This document shows, one piece after another, positions 1 to 32,000 of a stretch of 32,000 nt of DNA. Where the stretch lies: NCBI RefSeq assembly GCF_003231495.1, contig NZ_PQWO01000007.1:60001-92000 (forward strand), written 5' to 3'. The notes under the pieces were generated by a model. That model made no database searches and was not told where the DNA came from. It worked only from the letters and a program-made list of their open reading frames with translations. Every line of letters begins with the position of its first letter. Position 1 is the stretch's first letter. Both the position numbers and the translations under genes were made by a program. Source of the stretch: Acaryochloris thomasi RCC1774 (GTDB lineage Bacteria; Cyanobacteriota; Cyanobacteriia; Thermosynechococcales; Thermosynechococcaceae).

Positions 1-1
1 G

Positions 2-703
2 ATCTACATGGGGCAGGGCTGGCAAATGGGCATTCTGCTCTGGTTGATGGGGATTCCCAAGCGCATTGCCTACGATGGTTCTGGAGGTTTCTTCTATACC
101 GATACTGTGCCCCTGAAGACTAAGCAGTATATGGCTTATCAATATCATGATCTGCTGCACGGCATGGGAATCACGAGCGCCTGTCCCGAAATCGCCATTA
201 GTATTCCAAGCTCTGATCGCCAATGGGCAGAATCTGAACAGCAGCGCTTGGGCCTTTCGCCTGAGCAGGGATATGTCATCGTTCATGGCGATATTTACCC
301 CCGCTTAAACCCGCTCGATCGCTACCCTATTGACGGGTGGCAGTCGATTGTTCTGGGGTTGCAGGAGCGCCAGCCTGACCTGCCGATTGTCTTGATTGAT
401 GATCCGAAGGTTCCCGACTGGTCAAGGACGTTGATGAATAAAAGCACTGCTCTCAAGCTCAGTTCACCGACAGGCATTGGCAAGCTGGCCGCGCTGATTG
501 ATGGTGCCCAGATGCTCATTTGCCCTGAGAGTGCTCCGATGCATTTGGCTGTGTCCCTTCATACGCAGGTTGTGGCTCTATTTGGGTCTCGTAACCCTGG
601 GCAGCAGCTCCCTGACAGTGATTTAGCTGTAGGTCTAAAATCTAATACCGGCAACATCAGCGATATTTCGCCGATTCAGGTGCTGGAGAAAACGAAACTC
701 TAG
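2..703 (+). CDS. Glycosyltransferase family 9 (heptosyltransferase-like) protein, 5'-truncated by the window edge
   Basis: The frame is open to position 2. The C-terminal half reads like GT9: GIPKRIAY..., VIVHGD, and the donor-binding segment GKLAALIDGAQMLICPESAPMHLAVSLHTQVVALFG. About 80 N-terminal residues expected for the family are missing. Confidence 0.7.
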   Translation: MYMGQGWQMGILLWLMGIPKRIAYDGSGGFFYTDTVPLKTKQYMAYQYHDLLHGMGITSACPEIAISIPSSDRQWAESEQQRLGLSPEQGYVIVHGDIYPRLNPLDRYPIDGWQSIVLGLQERQPDLPIVLIDDPKVPDWSRTLMNKSTALKLSSPTGIGKLAALIDGAQMLICPESAPMHLAVSLHTQVVALFGSRNPGQQLPDSDLAVGLKSNTGNISDISPIQVLEKTKL

Positions 704-805
704 GGGCTATTAGGGGCGAGTGACGACGGGGCACTGGGGTTTGTCTGGTGTGACTCTCAGCGGACTGGAGGTCCATGATAATCTGAATAAGAGAATAGGC
801 ATCAA

Positions 806-879
806 CGGGATGTAGCGCAGTTTGGTAGCGCACTTCGTTCGGGACGAAGGGGCCGGAGGTTCAAATCCTCTCATCCCGA
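806..879 (+). tRNA. trnP: tRNA-Pro, anticodon CGG, no encoded CCA
   Basis: Hand-folded cloverleaf. Acceptor CGGGATG/CATCCCG. D-stem GCGC/GCGC. Anticodon stem CTTCG/CGAAG with loop TTCGGGA (CGG at 840-842). T-arm GGAGG-TTCAAAT-CCTCT. Discriminator A at 879, followed by TTG. Confidence 0.93.
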
Positions 880-889
880 TTGAGCGTAA

Positions 890-901
890 GGGCGATCGCC
901 C
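890..901. repeat. Extended HIP1 palindrome GGGCGATCGCCC, one example of 21 exact GCGATCGC copies counted by eye in the window
   Basis: Perfect 12-nt palindrome 11 nt after the tRNA, followed by the T-rich CTCCTTTTATT. HIP1 is the highly iterated palindrome typical of many cyanobacterial genomes. It may also act as a tRNA 3' hairpin, which is unproven. Confidence 0.75.
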
Positions 902-1120
902 CCGCTCCTTTTATTCTGACGGTGAATGATGTCTCAGAGCTGGTCATTCAGAGTGTTGAGTCGTATTAAAAGCTCCTAAACCGTCTAGAGCATCTAGAGT
1001 CTATCCAAGGGATACAGAGCTAGAGGAATCTGACCAAGGGGAAGGCCAACCAGCAACAGGGGTACTCACAGCGCTTGGTCTCCAGCTAGCCCCTGAACAC
1101 AATGACTAAGTTGCTAGGTC

Positions 1121-1300
1121 TCATTCTGCTCTCAACTGATCATCCATTACAGGAATTTGGTCTGGTGGAAGAATCACTACTTCGCCGTCACGCCAGACAG
1201 CAATAGATTCGCCTAGTCTTCGGTGTCGATCAAGAGCCTGTGCGATCGCAGCCTTTACACCTTCATTAATTTTGCTGGACAAAAGTTGATAATCACTCAT
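1121..1300 (-). CDS. Small hypothetical protein of 59 aa, below the ORF-track cutoff, possibly antitoxin or regulator-like
   Basis: Hand translation: MSDYQLLSSKINEGVKAAIAQALDRHRRLGESIAVWRDGEVVILPPDQIPVMDDQLRAE. ATG at 1300-1298, TGA at 1123-1121. The stop overlaps (ATGA) a 12-codon remnant ORF at 1086-1124. A diverged paralogue lies at 19740-19905. Divergent from drmD. Confidence 0.5.
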   Translation of the reverse strand: MSDYQLLSSKINEGVKAAIAQALDRHRRLGESIAVWRDGEVVILPPDQIPVMDDQLRAE

Positions 1301-1581
1301 GAGTCTGAGGGCTTATGATTTGATGACAAGTTTCTGAGTCATAAATGGTAGGTGTTAGCTTGATCCCACGCTCAGCTATGAGCTTAAGAGTTGTCTCAGA
1401 GTTATTGTAGATAATCCAACTATCGTGTGTCGGCGAATATAACTGCTTGAGATTCCTGAGTCCTCGCTTGAAAACTATGTCTGCTGAAGCAGTGCTGTCT
1501 TAGTTCATCTGGCGACGGCGATAACTGCAATTTAATATTGGTATATCCTGGGCAGGGTAGATATTTCAGGCTCTTATTTTT

Positions 1582-4500
1582 GTGCGCACCATTTCTATCC
1601 CTGAGCAGGGTCAGCTAGTCGATGTTCGTCAGAGTCGCTTTGTTGTTACAGATATAAAGAAGATGCAACTGCCTGCACTTCTTGCGACGTCTGGCCCACA
1701 GGCATCTCAACATTTAATTACACTGTCTTCGGTTGAGGATGATGCGCTGGGTCAAGAGCTTCAGGTGATTTGGGAGCTGGAGCCTGGGGCTCGTGTGTAT
1801 GAGAAAGCTGAGCTACCAGAGCCGACGGGGTTTGATCGGCCTGAGTGGTTGGACGCATTTTTGGATGCGGTGAGGTGGGGAGCGGCTTCGGTGGCGGATG
1901 TACGAAATGTGCAGTCACCGTTTCGCAGTGGAATAGATATTGAGGATTATCAGCTTGATCCTGTGGTGCGGGCGGTGCAGATGCCTCGGGTGAATTTACT
2001 CATTGCGGATGATGTGGGCTTAGGCAAGACAATTGAAGCGGGGTTAGTGGCCCAAGAGCTGATGCTTCGGCAGCGGGCCAGGCGGATTTTGATTGTTTGT
2101 CCGTCGTCTTTGCAGGTGCAGTGGCAAGAGCAGATGCAAAGTAAGTTTGGGCTCGATTTTCGCATCGTAAATAGTGAGCTGATGAAGGGATTGCGTCGGC
2201 GCAGGGGAATTCACGTGAATCCTTGGGGGCATTTCCCGAGGCTGATTACGTCGGTTGATTTTATAAAGCGAGATCGCCCTCTACGTCTGTTTCGCGAAAT
2301 TCTCCCGGCTGAGGGCGAATCGCTGTATCCCCGACGGTTTGATTTGATGATTGTGGATGAGGCTCATAACGTTGCCCCTTCGGGCAGCGGTAAGTACGCT
2401 ATTGATTCGCAGCGGACGGCGGCAATTCGACTGCTAGAGCCGCATTTTGAACACAAGCTATTTTTGACGGCGACGCCACATAATGGTTATCCCGAGAGCT
2501 TTACGGCGCTGCTAGAGCTGTTGGATGCACAGCGGTTTGCCAGAGGTGTCTCACCGGATCCCAAGCAGCTACAAACCGTGATGATCAGACGGCTGAAGCA
2601 GGAACTGCCGCCGGATGATTTTGGTAAACCCCGTTTTCCTGAACGGACGCTGGAGGCGATCGCAGTCAACTACACGACAGAAGAACGCCAAGCCCACCAG
2701 TGGCTAAAGGTTTATACGGAATTACGGCGGCAGGGCGCAAAGGATAATCTGACGGAGCTGTATGCAACTGAGTTTGTGCTAAAGCTGTTGAAGAAGCGGT
2801 TGTTTTCGTCACCGGAGGCGTTTCGGACGACGCTGTTGCAGCATCAGAAATCTTTGCGAGGAGAGAACTCTGAGAAAAAACGCGTGGCTAAGCCCTCCGC
2901 TGAGATTCTTCGCCGTCAGCTCGAACAGGTGGACGAGGCGTTTGCGGATGATGCTGTGTATGAAGAGGCGACGGATGATGCGATCGCAACTTCCACCCGC
3001 TTATTTCATGCAGTTACCGTTGCTGAACAACAACTGCTGAATCAAATGCAAGATTGGGCAGATCAGGCATCACGGCTGCCTGATGCAAAGGCTCAAGAGC
3101 TGCTGGACTGGATTGCGACCGTTTTACGCCCCGAAGGGAAGTGGGGCACAGAGCGGGTGATTATCTTTACAGAATATCGGGCAACCCAGAAATGGCTTTT
3201 TGATCTGTTGGCGAGCGAGGGCTTAGCCAGCGAGGAGAAACTGATGACCCTGTATGGCGGCATGGACTCCAAAGATCGAGAAAAAGTGAAGGCGGCATTT
3301 CAGGCAAACCCGGCGATTTCACCGGTGCGGATTTTGCTGGCGACGGACGCGGCCAGTGAAGGGCTTGATTTGCAGAATCACTGTTCGCGACTGATTCATT
3401 ATGAAATTCCGTGGAATCCGAATCGGATGGAGCAGCGTAATGGTCGGATCGACCGGCACGGGCAGCGAGCCTCGGCGGTGCAGATTTATCACTTTGTAGG
3501 GAGGGGGTTTGAGCAGGTGGCCCTACAGGCGACTCCGGGCAGCAAGCCGGGAGAACTAGAGGGCGATCTGGAGTTTTTGATGCGGGCCGCGCTCAAGGTG
3601 GATACCATCCGTGAGGATTTGGGCAAGGTGGGGCCGGTAATTGCAAGTCAGGTAGAAGAGGCGATGCTGGGGCGGCGGGGTGCTTTGGACACGGCGATAG
3701 CGGAGCAGGAGGCGCAGCCGCTCAGACGACTGATGAAGTTTGAACGGTCGGTACGCGATCGTATTGAACAGCTCAAAGAACAGCTAGGTGAAACGCGTCG
3801 AGACCTACGGCTAACGCCAGAAAATATCACAGCCGTGGTGAAAATTGGGCTAGAGCTGGCAGGGCAGCCGGAGCTGTTGCCGACAGAGGTTCCGGGCTTG
3901 GGCGGTGAGGCTTATCAATTGCCTGCTCTGCAGGGAAGCTGGGCGAATTGCTCGGAGGGGTTAGCGCATCCCCACACCGAAGAGATTCGTCCCATTGTGT
4001 TTGACCCAGATTTGGCGCGGGGGCGCGATGGGGTGGTGCTGGTGCACCTGAATCATCGGTTGGTGCAGATGTGTTTACGACTGCTGCGGGCAGAGGTGTG
4101 GTCGCGCCAAGACAGCAGCAAGCTGTACCGGGTGACGGTGCGGCCGGTACCCACTGCAACGCTTGACCATCCGGTGGTGATTGCCTACGGTCGGCTGGTG
4201 GTGCTCGGTGGCGATCAGCAGCGGTTGCATGAGGAGATTATCACGGCGGGCGGTGAGCTAAAGGAAGGACGATTTAGTCGGTTGAATGTGGGGCAGATCA
4301 AGGCGGCGCTGGACGCGGCTCAGCAAATAAGAGGCCGTGAGGCGGTGCCGGAGCGCATTGAAACAACGCTACAGGAGGCTTGGCCGGGACATCAGGAGGC
4401 TTTGTTGAGATCGCTTCAGGTGCGGATGGACGATCGCACCCAAGGTTTGCAGAAAAAGCTAGCCGAACGCTGCGCAAAGGAAGTGGCGGATATGACGGCA

Positions 4501-4752
4501 GTGCTGACTGAACTGCGCCAGCAGATTATCCGTGAGCTAGATGAACCCGAAGTCGAGCAAATGGAGCTGTTTAGCAGTGTAGAAAAGGACCAGCTTGAGC
4601 GAAACTTGAGCAGTTTGCGGCTGCGAATAGAACAGATTCCGCAGGAGATAGAGCAAGAAGCAGACATTATTAAAGCGCGATTTGCCCAGCCCACGCCAAG
4701 GCTGTTTCCGCTGGCGGTAGCCTATTTGGTGCCTCAGAAGTTAATTAAGTGA
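1582..4752 (+). CDS. drmD: DISARM class 1 DrmD, SNF2-family helicase/ATPase
   Basis: 1056-aa ORF with a GTG start. SNF2 motifs are visible: DDVGLGKT (I), LMIVDEAHNV (II), LFLTATPHNG (III), ILLATDAASEGLDLQ (V), QRNGRIDRHGQ (VI). Sits in a locus with drmMI, drmA, drmB and drmC. Confidence 0.85.
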   Translation: MRTISIPEQGQLVDVRQSRFVVTDIKKMQLPALLATSGPQASQHLITLSSVEDDALGQELQVIWELEPGARVYEKAELPEPTGFDRPEWLDAFLDAVRWGAASVADVRNVQSPFRSGIDIEDYQLDPVVRAVQMPRVNLLIADDVGLGKTIEAGLVAQELMLRQRARRILIVCPSSLQVQWQEQMQSKFGLDFRIVNSELMKGLRRRRGIHVNPWGHFPRLITSVDFIKRDRPLRLFREILPAEGESLYPRRFDLMIVDEAHNVAPSGSGKYAIDSQRTAAIRLLEPHFEHKLFLTATPHNGYPESFTALLELLDAQRFARGVSPDPKQLQTVMIRRLKQELPPDDFGKPRFPERTLEAIAVNYTTEERQAHQWLKVYTELRRQGAKDNLTELYATEFVLKLLKKRLFSSPEAFRTTLLQHQKSLRGENSEKKRVAKPSAEILRRQLEQVDEAFADDAVYEEATDDAIATSTRLFHAVTVAEQQLLNQMQDWADQASRLPDAKAQELLDWIATVLRPEGKWGTERVIIFTEYRATQKWLFDLLASEGLASEEKLMTLYGGMDSKDREKVKAAFQANPAISPVRILLATDAASEGLDLQNHCSRLIHYEIPWNPNRMEQRNGRIDRHGQRASAVQIYHFVGRGFEQVALQATPGSKPGELEGDLEFLMRAALKVDTIREDLGKVGPVIASQVEEAMLGRRGALDTAIAEQEAQPLRRLMKFERSVRDRIEQLKEQLGETRRDLRLTPENITAVVKIGLELAGQPELLPTEVPGLGGEAYQLPALQGSWANCSEGLAHPHTEEIRPIVFDPDLARGRDGVVLVHLNHRLVQMCLRLLRAEVWSRQDSSKLYRVTVRPVPTATLDHPVVIAYGRLVVLGGDQQRLHEEIITAGGELKEGRFSRLNVGQIKAALDAAQQIRGREAVPERIETTLQEAWPGHQEALLRSLQVRMDDRTQGLQKKLAERCAKEVADMTAVLTELRQQIIRELDEPEVEQMELFSSVEKDQLERNLSSLRLRIEQIPQEIEQEADIIKARFAQPTPRLFPLAVAYLVPQKLIK

Positions 4753-4818
4753 GTCTCAATGAGGGCTATATAGAGCATTTTTTAATACCTGCTCTCTACT
4801 TTGATTACACCTGTCTAC

Positions 4819-5142
4819 TTACTGATTTTGCTGAAGCATTGATTGAAAGCGAGCAATAGTGTCTGCGCTGAGCTGTGCCTGTAACGGGACAGCTTCACGC
4901 TCCGATAAGATTTTGGTGGCTTCTGCTTCAGAGTATGGCTCTGACGACTGGATCCACTGCTTTAGGTTCGCTTCTTGCTGGTCGATGGCTGACTTGGAAA
5001 GAACCTGTACTGTATAGGATGAGCCAACCTGCCGAGTCAGTGAATAGACAATGTACTGATTGAGAGAAATGCCCTCACTTTCGGCTAACCGTGACAGTTG
5101 TTCATGAAGGGTTTCTGGTAATCGTAGGGTCAATCGACTCAT
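4819..5142 (-). CDS. Ribbon-helix-helix antitoxin (HicB/Arc-CopG-like DNA-binding N-terminus)
   Basis: The N-terminus MSRLTLRLPETLHEQLSRLAESEGISLNQYIVYSL is a typical RHH beta-alpha-alpha. Its ATG overlaps the stop of the upstream PIN ORF (ATGA at 5139-5142). Confidence 0.75.
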   Translation of the reverse strand: MSRLTLRLPETLHEQLSRLAESEGISLNQYIVYSLTRQVGSSYTVQVLSKSAIDQQEANLKQWIQSSEPYSEAEATKILSEREAVPLQAQLSADTIARFQSMLQQNQ

Positions 5143-5552
5143 GACGGGTCTCCTTGCGAAAGTAATACGATAATTAGCTGCTCTGGTGTGATTGCCTTGA
5201 GTCCTAACGACTTCTGCGCGTTTCTAAAATCTCGGATATTGGAGGTAATCAGAGTGGCCCCGGCATTCATCGCACAGTCAATTACCAGGTCGTCGCCAGC
5301 ATCCGGTGAACTGGGTCGCCATGAAAAGTAAAGGGTAGTGAACTGAGCTTTCGCAACGAGTGTTGCTAGCAAGGGTTTTAGCCGCCGCCATCGAACCGCT
5401 AAGAGCTTTCGCGACAGCACATCTTCGTACTCATACACTAGGGCTGTAGAAATATGCACCGGTAAGAAGCCAGCATTCCAAGCATCGATAATATAGCACC
5501 GCCTACAGTGTCGCTAGTCCGTTATGTTCTAATCATCGCCAACATCAAACAC
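5139..5552 (-). pseudogene. PIN-domain toxin (VapC/TIGR00305-like), with a 5' region disrupted by two in-frame TAG stops
   Basis: The intact ORF 5139-5459 (GTG start) encodes only the C-terminal two thirds of a PIN domain (...YEYEDVLSR..., DDLVIDCAMNAGATLITSNIRDF). In the same frame upstream I read VFDVGDD-TAG(5529-5531)-NITD-TAG(5514-5516)-RHCRRCYIIDAWNAGFLP. This resembles the missing N-terminal strand and helix. Confidence 0.55.
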
Positions 5553-5661
5553 CCTAAAAGTTTCCAGTTTTGCGACGCAGAAACTGGAATGATTGAATCA
5601 CTGCCAAAGGTGGAAAATTCGCCTATCCTGTGGGTTGTTTAGCTGTTTTCAAGACTTACCT

Positions 5662-8600
5662 ATGTCTACTGCTCGTCATCACGCTGAATGGTTATCGCTG
5701 GTTGAGGCTTCGGGGCCGTTTGTGAGTATGCCGGTGCTGCTGAAGGCGTTTCCGCAGGGGCTGGATGCCCACGACCCAGAGGTGATGCGGCAGGTGCGGT
5801 TAGCCCACAGCGAATGGCAAGCCAGTCAGCAGGGGACTGCGCCGGATCGGGGCATTCATGGGGCGTGGGTGGCGTTTGTGCTGCAGGAGGTGTTGGGCTT
5901 TCCGGAGAGTGTGCTGCTGAATGGGCAGGCGGTGCCGTCGGCCCTGGCGGTGACGGTGGCGGAGCAGGGGGAGACGCTGCGGCCTGATTGGGGGGTGGTG
6001 CAGGAAAATAATACGCGGCTGCTGGTGCAGGTATATCCGCCGGGGCAGGATTTGAATAAGGCCGTCAAAGGATCGCGGTGGGCAGCGAGTGCGGCGACGC
6101 GGATGATGGAGCTGCTGCACGGTACGGATGTGCGGCTGGGTCTGGTGACCAATGGGGAGCACTGGCTGCTGGTGAATGCACCGAAGGGAGAAGCGACGGG
6201 CTATATCTCTTGGTACGCGACGCTGTGGCAGGAGGAGAAGCTGACGCTGCGGGCGTTTCGGTCTTTGCTGGGGGTGGAGCGATTTTTTGGGGTTGACGAA
6301 TCGGAGACGATTGAGGCGCTGTTAGCTGAGAGCATCAACTCTCAGCAGGAGGTGACCGACCAGCTCGGCTTTCAGGTGCGCTCTGCGGTGGAAGTGCTGG
6401 TGCAGTCGATTGACCGGGCCGATCAAGATCGGAATCGGGCGCTGCTGGCTGGGTTGCCGGAGACGACGCTCTATGAGGCGGCGCTAACGGTGATGATGCG
6501 GCTGGTGTTTTTGTTTTCGGCGGAGGAGCGGGGGCTGCTGCTCTTGGGCGATCCGGTGTATGACCAGTTTTATGCGGTGAGTACGCTGCGAGAGATGCTG
6601 CGGGAGCAGGCAGATCAGAGCGGGGAGGAGATTTTAGAGCGTAGGTATGATGCATGGTGTCGGCTGCTGGCGATTTTTAGAGCGGTGTATGGCGGCATTG
6701 GGCATGAGGCGCTGCGGCTGCCTGCCTATGGTGGGACGCTGTTTGACCCGGACCGGTTTGCGTTTTTAGAGGGGCGGGCGGCGGGCAGCCGCTGGCAGCG
6801 GGTCGAGGCGAGGCCGATTGAGATCAACAATAGAACGGTGCTGCACTTGCTAGAGGCGCTGCAGTTGCTAGAGGTGCAGATGCCGGGGGGCGGGGGCAAG
6901 GTGTCTCGTAAAATCTCTTTCCGGGCATTGGATATTGAGCAGATTGGGCACGTGTATGAGGGGTTGCTAGACCATACGGCGGTGCGGGCAACAGAGCCGA
7001 TTTTAGGATTGGTGGGGACGAAGAATAGGGAGCCGGAGGTGGCGCTGGGGGCCTTCGACGCCGCTCAGACCTCGGGTGAGCTGCTGAAGTTGCTGAAAAA
7101 GGAGACGGGGCGGAGCGAGTCTGCTTTGCAGAAGGGGTTGGGGGCAGCGGCAGGCGGGACGGCTATCTCACAGGAGTGGAGTGCGTATGAGTTGAGTCGG
7201 CTGCGGGTGGCTTGCGGAAATGATGAGGCGCTGTATGCGCGGGTGCTACCGTTTGCGGGGCTGTTGCGGCTGGATACGTTTGGCTACCCGGTGGTGATTG
7301 CGGGGGGGAGCGTGTATGTGACGCAGGGGAGTGACCGGCGCGATACGGGGACGCACTATACGCCGCGTAGTCTGACGGAGGAGATTGTGAAGTATACGCT
7401 GGAGCCGCTGGTGTATGTGGGGGTGGCGGAGGGGAAGCCGAAAGAGAGGTGGAGGCTGCAGAAAGCGTCGGCGCTGCTGAGCCTGAAGGTGTGCGATATG
7501 GCGATGGGGAGCGGGGCGTTTTTGGTAGAGGTATGCCGGTATCTATCAGCGCGGCTGGTGGAGGCTTGGGAAAGCGCAGAGGCGCAAGAGGTAAGAAGGA
7601 CAGGCAGGATGCCTATCTCACAAGAGGGGGTTGGGGAAGAGGGATTGGAGGTTGCTGAAAAGGGGCAAGAAATTAGAGTGTTGCCGGATGGGTCTCTTTC
7701 TGTGGGAGATGCGGCAGAGCGATTGTTGCCTGCTGACCCAGAGGAACGACTGATTATGGCGCGGCGGCTGGTGGTGGATCGGTGCATTTATGGGGTGGAT
7801 AAGAATCCGCTGGCGGTGGAGATGGCGAAGCTGTCGCTGTGGTTAATTACGCTGCAAAAGAATAAGCCGTTTACGTTTTTAGACCATGCGCTTCGGTGTG
7901 GGGATTCGCTGGTGGGGGTGAGTGTAGAGCAGCTCTGCTACTGGAATATGGATACCTATGAGACAATGCCGGAGCTGTTGGCGAGCAGTATTCGGGCGCA
8001 GGTGGAGGAGGTGTCGCAGATGCGGCGGCAGCTAGAGAATATTTCGGTGGAGACGACGGCGGATCAGGCTGAGAAGGAGCGGCGGCTGGGGCTGGCGCAA
8101 ACGCGGGTGAACGGGCTGCTGTTGGGGGCGGATCAGCTTGTGACGAGCTATTTTGTTTCGAGTAAGAAGAGTCGTCAGGATGATGTGCGGCAGATTATGC
8201 TGCGGACGTATCGGGGTGAGGGGGATGTGCCGGAGGCGCTGCGGGGGGTGCTAGAGAAGCATAATGTGCGGCCTTTTCATTGGGAGCTGGAGTTTCCGGA
8301 GGTGTTTGCGGAGGGGGGTGGGTTTGATGCGATCGTGGGGAACCCACCGTTTCAGGGTGGGCAGAAGATTACGGGTGCGTTGGGAACTGTCTATAGAGAC
8401 TTTTTAGTGAGACAGATTGCGGCAGGGGTGAGGGGAAGTGCGGATTTGTGTGCGTACTTTTTCTTGCGGGCAGATGAAGAGCTGCGAGTAGATGGCGGGA
8501 TGGGGTTGATTGCAACAAACACAATTGCACAGGGAGATACGCGGGAGGTGGGGCTAGATCAGCTTGCGGCAAAGGGGCGGGCGATACCTCGGGCGGTGCC

Positions 8601-9810
8601 GAGCCGGAAGTGGCCGGGGAGCGCGAATTTGGAGGTGGCTCATATTTGGGTGAAAAAGGGAAAGTGGGCAGGCGGCTTTGAGCTGAATGAGAAGTTAGTG
8701 GAGGGGATTACGCCGTTCTTGACGGTTCCGGGGCAGGCGGTGGGCAATCCTGAGCGGTTGGCGGCGAATCAGGAGAAGTCTTTTCAGGGTTCAATCGTTT
8801 TAGGCATGGGTTTTGTTTTAGAGCCAGAAGAGGCTGAGGCGTTGATGGAGAAAGATGCTCGCAACGCGGATGTGTTGTTTCCTTATTTGAATGGACAAGA
8901 CTTGAACTCACACCCGGATCAGTCGCCGAGTCGTTGGGTGATTAATTTCTTTGATTGGCCTTTGGATGCTGAGCATGATGATCTGGAAAAACCGAAGGGG
9001 CCACCCTATGCGGTGGACTATCCTGATTGTTTGGCGATTGTGCGGGAGAAGGTGAAGCCTGAGCGGGATAAGAATAAGCGGAAAGTTCGCCGCGAGAAAT
9101 GGTGGCAATTTGCAGAAAGAGCGGCAGGGCTTTATGGGGCGGTTGAGGGTTGCGATCGCGTTTTGTTAAGAGCGAGAATTTCCAATATCCATTCAGTCAC
9201 ATGGGTGGCTGATAACTGGGTCTATAACGAGAAAGTTGTTGTCTTTCCCAATTCTTCTCTAGCCATTCTTCAATCCAGCATTCATGAGGTATGGGCTAGA
9301 AGATACAGCTCGAGCTTGAGAAAAGATATGCAATATACGCCGTCTGATTGTTTTGAAACCTTCCCCTTTCCCACCCAATACAGCAACCTAGAAGACATTG
9401 GCGAACGCTACTACACCCACCGCCAATCCATCATGCGCACAACCAACCTCGGCCTCACCAAAACCTACAACCGCTTCCACACCCCCGAAGACACCGCCCC
9501 CGACATCACCCAACTCCGCACCCTCCACACCGAAATGGACTCCGCCGTCGCTGCCGCCTACGGCTGGCAAGACTTCGCTCTAAATCACGACTTCCATGAA
9601 ACCAAACAAGGGCTGCGATTTACCATCAGCGAAGCCGCCCGCCGCGAAGTCCTCGATCGCCTGCTGGCGCTGAACCATGAGCGCTATGCAGAAGAAGTAA
9701 AGCTGGGACTGCACGATAAGAAAAAGAAAAAAAGAAAGAGGGCGAAGGCGAAAAAGGCAGCACCTCGCAAAGAAGCACCGCCAGACGATCAGATGAAGCT
9801 GTTCTTGTAG
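5662..9810 (+). CDS. drmMI: DISARM class 1 DrmMI, large N6-adenine DNA methyltransferase (PglX/type IIG-like)
   Basis: SAM motif VCDMAMGSGAFLV. Catalytic motif IVGNPPFQGG (NPPF, N6-adenine class). Helix YGVDKNPLAVEMAKLSLWL. ATG at 5662 (MSTARHHAEWL...) is preferred over the TTG at 5593 given in the ORF track. Lys/Arg-rich C-terminal tail. Confidence 0.85.
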   Translation: MSTARHHAEWLSLVEASGPFVSMPVLLKAFPQGLDAHDPEVMRQVRLAHSEWQASQQGTAPDRGIHGAWVAFVLQEVLGFPESVLLNGQAVPSALAVTVAEQGETLRPDWGVVQENNTRLLVQVYPPGQDLNKAVKGSRWAASAATRMMELLHGTDVRLGLVTNGEHWLLVNAPKGEATGYISWYATLWQEEKLTLRAFRSLLGVERFFGVDESETIEALLAESINSQQEVTDQLGFQVRSAVEVLVQSIDRADQDRNRALLAGLPETTLYEAALTVMMRLVFLFSAEERGLLLLGDPVYDQFYAVSTLREMLREQADQSGEEILERRYDAWCRLLAIFRAVYGGIGHEALRLPAYGGTLFDPDRFAFLEGRAAGSRWQRVEARPIEINNRTVLHLLEALQLLEVQMPGGGGKVSRKISFRALDIEQIGHVYEGLLDHTAVRATEPILGLVGTKNREPEVALGAFDAAQTSGELLKLLKKETGRSESALQKGLGAAAGGTAISQEWSAYELSRLRVACGNDEALYARVLPFAGLLRLDTFGYPVVIAGGSVYVTQGSDRRDTGTHYTPRSLTEEIVKYTLEPLVYVGVAEGKPKERWRLQKASALLSLKVCDMAMGSGAFLVEVCRYLSARLVEAWESAEAQEVRRTGRMPISQEGVGEEGLEVAEKGQEIRVLPDGSLSVGDAAERLLPADPEERLIMARRLVVDRCIYGVDKNPLAVEMAKLSLWLITLQKNKPFTFLDHALRCGDSLVGVSVEQLCYWNMDTYETMPELLASSIRAQVEEVSQMRRQLENISVETTADQAEKERRLGLAQTRVNGLLLGADQLVTSYFVSSKKSRQDDVRQIMLRTYRGEGDVPEALRGVLEKHNVRPFHWELEFPEVFAEGGGFDAIVGNPPFQGGQKITGALGTVYRDFLVRQIAAGVRGSADLCAYFFLRADEELRVDGGMGLIATNTIAQGDTREVGLDQLAAKGRAIPRAVPSRKWPGSANLEVAHIWVKKGKWAGGFELNEKLVEGITPFLTVPGQAVGNPERLAANQEKSFQGSIVLGMGFVLEPEEAEALMEKDARNADVLFPYLNGQDLNSHPDQSPSRWVINFFDWPLDAEHDDLEKPKGPPYAVDYPDCLAIVREKVKPERDKNKRKVRREKWWQFAERAAGLYGAVEGCDRVLLRARISNIHSVTWVADNWVYNEKVVVFPNSSLAILQSSIHEVWARRYSSSLRKDMQYTPSDCFETFPFPTQYSNLEDIGERYYTHRQSIMRTTNLGLTKTYNRFHTPEDTAPDITQLRTLHTEMDSAVAAAYGWQDFALNHDFHETKQGLRFTISEAARREVLDRLLALNHERYAEEVKLGLHDKKKKKRKRAKAKKAAPRKEAPPDDQMKLFL

Positions 9811-9931
9811 AGATTGCTCTAATCAACTCACACACAAGGGGACCGCGAGTGGCTTCTCTGTATAAACAAAAATTTATTTTGCTAGCGGTATCAAATTGGG
9901 GGGCAGGGAGGCGAATGCAGGGAGTGGTAGG

Positions 9932-10279
9932 TCAGAGTTCGATGGTCTGACGCTGCGAATAGATTTCTTTTACCAACAAATCCCGAAGCTCTTCAGCAAT
10001 ATCATTCGGTGGATTACCGGCAAGCGCTCGTCCAATCAAACGCTCTGCCTCTCTAAATGCACCAGATGCGATCGCAAGTGCAGCCGCACTACGATGCAGT
10101 ACCGCGCGAGTCGGCTCAAGGTCAAACTGATCAGCCACCAAATCAGCCGCCGCCCGCTCTTTCTCAAAAGCAGCTCTTGCCAGCTCAACAACGCGGTTTT
10201 TCTCGCCCTGCCGTCTGGCGAGTACCGCCAGATCAACCAGTTCCATCGATTCTTTATGAAGCGTTTCTACGTCCTGCAT
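9932..10279 (-). CDS. Hypothetical all-helical protein, 115 aa, TPR-like feel
   Basis: Its ATG overlaps the end of upstream ORF 10267-10632 by 13 nt. Ala/Glu/Arg/Leu-rich helical sequence (AAALAIASGAFREAERLIGRALAGNPPN). I recognise no family. Confidence 0.55.
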   Translation of the reverse strand: MQDVETLHKESMELVDLAVLARRQGEKNRVVELARAAFEKERAAADLVADQFDLEPTRAVLHRSAAALAIASGAFREAERLIGRALAGNPPNDIAEELRDLLVKEIYSQRQTIEL

Positions 10280-10632
10280 TTTTCAACAACATGCACCCTA
10301 GGCGTACTAAACTCAACCACAGAAACGTAGCCCGGTGCTGCCGTATCCGAAGGGCTAATCTGTCTTAGCTTTATATTAACTCTAGATTGAATAACAGCTT
10401 CAGCACCTCTCCGAATGCCCGAAACCTCTAAGCGAGCCTTCCTCTGAAATCCACCCCCTGCACTATCGATTGACCCAAGCCAAAAGTCAAAGCCAAAGCC
10501 CTTCCCCTTCACCGAACGCTCGATCACAGTGAGGTTCGTCAGGTAAGGCATCACCAACGCTGCAATACCGTAAGCTCCATACTCAGTAGCCACTTCTCGA
10601 TCCGCATTGAACCGCCGCATAATGTCATCCAC
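10267..10632 (-). CDS. Hypothetical protein of 121 aa, with a weak PD-(D/E)xK-like pattern. May be the C-terminal part of a 189-aa gene split by TGA.
   Basis: GTG at 10632-10630 is in frame with, and two codons after, the TGA of ORF 10639-10836. An internal ATG lies at 10620. The pattern EYGAYGIA...GFDFWLG...ARLEVSGIRRG loosely resembles the E...D...ExK nuclease core, with Ser in place of Lys. This is speculative. Confidence 0.5.
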   Translation of the reverse strand: MDDIMRRFNADREVATEYGAYGIAALVMPYLTNLTVIERSVKGKGFGFDFWLGSIDSAGGGFQRKARLEVSGIRRGAEAVIQSRVNIKLRQISPSDTAAPGYVSVVEFSTPRVHVVEKCRT

Positions 10633-10638
10633 CGCATC

Positions 10639-10836
10639 TCATTTCAGCTCAATCTCGCAAGGCTGAATACCTTCAACTTGCAGCACAATCGGCTCTATAT
10701 GCCCCTGTTCATCTAAACAAATAGCAGCCGCCTCAGCACAGGATGCTCCGAAAGTAAGTGACCAGCCAGGACGTTCTGGTTTTGTCTGACACAAATCGTT
10801 CAGGTGAAGTGCGACTACTGACTGACTATCCATCAT
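10639..10836 (-). CDS. Hypothetical 65-aa ORF, possibly the N-terminal part of a gene interrupted by an in-frame TGA
   Basis: ATG start 200 nt from the divergent helicase gene. Ends at TGA 10639-10641, in frame with the next ORF. No family recognised. Confidence 0.4.
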   Translation of the reverse strand: MMDSQSVVALHLNDLCQTKPERPGWSLTFGASCAEAAAICLDEQGHIEPIVLQVEGIQPCEIELK

Positions 10837-10871
10837 TGAATCTATCTTTTACAGTGATTCTGGCCTGACTG

Positions 10872-10894
10872 CTTTGGCATTCTACCTGCCAAAG
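10872..10894. promoter_or_regulatory. Perfect 8-bp inverted repeat CTTTGGCA-N7-TGCCAAAG in a divergent intergenic region, a candidate operator
   Basis: Read directly from the sequence. It lies in the 200-bp gap between minus-strand ORF 10639-10836 and plus-strand gene 11037-13151. A TAAAAT hexamer at 11002-11007 is a possible -10 box for the plus-strand gene. Confidence 0.3.
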
Positions 10895-11036
10895 ACATCC
10901 GCATACAGAGGTGTTGAATGATGTTCCTAAGGTCTCGTTACAATCACGCAACAATCCGCTAATTCTGACCGTAAGCAACGCTGCCTTCTGAGAAATAGCG
11001 CTAAAATGCCAAGGACTTTAGCTATGTAGTCTTTAG

Positions 11037-13151
11037 ATGTCCTTTGAGCTGCTCTACAAGCCCACCTTCACCAACCAGCTCCTCACTATTCCTCAAGATC
11101 GTCTTCGTCAGGTTTTAGAAAAAATTGAACTCCTGCGCGAAAACCCCAAACCCCACGGCAAACTTAAGAAAAAGCTCCACGGCTACAAAGGCAACATTTA
11201 CCGCCTGCGCTCCGGCGATCAGCGCATCATTTACACCTACGGTAACGGCTGGGTTGCTCTCCTTGGGGTAGATGCGCGCAAAGATGTGTACAAAGGCGAT
11301 AAGCTGGTCGCGGGTGAAACCGAGCTAGACACCAGCAGTCTGCCAGACATGCAGGATTTGCTCACGCCAACGCCCGCTCCGCCTACAGCTCAGAGAAAGC
11401 CCACCGTAGAGCAACTTGAAAACTACCTCCCGGTGCAGCTCACGCCAGATTTTCTCAAGCGGCTGCTGGTGCCCGCCCAGTTTTTTGACGCTCTCACCGC
11501 CTGCAAAACCCTCGACCATCTCACCAGCGCTGCCATTCCTGAACCCTTGCGTGAGCGCGTTTTCGATGCCGTCACCACGCCCAACTTCGACCAGGTTCTC
11601 AGCCAGCCCGACCTAATTGCAGGCGCTGATGAACTGCTCAAGTTCAAAGAAGGTAACCTGCTCGGTTTTTTACTGAAGCTCAATCCTGAACAAGAAAAAT
11701 ATGTGACCTGGGCCATTAAGTCCAAAGGCCCTACTCTGCTGAAGGGTGGCCCCGGCACTGGCAAAAGCACCGTCGCCCTCTATCGCGCCCGCGAAGTCCT
11801 CGATCGACTTAAGGCCGAAGGCGTTGCTCGGCCCAAAATCTTGTTCACCACCTATACCAATGCCTTGGTGAAGTTTTCGCAGCAGCTTCTGACCCAGCTT
11901 CTTGGTACAGATGCTAAATTCGTCGATGTCAAAACCGCCGACAAAATCGCCTATGCCCTGGTCGTGAAGGCCACCGGCAAGCCTGCGATCGCCAGCAGTA
12001 CCCAGCAAAAACGACTGCTGAAGTCAGCTCTGGTAGATGCGATCTCATCTCTCCCTGGCAATCGCCTCCAGCAGCAGGCCCAGCGGCTCATTCTTCAGCG
12101 GCTCCATCCCGACTACCTGCTTGAAGAACTCAACAGCGTCATCACGGCCAGAAACCTACAATCCCTGGCCGATTATGAATCCACCTCTCGCAGCGGACGT
12201 CGCGTTCGTCTCAACAAAACCCAGCGGCAAGCCGTCTGGCATTTGCATCAGCACTTTACTCAGCAGCTCAGCGAACAGTCTATAGAAACCTGGCCCCAGT
12301 TGCGCAACCGAGCGCTGAAAATCTTAGCGGCTAGCGATACGCCGCTGGTATACGACGCCGTTATCATCGACGAAGCTCAAGATTTAGAGCCGAATGCGCT
12401 GCGGCTGCTTGCCCAGCTCTGCCGCCAGCCCAATCGCCTCTTCATCACCGCCGATGCCAACCAGTCCATTTACGGTAGTGGATTCCGCTGGGCCGATGTG
12501 AGTGAATCACTGAAGTTTGTGGGGCGTACCGGCATTCTGCGCGTCAACCACCGCACCACCCAAGAAATTGATGCCGCCGCCCATAATTATCTGTACGACG
12601 GCAGCTTAGATAATGAAACTCTGGAGCCACAGTACATTCACAGCGGGCCACCGCCCGCCATTCGTGCAGTGCGCGATCGTGAACAAGAAAGCTACCTGCT
12701 GGCCCAGTTTTGCCGCGCTGCCGCCCGCGAATTTCGCTTGGGCATGGGCGCTTGTGCCATTCTCACCCCCAGCGATAAAGCAGGTAAGGCCCTCGCCGAT
12801 CAGCTCTGCTACCTCGGTGTAGAAAGCCACTTTATGGCCAGCAAAGATCTTGATCTCAACCGCAAAGGGGTGAAGGTGTTGCCACTCAAAGCGGCTAAAG
12901 GATTGGAGTTTCCGATAGTTGCGATCGCAGGCTTCTTTGACGGTGTCTATCCCTACATTCCCAAAGGCACCTCAGACCTCGAAATTCAAGAAATTTTGGC
13001 CCGCGAACGCCGCACCCTCTTTGTGGCCATGACCCGCGCCATGCGAGCGTTACTGGTTGTGGTTCCCGCCGCTCGGCCTCAGCGCAAGCCCAGTCCGTTA
13101 CTACAGTCCTTTGACTCTGACTTTTGGAATTTGGGAAAGACCGACGCATGA
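11037..13151 (+). CDS. Fusion protein: N-terminal RelE/ParE-family toxin-like domain plus SF1 UvrD/Rep-like helicase
   Basis: Residues 1 to about 88 (MSFELLYKPTFTNQL...LRENPKPHGKLKKKLHGYKGNIYRLRSGDQRIIYTYGNGWVALLGVDARKDVYK) match the RelE/ParE toxin pattern. Helicase motifs follow: LLKGGPGTGKST (I), VIIDEAQDL (II), FITADANQSIYG (III), LRVNHRTTQEI (IV), KAAKGLEFPIVAIAG (V), LFVAMTRAMRAL (VI). TGA 13149-13151 overlaps the drmA ATG. Confidence 0.85.
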   Translation: MSFELLYKPTFTNQLLTIPQDRLRQVLEKIELLRENPKPHGKLKKKLHGYKGNIYRLRSGDQRIIYTYGNGWVALLGVDARKDVYKGDKLVAGETELDTSSLPDMQDLLTPTPAPPTAQRKPTVEQLENYLPVQLTPDFLKRLLVPAQFFDALTACKTLDHLTSAAIPEPLRERVFDAVTTPNFDQVLSQPDLIAGADELLKFKEGNLLGFLLKLNPEQEKYVTWAIKSKGPTLLKGGPGTGKSTVALYRAREVLDRLKAEGVARPKILFTTYTNALVKFSQQLLTQLLGTDAKFVDVKTADKIAYALVVKATGKPAIASSTQQKRLLKSALVDAISSLPGNRLQQQAQRLILQRLHPDYLLEELNSVITARNLQSLADYESTSRSGRRVRLNKTQRQAVWHLHQHFTQQLSEQSIETWPQLRNRALKILAASDTPLVYDAVIIDEAQDLEPNALRLLAQLCRQPNRLFITADANQSIYGSGFRWADVSESLKFVGRTGILRVNHRTTQEIDAAAHNYLYDGSLDNETLEPQYIHSGPPPAIRAVRDREQESYLLAQFCRAAAREFRLGMGACAILTPSDKAGKALADQLCYLGVESHFMASKDLDLNRKGVKVLPLKAAKGLEFPIVAIAGFFDGVYPYIPKGTSDLEIQEILARERRTLFVAMTRAMRALLVVVPAARPQRKPSPLLQSFDSDFWNLGKTDA

Positions 13152-16100
13152 ACATCATCCAGCTCCCGGCCCAGCTCCCTGGCGTTCTCAACCTCAGCGC
13201 CGTTAATCAGCAGCTTAGAACCCACGCCGCTCAGCTAGACTGGAGCGCCGTTGTTAACCCTGAAGGGCCGCAGTTGGCTCAGTTGCTCGCGGGGTTAGAT
13301 CTCTCTGACCATGCGGAAAGCTTGGGCTTAGATACAGTTCTGGCAGATGAGCTGGGCGATGCGATCATGGCCTATTTCGACCAGGCCGATCCGCCTCCTG
13401 AACCCCCTAAGAAGAAAGCTACCGCGCCAGGTAGTGCGCTCACGCCAGAAGTCTGGCAGCAGCAGGAGCTATTCGAAGCAGAGCCGCTACAGCTACCCCC
13501 AATTAGAACCGCCTCTCAAGCAGACAAAACAATTGACCTAGATTTCTACGAAGAACAGCCTGCAGAAGCGGTTCCCGATCGCATTTTGCAGGCTTTCACG
13601 CCCTATCAGATTCGGCAGGAGCTTGAAGCTAGGGTCGTCAAAGATCTCTTGGGACCAGCCCAAGGCCCTCAAGAAGAACTTGATGTCGATCGGGTGAGCG
13701 ACCGCTACTTAGTCGGGCTATTGGCCCCTCAAAAGCGAGACCGTGAGGCTCCAATTGACGCTCTTTTAGAACTACAGGATCCACTAGAAGTTGCCGGAAT
13801 AGAAACCATCGAAGACGGCAGCAGCGAACAGACCCGCACCGCCACCAAGACTATCTTTCCCTCTTCTTTGGGGATGACCTTCTGCGTGAGTCACGAAGCT
13901 GAAGCGATTTACGTTATCGCCGGATGGGGCCAATATGAGCGCACTAAAGGCGAATATCAAGAAACCGATAAAGGCAACCCTAAACTAATCTGGAAGCGCT
14001 ACCCCATTCGCAAACAGTCCCCATCCATTCCCCTGCGCGCAGGCACTCTCACGGACTGGCGTATTCATGAAGACTTCGCCGTCTTTGTAAAAGGCAAAAT
14101 TCGCCGCCAGCAAGGCTGTTGGATGATCTCGTTGTTTTTGGTCAATGATCGCACTGAACCCGAAAAGCACGCCGATAGTGCTTGGCTTTTTCAACCTGAG
14201 CTTTCGGTGAAATCGGCAACAGAACAAACAGATATCTTTCTCAAAAAGCCCCATCGCCGCTCTGCTGACCACAAGCTAGATCCGGTTTACTATGGCGAAG
14301 AGCAAATGATGAATATGCTCTATCGTCAGCAGGTCGAGTTTGCCGTTGGTCACGGTGTCGGCGTTCATGCAAGCGTTTTACCAAACGATCCGACTCGGGC
14401 AACTCAGCTCGCAACTACGGTGGTTCCCGTTTCTGAAGTGCCAAAGTCTACGCCGCCCACAGCCGCAGAAGAGCCTGCCTTAAAGGGCTTAGTGCTAGAG
14501 ATGAAAGTGCTTGCGGGGCTAATGCCCGACGCTTTGCCCGATCAGCTAGCGGCTTTGCCGATGGCCTATGAGCAATGGATACAGGGGCAGCGTGATCGCT
14601 TAACGGACCCTGATGAGGGATTAGAAGACTATCAAAGCAGTGCGCATGAGGCGCTGGAAAAGTGCGATCGCGCCCTGGCTCGTATCCGGGCAGGCATCGA
14701 AACCCTACGCACTAACCCCCAAGCCGCTCGCGCCTTTCTGTTTATGAACCGGGCCATGTATCTGCAGCGAGTGCGCTCTATTTATTCCAGCAAAAAAAGG
14801 CGTGGGGAGGCGATCAACCTAGATGCCATAGATTCGCCGAAGTGGTACCCCTTTCAGCTCGCCTTTATTCTGTTGAACTTGCCGAGCACCACCGATCTGA
14901 CGCATCGCGATCGCTGCCATCCGACTGAAGCTATGTCAGACCTGCTTTGGTTCCCGACAGGCGGTGGTAAAACCGAAGCTTATCTTGGCCTTGCAGCCTA
15001 CACTATTGGTCTTCGCAGGCTTCAGGGCACCATCGCCGGACGTTCAGGGGCCGCAGGAGTTGCCGTGCTCATGCGCTACACCCTCAGGCTGCTCACCTTA
15101 CAGCAGTTCCAGCGAGCCACCGTCCTCATCTGTGCCTGTGAGGTGATCCGCCGTGAAGACGTAGAAACCTGGGGTGAAGAGCCTTTTCGCATTGGCCTGT
15201 GGGTAGGGATGAAAACTACTCCAAACCGAACGCAAGACAGCGAGGCTTACGTCGAAGCGCTCAAGGCTCGCAGCCTGCCACCCAGTGGTGGCTCCCCCCA
15301 TCAGCTCACGAGCTGCCCCTGGTGCGGAACCGAGATTGATGAAGGCAGACACATCAGCGTGAGTTCCTTCAAAAAAGGTAAAGCCCGCACCCTCGTTCAC
15401 TGTGGCGATATCCTTGGGCACTGTCCCTTCAGCCGCAAGCAAGCTAAAGAAGAAGGTCTGCCGGTCGTAGTCGTCGATGAAGAGATTTACCGGCGGCTGC
15501 CGATCCTGCTGATTGCCACCGTTGATAAGTTTGCTCAAATGCCCTGGAAAGGTGAAACGCAGATGCTCTTTGGACGGGTGAATGGGTATTGCGATCGCCA
15601 CGGTTATCGCTCTCCTGAAATTGAAGATAGCGACAGCCATCCAGCTAAATATGGCTTGCCCAAAGCCATGACTAAATCAATCAACAATCTTCGCCCGCCC
15701 GATCTGATTATTCAAGATGAATTGCACTTGATTAGTGGCCCCTTGGGCACCCTCGTTGGCCTATACGAAACCGCCATCGACCAGCTCGCTTCCTGGGAAA
15801 TAGACGGCAAAACAGTCCGGCCCAAGGTAATTGCCTCCACTGCAACGATTCGGCAGGCACAGTCTCAGATGCACGATCTCTTTTTGCGAAAAGTAGACGT
15901 GTTCCCACCTCAGGGGTTAGACATTAGCGACAACTTTTTCTCTCGCCAGCGCTCCCCCGGTGAAGACTACCCCGGCAGAAGGTATTTAGGGATTTGTGCC
16001 ACAGGACGCCGCCTAAAAGCCGCCACTATCCGCGTCTATACCGCGATACTTGCCGCCTCCCAAGATATGTTTGAGCGAGCCGGTGACAAGGCCGATCCGT

Positions 16101-17053
16101 GGATGACTCTGGTGGGCTACTTCAATTCCATGCGAGAACTAGGCGGCACCCGCCGACTCATAGACGATGACATTCAGCAGCGCCTCAACAAAATGGATCG
16201 GCGTGGACTCTCTAACCGCCGTCAGCTGATGGTCGAAGAACTCACCTCCCGAAAATCTTCAACGGATATTCCTAAGGTGCTCGACTGGATGGAAACCCCT
16301 TTCGTCGGTGAGCGAAAGCGCAGTAAAGATCGCCCCACCCCTCTTGATGTGTTGCTCGCCACTAACATGATTTCAGTCGGAGTAGACGTGGGCAGGCTGG
16401 GCATCATGGCCGTCACTGGTCAGCCCAAAACCACCGCCGAATACATTCAATCTACGTCCCGAGTTGGGCGTCAGCACCCCGGTCTTGTTGTCACTATCTT
16501 CAACTGGGCTAGACCCAGAGATCTTTCTCACTATGAGCGATTTGAACACTATCATTCCACGTTCTATCAGCATGTAGAAAGTCTTTCTCTCACGCCTTTC
16601 TCCCCGGGGGCAACCGATCGCGGCTTAGCGGCGCTGCTTGTGTCTCTCGTCCGGCTGAATAATGAAGAATACAATCTCAATAAGTGGGCTAGCCGCATCC
16701 GCCGAGATGATCCCTATATTCAAACCGCCATTCAACAAATTGTAGAGAGGGCTTGGCACGTGAGCGGCGATCCTGCTGTGCGAGATTTTGTGCAGCGCGA
16801 ACTCGACCATCGCCTAGACTACTGGCTCGCCCAAGCTCAAGATACTGAGGGCGGCAAAGAACTCGGCTATAAAACAGCCAAAGATGACGTTACCCTTGGC
16901 TTGCTGGAGCAACCTGGCAGTGAGGGATTGCAGCCGTTTACGTGCCTTAATTCCTTGCGCAATGTAGAACCTGCCATTGGCCTCATTCTCAATCCACAGG
17001 TTCCTGACGACGATACCAGCAGCCCCCCTCAGCCCATGCCCGTAACACCTTAA
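13148..17053 (+). CDS. drmA: DISARM DrmA, SF2 DEAD/DEAH-type helicase with a large N-terminal region
   Basis: Walker A FPTGGGKTEAYLG. DExH box IIQDELHLISGPLG. Motif VI YIQSTSRVGRQHPG. Immediately followed by a DUF1998 gene. ATG at 13148 (ATGA overlap with the upstream stop) is preferred over the TTG at 13124. Confidence 0.88.
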   Translation: MNIIQLPAQLPGVLNLSAVNQQLRTHAAQLDWSAVVNPEGPQLAQLLAGLDLSDHAESLGLDTVLADELGDAIMAYFDQADPPPEPPKKKATAPGSALTPEVWQQQELFEAEPLQLPPIRTASQADKTIDLDFYEEQPAEAVPDRILQAFTPYQIRQELEARVVKDLLGPAQGPQEELDVDRVSDRYLVGLLAPQKRDREAPIDALLELQDPLEVAGIETIEDGSSEQTRTATKTIFPSSLGMTFCVSHEAEAIYVIAGWGQYERTKGEYQETDKGNPKLIWKRYPIRKQSPSIPLRAGTLTDWRIHEDFAVFVKGKIRRQQGCWMISLFLVNDRTEPEKHADSAWLFQPELSVKSATEQTDIFLKKPHRRSADHKLDPVYYGEEQMMNMLYRQQVEFAVGHGVGVHASVLPNDPTRATQLATTVVPVSEVPKSTPPTAAEEPALKGLVLEMKVLAGLMPDALPDQLAALPMAYEQWIQGQRDRLTDPDEGLEDYQSSAHEALEKCDRALARIRAGIETLRTNPQAARAFLFMNRAMYLQRVRSIYSSKKRRGEAINLDAIDSPKWYPFQLAFILLNLPSTTDLTHRDRCHPTEAMSDLLWFPTGGGKTEAYLGLAAYTIGLRRLQGTIAGRSGAAGVAVLMRYTLRLLTLQQFQRATVLICACEVIRREDVETWGEEPFRIGLWVGMKTTPNRTQDSEAYVEALKARSLPPSGGSPHQLTSCPWCGTEIDEGRHISVSSFKKGKARTLVHCGDILGHCPFSRKQAKEEGLPVVVVDEEIYRRLPILLIATVDKFAQMPWKGETQMLFGRVNGYCDRHGYRSPEIEDSDSHPAKYGLPKAMTKSINNLRPPDLIIQDELHLISGPLGTLVGLYETAIDQLASWEIDGKTVRPKVIASTATIRQAQSQMHDLFLRKVDVFPPQGLDISDNFFSRQRSPGEDYPGRRYLGICATGRRLKAATIRVYTAILAASQDMFERAGDKADPWMTLVGYFNSMRELGGTRRLIDDDIQQRLNKMDRRGLSNRRQLMVEELTSRKSSTDIPKVLDWMETPFVGERKRSKDRPTPLDVLLATNMISVGVDVGRLGIMAVTGQPKTTAEYIQSTSRVGRQHPGLVVTIFNWARPRDLSHYERFEHYHSTFYQHVESLSLTPFSPGATDRGLAALLVSLVRLNNEEYNLNKWASRIRRDDPYIQTAIQQIVERAWHVSGDPAVRDFVQRELDHRLDYWLAQAQDTEGGKELGYKTAKDDVTLGLLEQPGSEGLQPFTCLNSLRNVEPAIGLILNPQVPDDDTSSPPQPMPVTP

Positions 17054-17063
17054 ATATTGAGCG

Positions 17064-18929
17064 ATGAATACTGAACGATACAAAGTCGGAGAGCTTCGCC
17101 CCAGCCAAATTATGTTTTCCTTTGGGATTGGCGCGGTGGTTGATCTGCCCAATCTCTCGGTGATGGTGATGGGCTTGAATGAGTGGGACACGGCTCTCTC
17201 CGATCCGCTGGCTGAGGAGCGATTGCTTGCAGCCGTGTGCGAAAAGCTAGGCTCACAGGTGCAAAAGCTGATCCCGCCCCCTGTGCCGTTGAGCGATCCA
17301 AGGGGGGCGATCAGTCCGCTGGGTCAAGCTGCAAAAGTGGGTATTCCTGTCTCGCCGTTCCCTGGCTGGGGGGTGTGTCAGGCTTGTCGGTTGCTGGCTC
17401 CCTTCAGCAGCAGTATGTTCACCCTCAAAAACGACCTCTATCGCCCTGACAAAACTCGCTATATCCACGGTAACTGTACGAAGTCGGGCAAATATCCCCC
17501 CACCGTTATTCCCGCCAGATTCTTGGTGGCCTGTAGCCAAGGTCATTTAGATGATTTCCCATGGCTATACTTTATCCATCGGGGTCAAGGTGAGTGCCCG
17601 GGACGACTACGGTTAGAAGAAGCAGGGATTTCAGGCTCGGCGGCTGATGTGATTGTCAAGTGCGATCGCTGCGGTGCATCCCGCTCAATGGCCGCAGCCT
17701 TTGGTAACACTGGTCAACAAAATATGCCCCAATGCAGAGCCCGTCATCCGCACCTGCGCAACTTCCACGACGACGGTTGCTCAGAGCAAATGAAATCCAT
17801 TTTGCTGGGGGCTTCTAATAGCTGGTTCCCAGTCACCCTCCCGGTGCTTTCGATTCCCGGAACCAGCAATTCCCTCGGTCAGCTTGTCGAAACCCACTGG
17901 GCCACGCTCAAAGAGATATCTGATGCCTCCCAGGTTGATCTGCTGCGGCGAATTGGCCAGCTCAAGGCCTTCTCTCAATATTCAGATATAGACCTCTGGC
18001 AAGAAATCCAAAGACAGCAGTCTCCCAATCCTGCTCAATCAGAAGACGTCAGAAACCTGAAGTTACCTGAATGGGAAGTATTGTCGAATGCCAATCCAGA
18101 CCTGAACACAGCCAACTTTCGTCTAAAGCCAGAAGGCCCACCCACTGGCTATGGCACCTATTTCACCAAAACTGTGCTCGTTGAACGGCTCCGCGAGGTG
18201 CGCGCTCTGATCGGTTTTACACGCATTGAATCTCCTGGAGACCTCAGCGATATCGGCGATATTAATGATGTTACTTTAGCGCCGCTCAGCCGAGAGCTGC
18301 CCAAGTGGGTTCCGGCTAGCGACATTCGCGGAGAAGGTATTTTTCTTCAGTTTCGTGAAGATGCGATCGCAAACTGGATAGAGCGCTATCCTGCCTTAGA
18401 AGCCTATGAAGAACAAAGCCACATGGCCCACACCCAATGGCGCTGCGCCCGCAATATTGATAACCCAGCCGAAAATTTTCCAGAACTGCGATATATGCTC
18501 CTTCACTCCTTTGCTCACGCGCTCATGCGTCAAATGGCTATTGAGTGTGGCTACGCAGCGGCCAGCCTACGGGAGCGCATCTACTCAAGCCGTCGAGGAG
18601 ACGATGTCTTAATGGCCGGCATCTTAATCTATACGGCCTCTCCAGATAGCGAAGGCACCCTGGGCGGCTTAGTCGGACTTGGGAAACCCGTCGTGCTGGG
18701 ACGACACATCGACCAAGCCCTCGAACAAATTGGCCTGTGCGCCTCCGATCCGCTGTGTGCCGAACACGAGTCACTGCAGGATGGCACCCTCCACGGCTCT
18801 GCTTGCCATGCCTGCCTCTTTAGCCCTGAAACCTCCTGTGAGCGCGGCAATAAGTATCTTGACCGAGCCCTGCTTGTGACAATGGTGAATCAAACCACCG
18901 AAAACTTTGCCTTTTTCCAGCCGGAGTAG
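17064..18929 (+). CDS. drmB: DISARM DrmB, DUF1998-domain protein
   Basis: Starts 11 nt after the drmA stop. Several Cys/His clusters (CQACRLL, HGNCTKSG, VKCDRCGASR). C-terminal DUF1998-type zinc-binding segment CASDPLCAEHE...HGSACHACLFSPETSCERGNKYLDR. Confidence 0.88.
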   Translation: MNTERYKVGELRPSQIMFSFGIGAVVDLPNLSVMVMGLNEWDTALSDPLAEERLLAAVCEKLGSQVQKLIPPPVPLSDPRGAISPLGQAAKVGIPVSPFPGWGVCQACRLLAPFSSSMFTLKNDLYRPDKTRYIHGNCTKSGKYPPTVIPARFLVACSQGHLDDFPWLYFIHRGQGECPGRLRLEEAGISGSAADVIVKCDRCGASRSMAAAFGNTGQQNMPQCRARHPHLRNFHDDGCSEQMKSILLGASNSWFPVTLPVLSIPGTSNSLGQLVETHWATLKEISDASQVDLLRRIGQLKAFSQYSDIDLWQEIQRQQSPNPAQSEDVRNLKLPEWEVLSNANPDLNTANFRLKPEGPPTGYGTYFTKTVLVERLREVRALIGFTRIESPGDLSDIGDINDVTLAPLSRELPKWVPASDIRGEGIFLQFREDAIANWIERYPALEAYEEQSHMAHTQWRCARNIDNPAENFPELRYMLLHSFAHALMRQMAIECGYAAASLRERIYSSRRGDDVLMAGILIYTASPDSEGTLGGLVGLGKPVVLGRHIDQALEQIGLCASDPLCAEHESLQDGTLHGSACHACLFSPETSCERGNKYLDRALLVTMVNQTTENFAFFQPE

Positions 18930-19743
18930 TCCTTTGCGACCCCTCTCCCCTCGGCTGCTCGCCCACATTCATCGAGTGGCTCAGCAGTTACCACAGTCGG
19001 TGCTCTCAACCGTGGCTAATTTTCTTGCTGACGTTCCTCAGGCAACTGATAGCAAAACGGCTTGGCTGCCTTTGCTTCAGCAGCTCCCTAAGCCTGTTTG
19101 GCGGCGAGCTTTCACGGATTTATTAGCCGTTTGGTCTGAGGACAATCCTGTATTACAAGGCGAATCTCTTGCGACAGCTTTATGCTCTGCGCATTACAGT
19201 ATTGAGCGCGCTGAAGAAGCGCTTAATATAGAAATTGTTTGGACAGGGCCAGAGGTCTCAAGAATTCCCGTCCGCCGCACAGAGCAGGTTTTGCTACAGC
19301 TCATTCGCGTCGCTTCAGAGGAGCTGACTTTGGCAAGCTTTGCGCTTTACAAGGTTCCTACACTCACCCAGGCCCTCATTGCTGCTTTAGATCGAGGCGT
19401 TCAAGTGCGGATTATTGCAGAAACGACTGCAGGCGACACCGTCGTACCCTTTGGCGTTAAAGCAGGGCTCGGTCAAGAAGTTGCTATGCGAGCGGAAGTC
19501 TACGAATGGGATAAAGCTAAAAGGCCTAAAGATAAAGCCGGTCGGCAGGGCTCTTTGCATATGAAAGTTGCGATCTCAGATCGTCAACGTCTTTTTATCA
19601 CGAGTGCTAATCTCACGGGCTATGCTATGTTGCTCAATATGGAAATGGGACTTTTAGTAAATGGCAAAGCCTTATCTTGTCAGGTCTCGGAGCATTTCGA
19701 TCAACTTATTCAGCAAGAAATCATTGCCTTGGTCGATCATTAA
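18907..19743 (+). CDS. drmC: DISARM DrmC, phospholipase D (Nuc-like) family nuclease
   Basis: Single HxK(x)4D(x)6(T/S)xN motif: GSLHMKVAISDRQRLFITSANLTGYA. The start is uncertain: TTG 18907 overlaps the drmB end, and TTG 18934 or GTG 18976 are alternatives. Confidence 0.82.
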   Translation: MPFSSRSSPLRPLSPRLLAHIHRVAQQLPQSVLSTVANFLADVPQATDSKTAWLPLLQQLPKPVWRRAFTDLLAVWSEDNPVLQGESLATALCSAHYSIERAEEALNIEIVWTGPEVSRIPVRRTEQVLLQLIRVASEELTLASFALYKVPTLTQALIAALDRGVQVRIIAETTAGDTVVPFGVKAGLGQEVAMRAEVYEWDKAKRPKDKAGRQGSLHMKVAISDRQRLFITSANLTGYAMLLNMEMGLLVNGKALSCQVSEHFDQLIQQEIIALVDH

Positions 19744-19905
19744 GTCTTGTTCTGCTCATCTTCGGCTACAGGAATTTGGTTCGGCGGCAGAATTATAACT
19801 TCACCATCACGCCAGACCGCAATGAATTCGCCCAGTTTTCGATGCCGCTCGAGTGCGTTTGCGATCTCAACGTCCCCCCTCAATCTTTTGACGAAGGATT
19901 TTCAT
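19740..19905 (-). pseudogene. Frameshifted paralogue of small ORF 1121-1300
   Basis: ATG 19905-19903 gives MKILRQKIEGGR then TGA. Removing one base from the six-C run at 19874-19879 yields MKILRQKIEGDVEIANALERHRKLGEFIAVWRDGEVIILPPNQIPVAEDEQNKT. This aligns along its length with the left copy (core RHR+LGE.IAVWRDGEV.ILPP.QIPV). Its TAA (19742-19740) overlaps the drmC TAA (19741-19743). Confidence 0.5.
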
Positions 19906-19985
19906 CTCTTGTTTATTTATCGAATCCCCCATAGATCTGCTGTCATGTTCCTTCAACAGAGATTTCGGGTGGCTCATCTATATTT

Positions 19986-21284
19986 CTAGGACTTCACAAG
20001 CGAGAAATGGGCGTTTTGTTCTGACCTAAGACGATCGCACATCCGATCTGCAGGCAACTCAACATCGTCGTAGGTTAACACCTGATCCTTTGAGAGGTCT
20101 CGCTTCAATCGACAGCCTTCTGCTAGCCCCATCGGTAAGAGATTCTGTGTCTGCACAACTTCAGCATTTTCACACTGTCCATAGGTCATGTAGTAGCCAA
20201 TTCCGTCGAGAGTCTCACCTGCCTTTAGATCCGTTTTGGCACAGGCAATCACATCCACCCTGGGTCTACCGAGCGGAGCCATTACCGGATCCTTAAATAA
20301 AACCGCCCGAGCTGCTGATAGGGGTACCTCAAAATGGCAGATATGGTAGGGCGTATAGAAGCTGTAAAGTGGACCTTCGCCGCGCTTGTAATAGTTGAGG
20401 TAATGTTGGTGCTTGGGATCATCATTGGTGGCGTAGATAAAGACTCCCGCAGCGGGCTGAGCGCCGACAACGTAATCAACAATGCCGCCCAGTTCTTTGA
20501 GCTGCTCCACATCGTATAGGTGGGTCATCTCATCAACGTGACCGCGAAAATCGTAGCCCAGCATTCCGCGCTGGGCGACCTGCATGCCGGTGGCGTTGGC
20601 GACAATCGCCTGCTCGAAGGAAATCTTAGTGCCGTCGGCAAAGCTAGTGACCATGTAGGCTGCCTGCTTCCATTGTTCAGCAAAGCTCTTTTGAGTGGTG
20701 GGGTTGCGATAGCGGTCCTGTAGCCCTTTGATGTTGCCGCAAAGTAAGGGGGTAAAGCCAATGCTTTTCACGTAGCGATAGAGGTTCATCTCCACCCCGG
20801 GCTGATCGCCATCGCAGTTAGAAATCACAACCCCTGCGCGATCGGCATGAACTTTCAATATTGGACCAATGGTGCCGTCCAGCTCTGCGTTCATGAGAAT
20901 GATGTGTTTGCCGTGGTTGATGGCTTCCACTACGACGTGGGTTCCAAACTCAATGGTTCCTGTGACCTCGATCAGTACGTCGATGTTGTCTGCTTTACAC
21001 AGCAAGAAAGGATCTTCGGTGACGGCGGATTTGTGGTTTGCGATCGCATCTTCAAGATCGGTCACAGTGGTGACAGTCTCAATGGCGTCAATACCCGCCT
21101 CAAGATAGGCACGTTTGGCACTTTCTGATTGCCGACTGAAGACCGCCACTAGGTCCATACCCGGCACTGAATTAATAATTTGATTGGCAATACCTCGCCC
21201 CATAAAGCCGGAGCCAATCATACCTACCCGTACGGGATTCTTCGCCTCGGCCCGAGCCTTGAGGGCCGTATCAATAATGATCAT
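19986..21284 (-). CDS. NAD(P)-binding oxidoreductase with a C-terminal SAF-like domain (COG4091-type homoserine dehydrogenase-like), probably modifying a sugar nucleotide
   Basis: Rossmann motif VGMIGSGFMGRG at the N-terminus. ATGA overlap with the upstream RmlC-like gene. Operon context with rfbG. The exact substrate is unknown. Confidence 0.75.
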   Translation of the reverse strand: MIIIDTALKARAEAKNPVRVGMIGSGFMGRGIANQIINSVPGMDLVAVFSRQSESAKRAYLEAGIDAIETVTTVTDLEDAIANHKSAVTEDPFLLCKADNIDVLIEVTGTIEFGTHVVVEAINHGKHIILMNAELDGTIGPILKVHADRAGVVISNCDGDQPGVEMNLYRYVKSIGFTPLLCGNIKGLQDRYRNPTTQKSFAEQWKQAAYMVTSFADGTKISFEQAIVANATGMQVAQRGMLGYDFRGHVDEMTHLYDVEQLKELGGIVDYVVGAQPAAGVFIYATNDDPKHQHYLNYYKRGEGPLYSFYTPYHICHFEVPLSAARAVLFKDPVMAPLGRPRVDVIACAKTDLKAGETLDGIGYYMTYGQCENAEVVQTQNLLPMGLAEGCRLKRDLSKDQVLTYDDVELPADRMCDRLRSEQNAHFSLVKS

Positions 21285-21838
21285 GATGAAATTCCTGCTG
21301 ACAAGGGGTGATCTTTAAGGAGAGCCCAGTTGGCATCTTTCTCTGAAATCATAGTCACCGGGAGCGGCCAGTCAATTTTTAGCCCTGGATCGCTATGTCG
21401 TAACCCCTGCTCGTGCCCTGGGGTATAAAACTCGCTGACTTGATAAGTGACTTCAGCATTGTCCGTCAGGGTTTGGTAGCCGTGGGCAAACATTTCTGGG
21501 ACGTAGAACGCTCGGCGATTTTCGGCTGTCAACTCAACCCCTACATGGGTAAGGTAGGTCGGTGAGTCAGGGCGCAAATCTATAATCACGTCATAAACGG
21601 CTCCCTGGGTGCAGCGCACCAGCTTCACCTCTGTTGCCGGAGGCGTTTGATAATGCATCCCTCGCAGCGTCCCTTTCTGGTGGTTGAACGAAAGATTACA
21701 TTGCACAAAAGTTGGCTTCAGCTCGTGGGCCTCAAACTCCTGGGCGCAGAAGGTGCGAGCAAAGCCCCCGCGATCATCCTCTCGCAGCTCTAAATCAATA
21801 ATATAGACACCTTGAATGGCGGTTTTTGTAAAAATCAT
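21281..21838 (-). CDS. dTDP-4-dehydrorhamnose 3,5-epimerase family (RmlC-like cupin) sugar-nucleotide epimerase
   Basis: Typical RmlC N-terminus and core: FTKTAIQGVYIIDLELREDDRGGFARTF...GTLRGMHYQ...KLVRCTQGAVYDVIIDLR...VPEMFAHGYQTL. Confidence 0.85.
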   Translation of the reverse strand: MIFTKTAIQGVYIIDLELREDDRGGFARTFCAQEFEAHELKPTFVQCNLSFNHQKGTLRGMHYQTPPATEVKLVRCTQGAVYDVIIDLRPDSPTYLTHVGVELTAENRRAFYVPEMFAHGYQTLTDNAEVTYQVSEFYTPGHEQGLRHSDPGLKIDWPLPVTMISEKDANWALLKDHPLSAGISS

Positions 21839-21895
21839 GGTGAGGTGATAACGATTGGCGGTTATGGATCGTCAAATTATCTGAGGTCAAAAAGG

Positions 21896-22978
21896 TTAAA
21901 CAGGTGGCTGACCACAGGTCTCATACTGCTCAATTTGCTGCTCCGTGAGCTGACGCACATCATCCCCGTTGAGATAGCTGCGGTACCACTCGATAATCCA
22001 GTTGAGGGTGGTCGCTAAGTCTAGCTTCGGCGACCACTTGAGACGGTTTTTTGCTTTGGAGCAGTCCAGTTTTAAGTAGGTGGCCTCATGGGGATTCACC
22101 TGCGTATCCAGCTTCCACTGAGCATTATCGCCCCAGAGCTGCGTGAGCTGTTCGACAATCCAAGAAACCGGTTTGGCATCTTCGTCGTTGGGGCCAAAGT
22201 TCCAGCCTTCGGCGTAGGCCTCGCCTGCATCCCAAAGGTGCTCCGCCAGCATTAGATAGCCTCCTAATGGCTCTAGTACATGCTGCCAAGGGCGAATGGA
22301 GTTGGGGCTGCGAATCACAACTGTTTCTTTTGCCATAATGGCGCGGATGATGTCTGGAATCAGGCGATCTCCGGCCCAGTCGCCGCCACCAATCACGTTG
22401 CCGGCTCTAACGCTGGCGAGACCGACCCCATGTTCAGCATAGGTTTGAGGTGAAAAATAGGAGCTGCGGTAGGCTGCCGCGACCAGTTCGGCGCAACCTT
22501 TGCTGTTGGAGTAAGGGTCATGTCCCCCCATGGCCTCATTCTCTCGATAGCCCCAAACCCACTCACGATTTTCGTAGCACTTGTCGCTGGTGACATTGAC
22601 GACGACTCGAATCCCTTCAGCCTGCCGAACTGCTTCTAGAACATGGACGGTGCCCATCACGTTGGTGGCGTAGGTTTCGACAGGGTGCTGATAAGAGTAT
22701 CGAACCAGCGGTTGAGCCGCCATATGAATCACAATCTCGGGCTGGTGCTGAGCGATGGTTTCCTGCAGATGGGACAGGTCTCGAACATCTCCCAGAATTG
22801 AGGTCATGCCATCGGCGATCCGAGCTGTCTCAAATAAGTTTGGATTGCTCGGCGGGGCTAGGGCATATCCCGTTACATCAGCTCCACTTTTCTGGAGCCA
22901 GAGCGATAGCCAACTTCCCTTAAAACCCGTATGACCGGTAACGAGAACTCTTTTACCGTTCCAGAATTTTGAATTCAT
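21896..22978 (-). CDS. rfbG: CDP-glucose 4,6-dehydratase
   Basis: Short-chain dehydratase with FWNGKRVLVTGHTGFKGSWLSLWL (GxxGxxG). Catalytic YSNSK motif (PYSNSKGCAEL). Length of 360 aa is typical of RfbG. Confidence 0.88.
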   Translation of the reverse strand: MNSKFWNGKRVLVTGHTGFKGSWLSLWLQKSGADVTGYALAPPSNPNLFETARIADGMTSILGDVRDLSHLQETIAQHQPEIVIHMAAQPLVRYSYQHPVETYATNVMGTVHVLEAVRQAEGIRVVVNVTSDKCYENREWVWGYRENEAMGGHDPYSNSKGCAELVAAAYRSSYFSPQTYAEHGVGLASVRAGNVIGGGDWAGDRLIPDIIRAIMAKETVVIRSPNSIRPWQHVLEPLGGYLMLAEHLWDAGEAYAEGWNFGPNDEDAKPVSWIVEQLTQLWGDNAQWKLDTQVNPHEATYLKLDCSKAKNRLKWSPKLDLATTLNWIIEWYRSYLNGDDVRQLTEQQIEQYETCGQPPV

Positions 22979-23235
22979 CTCTGCCTTTACTTCTTAGACG
23001 TCGTACAGCCGCAATAGGTTATGAGTTCACCAATACCACGGGCAGAGTTAGCCTCCGTAATATACCACAGGGTAAGCTGTCTTCCTATGGCTATCATTGG
23101 CTTACAGCCTCTCTTCTGATGGAGTACTATCCTAAATTAACGATGCGCCTTTCCTGAAATAATTTCCTCTGAATTGTTGCCAACTGTAGTGGAAAATATG
23201 GGGCTGGACTTGATCAACTCTTGTGGCCCCTGTTT

Positions 23236-23514
23236 CATGATGGTCTAATCCATCCTTCTAGAAAAGGCGACCCGTTACGAATAAGTTCTTTCTCGCTGGT
23301 CAATGCAAGGCGCAGCTCTGTCGCATTGCTGATTAAGAGTGCGGGTCTACTCGAAAGGCTGATCTCTACCGAAGTCAGCTATTTTGAGTTTCGCGTTGAT
23401 GACCGCTGCTGTGTCATCATTGAATCCTGCTCTAGCACCAGCCCCGACGTAATAATCAGCAGAGTTTGCCAAAGCCGCAGGCATCCCGAGGCCACAGGTA
23501 AGACTGAGTATCAT
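23236..23514 (-). pseudogene. Possible remnant of a small beta-barrel outer-membrane protein gene, frameshifted
   Basis: A 55-codon minus-strand ORF (23347-23514) reads MILSLTCGLGMPAALANSADYYVGAGARAGFNDDTAAVINAKLKIADFGRDQPFE, which looks like a signal peptide followed by OMP sequence. A different frame continues as SLSSRPALLISNATELRLALTSEKEL. The N-terminus lacks a normal basic signal start. Weak call. Confidence 0.25.
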
Positions 23515-23953
23515 GACAGTGGTGCCGTAAAATCCCCCGTAATTTCGTATAAATCTCTAAATCCTAATTGTTTAGGTGGTATCAAGCTCTGATAGCTCAG
23601 GCCTGGCCCATCGTCACATAATTTGTTCTAAGACATTTACAGAGCTATCCCACCGCTCCCTCAGCCTCTCGGCTTATCAAAGATTGTCATGAATTGAAAT
23701 GGATGAAGTCCAGCTAAGGTTTTACTTCTGGTCCGCACTATTTTTTCGTATATAGATGAGCAGTTGCATAAATACTTGAGTGATGACAGACAATTAGCTA
23801 AATGTCGTTGCAAAGGGGCGATTATGTAAAGATTTAGAGTGGCTTTTCTGTCGCTCATAATAGTGCCTGTATTCTATGAAATGCTTCGCTCTTAGAATAT
23901 GGTCGTTTTTCTCGAATAATTAATACTACGCTTAGCTGTCATTCATATGGATA

Positions 23954-25915
23954 ATGAACGATTTTGAAATTCTAGAACAAAAGTTTCTGGATTTTGCGGG
24001 TGCTGATCGCAAGCTCAGTATTGATGAATTTCAGGAAGTCTTTGATTTCAAGAATGATTTTTTGTGCAAACGTTTATTCACTATCTTTGACGTAGATAAA
24101 ACGGGGGGCGTAAATTTTCGGGAATTTGTGCAGGGTTTTAATTGGGCACAAGAAGACGAGATTAGATTCGCTTTTCGACTTCATGATATTAACGATGATG
24201 GCTACATTGATAAAAACGAACTCGCAAAGTTTATCGGGGCAAGCTTAAGAGAGACCCAATTTTATCTGCCCACAAGTCAGCTTCAACAATTGCGAGATAT
24301 CTTACTCGATAAAGCTGACACTAATGAGGATGGGGAAATATCTCTGCCAGAGTTTGAGGCATTGTTGGGGCAGTCACCTCGTTTGCAGAATGTAATGTCT
24401 GTGAGTCCTGCTCAATGGCTACAGCCTTCTAAAACAGAACCTCTGAGTACAACAACAAAAGAAGAATGGTTACGGCGATGGCATCATCTTCAAAATAATT
24501 GGGGAAAGGTGTTATTTGTCTCTTCGTACATAGCCGTTAACGTTTTTCTGTTTTTTCGTGCCTATACTAATCCTGAATATGCTTCGGGAACTTCTTTTCT
24601 CCGACTTGCTAGAGGATGTGGGTTAGCTTTGAACTTCAGTGGCGCTTTGGTTCTAGTGCCAATCATGCGACGCTGGATGACTTGGTTGCGTAAAACCAAA
24701 CTCAATGATTATTTGCCAATAGACAAACATCTTGCATTTCACAAGCTAGTGGGGCACACAATTTTTGTCTTGGCGGTCGTTCATACTGTGGCTCATATTG
24801 GCAATCTTGTGTCAGACAATCAAGATTTGCGCTCATTCCTGTCCGAGGGAGCAGGGTTGACGGGAGTGCTGCTACTGCTAATTCTATTGCTGATGTGGAT
24901 TACAGCCCAACCTTTTGTGCGGGAAAAAGGCAAGTTCAATCTCTTTTATATTGCTCATTTCGCTTATATCCCCTGGCTAGGGCTGATGATCGCTCATGGC
25001 CCCCACTTCATAAAATGGGTGGCTGTATCGCTCGGGGCATTTCTGATTGAACAAATCGTCCGTTATCGGCAAAGAAAGCGTACAACTCATATTACCAATG
25101 CTCAGATCTTACCCAGCAATGTTTTAGCGTTGGAGATTGCTCGACCACATGATTTTAGTTATAAGGCATCTGACTATCTCTACGTGAAATGTCCTGGTGT
25201 TGCCAGCTTTGAGTGGCATCCTTTTACTATTAGTAGTGCGCCTGAAAAGGAAGACTCTTTGTGCCTGCATATACGAGCCGTTGGAAGCTGGACTGGAACG
25301 CTGTATAGCCAATTCCGTGATTGGATGCCAGCTCGGAAGGACGATAGTGCTTTTCCTAAGATTCCAGTGTATTTGGATGGCCCTTATCATAGTCCCAGTA
25401 GTCATATTTATCGATCGCAACATGCTGTTCTGATTGCAGGAGGAATAGGAGTGACTCCCTATGCTTCTATTCTGCAGAGCATTTTGCATCAACGCCAAAT
25501 GGAGGCGAAGGAGCTAAACCTAGAGAAAGTTCATTTCTACTGGTTCAATCGTGATCAATCTTCGTTCGAATGGTTTCTGGCTTTGCTCCAAAAACTGGAG
25601 GCTGAAGATACTTTTAATCTGTTTGATATCAACCTGTATCTGACCGGTATGCCTAAAAACATAAATATGCAACTGGTCTCTCTGTACACTGCAATGGATT
25701 TATTGCATAACGAGCACAAGGTGGATTTGGTGACCGGCCTCAAGAATCAAACCCATGCGGGTCGACCGAATTGGAATGAAATCTTTCCCCAGTTGAAATT
25801 GCAATATCCGACTGAAAAAGTCGATGTTTTTTATTGTGGACCTAGAGGTTTATCGAGAACACTAGGGCAGCTGTGCAATGCCTACGGTTTCTCGTACCGG
25901 AAAGAAAATTTTTGA
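23954..25915 (+). CDS. NOX5-type calcium-regulated NADPH oxidase: EF-hand domain, ferric-reductase transmembrane domain and FAD/NADPH dehydrogenase domain
   Basis: EF-hand loops DVDKTGGVNFREF, DINDDGYIDKNEL and DTNEDGEISLPEF. Six predicted TM helices with paired His (HKLVGHTIFVLAVVHTVAH; HFAYIPWLGLMIAHGPH). FAD motif HPFTISSAP. NADPH motif AGGIGVTP. C-terminal FYCGP...ENF. Confidence 0.9.
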   Translation: MNDFEILEQKFLDFAGADRKLSIDEFQEVFDFKNDFLCKRLFTIFDVDKTGGVNFREFVQGFNWAQEDEIRFAFRLHDINDDGYIDKNELAKFIGASLRETQFYLPTSQLQQLRDILLDKADTNEDGEISLPEFEALLGQSPRLQNVMSVSPAQWLQPSKTEPLSTTTKEEWLRRWHHLQNNWGKVLFVSSYIAVNVFLFFRAYTNPEYASGTSFLRLARGCGLALNFSGALVLVPIMRRWMTWLRKTKLNDYLPIDKHLAFHKLVGHTIFVLAVVHTVAHIGNLVSDNQDLRSFLSEGAGLTGVLLLLILLLMWITAQPFVREKGKFNLFYIAHFAYIPWLGLMIAHGPHFIKWVAVSLGAFLIEQIVRYRQRKRTTHITNAQILPSNVLALEIARPHDFSYKASDYLYVKCPGVASFEWHPFTISSAPEKEDSLCLHIRAVGSWTGTLYSQFRDWMPARKDDSAFPKIPVYLDGPYHSPSSHIYRSQHAVLIAGGIGVTPYASILQSILHQRQMEAKELNLEKVHFYWFNRDQSSFEWFLALLQKLEAEDTFNLFDINLYLTGMPKNINMQLVSLYTAMDLLHNEHKVDLVTGLKNQTHAGRPNWNEIFPQLKLQYPTEKVDVFYCGPRGLSRTLGQLCNAYGFSYRKENF

Positions 25916-25940
25916 TGCCCAGAGAAAGTGATGGATTTGA

Positions 25941-26999
25941 TCAAGTCGTGATCCCGGAGTAAATCTTTCTAGGTAAATGCTCTGCGTTGATCTCAATCAC
26001 TAGATCGACGGCCTGTGGTTTTTGGATCAGTGCAGGAATAAACAACTTTGGATGGAGAGCTTTCCAGAAGTAGTCTACGAATTGCTCTACCTCTGTTTTG
26101 TCCATGCCGGTTTTGCCTGTTGCGATCGCAACTCGTTCGGCATTGATCCGCCAGCGTTTGCTGAGTTGATAGTCGGCGAGCTGCAGCACGATCAAAGAGT
26201 CGAGCCGTTCCCAAAGTGGCGAATAGTCATTGAGTGCTTGATTCATCTCCTGTGCGAAGGTCAGGTCTTCCGGTGTGTTGATGGGAGCAGGAGGATCTTC
26301 GAATGCGCTATCTGGCAATGGAAAGAGGCCCGTGAACCAGCCTTCAAATAGAACGATATCGGCTGGTTGAGCGGATTCAAAGCCGCTGCGATCGCCCTGT
26401 CCATTGTGAGCTGACTTATCAAATCGGGGAATATCCACGGCTTGAGCGAAGCGGAGTCGATCTAAAATCTCGATGCCGATGTCAATATCATGGGTTCCGG
26501 GTGGCCCACGCCAAATAAGTCGCGGATCTTGCTGCTGGAGTTGCTGACGGTCTGCGTAGGTTTTGTACAGGTCATCAATGGAAAGCGTGAGGCTGGTGTA
26601 GCCAAGCTGTTGCAAAATCAAGCACAGCATTGCAGTCAGCGTTGATTTGCCTGCACCCTGCATTCCTAAGATGCCTTGGATGAGAGGGCGATTGAGCTGT
26701 TGATGGGTCTGAATGAGTCTCTGGGCTAGGGGAAGCCAGAACTGCCACAGGAGATCGATGCAGGGCGTTTGAATCTGGCAGTCTTGCCAATATTGCTGGA
26801 CTTTGGGATAGAGGTTCGGGAGGAGTTGCGATCGCACGTCAATCACATCCTCCACGGTCTCGGGTGTCACGCCAAAGGCTACAGCCCAGTCTGGATCAGA
26901 CAACATCTGGGTTGCGAGTTGCGATCTCTGAACCGAACTTAATGATTGACCCGAAACCAAAGAATGCAAGCTCTCGACCATTGGTGTAGACATATTCAT
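25941..26999 (-). CDS. P-loop kinase of the plant/cyanobacterial D-glycerate 3-kinase (GLYK)-like family
   Basis: Walker A GILGMQGAGKSTL. Family-typical SIDDLYKTYADRQQL and WRGPPGTHDIDIG segments. The functional assignment comes from family resemblance only. Confidence 0.65.
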   Translation of the reverse strand: MNMSTPMVESLHSLVSGQSLSSVQRSQLATQMLSDPDWAVAFGVTPETVEDVIDVRSQLLPNLYPKVQQYWQDCQIQTPCIDLLWQFWLPLAQRLIQTHQQLNRPLIQGILGMQGAGKSTLTAMLCLILQQLGYTSLTLSIDDLYKTYADRQQLQQQDPRLIWRGPPGTHDIDIGIEILDRLRFAQAVDIPRFDKSAHNGQGDRSGFESAQPADIVLFEGWFTGLFPLPDSAFEDPPAPINTPEDLTFAQEMNQALNDYSPLWERLDSLIVLQLADYQLSKRWRINAERVAIATGKTGMDKTEVEQFVDYFWKALHPKLFIPALIQKPQAVDLVIEINAEHLPRKIYSGITT

Positions 27000-27157
27000 T
27001 TGTGCTTCTGTCTCATCTCCTGGGATGCCGTCACAGACTTGAGGTGAAGGCTAAGACTGAAATCAAAAGAACTCTAATGCCGGTGTTTATCATTTCCACT
27101 TTTGCGGTAGTTTAAGTAGAGTTTCAGGCGATGGATGCTTCAGATAAGAGCATGTTT

Positions 27158-27364
27158 CTACTGCCCGCGTCCTGGTTTACAGTCTGCGAACCCTATTGCT
27201 TCTGTATCTAGGAAACTTGCGATCGCCATTTCAAGAACGGCTTCAACCGGATACTCAATCTCAGCTGCACGAGTAATCAACGCTTCCTGAATGCGTTTTG
27301 GTAAGCACCTCAAAAGAACTTCGGCATCAGCAGATGAAAGTTTCTCTTTTGCTTCGGCTTGCAT
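27158..27364 (-). CDS. Small hypothetical protein of 68 aa from ATG 27364, coupled to the upstream GIY-YIG gene
   Basis: ATG lies 4 nt after the GIY-YIG TGA and is preceded by GAAAGGTGA, which resembles a Shine-Dalgarno site. Sequence MQAEAKEKLSSADAEVLLRCLPKRIQEALITRAAEIEYPVEAVLEMAIASFLD... is helical, possibly RHH or antitoxin-like. Confidence 0.5.
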   Translation of the reverse strand: MQAEAKEKLSSADAEVLLRCLPKRIQEALITRAAEIEYPVEAVLEMAIASFLDTEAIGFADCKPGRGQ

Positions 27365-27368
27365 TACT

Positions 27369-27740
27369 TCACCTTTCCGCCGGAATTTGAGCATTGTAAG
27401 GAGGATCTGTGGCCCTCAAGATAATGGCCTCCAGTTCCAATAGTAGCGTAGGGTTCTTTGAGTGCGGAATAGGGCGAAACACAATACGAATCGTCGCATC
27501 GTCATACTTATCAAGCCACGCCCACAAGAACGCTTTGTGTCCACCCTTGAAGCGCTTGCGCAAACTCTGTGTTTTACCGATATAGAGCAGCCCCTCGGTG
27601 ATATGCCGAATTGCATAAATGCCTGGACGCAGAGGGATATGAGTGAAGTCGCGCGTCAATGGCTCACATTGTTCGAAAGTTGTGAAGGCGATCTCGTCCA
27701 AAATTTTCCTGGCCTGGATTTTTAAATCTTCATTATTCAT
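27369..27740 (-). CDS. GIY-YIG nuclease-domain protein
   Basis: GIY...YIG motif: PGIYAIRHITEGLLYIGKTQSLRKRF. A downstream conserved Glu/Asn region (LELEAIILRATDPPYN). Confidence 0.8.
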   Translation of the reverse strand: MNNEDLKIQARKILDEIAFTTFEQCEPLTRDFTHIPLRPGIYAIRHITEGLLYIGKTQSLRKRFKGGHKAFLWAWLDKYDDATIRIVFRPIPHSKNPTLLLELEAIILRATDPPYNAQIPAER

Positions 27741-27826
27741 GGATACGAGTATCGAGAGCCTAGCTGTGCCGCAATCATCTGTCTGCAGTCCACTACAGGA
27801 TTTTATCTAAGGTTTAGCAGAGAGCG

Positions 27827-29104
27827 TCAGCAACGTCCCTCGCTTTGCCATATCTGGGCTAAAACTAACGCTTCCTTAGACGTCTCAATTTTGCCATCGG
27901 CCTGGGCTAGCTCTAGCGCGGTCAATAGCTCACCAATCTGAGGTCCAGACTTCAATCCCAGCGCGGTCATTAACGTCTTACCTGAAACGAGCGGTTGCGG
28001 ATGAGCGACGAGGCTCTCTGGATCGAAGTAGGCTTCGATGAAGGGATGCATTTCTTCAAGAGAATGACCGACGGCCATTAACCAAACCACTAAGGCTGGG
28101 AAAGCACTGCCAACCTGCTGGAACAAAAAGTATTGCTCCCGACGCGATAGCTGATGCATCGATCTCTGGGAAAGGGTATTACAGCTCTGCAGCAGCGAGA
28201 GGACAAGGCTCATTTCAGCCCTTGCATACTTGAGATTGCTCAGGGTTTGTTTGGCTGTCTTGACGTCGGGCGCTAATAAACCTAACAGCTTTACGAGACT
28301 CAGTAGGGTCCGCTGGGCGGCTTCACTGCCCTGGGCACGATCGTTAAGGGGCTGGAGCAAAAGGGGGATCATCTCAGGCCAAGCTATTTCCAGTTTTTTG
28401 ACCGCTGAATCAACCGCTGCAATCTGGTCTAAGCCTGCTGCGTGGGGGAGCCATGATGCCAGCAGCTGATCCTGCCAAAGCTGCTGTAGCCAGGGGGTGC
28501 CTTGGGCATGACTGAGTAAATAGCCCAGCTCTACACGCACGCGCTCAGCAGAGATCTGCTGTAAGAGCGGCGCAAACTGACGAATCGCGTTTTGAGTCGT
28601 GGGATCTAGTTCAAAACCAAGCTGAGCGGCTTGACGGTAGGCTCGCATTAAGCGCAGCGGATCGTCCTGAAAATTTTGGGGCGCGATCATTCGCATGACC
28701 CCTTGCTGGATATCCTGGAGGCCCCCGGTGGGATCGACTAGCTCTTGGGTGTGGGGGTTAGATGCGATCGCATTTACAGTAAAGTCCCGTCGCTGCAGAT
28801 CATCGGTGAGGGTGTCACCCATTTGCTGAGCAAAATCTGCCGTGGCGCTGGGGAAAACCACGCGGGCAATATGACGTTCAGCATCCAACAGCACAAACCC
28901 CGCTTCGTAATGTTCGGCAATGGCCTGAGCTGTCTCCACTGCGTTGCTTGGTAGCACAAAATCTAGATCTAAATAGGTGGGAGATCGGCCCCGCAATACA
29001 TCTCGAACATACCCGCCGACGAGATAGGCTGAATCAGGAATCCAGGCCAGATCGAAGGGCCACTGATCAAACAACGCGACAAACTGTTGGTCCGTAGAAC
29101 TCAA
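27827..29104 (-). CDS. cca: CCA-adding tRNA nucleotidyltransferase (poly(A) polymerase head-domain family)
   Basis: Head-domain signature YLVGGYVRDVLRGRSPTYLDLDFV, RRDFTVNAIA, DPLRLMRAYRQAAQLGF. Apparent TTG start at 29104. No in-frame ATG for about 90 codons. Confidence 0.88.
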   Translation of the reverse strand: MSSTDQQFVALFDQWPFDLAWIPDSAYLVGGYVRDVLRGRSPTYLDLDFVLPSNAVETAQAIAEHYEAGFVLLDAERHIARVVFPSATADFAQQMGDTLTDDLQRRDFTVNAIASNPHTQELVDPTGGLQDIQQGVMRMIAPQNFQDDPLRLMRAYRQAAQLGFELDPTTQNAIRQFAPLLQQISAERVRVELGYLLSHAQGTPWLQQLWQDQLLASWLPHAAGLDQIAAVDSAVKKLEIAWPEMIPLLLQPLNDRAQGSEAAQRTLLSLVKLLGLLAPDVKTAKQTLSNLKYARAEMSLVLSLLQSCNTLSQRSMHQLSRREQYFLFQQVGSAFPALVVWLMAVGHSLEEMHPFIEAYFDPESLVAHPQPLVSGKTLMTALGLKSGPQIGELLTALELAQADGKIETSKEALVLAQIWQSEGRC

Positions 29105-29123
29105 AACTAATGTTGTATAAAAG

Positions 29124-29204
29124 TGGGCGAGGAGAGACTCGAACTCTCACGACCGAAGCCGCTACATTTTGAGTGTAGTGCGTCTACCATTCCGCCACTC
29201 GCCC
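29124..29204 (-). tRNA. trnL: tRNA-Leu, anticodon CAA, class II long variable arm, no encoded CCA
   Basis: Hand-folded. Acceptor GGGCGAG/CTCGCCC. Anticodon stem CTACA/TGTAG with loop CTCAAAA. 13-nt variable arm CGGCTTCGGTCGT. T-arm GAGAG-TTCGAGT-CTCTC. Discriminator A. Confidence 0.93.
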
Positions 29205-29315
29205 GTAAAGCCTAATCATTATACCTAAACTGGGCCATTCGTCTGCCTGAACGTCTCAGATTTCGGAGATGGACAGATATGATGCTAGGAATGCTCTCTT
29301 TTTAGCCTTGCTTCT

Positions 29316-31760
29316 ATGGGTCGGCGTTGGTTTCAAAGCTTCGGACAGTTTATCCTCTTGGTTTGTTTTGCCCTCGGACTTGCCCTGCTGGGTCAGGCAC
29401 AAGAGAAGCCACCCGTCCAGATTTCAAACTATGCGATCGCACAGCAAGCGCCCTTCAATCAGCCCAACCACTATCCACTAGAGCAAACCATAGATCCCGC
29501 GCTTTATCAGCCCGTTGGCGACTGGGTCGGACGCCTGATTTTGCCTTCGACCCCTCAAGAGCAGGACTGGGTATGGTTTGAGGTGTACCATTCTTCCTCC
29601 GAGCATCAGGAACTGATGGGGCAGCAGGTGCGGCTAGAGTGGCACAGCACGGCCCAACCCTACGTACAGGCGGCAACACGAGTTGTTGATTTCTCTGCTG
29701 CAGTGGCGGCGAGTCAAAGAGATGGGAATATACATCCCACGCGGTTGAGCGATCGTCAAGTGGGGCCACTGCAGTCACTGGCTGGGGCACGTCCAAACGA
29801 TGACGTGCTGGTGACGCTAGACCCAACTGTGGTTAAGGGATCTGGAGATCAACCCACCCTCGAAATTGCAACAGATCCGGTGCAGGTGCCGGGACGCTAT
29901 TACACCGTGGTCAAGATTTTGACGCCGCTCAAGGCGCAAAGTCGGGATATTTCCCCACCTTGTCTTGCTCAAGAGTCCTGTCCTCAAGAGCTGTTTGAGG
30001 TCCGTCACTATAATCCTACTTCTCAGGAATTTGATGGTCCTCAAGAGGTGATTCGGATTCCTCAGGTGATGGCCGACCGGAATGGGGTTTATCGCTCGAC
30101 GATTGATCAGTTAAAAGATTCACCCGCAGGAGAGGAAGGCTGGTATGTCTATGGGGCGAAGGATGCTGAAGGGGTGTTTGTAGGGGTTGCGATCGCACCT
30201 CTCTCCCTCCTAGATCTGCAGCCTGACCGAATCCTCACCGGCAGGCCCGCTGCCCGTCGCGGTGCTTGGAAGCAAGCCATCTCACAAAAGGGAACGGCTC
30301 ACTCTGTTTTAACAACAACGACGGCCAAGAATGCCGAAGCAGCCCTCAAAAACTGGCAGTTAGGGGATCAGGCACTCGTTCTTCATTTGTTTGGTGGCAT
30401 TGGCGGTCAGAAGGCCGAAGCCCAGTCCGTCATTGGAACCGTCACCGGGCATGTCGCTTTTGGGACAGCTCAGGTGATCCGTGACCCGCTCACTCAGGCT
30501 CTTCGATTTGATATTCAGTATCAGCAGATCTATTCCCACAATCCCGATGGCATCATTGCTGGCCCCATGCATTGGTCAGAATATACTGGCAACCTACAGC
30601 GAGGCTGGTTGGGCACTCGTCCTGTCACAGATGTACTGGTGAATTTCCCTGCCATCACCGAAGAATACGACTTTGACGGCATCATCATTTCGCCGATGCA
30701 GGAACTGAAGCAACAGCTTCAATTGATGGCGGCTCGCTATCGCACTGGGGATGGCACTGGTGCGGCCTTGGTTACGCCTGCGAAGTCCTGTGCTCAAGAT
30801 TCGAGTCAGGCGGTCTACACGACGATTAAGATTATTAATGAGCAAATTCGGCAATCGCCGAAGATTCAAGCGTGGCTGGAGGCTAATCCCCAGCATCCTC
30901 AAACGGAGCGCTTTCAGGAGCTGGTTGCATTAGGAAATCGTTTAGAAAGAGAGCTTGTGCCTCTCGGCATTGTTCGTCCTGATTGGCAGCAGAATGCTGA
31001 AGTATTAGCAGGCATCCAACCCCAGCGCGGCTTCACGAATCAAGATAATATCGTCACCCAAATTCTGAGCTGGCGCACCATTATTCCCCACGTTGTTCAC
31101 GATCAGCTCACCGATATCTTTCGAGACTCAGGCGCTCAGCTCTGGTTTTTGCAGACTAACCAAGTCGGCGGTTGGGATGCCAGTATTGCTCCTCTTGAGG
31201 CGACTGAACTCTTGGGCCAATGGCCCGTTATTCCGCGTGTATTCTCTCGGTTAATTGATGCTTTAACCACTTTCCCGGATAGATGGGGTTGGCTGCTCTC
31301 TGGCGGCATTCTCTTGGGATATGCTTTATTCGCTTTGTGGTTTGGCTGGCGACAGGGTTTTCTAAAGCAACATTCAACGCCCGTTAAGACAAAGCCAGCT
31401 CTGGCAATTGTGGTCGGAACTTTCTTAACCCCTGCTTTGTTTGAAGAACTGCTTTTCCGAGCGCTGATCATTCCGCATTCCTACGAGGACGTTTGGTCGC
31501 AAACCACTATGCTGTGGGCTTCTATAAGCTTGGTATTGTTTATCATTTATCATCCGCTCAATGCTTTGACAGCCTACCGACGCGGTGCCCCCACTTTTTT
31601 TCAACCCACTTTTCTGATCCTAGCCGGATTGTTAGGGGTTGCCTGCACGCTGACGTATGTTCTAACTAGTTCACTTTGGCCCGGTGTTTTGCTGCACTGG
31701 CTCGTCGTTGTCGTTTGGCTACTGCGACTCGGTGGTCTGGAACGACTCGGTATGCAGTAG
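29316..31760 (+). CDS. CPBP-family (CAAX/Abi-like) intramembrane protease with a roughly 620-aa N-terminal extracytoplasmic domain
   Basis: N-terminal TM or signal segment (FILLVCFALGLALLG). C-terminal multi-TM region with CPBP motif 1 EELLFRALI and a later His-containing helix (IIYHPLN, LLHWLV). The large N-terminal domain has no family I recognise. Confidence 0.78.
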   Translation: MGRRWFQSFGQFILLVCFALGLALLGQAQEKPPVQISNYAIAQQAPFNQPNHYPLEQTIDPALYQPVGDWVGRLILPSTPQEQDWVWFEVYHSSSEHQELMGQQVRLEWHSTAQPYVQAATRVVDFSAAVAASQRDGNIHPTRLSDRQVGPLQSLAGARPNDDVLVTLDPTVVKGSGDQPTLEIATDPVQVPGRYYTVVKILTPLKAQSRDISPPCLAQESCPQELFEVRHYNPTSQEFDGPQEVIRIPQVMADRNGVYRSTIDQLKDSPAGEEGWYVYGAKDAEGVFVGVAIAPLSLLDLQPDRILTGRPAARRGAWKQAISQKGTAHSVLTTTTAKNAEAALKNWQLGDQALVLHLFGGIGGQKAEAQSVIGTVTGHVAFGTAQVIRDPLTQALRFDIQYQQIYSHNPDGIIAGPMHWSEYTGNLQRGWLGTRPVTDVLVNFPAITEEYDFDGIIISPMQELKQQLQLMAARYRTGDGTGAALVTPAKSCAQDSSQAVYTTIKIINEQIRQSPKIQAWLEANPQHPQTERFQELVALGNRLERELVPLGIVRPDWQQNAEVLAGIQPQRGFTNQDNIVTQILSWRTIIPHVVHDQLTDIFRDSGAQLWFLQTNQVGGWDASIAPLEATELLGQWPVIPRVFSRLIDALTTFPDRWGWLLSGGILLGYALFALWFGWRQGFLKQHSTPVKTKPALAIVVGTFLTPALFEELLFRALIIPHSYEDVWSQTTMLWASISLVLFIIYHPLNALTAYRRGAPTFFQPTFLILAGLLGVACTLTYVLTSSLWPGVLLHWLVVVVWLLRLGGLERLGMQ

Positions 31761-31831
31761 ACCTCTCATATAAATCACCCCTGTTAGATGTTTGACGATG
31801 CTTTCAGAGCAAGCTTTTAACGCTTTGCACT

Positions 31832-31859
31832 GCCCCCCCGACCCCCCAATTTTGGGGGG
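31832..31859. repeat. C-run/G-run palindromic element GCCCCCCCGACCCCCCAATTTTGGGGGG
   Basis: CCCCCCAA/TTGGGGGG (31842-31859) is a perfect inverted repeat, preceded by a second C7 run. It resembles short dispersed C/G-run repeats seen in cyanobacterial intergenic DNA. Only a weak T-rich stretch (CTTCTTTGGTTT) follows several nt downstream rather than a proper T-tract, so a terminator role is doubtful. Confidence 0.3.
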
Positions 31860-32000
31860 AGAGCAGCCTTCTTTGGTTTATGTGGAGCGGTAAATCGTTG
31901 TCTCCCGTGATCGCTCGCATGTCTGAATTTACAAGTAGTGCCTCGTGAGATGCAGTGTATTGCTGCCGGGTGAGGTACGTCTTGGATGTAAGAATGCCTT

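What the first reader, a model, noticed from the sequence alone, without database searches (positions are those of the whole stretch)
8750..9810. Abrupt codon-usage switch inside the drmMI ORF suggests a recombination junction and a mosaic DISARM
Codon usage read directly from the sequence:
- drmD and the first 3.1 kb or so of drmMI use overwhelmingly G- or T-ending codons: GCG, CCG, GTG, CTG, GGG, ACG, CGG, GAG, CAG, GAT, TTT.
- From about 9355 to 9700 the same ORF switches to C-ending codons and to GAA/CAA: ACC, CCC, CGC, CTC, GCC, GAC, TAC, CAC.
- A more AT-rich transition zone lies at about 8750-9350.

The C-ending regime is the one used by the RelE-helicase gene, drmA, drmB, drmC and flanking host genes such as the GT9 and CPBP genes. 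The G-rich 5' part of drmMI (5662 to about 9100) also contains no HIP1 site, although the window averages about one per 1.5 kb.

Inference: the drmD-TA-drmMI(5') block has a different evolutionary origin from the rest. It was joined by recombination within the 3' part of the methyltransferase gene, which amounts to swapping the modification or specificity module onto a resident drmABC core.
Basis: seen in the sequence. Interest (0 to 1): 0.65.

Follow-up and report, generated by a model that had tools for sequence, protein, structure and literature searches.

The report
Conserved codon-bias flip in drmMI
The abrupt codon-usage switch inside this cyanobacterial defence methyltransferase gene is real, but it is not the scar of a recent gene fusion: every cyanobacterial relative examined has the same pattern, and it starts exactly where the enzyme's swappable DNA-recognition module ends.

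Summary
At 4-fold sites the drmMI body has G 0.72 / C 0.07. A 303-nt island (9358-9660) has G 0.04 / C 0.84. The last ~150 nt return to G>C.

- The island is not host-like sequence joined to a foreign 5' block. It has the same nearest relatives as the body.
- drmD/drmMI and helicase/drmA/drmB identities co-vary across loci.
- The layout (G/T-ending body, AT-rich zone, C/A-ending island) recurs in all 21 cyanobacterial drmMI genes in the main alignment, in a conjugative-plasmid copy and in a lineage only 36% identical. Host GC does not matter, and synonymous sites are saturated.

What is mosaic is the AT-rich zone. It is the target recognition domain (TRD), and its two sub-domains are exchanged between alleles. 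Breakpoints lie at about 9020 and about 9350. The 3' edge recurs in many allele pairs and coincides with the start of the island and with the boundary between the TRD and the C-terminal helical bundle.

The cause of the bias is unresolved. Evidence favours a pressure on nucleotide composition (amino versus keto bases), possibly linked to recombination at the TRD. Selection on translation speed is the main rival.

The parts
5662..9810 (+). drmMI coding sequence (class 1 DISARM N6-adenine methyltransferase, MmeI-like). The real start is ATG 5662, not the upstream TTG at 5593.
   Evidence: The PADLOC DrmMI profile PDLC02643 matches residues 24-1393 of the 1405-aa ORF in one colinear stretch. Pfam finds Eco57I, MmeI_Mtase and MmeI_TRD. 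Homologues and the database protein P0001 (1382 aa) start at MSTARHH.
5662..8750 (+). drmMI body: the N-terminal region plus the methyltransferase domain, encoded with G/T-ending codons.
   Evidence: 4-fold G 0.72, C 0.07. T-ending codons dominate 2-fold pyrimidine boxes (71%) and G-ending codons dominate 2-fold purine boxes (82%). G3-C3 is positive in nearly every 30-codon bin in distant cyanobacterial alleles. The GNPPF motif at residues 893-897 aligns to the MmeI methyltransferase.
8764..9372 (+). Target recognition domain (TRD). This is the AT-rich 'transition zone'. TRD-N is about 8764-9020 and TRD-C about 9021-9372. It is hypervariable and exchanged between alleles.
   Evidence: The 3' boundary is fixed by alignment of SDCFETFPFP to MmeI ...YNTFPW at about residue 825. 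The 5' boundary is extrapolated from MmeI residue 620. A GC3 trough occurs here in all phyla. Identity to the closest relative falls to 0.28-0.47 at residues 1140-1240. TRD identity is uncorrelated with backbone identity. Sub-domains are shuffled independently. Tree topology changes here.
9335..9372 (+). Recurrent 3' recombination edge of the TRD cassette. It coincides with the TRD / C-terminal bundle domain boundary and with the codon-regime flip.
   Evidence: DNA identity jumps from about 0.4-0.6 to 0.87-0.98 at query residues about 1225-1232 in L005/L007, L005/L008, L007/L008, L010/L013 and L010/L035. In Q/L001-L003 it recovers over the same residues, but only to about 0.73-0.78 at first. 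The island starts at 9358. The FETFPFP motif ends at residue 1237, which is nt 9372.
9358..9660 (+). C/A-ending codon island, which encodes the conserved C-terminal helical bundle.
   Evidence: 4-fold C 0.84, G 0.04; no G-ending codons in 2-fold purine boxes. It is the only conserved sign reversal along the gene: no distant cyanobacterial lineage (0 of 10-11 scored) has G3>C3 in any bin from residue 1231 to 1350. The region aligns to MmeI residues 826-883. It is the least structured stretch as RNA, at -0.16 kcal/nt. It has the highest DNA identity and the longest exact matches among diverged alleles.
9661..9810 (+). Lys-rich C-terminal tail and stop codon. Codon usage returns to G3>C3.
   Evidence: G3 0.42 / C3 0.15 in Q, with the same return in relatives. 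The alignment shows a low-complexity K-rich tail.
1582..4752 (+). drmD (SNF2 helicase). It shares the G/T-ending regime in weaker form.
   Evidence: PADLOC DrmD. 4-fold G 0.48 / C 0.17. The same holds in related loci.
11037..19743 (+). UvrD-like helicase, drmA, drmB and drmC. Their C>G codon usage is host-like, and they share their history with drmD/drmMI.
   Evidence: PADLOC and Pfam. 4-fold C 0.28-0.51, G 0.18-0.24. Their identities to relatives co-vary with the drmMI body.

Best explanation
**What the interval contains.** The interval covers the 3' third of an intact class 1 DISARM methyltransferase gene. This part of the gene has three pieces.
1. The AT-rich zone (about 8764-9372) is the target recognition domain (TRD). 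Its two sub-domains are cassettes that homologous recombination exchanges between drmMI alleles.
2. The C-ending island (9358-9660) encodes the conserved C-terminal helical bundle, which begins immediately after the invariant SDCFETFPFP motif.
3. A short Lys-rich tail follows.

**What the codon switch is.** It is not a seam between foreign and resident DNA. It is a conserved feature of the family. The body uses G/T-ending (keto) codons and the C-terminal bundle uses C/A-ending (amino) codons. The flip sits at the domain boundary that is also the recurrent 3' edge of TRD swaps. Synonymous sites are saturated between alleles that share the layout, and the layout holds in hosts with very different GC content. 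So it must be actively maintained.

**Most likely cause (inferred, not shown).** The pressure acts on nucleotide composition with a strand polarity centred on the recombining TRD. After a break in or near the TRD, the two 3' single-strand tails would be the + strand on the left and the - strand on the right. Both are G/T-rich, which is the composition RecA prefers. The polarity would then be either selected because it favours cassette replacement, or a mutational footprint of repeated single-strand exposure, since deamination converts amino bases to keto bases.

**Shown:** the anatomy, the conservation, the recombination edges and the congruent history of body and island.

**Inferred:** the cause of the bias.
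For: **Anatomy.** PADLOC and Pfam assignments. The family profile aligns colinearly to MmeI 5HR4, with FETFPFP opposite the published boundary between the TRD and the C-terminal bundle.

**Conservation.**
- In 21 of 21 cyanobacterial genes, mean 4-fold GC skew is +0.50 in the body and -0.70 in the island. In 42 of 54 non-cyanobacterial genes the same contrast is weaker (-0.02 versus -0.25).
- The island is the only conserved reversal along the gene.
- The layout recurs in copies on annotated conjugative plasmids and in a 36%-identical Calothrix gene, where C3 jumps from 0.06-0.12 to 0.58 exactly at SDCFQTFPFP.
- The same-codon fraction is about what chance predicts in distant pairs, so composition is maintained while sequence is not.

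**Recombination.** TRD identity is uncoupled from backbone identity; Microcoleus L005/L007 are 94% identical in the backbone and 33% in the TRD. Breakpoints are sharp, and the 3' edge recurs at the start of the island. Sub-domains are mosaic. Topology changes along the gene.

**Same history for body, island and the other modules.**

**Pressure on nucleotides rather than on tRNA decoding.**
- In AT-rich hosts the island's 4-fold sites run C > A >> T ~ G (GCC 33 versus GCT 6, CGC 35 versus CGT 3).
- The synonymous first position of Leu shifts as well.
- Codon positions 1 and 2 shift in the same direction.
- Codon choice does not depend on residue conservation.

**Polarity.** The cumulative GC skew of the locus is Lambda-shaped with its apex near 9300. 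Minus-strand genes to the right of drmMI have sense G3-C3 >= 0 in 8 of 8 lineages, and the effect decays with distance.

**RecA.** RecA prefers TGG/GT-rich, Chi-like single strands (PMC3763553).

**Precedent.** PglX and DrmMI are known to vary a middle region between constant termini (PMC9881135).
Against: **Against the recombination-linked cause.**
- In this window's body, CTG still outnumbers TTG (0.56 versus 0.23). C is therefore not simply avoided at synonymous first positions.
- Simple cytosine deamination predicts enrichment of T at 4-fold sites. G is what is enriched (0.72 versus T 0.10).
- The few intergenic stretches do not visibly follow the polarity. I judged this by inspecting the sequence and did not quantify it.
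- The polarity in flanking genes is weak, about 0.1, and shows no gradient on the left side.
- The island's DNA identity exceeds what amino-acid identity predicts by only +1.25 SD.
- No oriented Chi-like oligomer was detected.
- The tests on positions 1 and 2 compare one clade with the rest, so their p-values are inflated.

**Still open.** C/A-ending and G/U-ending codons also correspond to Watson-Crick-read and wobble-read codons. A translation-speed explanation is therefore not excluded.
Confidence: 0.62

Rival explanations
1. A foreign drmD-TA-drmMI(5') block with G-ending codon usage was recently joined, by recombination inside the 3' part of drmMI, to a resident C-ending drmMI tail and drmABC core.
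For: drmD and the drmMI body differ strongly in codon usage from the helicase, drmA, drmB and host genes. A recombination edge does lie at about 9350. There is no HIP1 site at 5662-9151.
Against: Body and island share the same nearest neighbours at the same identity. The layout is present in 21 of 21 cyanobacterial alleles and in a 36%-identical lineage. The tail after 9660 returns to G>C. The island's C 0.84 far exceeds resident genes at about 0.4. Module identities co-vary, and L002 is 83% identical in the drmMI body against 82-89% in helicase, drmA and drmB. The G-rich sister allele L001 carries six HIP1 sites in drmMI, four in the body.
Confidence: 0.04
2. Selection on translation kinetics. 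The body is built from wobble-read (NNG/NNU) codons, which keeps DrmD and DrmMI synthesis slow or low. The C-terminal helical bundle is built from Watson-Crick-read (NNC/NNA) codons, so it is translated fast, for example to complete folding after the TRD.
For: The bias is overwhelmingly at third positions and splits exactly into C/A-ending versus G/U-ending codons in all degeneracy classes. The flip coincides with a protein domain boundary. The tail leaves the regime. C-ending 2-fold codons are reported as putatively optimal in Synechococcus elongatus (PMC3825069).
Against: Conserved residues show no enrichment of Watson-Crick-read codons. Codon positions 1 and 2 and the Leu first position also shift. 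The S. elongatus list also names G-ending codons as optimal for Leu, Ser, Pro and Thr. Selecting for non-optimal codons across more than 2000 codons would need unusually strong selection. Flanking minus-strand genes follow a strand polarity, not a gene-specific rule.
Confidence: 0.22
3. Homology-arm convention. Every TRD swap must cross over in the short conserved 3' segment. Alleles therefore keep one extreme codon convention there, which maximises DNA identity between diverged alleles and hosts. The particular choice of C/A-ending codons is arbitrary.
For: The island windows rank first in nucleotide identity (0.71-0.72) and in longest exact run (20-21 nt against 10-17 elsewhere) across 55 diverged allele pairs. 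The convention is independent of host GC. The 3' arm is only about 450 nt long, while the 5' arm is more than 3 kb.
Against: The gain over what amino-acid identity predicts is small, at +0.03 or 1.25 SD. It is a second-order (evolvability) selection. It does not explain why the body uses the opposite convention, or why drmD is biased.
Confidence: 0.08
4. An RNA-level element. The unstructured, C-rich and G-poor segment of about 300 nt acts on the transcript, for example as a Rho-type loading site or another protein-binding or stability element near the 3' end of drmMI.
For: The island is the least structured stretch as RNA, at -0.16 kcal/nt against -0.27 to -0.33 elsewhere. Its composition matches the C-rich, G-poor signature of rut sites described in PMC12642595.
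Against: Cyanobacteria, where the feature is strongest, lack Rho (PMC12642595). There is no Rfam match. There is no specific complementarity to the body or the 5' region. Synonymous sequence is not conserved beyond composition.
Confidence: 0.04

Closest known systems
MmeI (Type IIL restriction-modification enzyme; PDB 5HR4) domain architecture
   Same: The order is colinear: gamma-class N6-adenine methyltransferase, then a two-lobed TRD, then a C-terminal helical bundle. The FETFPFP motif aligns to MmeI ...TFPW at the TRD/bundle boundary. Pfam finds MmeI_Mtase and MmeI_TRD.
   Different: DrmMI is much longer (1382 aa against 919 aa) and sits in a DISARM operon. Nuclease activity and motifs were not examined. 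No codon-regime feature has been described for MmeI.
TRD 'domain movement' and allelic TRD exchange in Type I, Type IIG and Type III methyltransferases (Furuta and Kobayashi; PMC3983042)
   Same: Discrete TRD homology groups are spread incongruently over conserved backbones. Exchange occurs through conserved flanking sequence. The likely outcome is a change of methylation specificity.
   Different: Here the gene is a DISARM drmMI in cyanobacteria. Exchange occurs between genomes and even phyla, not within Helicobacter pylori. The flanks carry opposite, conserved codon regimes, which has not been described.
Programmed inversions that swap the middle of PglX/DrmMI between constant termini (Milman et al. 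2023; PMC9881135)
   Same: The architecture is the same: a constant N-terminus, a variable middle and a constant C-terminus. That paper also describes a PglX naturally split exactly where the variable region ends.
   Different: This window has no silent TRD copy, no meaningful inverted repeats and no adjacent recombinase. Variation here is between genomes, not within a genome by phase variation.
Class 1 DISARM (Ofir et al. 2018; the Serratia system in bioRxiv 10.1101/2021.12.28.474362)
   Same: The gene set is drmD, drmMI, drmA, drmB and drmC.
   Different: This locus has extra inserted genes: a HicB/PIN pair, three small ORFs and a UvrD-like helicase. The methylation motif is unknown.
Replication- or transcription-associated strand compositional asymmetry (G+T excess on the exposed strand)
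   Same: The bias lies on the same amino-versus-keto axis, and the cumulative GC skew is Lambda-shaped.
   Different: The scale is a single gene and an 18-kb locus, not a replichore. The amplitude is far larger (4-fold G 0.72 against C 0.07). The apex is tied to a protein-domain boundary that is conserved across hosts and replicons.

Membership tests
Class 1 DISARM | Core genes drmA (helicase), drmB (DUF1998) and drmC (PLD) are present | tested here: met
   PADLOC finds DrmA, DrmB and DrmC with E-values from about 0 to 1e-122. Pfam finds MZB/DUF1998 and PLDc_2.
Class 1 DISARM | drmD (SNF2 helicase) and drmMI (N6-adenine methyltransferase) are present | tested here: met
   PADLOC scores 1435 bits for DrmD and 1806 bits for DrmMI.
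Class 1 DISARM | Anti-phage activity and methylation of a host motif | not testable with these tools
   This needs phage challenge experiments and methylome sequencing.
MmeI-like (Type IIL/IIG) methyltransferase architecture | Gamma-class N6-adenine methyltransferase with an NPPF/Y catalytic motif | tested here: met
   GNPPF at residues 893-897 is invariant in the family and aligns to MmeI residues 477-575.
MmeI-like (Type IIL/IIG) methyltransferase architecture | A TRD followed by a C-terminal helical bundle | tested here: met
   Pfam MmeI_TRD. The family profile aligns to MmeI residues 756-883, spanning the 825/826 boundary.
MmeI-like (Type IIL/IIG) methyltransferase architecture | N-terminal PD-(D/E)XK endonuclease | not tested
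   The N-terminal 550 residues matched PADLOC REase_MTase_IIG models. The nuclease motif was not examined.
Allelic TRD exchange (domain movement type) | TRD similarity is incongruent with backbone similarity | tested here: met
   Spearman 0.14 for the TRD core against the body. L005/L007 are 94% identical in the body and 33% in the TRD. P0002 is 87% in the backbone and 43% in TRD-C; P0004 is 82% and 74%.
Allelic TRD exchange (domain movement type) | Sharp identity breakpoints at conserved flanks, and a topology change along the gene | tested here: met
   DNA identity profiles. Four-taxon site heterogeneity, p=0.0012.
Allelic TRD exchange (domain movement type) | An identified donor: a near-identical TRD on a different backbone | tested here: not met
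   The best TRD-C match to this window is 74% (P0004). A search with the TRD alone returned only fragments of 64% identity or less. Near-identical backbones with different TRDs do exist among Microcoleus alleles.
Programmed-inversion shufflon of PglX/DrmMI | Inverted repeats, a silent TRD copy and a nearby recombinase | tested here: not met
   tblastn finds no second copy, and only short chance-level inverted repeats are present.
Rho utilisation (rut) site | An unstructured, C-rich and G-poor RNA of at least about 80 nt | tested here: met
   The minimum G fraction in the whole window (0.115 per 200 nt) is at 9331. Folding energy is -0.16 kcal/nt.
Rho utilisation (rut) site | The host encodes Rho | tested here: not met
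   By literature only: cyanobacteria lack Rho (PMC12642595). The host genome itself could not be searched.
Recently acquired foreign segment (compositional island from horizontal transfer) | The segment has different nearest relatives from the adjacent sequence | tested here: not met
   The body, the island and drmA/drmB give the same relatives at similar identity.

The most novel reading that the evidence does not exclude
Cyanobacterial DISARM drmMI genes carry a built-in recombination architecture. The swappable TRD is bracketed by coding sequence whose synonymous (and partly non-synonymous) sites are held in opposite strand polarity. Both 3' single-strand tails made after a break at the TRD are then G/T-rich, which RecA prefers. 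Codon usage would in that case be shaped by selection for cassette replacement (evolvability of defence specificity), or would be a measurable mutational footprint of it, and not by translation or by host mutation bias.
Probability: 0.2. Interest if true: 0.85.

Novelty: new variant of a known kind. Interest (0 to 1): 0.55.

Why it matters
**For annotation and horizontal-transfer inference.** This is a clear case where an extreme intragenic change in codon usage is not evidence of chimerism. Compositional methods would call it wrongly.

**For defence-system biology.**
- DISARM specificity modules are exchanged as sub-domain cassettes between alleles, replicons (including conjugative plasmids) and even phyla.
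- The 3' crossover edge is fixed at the boundary between the TRD and the C-terminal bundle. That gives a natural junction for engineering DrmMI or PglX specificities.

**For molecular evolution.** A flip in codon regime of about 100 codons persists in lineages with saturated synonymous sites and very different GC content. That implies a strong, position-specific force on synonymous sites. If the force is linked to recombination, it would show selection, or a mutational signature, acting on codon choice for reasons unrelated to translation.

Tried and rejected
- **Rfam scan of 8000-11200, both strands, permissive threshold:** no match.
- **Promoter and terminator scan of 8600-11100:** nothing above the shuffled controls.
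- **Silent TRD copies and inverted repeats (shufflon):** none found.
- **Overlapping antisense gene:** the 60-aa minus-strand ORF at 9388-9570 is made of GNN codons, a by-product of sense NNC codons. Rejected.
- **Internal start producing a separate C-terminal protein:** no conserved Met near the boundary.
- **Selection to minimise mRNA structure:** the body is not less structured than other genes.
- **Specific long-range pairing between island and body:** codon-order shuffles pair as well or better.
- **Oriented Chi-like oligomer:** not found. The top over-represented word was HIP1 itself.
- **Signature of a mobile gene pool:** plasmid backbone genes in L081 do not share the regime.
- **Palindrome (restriction-site) avoidance through strand skew:** a back-of-envelope estimate gives only about 25% depletion. 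Judged too weak; not tested formally.
- **Transcription-driven asymmetry from convergent downstream genes:** some loci (L002, L009) lack convergent genes but keep the island. The downstream ORFs are also less skewed than the island. Judged unlikely.
- **Single-sequence search of the PDB:** no hit. A family profile was needed.
- **Search of the large protein database with the TRD alone:** returned only short fragments, so it was uninformative about donors.
- **An earlier reading of my own, now corrected:** I first concluded that the G/T-ending regime follows gene sense. The analysis of flanking genes revised this to a strand polarity that flips at the TRD.
Full report
**Context.** The window carries a complete class 1 DISARM locus from a cyanobacterium that contains HIP1 repeats.
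- drmD lies at 1582-4752.
- A HicB/PIN pair lies on the minus strand at 4819-5459.
- drmMI lies at 5662-9810. The listed ORF starts at a TTG at 5593, but homologues and the database protein start at ATG 5662.
- Three small unassigned minus-strand ORFs lie at 9932-10836.
- A UvrD-like helicase lies at 11037-13151, drmA at 13124-17053, drmB at 17064-18929 and drmC at 18907-19743.
- DrmMI matches one PADLOC DrmMI profile colinearly over residues 24-1393 of the listed ORF. The flagged 3' part is therefore ordinary, homologous DrmMI sequence and not a fused foreign domain.

**Check of the observation.** The switch is real and extreme.
- GC skew is about +0.3 to +0.46 from 5700 to 9000 and turns negative after about 9100.
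- In 50-codon windows, G3 is 0.5-0.8 and C3 is 0.02-0.2 through the body. At 9343-9642, G3 is 0.02-0.08 and C3 is 0.64-0.80.
- Separating degeneracy classes removes effects of amino-acid composition. At 4-fold sites G/C goes from 0.72/0.07 to 0.04/0.84. C-ending in 2-fold pyrimidine boxes goes from 0.29 to 0.83. G-ending in 2-fold purine boxes goes from 0.82 to 0.00.
- Host-type genes sit at about 0.2/0.4, 0.5 and 0.5 on those three measures.
- The best C3-rich segment is 9358-9660. Its score is 39.75, against a maximum of 6.0 in 2000 permutations.

1. The gene returns to G3>C3 after about 9660, so this is an island and not a one-way junction.
2. The island is far more C-biased than the 'resident' genes it was compared with.
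3. The absence of HIP1 from the body is not significant. About 2.3 sites are expected, so P(0) is about 0.1.

**Is the switch a chimeric seam?** I fetched 80 related loci with DNA, codon-aligned them and profiled each one.
- The layout of G-rich body, low-GC3 zone, C-rich segment at query residues about 1231-1330 and G-rich tail is present in every cyanobacterial homologue. These range from 83% to 53% protein identity.
- At 4-fold sites only, mean GC skew is +0.50 in the body and -0.70 in the island in 21 of 21 cyanobacterial genes. In non-cyanobacterial genes it is -0.02 and -0.25, with the body skew exceeding the island skew in 42 of 54.
- The island is the only conserved sign reversal along the gene. 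From residue 1231 to 1350, no distant cyanobacterial lineage (0 of 10-11 scored) has G3>C3 in any bin.
- The same flip occurs in an annotated DISARM locus on the conjugative plasmid pOSC7112.01.
- It also occurs in a second DISARM lineage only 36% identical, in AT-rich Calothrix. There C3 jumps from 0.06-0.12 to 0.58 exactly at the SDCFQTFPFP motif.
- Between distant alleles, the fraction of identical codons at identical residues equals the chance expectation. Synonymous sites are therefore saturated, and only the composition is maintained.
- Body and island have the same nearest neighbours at the same identity. L001 is 0.88/0.86 in the body and 0.85 in the island. L002 is 0.83 and 0.81. L003 is 0.84/0.76 and 0.84.
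- Across loci, identity of the drmMI body to Q co-varies with DrmD (rho 0.76), DrmA (0.72), DrmB (0.70) and the helicase (0.94). L002 is 83% identical in the drmMI body and 82-89% in helicase, drmA and drmB.
- The sister allele L001 is equally G-rich and has six HIP1 sites in drmMI, four of them in the body. HIP1 is the most over-represented word in drmMI bodies, at 18 observed against 1.5 expected.

The model of a foreign 5' block joined to a resident 3' block and drmABC core is therefore not supported.

**What is mosaic.** The AT-rich 'transition zone' is the part with a separate history.
- Identity of Q to its closest relative is 0.93-1.0 at residues 880-1080. It falls to 0.28-0.47 at about 1140-1240 and recovers to 0.75-0.95 in the island.
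- Over all pairs, identity at residues 1131-1235 is nearly uncorrelated with backbone identity (Spearman 0.14). Microcoleus alleles L005 and L007 are 94% identical in the backbone and 33% identical there.
- DNA identity profiles show sharp edges. The 5' edges vary (about residues 870, 1000 and 1120). The 3' edge falls at about residues 1225-1232 in many independent pairs, which is where the island begins.
- TRD types are distributed in a patchwork. Q's core resembles Microcoleus L007 and the planctomycete L017. Another type is shared by the cyanobacterium ESFC-1 and Pseudomonas fluorescens.
- Within the close clade, the two halves are shuffled separately. P0002 is 87% identical in the backbone, 91% in TRD-N and 43% in TRD-C. 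Synechococcus PCC 7335 is 82%, 74% and 74%.
- Four-taxon informative sites change topology between 8661-9020 (Q+L001 leads 21:3:6) and 9021-9357 (Q+L003 has 25 against 11 and 15). Heterogeneity across regions has p=0.0012. Body and island both give a plurality for Q+L001.
- No near-identical donor TRD was found.
- There is no silent copy or inverted repeat that would indicate a programmed-inversion shufflon.

**Mapping to protein domains.** A family profile aligns colinearly to MmeI (5HR4). The invariant ...SDCFETFPFP motif lies opposite MmeI ...YNTFPW at about residue 825. The published MmeI domains are methyltransferase 301-620, TRD 621-825 (two sub-domains) and C-terminal helical bundle 826-919. 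So the AT-rich zone is the TRD (about nt 8764-9372; the 5' limit is extrapolated). The island is the C-terminal helical bundle. The codon flip at 9358 lies within about five codons of the domain boundary at 9372. Constant termini around a variable middle are already documented for PglX and DrmMI under programmed inversion, including a PglX split exactly at the end of the variable region. Exchange of TRDs through conserved flanks is documented in Helicobacter pylori.

**What maintains the two codon regimes?**
- *Evidence for a pressure on nucleotide composition along an amino (A/C) versus keto (G/T) axis.*
  - In AT-richer hosts the island's 4-fold sites run C 0.47-0.63 > A 0.18-0.36 >> T 0.03-0.13 ~ G 0.05-0.14. 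GCC outnumbers GCT 33 to 6, and CGC outnumbers CGT 35 to 3. The body is the mirror image.
  - The synonymous first position of Leu also shifts.
  - Codon positions 1 and 2 shift in the same direction in cyanobacterial alleles relative to non-cyanobacterial ones. The cyanobacterial alleles form one clade, so those p-values are inflated.
  - Codon choice does not depend on residue conservation: 0.30 versus 0.30 in the body and 0.77 versus 0.84 in the island. That argues against selection for translational accuracy.
- *Evidence for a strand polarity.*
  - The cumulative GC skew of the locus is Lambda-shaped with its apex near 9300.
  - Flanking genes follow a strand polarity and not a gene-sense rule. 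Minus-strand genes to the right of drmMI have sense G3-C3 >= 0 in 8 of 8 lineages, while those on the left are mixed.
  - The C-richness of the + strand on the right decays with distance.
  - These flank effects are small, about 0.1.
- *The leading hypothesis.* The geometry means that a break at the TRD would leave G/T-rich 3' tails on both sides. RecA prefers TGG/GT-rich, Chi-like strands. I therefore rank a recombination-linked polarity, either selected or left as a mutational footprint, as the leading cause, but with low confidence.
- *Evidence against it.*
  - G, not T, is the base enriched at 4-fold sites.
  - CTG exceeds TTG in this window's body.
  - Intergenic stretches do not visibly follow the polarity. 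I judged this by inspection only.
  - No oriented oligomer was found.
  - The island's excess DNA identity is only +1.25 SD.
- *The main rival.* This is selection on translation speed, because C/A-ending codons are the Watson-Crick-read set and G/U-ending codons the wobble-read set. Literature support for calling the island 'optimal' is only partial.
- *Explanations rejected.*
  - RNA-level explanations are weak. The island is the least structured RNA in the region and resembles a Rho loading site, but cyanobacteria lack Rho. There is no Rfam match and no specific pairing partner.
  - There is no conserved internal start codon.

**Verdict.** Real recombination edges lie at about 9020 and about 9350, and the specificity module is mosaic. 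However, the codon regimes themselves are conserved features of the family and do not mark foreign versus resident origin. TRD exchange is a known kind of event. The conserved, oppositely polarised codon regimes bracketing the TRD appear not to have been described (I found no report, though I ran no literature search aimed specifically at this), and their cause remains open.

Noticed in passing
window 9932-10279, 10267-10632 and 10639-10836 (minus strand): Three small ORFs (115, 121 and 65 aa) are convergent with drmMI. They have no Pfam, NCBIfam or PADLOC family; the first gives only a sub-threshold TPR hint. They use G/T-ending codons in their own sense (G3 0.29-0.34, C3 0.11-0.14). Related loci often have other convergent genes at this position, such as XisH/XisI in the Microcoleus and Oscillatoria loci.
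   Followed up: partly
window 9642-9662 and 11789-11809: There is a 20-of-21-nt match (18 nt exact) between the 3' end of the drmMI island and the UvrD-like helicase gene. Both copies encode REVLDRL with the same codons and contain the HIP1 core CGATCG. It could be chance, convergence or a micro-conversion.
   Followed up: no
window 1-20000 (whole DISARM locus): The cumulative GC skew is Lambda-shaped. It rises from about 1500 to an apex near 9300 and falls until about 19800, then stays flat over the host genes. In related loci, flanking genes on both strands follow this polarity weakly.
   Followed up: partly
window 4819-5459 (minus strand): A HicB-like antitoxin and a PIN-domain toxin are inserted between drmD and drmMI. 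Related loci carry different small inserts at this position: a 573-aa ORF in L001, an ORF of about 210 aa in Microcoleus loci and minus-strand ORFs in L012.
   Followed up: no
window 11037-11366: The N-terminal ~110 residues of the UvrD-like helicase give only a sub-threshold ParE/RelE-superfamily match (E=0.009, 17 bits against a cut-off of 23).
   Followed up: partly
drmMI query residues 187, 725 and 745 (window about 6220, 7834 and 7894) and the same columns in relatives: The octamer CGCTGTGG recurs at the same alignment positions in diverged cyanobacterial alleles: 15 observed against 2.2 expected under synonymous shuffling. This points to codon-level conservation at (x)-Leu-Trp motifs beyond the general bias.
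   Followed up: partly
L081 (Oscillatoria nigro-viridis PCC 7112 plasmid pOSC7112.01), L082 and L083: Class 1 DISARM loci sit on large conjugative cyanobacterial plasmids (MOBP or MOBF relaxase, MPF_T mating-pair type). In L081, drmB is followed by dnaN, dnaX and holA where drmC would be expected.
   Followed up: partly
window 23954-25915 (+): A 653-aa ORF has markedly low GC (0.38-0.45) and T-ending codons (T3 0.37). It is compositionally unlike its neighbours and may be a separate acquisition.
   Followed up: no
window 9152 and the same column in L001, L002 and L012 (also query residue 1160 in L004, L009, L010, L014 and L075): A HIP1 site recurs at nearly the same position inside the otherwise hypervariable TRD-C region in many cyanobacterial alleles.
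   Followed up: no

Follow-up and report, generated by a model that had tools for sequence, protein, structure and literature searches.

What are the three short open reading frames of a DISARM-type island of the cyanobacterium Acaryochloris thomasi RCC1774, and why does a single TGA part two of them? We analyzed the locus within a window, meaning the whole stretch of 32,000 nucleotides from contig NZ_PQWO01000007.1 (positions 60,001 to 92,000), numbered from its first letter. A preliminary description made from the letters alone had reported ORFs of 65, 121 and 115 aa, a frame shared by A and B, an intervening TGA, a 13-nt overlap and a 200-bp gap. All of these coordinates were confirmed, and the features are as follows:

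9932..10279, minus strand: ORF C, 115 aa, a predicted five-helix TPR-like partner
10267..10279, minus strand: 13-nt overlap of the AB stop and the C start, with the ATG of C within ...GAAAAATGCAGGACGTAG
10267..10632, minus strand: ORF B, 121 aa with a GTG start at 10632, the C-terminal domain of AB
10267..10836, minus strand: whole AB gene, homologue of a conserved two-domain protein of 186-192 aa, with one in-frame stop
10639..10641, minus strand: in-frame TGA at codon 66, in the linker joining the two predicted domains
10639..10836, minus strand: ORF A, 65 aa, the N-terminal domain of AB
10837..11036, no strand: divergent intergenic region of 200 bp between AB and a RelE-like/UvrD helicase gene

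A and B lie in the same frame with only the TGA and two codons between them, and the helicase gene starts at 11037. The deposited annotation begins ORF B at the ATG at 10620 (C1752_02748, 117 aa) and lists ORF A as a 64-aa hypothetical protein (WP_199464384.1). Our analysis corrects this local annotation, in which three "hypothetical proteins" stand for what is really one interrupted gene and its partner. Rfam detected only two tRNAs in the whole window and nothing within the interval of A, B and C, and a scan for promoters and terminators gave no improvement over shuffled sequence.

Are these reading frames genes at all? A, B and C are real genes. The fused A+B query retrieved 326 homologues, nearly all full length, at 66-84% identity across cyanobacterial orders, and the ORF C query retrieved 571. 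Family dN/dS values of 0.115 for AB and 0.107 for C point to purifying selection on both proteins. The possibility of chance ORFs was ruled out by these homologues and by dN/dS of about 0.11; the preliminary description had allowed that the frames might be neither conserved nor under such selection. What it had called a divergent trio of orphan genes is really a duo, AB plus C, of a very large and strongly conserved family, the AB family comprising more than 1,500 clusters at 50% identity in many phyla. The two genes are adjacent in approximately 78 of the 82 loci first examined, an association that extends to Hydrogenedentota, Alphaproteobacteria, Nitrospirales, Syntrophorhabdus and Heliomicrobium, and a natural AB-C fusion protein exists (P0301/L083). 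Moreover, the 13-nt overlap geometry recurs in most cyanobacterial loci and fits the translational coupling that had been suggested for B and C. The family is unnamed: it has no Pfam, NCBIfam, PADLOC or PHROGs model and no PDB sequence match, and our literature searches found no published description of the pair.

Why is AB in two pieces in this genome? The suggestion that A and B might be one 189-aa gene is borne out by their relatives, which are single proteins of 186-192 aa. At the column of the TGA, all 87 related loci carry a sense codon, as the proposed comparison of orthologues revealed: TGG (Trp) in 75, CGN (Arg) in seven and other residues in five, with CGG in the two nearest relatives. 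Judged by this alignment, ORFs A and B are one gene interrupted by a stop. Selenocysteine or genome-wide recoding of TGA was rejected as an explanation, because the column holds Trp or Arg rather than Cys and ORF C itself ends in TGA. One nucleotide change suffices to turn TGG or CGA into TGA. The window AB shows no deviation at any of the 81 columns conserved at 95% or more, and it differs from its nearest relative with dN/dS of about 0.11. Since all 81 highly conserved residues are intact, the stop must be recent. With its single in-frame stop, AB is either a split gene or a pseudogene. We attribute this to a recent nonsense mutation, the change of one base at linker codon 66, which would have cut the effector gene in this strain and probably left the module of the window inactive or in two pieces.

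Could the module nevertheless still work? The N- and C-terminal domains might be made separately, by termination followed by reinitiation at the GTG at 10632 or the ATG at 10620, or leaky read-through of UGA by tRNA-Trp might give the full protein. The stop falls exactly in the predicted inter-domain linker of a gene without further damage, and the in-frame GTG and ATG lie 6 and 18 nt downstream of it. In L093, an unrelated lineage, a CAA-to-TAA change has independently produced a stop one codon further upstream; the gene is otherwise intact, as is its 382-aa partner, and it has an ATG at the matching alignment column. Changes at conserved positions of the window ORF C (A11S, E71A, C72S and L75F) are clustered, at the extreme of the control distribution, and could be compensatory. 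However, a recent mutation accounts equally well for the absence of more damage, a pair of stops in neighboring codons among about five nonsense events is within chance, and other copies decay through frameshifts and stops elsewhere in the gene. The AB model is, in addition, a single compact unit (pTM 0.86), and its two parts, if made separately, may fail to assemble. We hold a working module in the window to be unlikely. It also seems to us quite improbable that an error in sequencing or assembly put the TGA into an intact gene (TGG or CGA). The genome is a draft, and the stop is a single base away from the family consensus in a gene otherwise perfectly conserved, but substitution errors are rare in consensus assemblies and true disruptions of AB are common in other genomes, complete ones included.

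What does AB do? Scans of A, B, fused AB and 88 diverse AB relatives against Pfam, NCBIfam, PADLOC and PHROGs gave no meaningful match, and profile searches of PDB sequences (alignments A2, A3, A4, A6 and A7) returned chance or designed-TPR matches only, in keeping with the initial statement that no known family accommodates these products. An hhalign comparison of the AB profile with Uma2 proteins from the loci was negative, on a thin alignment. An AlphaFold2 model of the intact homologue P0004 (pLDDT 85) predicts a core of helix 80-100, strands 102-109, 116-122 and 134-141, helix 146-159 and strand 169-175, that is, an alpha-beta-beta-beta-alpha-beta order. The domain of ORF A is predicted to consist of a strand, a helix at 27-43 and a beta-hairpin at 49-65, and contains the nearly invariant C40 and H46. 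Conserved residues of the ORF B domain are E85, D117, E137-V-S139, R152, K156 and Q159; among the 88 diverse representatives D117 and E137 are invariant, and E85, S139, K156 and Q159 nearly so.

The order of the predicted core is that of the PD-(D/E)xK superfamily (Cas4/RecB-type, CinB, EndA), to which the preliminary description had loosely likened the middle product. In agreement with it, the E...GFDFW...LEVSG motifs that it had pointed out fall on this core, and E85, D117 and E137 occupy canonical positions: a Glu in the first helix, an invariant Asp opening strand 2 and, on strand 3, a Glu that is likewise invariant. Fold matches are weak. The top-ranked PDB matches in Foldseek are the restriction-endonuclease-fold proteins EndA and CinB (best E = 0.017), followed by Rai1, AdnAB and ACE1; among viral models the named nucleases are mostly Cas4-like proteins and PDDEXK exonucleases. 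TM-scores of AB reach at most 0.38 in the PDB and viral libraries, and the Foldseek searches against PDB and viral models gave no match at E <=0.001. AB differs from the superfamily in that none of the members, those of the Pfam clan included, resembles it significantly in sequence or structure, in its extra N-terminal domain with conserved Cys and His, and in its motif, E-V-S, where the Lys of (D/E)xK is replaced by the nearly invariant Ser139, for which K133, R135 or K156 might stand in. From the predicted structure, we consider the C-terminal domain of AB a putative metal-dependent PD-(D/E)xK nuclease and would take AB, a two-domain protein, as the effector of the module.

ORF C is modeled as five helices (AlphaFold2, pLDDT 89.6), consistent with its earlier description as all-helical, and its predicted fold is TPR-like. 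Foldseek assigns TPR proteins at a probability of 0.9-1.0, although with E of about 0.03 and TM of 0.35-0.56. Pfam, NCBIfam, PADLOC and PHROGs returned no family match beyond a sub-threshold TPR_14 (E = 0.031, 15.4 bits against a cut-off of 23.5 bits). A longer partner, of about 380 aa, is present in most other phyla and also in Pseudanabaena; it consists of a C-like domain followed by a C-terminal domain of about 265 aa. A search with this long partner found at least 1,681 proteins, each representing one cluster at 90% identity, and hhalign aligns it with ORF C at a probability of 99.8%. ORF C is the minimal form of this partner. Scans of eight long partners against the same four collections gave no meaningful match, leaving the C-terminal domain without a recognizable family. 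This domain may serve to sense or bind nucleic acid; most cyanobacteria keep the TPR adaptor alone. ORF C would be made by translational coupling and would bind and regulate AB. A Pfam scan found no HTH or RHH match in ORF C, and its model is TPR-like; without a DNA-binding domain it is no classical autoregulated type II antitoxin. The partner from an Anabaena plasmid has a weak HTH_35 match (E = 0.0013) at residues 5-48, within its C-like TPR stretch of residues 1-104.

How did the pair come to lie here? The module moves on its own, horizontally. Its 400 nearest neighbor genes fall into 281 distinct clusters, and their Pfam families are a mixture of housekeeping and accessory functions. Three copies occur in Calothrix PCC 7103 and two in Dulcicalothrix desertica PCC 7102; the module is carried by four plasmids and by no phage. 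A conserved motif upstream of AB, described further below, accompanies the module as it moves. The nearest relative of the window AB is a Phormidesmis copy at 83% identity, while copies from Acaryochloridaceae are 68-69% identical. AB is disrupted with C intact in at least 10 loci, a bias that is not significant when corrected for gene length (p = 0.08-0.15).

Is AB-C a part of the island? In the window the pair lies between the gene for a PglX-like methylase (DrmMI/ArmB-like; drmMI) and the helicase gene. The latter matches the published description of ArmD of ARMADA Type II, a RelE-like domain fused to a GajB-like UvrD helicase (PMC12458937), and it overlaps a DrmA-like gene and so belongs with the island. 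A control region of 200 bp shared with the helicase gene had been proposed for the module; we found no evidence of a functional link between the two. A functional unit of AB-C and helicase was rejected, as a helicase homologue lies near the pair in no other locus. The claim that A, B and C end their codons in G or T and differ from both flanks proved correct: their third positions (G3 0.29-0.34, T3 0.32-0.36, C3 0.11-0.14) contrast with the G3-rich SNF2 and methylase genes (0.45-0.52) on the one hand and the C3-rich helicase, DrmA-like and DrmB-like genes (0.33-0.40) on the other. AB-C sits at a compositional junction of a DISARM-type island, probably as a passenger and not as a DISARM component.

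The co-occurrence with DISARM that had been proposed for study is slight. In tblastn searches with the island proteins of the window, 5 of 82 related loci had a drmMI homologue and none had a DrmA-, DrmB- or PLD-like match. Approximately 94% of related loci are free of DISARM genes within 10 kb and neighbors are heterogeneous, so that the module cannot be called DISARM-specific, as its embedding in a defence operon had implied. The drmMI homologue is directly beside the pair in L015, L044, L068 and L009, where it is divergent from AB at a distance of about 170 bp, and is a fragment about 3.4 kb away in L001; in L044 the pair sits between SNF2 and methylase genes. In the window drmMI is 122 bp from the pair and convergent with C. 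This arrangement, unlike that of the other drmMI-adjacent loci, implies at least two independent juxtapositions.

Two other roles have to be weighed against that of a mobile conflict module. AB-C could be a functional accessory of DISARM or ARMADA, perhaps a regulator or an additional effector coupled to the PglX-like methylase; its place beside drmMI, in the window and in four other loci, speaks for this and likens AB-C to DISARM class 1 and ARMADA Type II. Three of the four, however, count as one island lineage, since L015, L044 and L068 share Uma2 proteins at 94-97% identity and near-identical upstream DNA. The pair keeps neither a constant position nor a constant orientation with respect to the methylase, and composition sets it apart from both flanking blocks. 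Descriptions of the two systems do not include AB-C, which is missing from nearly all contexts of this kind as sampled from the side of the pair and differs in strand as well as in composition. Given also the scarcity of DISARM genes around its relatives, we consider an accessory role very unlikely. The notion that AB is a housekeeping nucleic-acid-processing enzyme, such as an EndA-like RNA endonuclease, with a TPR cofactor, draws on the top Foldseek matches, which are tRNA-splicing endonucleases covering both domains, on the strong purifying selection and on the many loci set among housekeeping genes. EndA is not known to use metal-dependent chemistry, to which the invariant acidic pair of AB points. 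Moreover, the module is patchily distributed (198 pattern-confirmed loci in 185,579 species genomes), occurs in several copies and on plasmids with similarity out of step with taxonomy, and is frequently a pseudogene. A housekeeping enzyme of this kind is highly improbable.

On balance we lean, by a modest degree, toward reading AB-C as a mobile nuclease-plus-regulator module of conflict type, defence- or addiction-like, that was recently inactivated or split here. Such a role would suit its behavior, which resembles that of toxin-antitoxin and defence modules in being autonomous, mobile, sometimes multi-copy and often decaying. Against it, conservation of about 70% across cyanobacterial orders is unusually strong for a selfish module, and the surroundings of many loci are housekeeping genes and not defence islands; against the nuclease in particular, AB ties to no characterized nuclease, with Foldseek E of at least 0.017 and Ser at the canonical Lys.

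Among known systems, type II toxin-antitoxin pairs with the toxin gene first (higBA, mqsRA) are like AB-C in being small, overlapping, co-oriented, autonomous, patchy and sometimes multi-copy or plasmid-borne, and in often decaying, the larger and putatively toxic gene more often (a difference that is not significant). They are unlike it in that partner C has no HTH or RHH DNA-binding domain, that in most phyla the partner has an extra domain and reaches about 380 aa, and that fused AB-C proteins exist. [quoted passage not shown] 2022. In our own reading of alignment A6, conservation over the last approximately 70 residues of the long partner follows a beta-beta-beta-alpha-beta-beta order, which might represent an OB fold, although Pfam models for CSD or TBP did not match the long partner. 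The 115-aa C of the window lacks this region entirely, and OB and TBP domains are absent from it.

A more far-reaching proposal would make AB and its partner an unnamed, widespread two-gene immune or conflict system, perhaps a compact TOTE relative, with a PD-(D/E)xK-like effector and a TPR adaptor bearing a nucleic-acid-sensing domain. Cyanobacteria would have a minimized, TPR-only version, and the linker stops of the window and L093 would be a tolerated or regulated split instead of simple decay. We regard this as doubtful. By itself the window copy, probably a recently inactivated passenger, is of little interest, but it points to a large protein-pair family without a database model or solved structure. 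If a nuclease is indeed held by a TPR adaptor, the pair would be a new and compact addition to the conflict systems of bacteria and offer a simple case in which to study how TPR adaptors control nucleases.

Two minor features of the flanking DNA remain to be mentioned. A 19-nt inverted repeat flanks the AB-C module, which by a rough estimate is no more than expected by chance. Upstream of AB, positions 10844-10856 of the window hold only a degenerate copy, unmatched by the strict pattern, of the motif (G/A)TA(A/G)(A/G)AT(G/T)CTG(A/G)A, which is present in 25 of 78 loci against 0.2 expected and usually ends 24-29 nt before the ATG.

By exact sequence match, the window is DNA of Acaryochloris thomasi RCC1774. 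Three of its small minus-strand ORFs, A, B and C, are entered in the deposited annotation as separate hypothetical proteins:

10639..10836, minus strand, ORF A, 65 aa
10267..10632, minus strand, ORF B, 121 aa from a GTG (117 aa from ATG 10620 in the deposited annotation)
9932..10279, minus strand, ORF C, 115 aa

Together, fused A+B (AB) and C form a real, conserved and uncharacterised two-gene module, a nuclease-like protein with a TPR-like partner, which behaves as a mobile conflict or addiction element and sits in a DISARM-type island as a passenger rather than as a component. Its biochemical function, that of a conflict-type nuclease module, is our inference; in the window the effector gene AB appears to carry a recent stop.

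The layout in the preliminary description was borne out: TGA 10639-10641 and two codons stand between A and B, which read in one frame, the last 13 nt of B overlap the start of C, and 200 bp lie between AB and the helicase gene. Are A and B one gene of 189 aa, as that description proposed? They are: with the fused translation as query, 326 homologues of 66-84% identity are retrieved, nearly all 186-192 aa long and aligned from end to end, and most relatives have Trp in the column of the stop. Orthologues do carry a sense codon there (TGG at 75 of 87 loci, CGN for Arg at 7, other residues at 5; CGG in the two nearest relatives), and the TGA is thus one base change away from TGG or CGA.

What does AB encode? 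An AlphaFold2 model of P0004, an intact relative 75% identical to AB (pLDDT 85, pTM 0.86), shows residues 8-65 as an alpha/beta N-terminal part and residues 70-189 as a C-terminal part of alpha-beta-beta-beta-alpha-beta(-beta) topology. Among 88 diverse relatives, A88, D117, L136, E137 and G140 are invariant, and C40, H46, D79, E85, G115, W119, L120, R135, S139, R152, K156, Q159, E175, F176 and P179 nearly so. E85, D117 and E137 occupy the acidic-residue positions of the PD-(D/E)xK fold, although a Ser replaces the motif Lys. Foldseek searches of the PDB and of viral models returned nothing significant; the top-ranked PDB matches were a tRNA-splicing endonuclease (E = 0.017) and the CinB nuclease, with Rai1, AdnAB and the Cas4-family ACE1 lower down amid many unrelated folds, and the named nucleases in the viral library were mostly Cas4-like and PDDEXK exonucleases. 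We take AB for a probable candidate PD-(D/E)xK-type nuclease. The C model (pLDDT 89.6) has five helices and matches TPR proteins at high probability with weak E-values.

The stop aside, the window AB departs from consensus at none of the 81 columns with conservation of 95% or more, where intact relatives have a median of 1 deviation; between the window AB and its nearest relative, dN = 0.10 and dS = 0.89. A gene undamaged elsewhere, with dN low against dS, suggests that the stop is recent, an assembly error or tolerated. Two observations allow that the split at the domain boundary may be tolerated. L093 (3001-3561), a related locus from an unrelated, non-cyanobacterial lineage, carries a CAA-to-TAA stop that arose independently, one codon ahead of the window TGA position, and that leaves ORFs of 66 and 112 aa, and in both genes an in-frame ATG follows shortly downstream at the same alignment column; in its sister strains the gene is intact at 186 aa (compare L084, 8001-8561). 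The window C also departs from consensus at four columns at least 95% conserved (A11S, E71A, C72S and L75F), the maximum among 119 controls, with three of the changes clustered in one helix pair. A recent stop, the reading we adopt, is consistent with the otherwise undamaged gene.

The preliminary description could assign the ORFs to no known family, and the window proteins indeed match no Pfam, NCBIfam, PADLOC or PHROGs model; the 88 AB relatives gave nothing meaningful against Pfam and PADLOC, a PDB sequence search with the pair gave no match, and the source name of every homologue is 'hypothetical protein'. The same description took the trio for an orphan, which did not hold: an AB profile search of 1.84 billion cluster representatives recovered 1,578 clusters at E <=0.001 (1,041 at <=1e-10), the 150 best-scoring proteins of these being mostly 170-200 aa, and C has 571 homologues, nearly all of 113-123 aa. 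Family-wide dN/dS is 0.115 for AB (A part 0.16, B part 0.09) and 0.107 for C. Homologues thus conserve both reading frames, and selection among relatives is purifying; the opposite on either point would have spoken against the genes.

A locus scan with one genome per species confirmed 198 loci. In the 80 of these examined, plus two further loci, the gene directly after AB is C at nearly every locus whose contig extends far enough, mostly overlapping AB by the same 13 nt and in non-cyanobacterial phyla too; C is the constant partner of AB. Pseudanabaena and most non-cyanobacterial loci examined have, downstream of AB, a gene for a longer partner of 372-382 aa (L063, L073, L075-L077, L079, L080 and L084). 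Over its first ~110 residues the long partner is a homologue of C (53% identity; hhalign probability 99.8%), and the remaining ~265, also conserved, have no match in Pfam or PDB. This extra domain is missing in the window, as it is, within 10 kb, in the other cyanobacterial loci. The last ~70 residues of the long partner follow a beta-beta-beta-alpha-beta-beta conservation pattern and might form an OB fold. A search with the long partner yielded at least 1,681 proteins, each one cluster at 90% identity, from Planctomycetota, Hydrogenedentota, Acidobacteriota and others. A natural AB-C fusion exists as a single ORF of 292 aa on a metagenomic contig (P0301; L083, 1051-1929).

The pair is autonomous and mobile, and its copies often decay. 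Clustering its 400 nearest neighbour genes gave 281 clusters, with common neighbours only within a syntenic Microcoleus group, and their Pfam families run from tRNA synthetases and DnaB to PIN, HTH_3, Uma2 and transposases. There are three copies in Calothrix PCC 7103 and two in Dulcicalothrix desertica; four plasmids carry the module, and none was found in phages. The closest AB to that of the window is a Phormidesmis copy (83%), the Acaryochloridaceae copies reaching only 68-69%. Upstream of AB, the motif (G/A)TA(A/G)(A/G)AT(G/T)CTG(A/G)A occurs at 25 of 78 loci against 0.2 expected, usually ending 24-29 nt ahead of the ATG, as if it were a promoter carried along with the module; in the window it occurs only in degenerate form. 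AB is disrupted beside an intact C in the window, L048/L050, L057, L059, L061, L064, L070, L078, L082 and a Leptolyngbya boryana plasmid, whereas in L013 and L086 only C is broken, and in L071 both genes are; the excess of AB disruption is not significant once gene length is allowed for (p = 0.08-0.15). On that plasmid (NIES-2135 plasmid1; L089, 6986-7552), AB is degraded mid-gene by a frame-shifted stretch and a stop, and the adjoining 115-aa C gene is intact and annotated.

Is the pair, then, part of the island? Pfam identifies the flanking genes as follows:

1582-4752, SNF2 helicase
5593-9810, Eco57I/MmeI-type methylase (drmMI)
11037-13151, plus strand, UvrD helicase with a weak ParE/RelE-like N-terminus (ParE_toxin E = 0.009)
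13124-17053, 1,309-aa helicase (DrmA-like)
17064-18929, DUF1998/MZB protein
18907-19743, PLD nuclease

The split helicase/DUF1998 pair with PLD is the DISARM signature. ArmD of ARMADA Type II is described as a GajB-like UvrD helicase with a fused RelE-like domain (PMC12458937); the UvrD helicase of the window fits this description and is accordingly a gene of the island rather than of the pair, and its place amid DISARM hallmarks may represent a DISARM/ARMADA hybrid arrangement. The pair had been described as a module embedded in DISARM, yet ~94% of loci show no DISARM-gene juxtaposition. A drmMI homologue directly adjoins the pair, divergent from AB, in L015, L044, L068 and L009, and the window drmMI is convergent with C; because L015, L044 and L068 are one lineage and the window orientation differs, at least two juxtapositions arose independently. 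In those three loci, a Uma2-family (PF05685) putative endonuclease gene lies right after C (L015 5140-5748, L044 2956-3558, L068 4771-5373), and its products, at 94-97% identity between three genera, suggest that this entire segment of the island was transferred recently.

Codon usage differs from both flanks, as first noticed: the SNF2 and methylase genes (1582-9810) strongly favour G-ending codons (G3 0.45-0.52, GC skew up to +0.47), the helicase, DrmA-like and DrmB-like genes (11037-18929) favour C-ending ones (C3 0.33-0.40), and the pair is a G/T-ending block exactly at their junction. A 19-nt inverted repeat, 84% complementary (9794-9812 and 11052-11070), brackets the module and intergenic region, with arms that fall inside the methylase gene, at its end, and inside the helicase gene, at its start; by a rough estimate it is near chance level. 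tRNA genes lie at 806-879 (plus strand) and 29124-29204 (minus strand), and the former, just upstream of the island, may mark an integration site. The 840 bp that separate the SNF2 gene from the methylase gene (4753-5592) are lower in GC (0.47-0.50) and contain no long ORF. Homologues of the methylase begin to align at residue 23 or 24, so the listed TTG start at 5593 probably lies too far upstream.

Follow-up and report, generated by a model that had tools for sequence, protein, structure and literature searches.

Why does a class 1 DISARM locus carry, directly 5' of drmA, a gene in which a RelE-like domain is fused to a UvrD-like helicase, and what could such a protein contribute to immunity based on DNA modification? 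We addressed this question in a window of 32,000 nucleotides from Acaryochloris thomasi RCC1774 (contig NZ_PQWO01000007.1, positions 60,001 to 92,000). In one lineage of class 1 DISARM the fusion gene belongs to the drmA-drmB-drmC module as an accessory yet tightly integrated gene, and its product is best read as an accessory subunit of the ArmD type. Fusions of RelE to a helicase are already known as a protein type from ArmD; what appears to be new here is the fixed position that the gene takes on the 5' side of drmA within one lineage of DISARM.

Gene content and organization of the locus

PADLOC identified in the window all five genes that define class 1 DISARM, in canonical order and on the same strand (Table 1). 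The overall arrangement is drmD-drmMI-slot-fusion-drmA-drmB-drmC, with a PIN/HicB-like gene pair between drmD and drmMI. The alignment of the PADLOC DrmMI model begins at residue 24 of the drmMI ORF, and the start codon of this gene is probably the ATG at 5662. Class 1 DISARM is defined by drmD, drmMI, drmA, drmB and drmC (Ofir et al. 2018, via 10.1101/2021.12.28.474362). An earlier sequence-only reading of the window had placed the fusion gene outside this definition, which agrees with the published definition, and the class 1 DISARM of Serratia works without such a gene (10.1101/2021.12.28.474362).

Table 1. Features of the DISARM locus and of the fusion gene in the window
Feature	Coordinates	Strand	Basis
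drmD (SNF2 helicase)	1582..4752	+	PADLOC DrmD E=0
drmMI (MmeI/Eco57I-type N6-adenine methyltransferase)	5593..9810	+	PADLOC DrmMI E=0; Pfam Eco57I, MmeI
Cargo slot between drmMI and fusion gene	9932..10836	-	Two-gene cassette of minus-strand ORFs
Fusion gene, RelE-like/UvrD-like, ArmD-type	11037..13151	+	Complete ORF, ATG start, 704 aa
RelE-family domain, residues 1-88, b1-a1-a2-b2-b3-b4-b5	11037..11300	+	Profile, AF2, Foldseek, residue census
Pro-rich linker, variable, predicted disordered, residues 89-128	11301..11420	+	AF2 pLDDT, homologue comparison
Family-specific helical domain, residues 129-215	11421..11681	+	Conserved in all clades
UvrD/PcrA/Rep-type SF1A helicase core, residues 215-675	11679..13061	+	Pfam UvrD-helicase, UvrD_C, AAA_19 above cut-offs
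Walker A, G237-S244	11745-11768	+	Invariant GxGKS
Helicase motif II, D445-D449	12369-12383	+	Invariant DEAQD
ATGA stop/start overlap, fusion TGA with drmA ATG	13148..13151	+	Sequence
drmA (YprA-like helicase)	13148..17053	+	PADLOC DrmA models E=0
drmB (DUF1998/MZB)	17064..18929	+	PADLOC DrmB 9e-80; Pfam MZB
drmC (PLD nuclease)	18907..19743	+	PADLOC DrmC 1.6e-122; Pfam PLDc_2

The ORF proposed for the fusion gene is intact and every motif quoted from it is present (KLKKK at residues 42-46, RLRSGDQRIIY at 56-66 and ARKDVYK at 80-86). From N- to C-terminus the product comprises a RelE-fold domain, a disordered linker of ~40 aa, a helical domain of ~90 aa and a UvrD/PcrA-type SF1 helicase. More than 120 full-length homologues share 57-89% identity with it, the closest named relative being that of Synechococcus sp. 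PCC 7335 (86% and 88% in two comparisons). A scan of genome contigs, diluted by a generic helicase motif, recovered only ~17 true family loci.

The overlap of the fusion stop codon with the drmA start codon, already noticed from the sequence, is real. In 12 of 17 loci a fusion-family gene likewise runs into the YprA-type gene downstream of it through an ATGA overlap, a Pseudanabaena plasmid and a gammaproteobacterial McrBC/YprA locus being among the 12. DrmA is encoded directly 3' of the fusion homologue in 14 of the 15 loci that have homologues of at least 45% identity and an informative flank (L001-L007, L010, L011, L082, L084-L087). These counts support the earlier proposal that the fusion gene heads a unit with drmA, drmB and drmC, and by its overlap it is translationally coupled to drmA. 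The codon usage said to unite the four genes does so for drmA and drmB, drmC being a poorer fit: the C3 value (C-ending codons) is 0.40 in the fusion gene, 0.33 in drmA and drmB and 0.21 in drmC, and the codon-frequency Pearson r of the fusion gene is 0.84 against drmABC, 0.66 against drmC and 0.30-0.50 against drmD/drmMI.

Homology to ArmD of ARMADA type II

The fusion had been thought undescribed. This is refuted by ArmD of E. coli, a collinear homologue that was reported in 2025 as a "GajB-like helicase with N-terminal RelE-like domain" and as essential for ARMADA type II (10.1101/2025.09.15.676423; PMC13463889), a DISARM-related system whose defense is direct and non-abortive, with no indication that translation or metabolism shuts down (10.1101/2025.09.15.676423). 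Deletion of ArmD or its K266A mutation abolishes ARMADA II defense, the ArmD mutants in these papers being confined to the Walker motifs (10.1101/2025.09.15.676423; PMC13463889). By BLASTP the fusion protein aligns with E. coli ArmD (WP_000218177.1; from EDL933/NCTC 12900, the EDL933 locus being read from NZ_CP008957.1) at 25% identity and E=3e-40, with residues 11-689 collinear with residues 14-701, and the residues equivalent to the Walker positions of ArmD are K243 and D445. The N-terminal domain of ArmD scores 29 bits against the N-terminal HMM of the family (best of 300 shuffles, 6.2), and its middle domain shows marginal similarity to the family profile for that region (6.5 bits; best shuffle, 3.9). 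The fusion protein and ArmD are homologous.

The N-terminal RelE-family domain

The RelE/ParE fold proposed for the N-terminus is substantiated by a family profile and by structure prediction. Taken alone, the window sequence scores 17.4 bits against Pfam ParE_toxin (PF05016; cut-off 23), covering profile positions 4-87 of 89, and the same model is matched by all 17 diverse family members scanned (best E=2e-8). The top PDB match of the family profile is P. horikoshii RelE (1wmi; E=3.9e-11, whole domain), followed by Mtb RelE1/RelE2, M. jannaschii RelE3, YoeB and E. coli RelE. An AF2 model of residues 1-92 (pLDDT 90.3, pTM 0.83) finds RelE, YafQ and YoeB as its best Foldseek matches in the PDB, with TM 0.69-0.76. 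The assignment of the domain to the RelE family is solid. A ParE-type gyrase poison was considered and rejected: the first ParE structure among the fold matches stands at rank 26, below RelE, YafQ and YoeB, and the domain conserves the Arg/Tyr positions characteristic of RelE.

In a census of 120 + 117 homologues R56, R58, R63, Y66, R81 and Y85 are invariant or near-invariant. Residues K54, R56, R61 and R81 of E. coli RelE align with conserved positions of the domain, including R56, R63 and R81, while RelE Y87 approximately corresponds to Y85, a placement made by hand outside the hmmalign region. RelE K52 aligns with G52 and has no equivalent, which counts against our main reading; the equivalents of the remaining members of the K52/K54/R61/R81/Y87 set are invariant in the clade of the window, with the approximation noted for Y87. 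Catalytic residue sets vary within the RelE/ParE superfamily. In the ARMADA clade R58, R63, H81 and Y85 are kept in 118 of 118 sequences, position 56 is S or R (S56 in E. coli ArmD itself) and position 66 is mostly L.

To judge from these residues, the RelE-like domain of the fusion protein may cleave RNA. It could instead be a non-nuclease module for nucleic-acid binding or docking, which for instance brings the helicase to ribosomes or transcripts, or attaches to a RelB-like segment in a partner such as DrmA or ArmC, and leaves the enzymatic work to the helicase together with DrmC/PLD or Vsr nucleases. The missing K52, the variation at positions 56 and 66 in the ARMADA clade and the lack of shutdown in ARMADA II all fit a role of this kind, as does the uncertainty that the CoCoNuT authors attach to the activity of the RelE-like domains of CnuH (PMC11090510). 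Set against it, the invariant residues are those that align with the RelE active site (R...R...(R/H)...Y), an argument that discriminates weakly because basic RNA-binding residues would be conserved in a docking module too. The clade-wide R81-to-H swap in the ARMADA clade, which we take to resemble the catalytic variant of YoeB/YafQ, also speaks for a nuclease, and we consider a docking module unlikely.

Linker, middle domain and helicase

The stretch of ~130 aa between the two recognizable halves had been read as a linker throughout. This is accurate for residues 88-128, which have pLDDT <50 in the full-length AF2 model and differ in length and sequence among homologues, and inaccurate for residues ~129-215, which form a helical domain conserved in all homologues. 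This domain (pLDDT ~78-85 for residues 130-170) ends in a FLLKL(N/D)PEQ motif that connects it to the helicase. Residues 126-216 have no Pfam relative, and a profile search of the PDB returned only a repeat-protein artefact. Most representative matches cover the RelE domain and the helical domain as a single stretch. The full-length model, built from a shallow alignment, gives the N-terminus pLDDT 50-74 and is uninformative on RelE-helicase contacts.

The C-terminal half is a UvrD-like helicase, as had been claimed: UvrD-helicase (PF00580; residues 215-494, E=1.5e-23, 84.3 bits, cut-off 23), UvrD_C (PF13361; residues 603-674, E=4e-16, 59.7 bits, cut-off 25.6) and AAA_19 all exceed their Pfam cut-offs, and its Foldseek matches are PcrA, UvrD and Rep at E ~1e-14. 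It is an equivalog of none of the three, since its scores against the UvrD, Rep and PcrA equivalog models fall more than 10-fold below the cut-offs. Within PADLOC the top model for the helicase part is "NERD+UvrD", with GajB models down to E=4e-21. In annotation, DISARM finders at present leave the gene unassigned, and PADLOC 2.0 matches it to GajB and NERD+UvrD models only.

Antitoxin search and the cargo slot

Upstream of the fusion gene no antitoxin-size ORF is found on the same strand, as the sequence-only reading had reported; its count of a single ORF of 14 codons was mistaken, the plus strand carrying only a 26-aa ORF (10911-10991) and a 36-aa ORF (10758-10868). The upstream small ORFs on the minus strand of the window are not conserved in related loci. 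Three of them, at 9932-10836, have no family matches in Pfam, PADLOC or the equivalog models, and homologues of this cassette lie on cyanobacterial plasmids. They were rejected as a cognate antitoxin because they belong to a separate two-gene cassette that is also plasmid-borne, besides lacking family matches and being absent from related loci; as far as can be told, the cassette is not part of the function of the fusion gene. In other loci the drmMI-drmA slot holds PIN, HEPN, NERD-UvrD or AAA_15/21 ATPase genes, an AAA_15/21 + DUF4435 pair, or E2/JAB/ThiF genes. A promoter/terminator scan of 9700-11150 found sites no more numerous than in shuffles and none in 10837-11036, and a search of the window for att-like copies of the tRNA-Pro 3' end detected none.

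The automatic names of the homologues, derived from Pfam and COG, are [quoted passage not shown] and "UvrD-helicase domain-containing protein". Read literally, they would make the protein a classical type II toxin with an unrecognized antitoxin, or a housekeeping repair helicase that lies beside DISARM by chance. None of ~25 fusion-family loci examined has a conserved small neighbor gene, the equivalog scores speak against a UvrD, Rep or PcrA ortholog, and the defense context recurs across phyla, so that we regard either version as highly improbable.

Distribution and genomic contexts of homologues

DISARM-linked copies of the fusion gene occur in Cyanobacteria, Chloroflexota and an apparent Acidobacteriota MAG; in a rough NJ tree they group together as one clade. 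More distant homologues also lie 5' of YprA-type helicase genes (L012, L014, L092, L102), others beside PD-(D/E)XK nucleases (L008, L091), and one inside a Deinococcus BREX locus, where brxC and pglX flank it (L103). A survey of neighborhoods, which the sequence-only reading had proposed as a check on defense association, bears that association out through drmA, BREX and McrBC/YprA. Four homologues stand alone in housekeeping-type surroundings (L013, L015, L016, L093), and these, together with the copies beside nucleases and in BREX, count against our main reading. Relatives of the fusion are accordingly found in BREX and in McrBC-linked YprA cassettes as well as in DISARM. The literature searched yielded no description of the fusion gene as a conserved 5' neighbor of drmA in class 1 DISARM, or of ATGA coupling between a gene of this family and a YprA-type helicase gene.

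The gene had also been proposed as a fifth DISARM component. As an obligatory component this is too strong: the DISARM core does not need the fusion gene, as is seen from its absence in class 1 loci whose DrmA is as much as 61% identical. Among 8 plasmid-borne loci sampled, 7 are without it; the eighth, a DISARM-like locus of Rhizobium with a NERD protein replacing drmC, has a UvrD-like gene upstream of its DrmA-like gene. This gene was rejected as a family member, having helicase motifs alone in common with the fusion and no RelE domain.

Homologues that stand alone, beside nucleases or in BREX fit an autonomous module, i.e. a single-gene defense or abortive-infection system nested in a cargo hotspot of DISARM, BREX and ARMADA, in which foreign DNA, once sensed by the helicase, would trigger release of a RelE RNase tethered in cis, independently of DrmABC. 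Five solitary homologues (the four above and L090) have neither a YprA partner nor an antitoxin-size neighbor, the drmMI-drmA interval is a slot for varied cargo in other loci, and DISARM loci without the gene exist. Against such independence, the fusion gene keeps to the drmA edge of the slot amid otherwise variable cargo, the ATGA overlap with a YprA-type gene extends across phyla, the codon usage matches that of drmA and drmB, and the DISARM-linked copies are one clade. ARMADA II, moreover, needs its homologue ArmD and is non-abortive, which by analogy weakens the earlier suggestion of an abortive-infection effector. An autonomous module appears rather unlikely to us.

Proposed role of the fusion protein

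We favor instead an ArmD-type protein integrated in DISARM, in which a flexible linker and the helical domain tether a RelE-family RNase-like domain to an SF1 ATPase/helicase resembling UvrD and GajB. By analogy with ARMADA II, which requires ArmD and its Walker A lysine, the protein would work with the YprA-type helicase, here DrmAB, and control may lie in the ATP-dependent step at which its helicase engages unmodified DNA of an invader, or DNA ends. More tentatively, the RelE-like domain could be a competent RNase held inactive in cis, a restraint that would make an antitoxin unnecessary, and freed or positioned only upon engagement of the helicase or the DrmAB complex. Once freed, it might cut RNA locally, in nascent or ribosome-bound transcripts of the invader. 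Expression of invader genes would thereby be blocked directly, without an abortive shutdown of the whole cell. Taken as a whole, this explanation (a DISARM-integrated partner of DrmAB with a helicase-controlled, cis-restrained RelE RNase acting locally) seems to us on balance probable.

The ArmD-type protein is a component common to DISARM and ARMADA, being essential in ARMADA II and a conserved 5' partner of drmA in a multi-phylum DISARM lineage. The DISARM-linked clade is suited to the study of a toxin-type RNase domain in non-abortive, antitoxin-free defense because its RelE active-site set is more canonical than that of E. coli ArmD. A more tentative idea, with a modest chance of being right, is that such proteins provide a portable RNA arm for DNA-modification-based immunity (DISARM, ARMADA, BREX and McrBC-linked YprA cassettes). 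An antitoxin-free RelE held in cis would be triggered when the helicase, alone or with a YprA-type motor, engages unmodified invader DNA, and would cut nascent or ribosome-bound invader transcripts at coupled transcription-translation. If true, this would be a direct, local and non-abortive use of a toxin fold.

Comparison with known systems

Relative to class 1 DISARM, the window adds a sixth gene directly 5' of drmA, a cargo slot and the PIN/HicB-like pair; the canonical DISARM loci of Serratia, Deinococcus AJ005 and Nocardia have no fusion gene. RelE-family mRNA interferases (1wmi, T. thermophilus RelE 2khe, E. coli RelE, YoeB, YafQ) resemble the N-terminal domain in fold and profile over its whole length. 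The fusion differs from them in having no RelB-type antitoxin gene, in placing the domain at the N-terminus of a 704-aa helicase and in not conserving K52. Cami1, the CARF-RelE protein of type III CRISPR (PDB 8phb; 8phj, ribosome-bound), matches the fold with TMq 0.72 at ~10% sequence identity. It has no antitoxin and is activated through its own sensor domain, a precedent for control in cis. That sensor is a CARF domain binding cA4 and not a helicase, so the resemblance is one of mechanism and not of family kinship.

GajB of Gabija is, like the fusion, a UvrD-like SF1 ATPase used in defense, and the ARMADA authors call ArmD GajB-like; GajB has no RelE-like domain, the best folds for the fusion are PcrA, UvrD and Rep and not GajB, and no gene resembling GajA, its ATPase-TOPRIM partner, occurs in the window. 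In the CoCoNuT protein CnuH an RTL domain, RelE/colicin D-like and without sequence conservation with characterized RelE proteins, is fused to an SF1-type helicase in a defense system (PMC11090510). By its description, it is set apart from the fusion as an internal domain with a different helicase family and operon.

ARMADA II compares with the window at the level of both protein and locus. ArmD and the fusion protein are each 704 aa long and share a RelE-like domain, a middle region and a UvrD/GajB-like helicase, without an antitoxin; an SNF2 helicase, a PglX/MmeI-like methyltransferase and a YprA-type helicase are encoded alongside each, and the ArmD-type gene overlaps the YprA-type gene by 4 nt (ATGA) in both. 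In ARMADA II the order is armA-armB-armC-armD, with armD after armC, whereas the fusion gene of the window precedes the YprA-type gene. The partner there is ArmC, a fused YprA/DUF1998 protein with Vsr/EEP domains, in place of the split DrmA/DrmB and the PLD nuclease DrmC of the window. Within the RelE-like domain, R56 and R81 of the window clade stand opposite S/R at position 56 and H at position 81 in the ArmD clade.

The fusion gene within a class 1 DISARM locus

The RelE-helicase fusion is encoded by a genuine ORF with a 704-aa product, and is surrounded by a complete class 1 DISARM system identified by PADLOC, with all genes on the plus strand (see table). As the sequence-only reading had proposed, it is coupled to drmA: the TGA of the fusion gene (13149-13151) shares bases with the drmA ATG (13148-13150). 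The absence of an antitoxin gene and the codon usage described in that reading also held up. The upstream plus-strand ORFs encode just 26 aa and 36 aa, with none of antitoxin size, and the fusion gene favors C-ending codons as do drmA and drmB (C3 0.40 vs 0.33), its codon frequencies correlating with those of drmABC at 0.84.

Features of the DISARM locus and its borders in the window
Feature	Position	Strand	Remarks
tRNA-Pro(cgg)	806-879		0.7 kb upstream of drmD
Direct repeat, first copy	1136-1250		wider span 1121-1300
drmD	1582-4752	+	PADLOC
HicB-like ORF	4819-5142	-	between drmD and drmMI
PIN_3 domain ORF	5139-5459	-	between drmD and drmMI; overlaps HicB-like ORF
drmMI	5593-9810	+	PADLOC
Cassette ORF	9932-10279	-	115 aa
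Cassette ORF	10267-10632	-	121 aa
Cassette ORF	10639-10836	-	65 aa
Fusion gene	11037-13151	+	704 aa
drmA	13148-17053	+	PADLOC
drmB	17064-18929	+	PADLOC
drmC	18907-19743	+	PADLOC
Direct repeat, second copy	19755-19869		wider span 19740-19883

Codon composition breaks within the locus. The drmD and drmMI genes are rich in G-ending codons (G3 0.45-0.52, C3 0.14-0.15), as against C3 0.33-0.40 and G3 0.23 in the fusion gene, drmA and drmB, which in this resemble the flanking genes of both strands. The drmD-drmMI half and the fusion-drmA-drmB half of the locus seem to have separate histories.

Domain architecture of the fusion protein

The RelE-like N-terminus and the UvrD-like helicase were both upheld by profile and structural comparisons. 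Residues 1-88 constitute a RelE-family domain. With the window sequence alone, the Pfam ParE_toxin profile aligned end to end at 17.4 bits, under its cut-off of 23. A family profile built from 17 diverse homologues, all 17 of which match PF05016, had Pyrococcus horikoshii RelE (1wmi) as its best match, with the whole domain covered (E=3.9e-11), followed by Mtb RelE1/RelE2, M. jannaschii RelE3, YoeB and E. coli RelE. Residues 1-92 were also modelled with AF2 from an alignment of 40 sequences at 23-76% identity; the model reached a pLDDT of 90.3 and a pTM of 0.83 with the topology b1-a1-a2-b2-b3-b4-b5. Foldseek placed RelE, YafQ and YoeB structures at the top ranks for this model (TM 0.69-0.76) and the first ParE structure only at rank 26; the CARF-RelE fusion Cami1 was also among the matches. 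The linker of roughly 130 aa in the sequence-only reading must be shortened: the variable, Pro-rich and predicted disordered stretch spans residues 88-128, while residues ~129-215 form a conserved helical domain found in every homologue, for which Pfam and the PDB gave no relatives. The SF1A helicase, of the UvrD/PcrA/Rep type, spans residues 215-675 and has its motifs intact, and the protein scores far from housekeeping helicase equivalog models.

Alignment with hmmalign places R56, R58, R63 and R81 of the window protein against K54, R56, R61 and R81 of E. coli RelE, and the same four residues plus Y85 against R58, R60, R65, R85 and Y89 of aRelE. Y85 approximates E. coli RelE Y87, which was placed by hand as it lies just beyond the aligned region, and G52 stands opposite E. 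coli RelE K52. Across the homologues compared, 120 of them close and 117 distant, R56, R58, R63, Y66, R81 and Y85 are invariant or near-invariant. The clade of ArmD, the RelE-like/helicase protein of the DISARM-related system ARMADA type II, has invariant R58, R63 and Y85 (n=118) and always a His at position 81, a swap in parallel with the His that YoeB and YafQ employ. Conservation of this kind suggests that the RelE-like domain has a functional nucleic-acid site, falling short of proof of catalysis; a main rival explanation is a non-catalytic domain that binds RNA or a partner.

Distribution and genomic contexts

Full-length homologues at 57-89% identity number more than 120, come mostly from cyanobacteria and bear the JGI name 'SF1 helicase/RelE', and a second set comprises 120 diverse fusions of ~700-715 aa, the majority with a recorded PF05016 domain. 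A search with the N-terminal 215 residues gave 558 representative clusters (50% identity clustering; E ≤ 0.001), and the full-length matches are mostly ~690-740 aa. Where identity is at least 45% and the downstream flank is informative, drmA comes next in 14 of 15 homologues, followed by drmB and usually drmC; most of these homologues have drmMI upstream, and drmD too where the flank is long enough. The sole exception, from Chlorohelix, is followed by a PD-(D/E)XK nuclease and a second UvrD. The drmA-adjacent loci belong to Cyanobacteria, Chloroflexia, Ktedonobacteraceae and a MAG with a protein that groups with one from Blastocatellia; a Rhodothermales contig that lacks the downstream flank has drmMI directly upstream of the homologue. 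An ATGA overlap joins the homologue to the downstream YprA-type gene at 12 of 17 loci, and the DISARM-linked copies form one clade in a rough NJ tree. The homologue of Scytonema hofmanni UTEX 2349 (L006, 9614-12046) is broken within the RelE-like domain into ORFs matching residues 1-42 and 40-701, and may be a frameshift or pseudogene.

The other main rival explanation is an autonomous defence gene nested in the locus. The fixed position beside drmA speaks against it; solitary and BREX-borne homologues and the DISARM loci that lack the gene speak for it. Three distant homologues precede a fused YprA-DUF1998 helicase: L012 in a McrBC-linked cassette, L102 on a Pseudanabaena plasmid and L092 in a DISARM-like locus. 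Another (L091) adjoins a PD-(D/E)XK nuclease. On a plasmid of Deinococcus sp. NW-56 (L103), a 673-aa homologue with 32% identity over residues 2-701 and retained RelE-type residues lies at 7995-10016 in a BREX locus, between brxC and pglX (N6 methylase); HNH endonuclease and DarT genes come next. A solitary clade at 33-37% identity is found among housekeeping-type genes (L013, L015, L016, L093, L090), these five having neither a YprA partner nor an antitoxin-size neighbor; one copy in the clade adjoins a type III-B (Cmr) CRISPR locus. Of eight loci sampled on plasmids, seven are class 1 DISARM without the fusion gene, and these fusion-less loci include ones with a related DrmA (61% and 55% identity). 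The eighth, from Rhizobium, is DISARM-like, with a NERD protein replacing drmC and an unrelated UvrD-like gene upstream.

Two fusion-less plasmid loci have further features. In Oscillatoria nigro-viridis PCC 7112 (L094, 12944-18869) the DUF1998 gene is followed, at the expected place of drmC, by genes annotated as dnaN, dnaX and holA (clamp/clamp-loader genes), and in Pseudanabaena galeata (L095) a RelE-family BrnT/BrnA toxin-antitoxin pair lies between drmB and drmC (15031-15577).

Variable cargo, nested genes and locus borders

The interval from drmMI to the fusion gene (or drmA), 9811-11036 in the window, is a variable cargo slot when compared with L082, L084-L087, L094, L097, L099 and L100. 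The slot holds DUF559, HIRAN and PIN genes in Synechococcus sp. PCC 7335, and elsewhere a NERD+UvrD gene, a 754-aa AAA_15/AAA_21 ATPase, HEPN_Apea with M78/HTH and Prok-E2/JAB/ThiF genes, transposases, XisH/XisI, or a GIY-YIG nuclease. Also found is an AAA_15/21 ATPase accompanied by a weak, sub-threshold DUF4435 match, a pair that looks PARIS-like. The window slot is occupied by a minus-strand cassette (9932-10836) without family matches. Its 65-aa and 121-aa ORFs share a frame, are separated by one stop codon (10639-10641) and jointly match a single 180-aa gene of Anabaena cylindrica plasmid pANACY.01, and the 115-aa ORF has 48% identity with the downstream neighbor of that plasmid gene; the stop may have arisen by nonsense mutation or be a sequencing error. 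The HicB-like and PIN_3 ORFs are probably a toxin-antitoxin pair nested in the DISARM locus.

A direct repeat of ~115-170 nt with 77-78% identity flanks the 18.6-kb locus. Both copies are short ORFs on the minus strand that share the motif ...RHR(R/K)LGE.IAVWRDGEV.ILPP.QIPV..., and they may be sites of recombination or the edges of an island. Beyond the locus, a gene of markedly low GC (0.43 vs 0.52 for the window; 23954-25915, plus strand) encodes a 653-aa protein with EF-hand, ferric-reductase transmembrane, FAD-binding and NAD-binding domains, an architecture that looks like that of a NOX5-type calcium-regulated NADPH oxidase.

Relation to ARMADA type II

ARMADA type II consists of armA (SNF2), armB (PglX-like methyltransferase), armC (YprA-like helicase) and armD (GajB-like helicase with a RelE-like N-terminus); the defence, which is direct and non-abortive, depends on each of the four genes and on the Walker A lysine of ArmD (2025 preprint, 10.1101/2025.09.15.676423), and armD is needed in EDL933 (mBio 2026, PMC13463889). 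EDL933 ArmD (WP_000218177.1), also 704 aa, aligns with the window protein over its full length (25% identity, E=3e-40), and the family HMM gives its N-terminal domain 29 bits, with shuffles at ≤6.2. The sequence-only reading was confirmed in its observations, with small corrections, and partly supported in its interpretation: the fusion does fall outside the published DISARM definition (10.1101/2021.12.28.474362), but is not undescribed, since a full-length homologue of ArmD, reported in 2025, is by this homology an already known kind of protein. The literature searched gave no description of the fusion as a conserved 5' neighbor of drmA in class 1 DISARM, in BREX loci or as a solitary gene.

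By analogy with ARMADA II, the fusion protein would work alongside the YprA-type helicase in an ATP-dependent manner. More tentatively, the RelE domain may be an RNase kept inactive in cis, which would act locally on invader transcripts after the helicase or DrmAB engages unmodified DNA. An abortive-infection effector causing cell-wide shutdown, as proposed earlier, is made less likely by the non-abortive phenotype of ARMADA II. The locus described here is a class 1 DISARM with an ArmD-type sixth gene, in a gene order opposite to that of ARMADA, the sister system in which the requirement of a RelE-helicase fusion for defence has already been reported.
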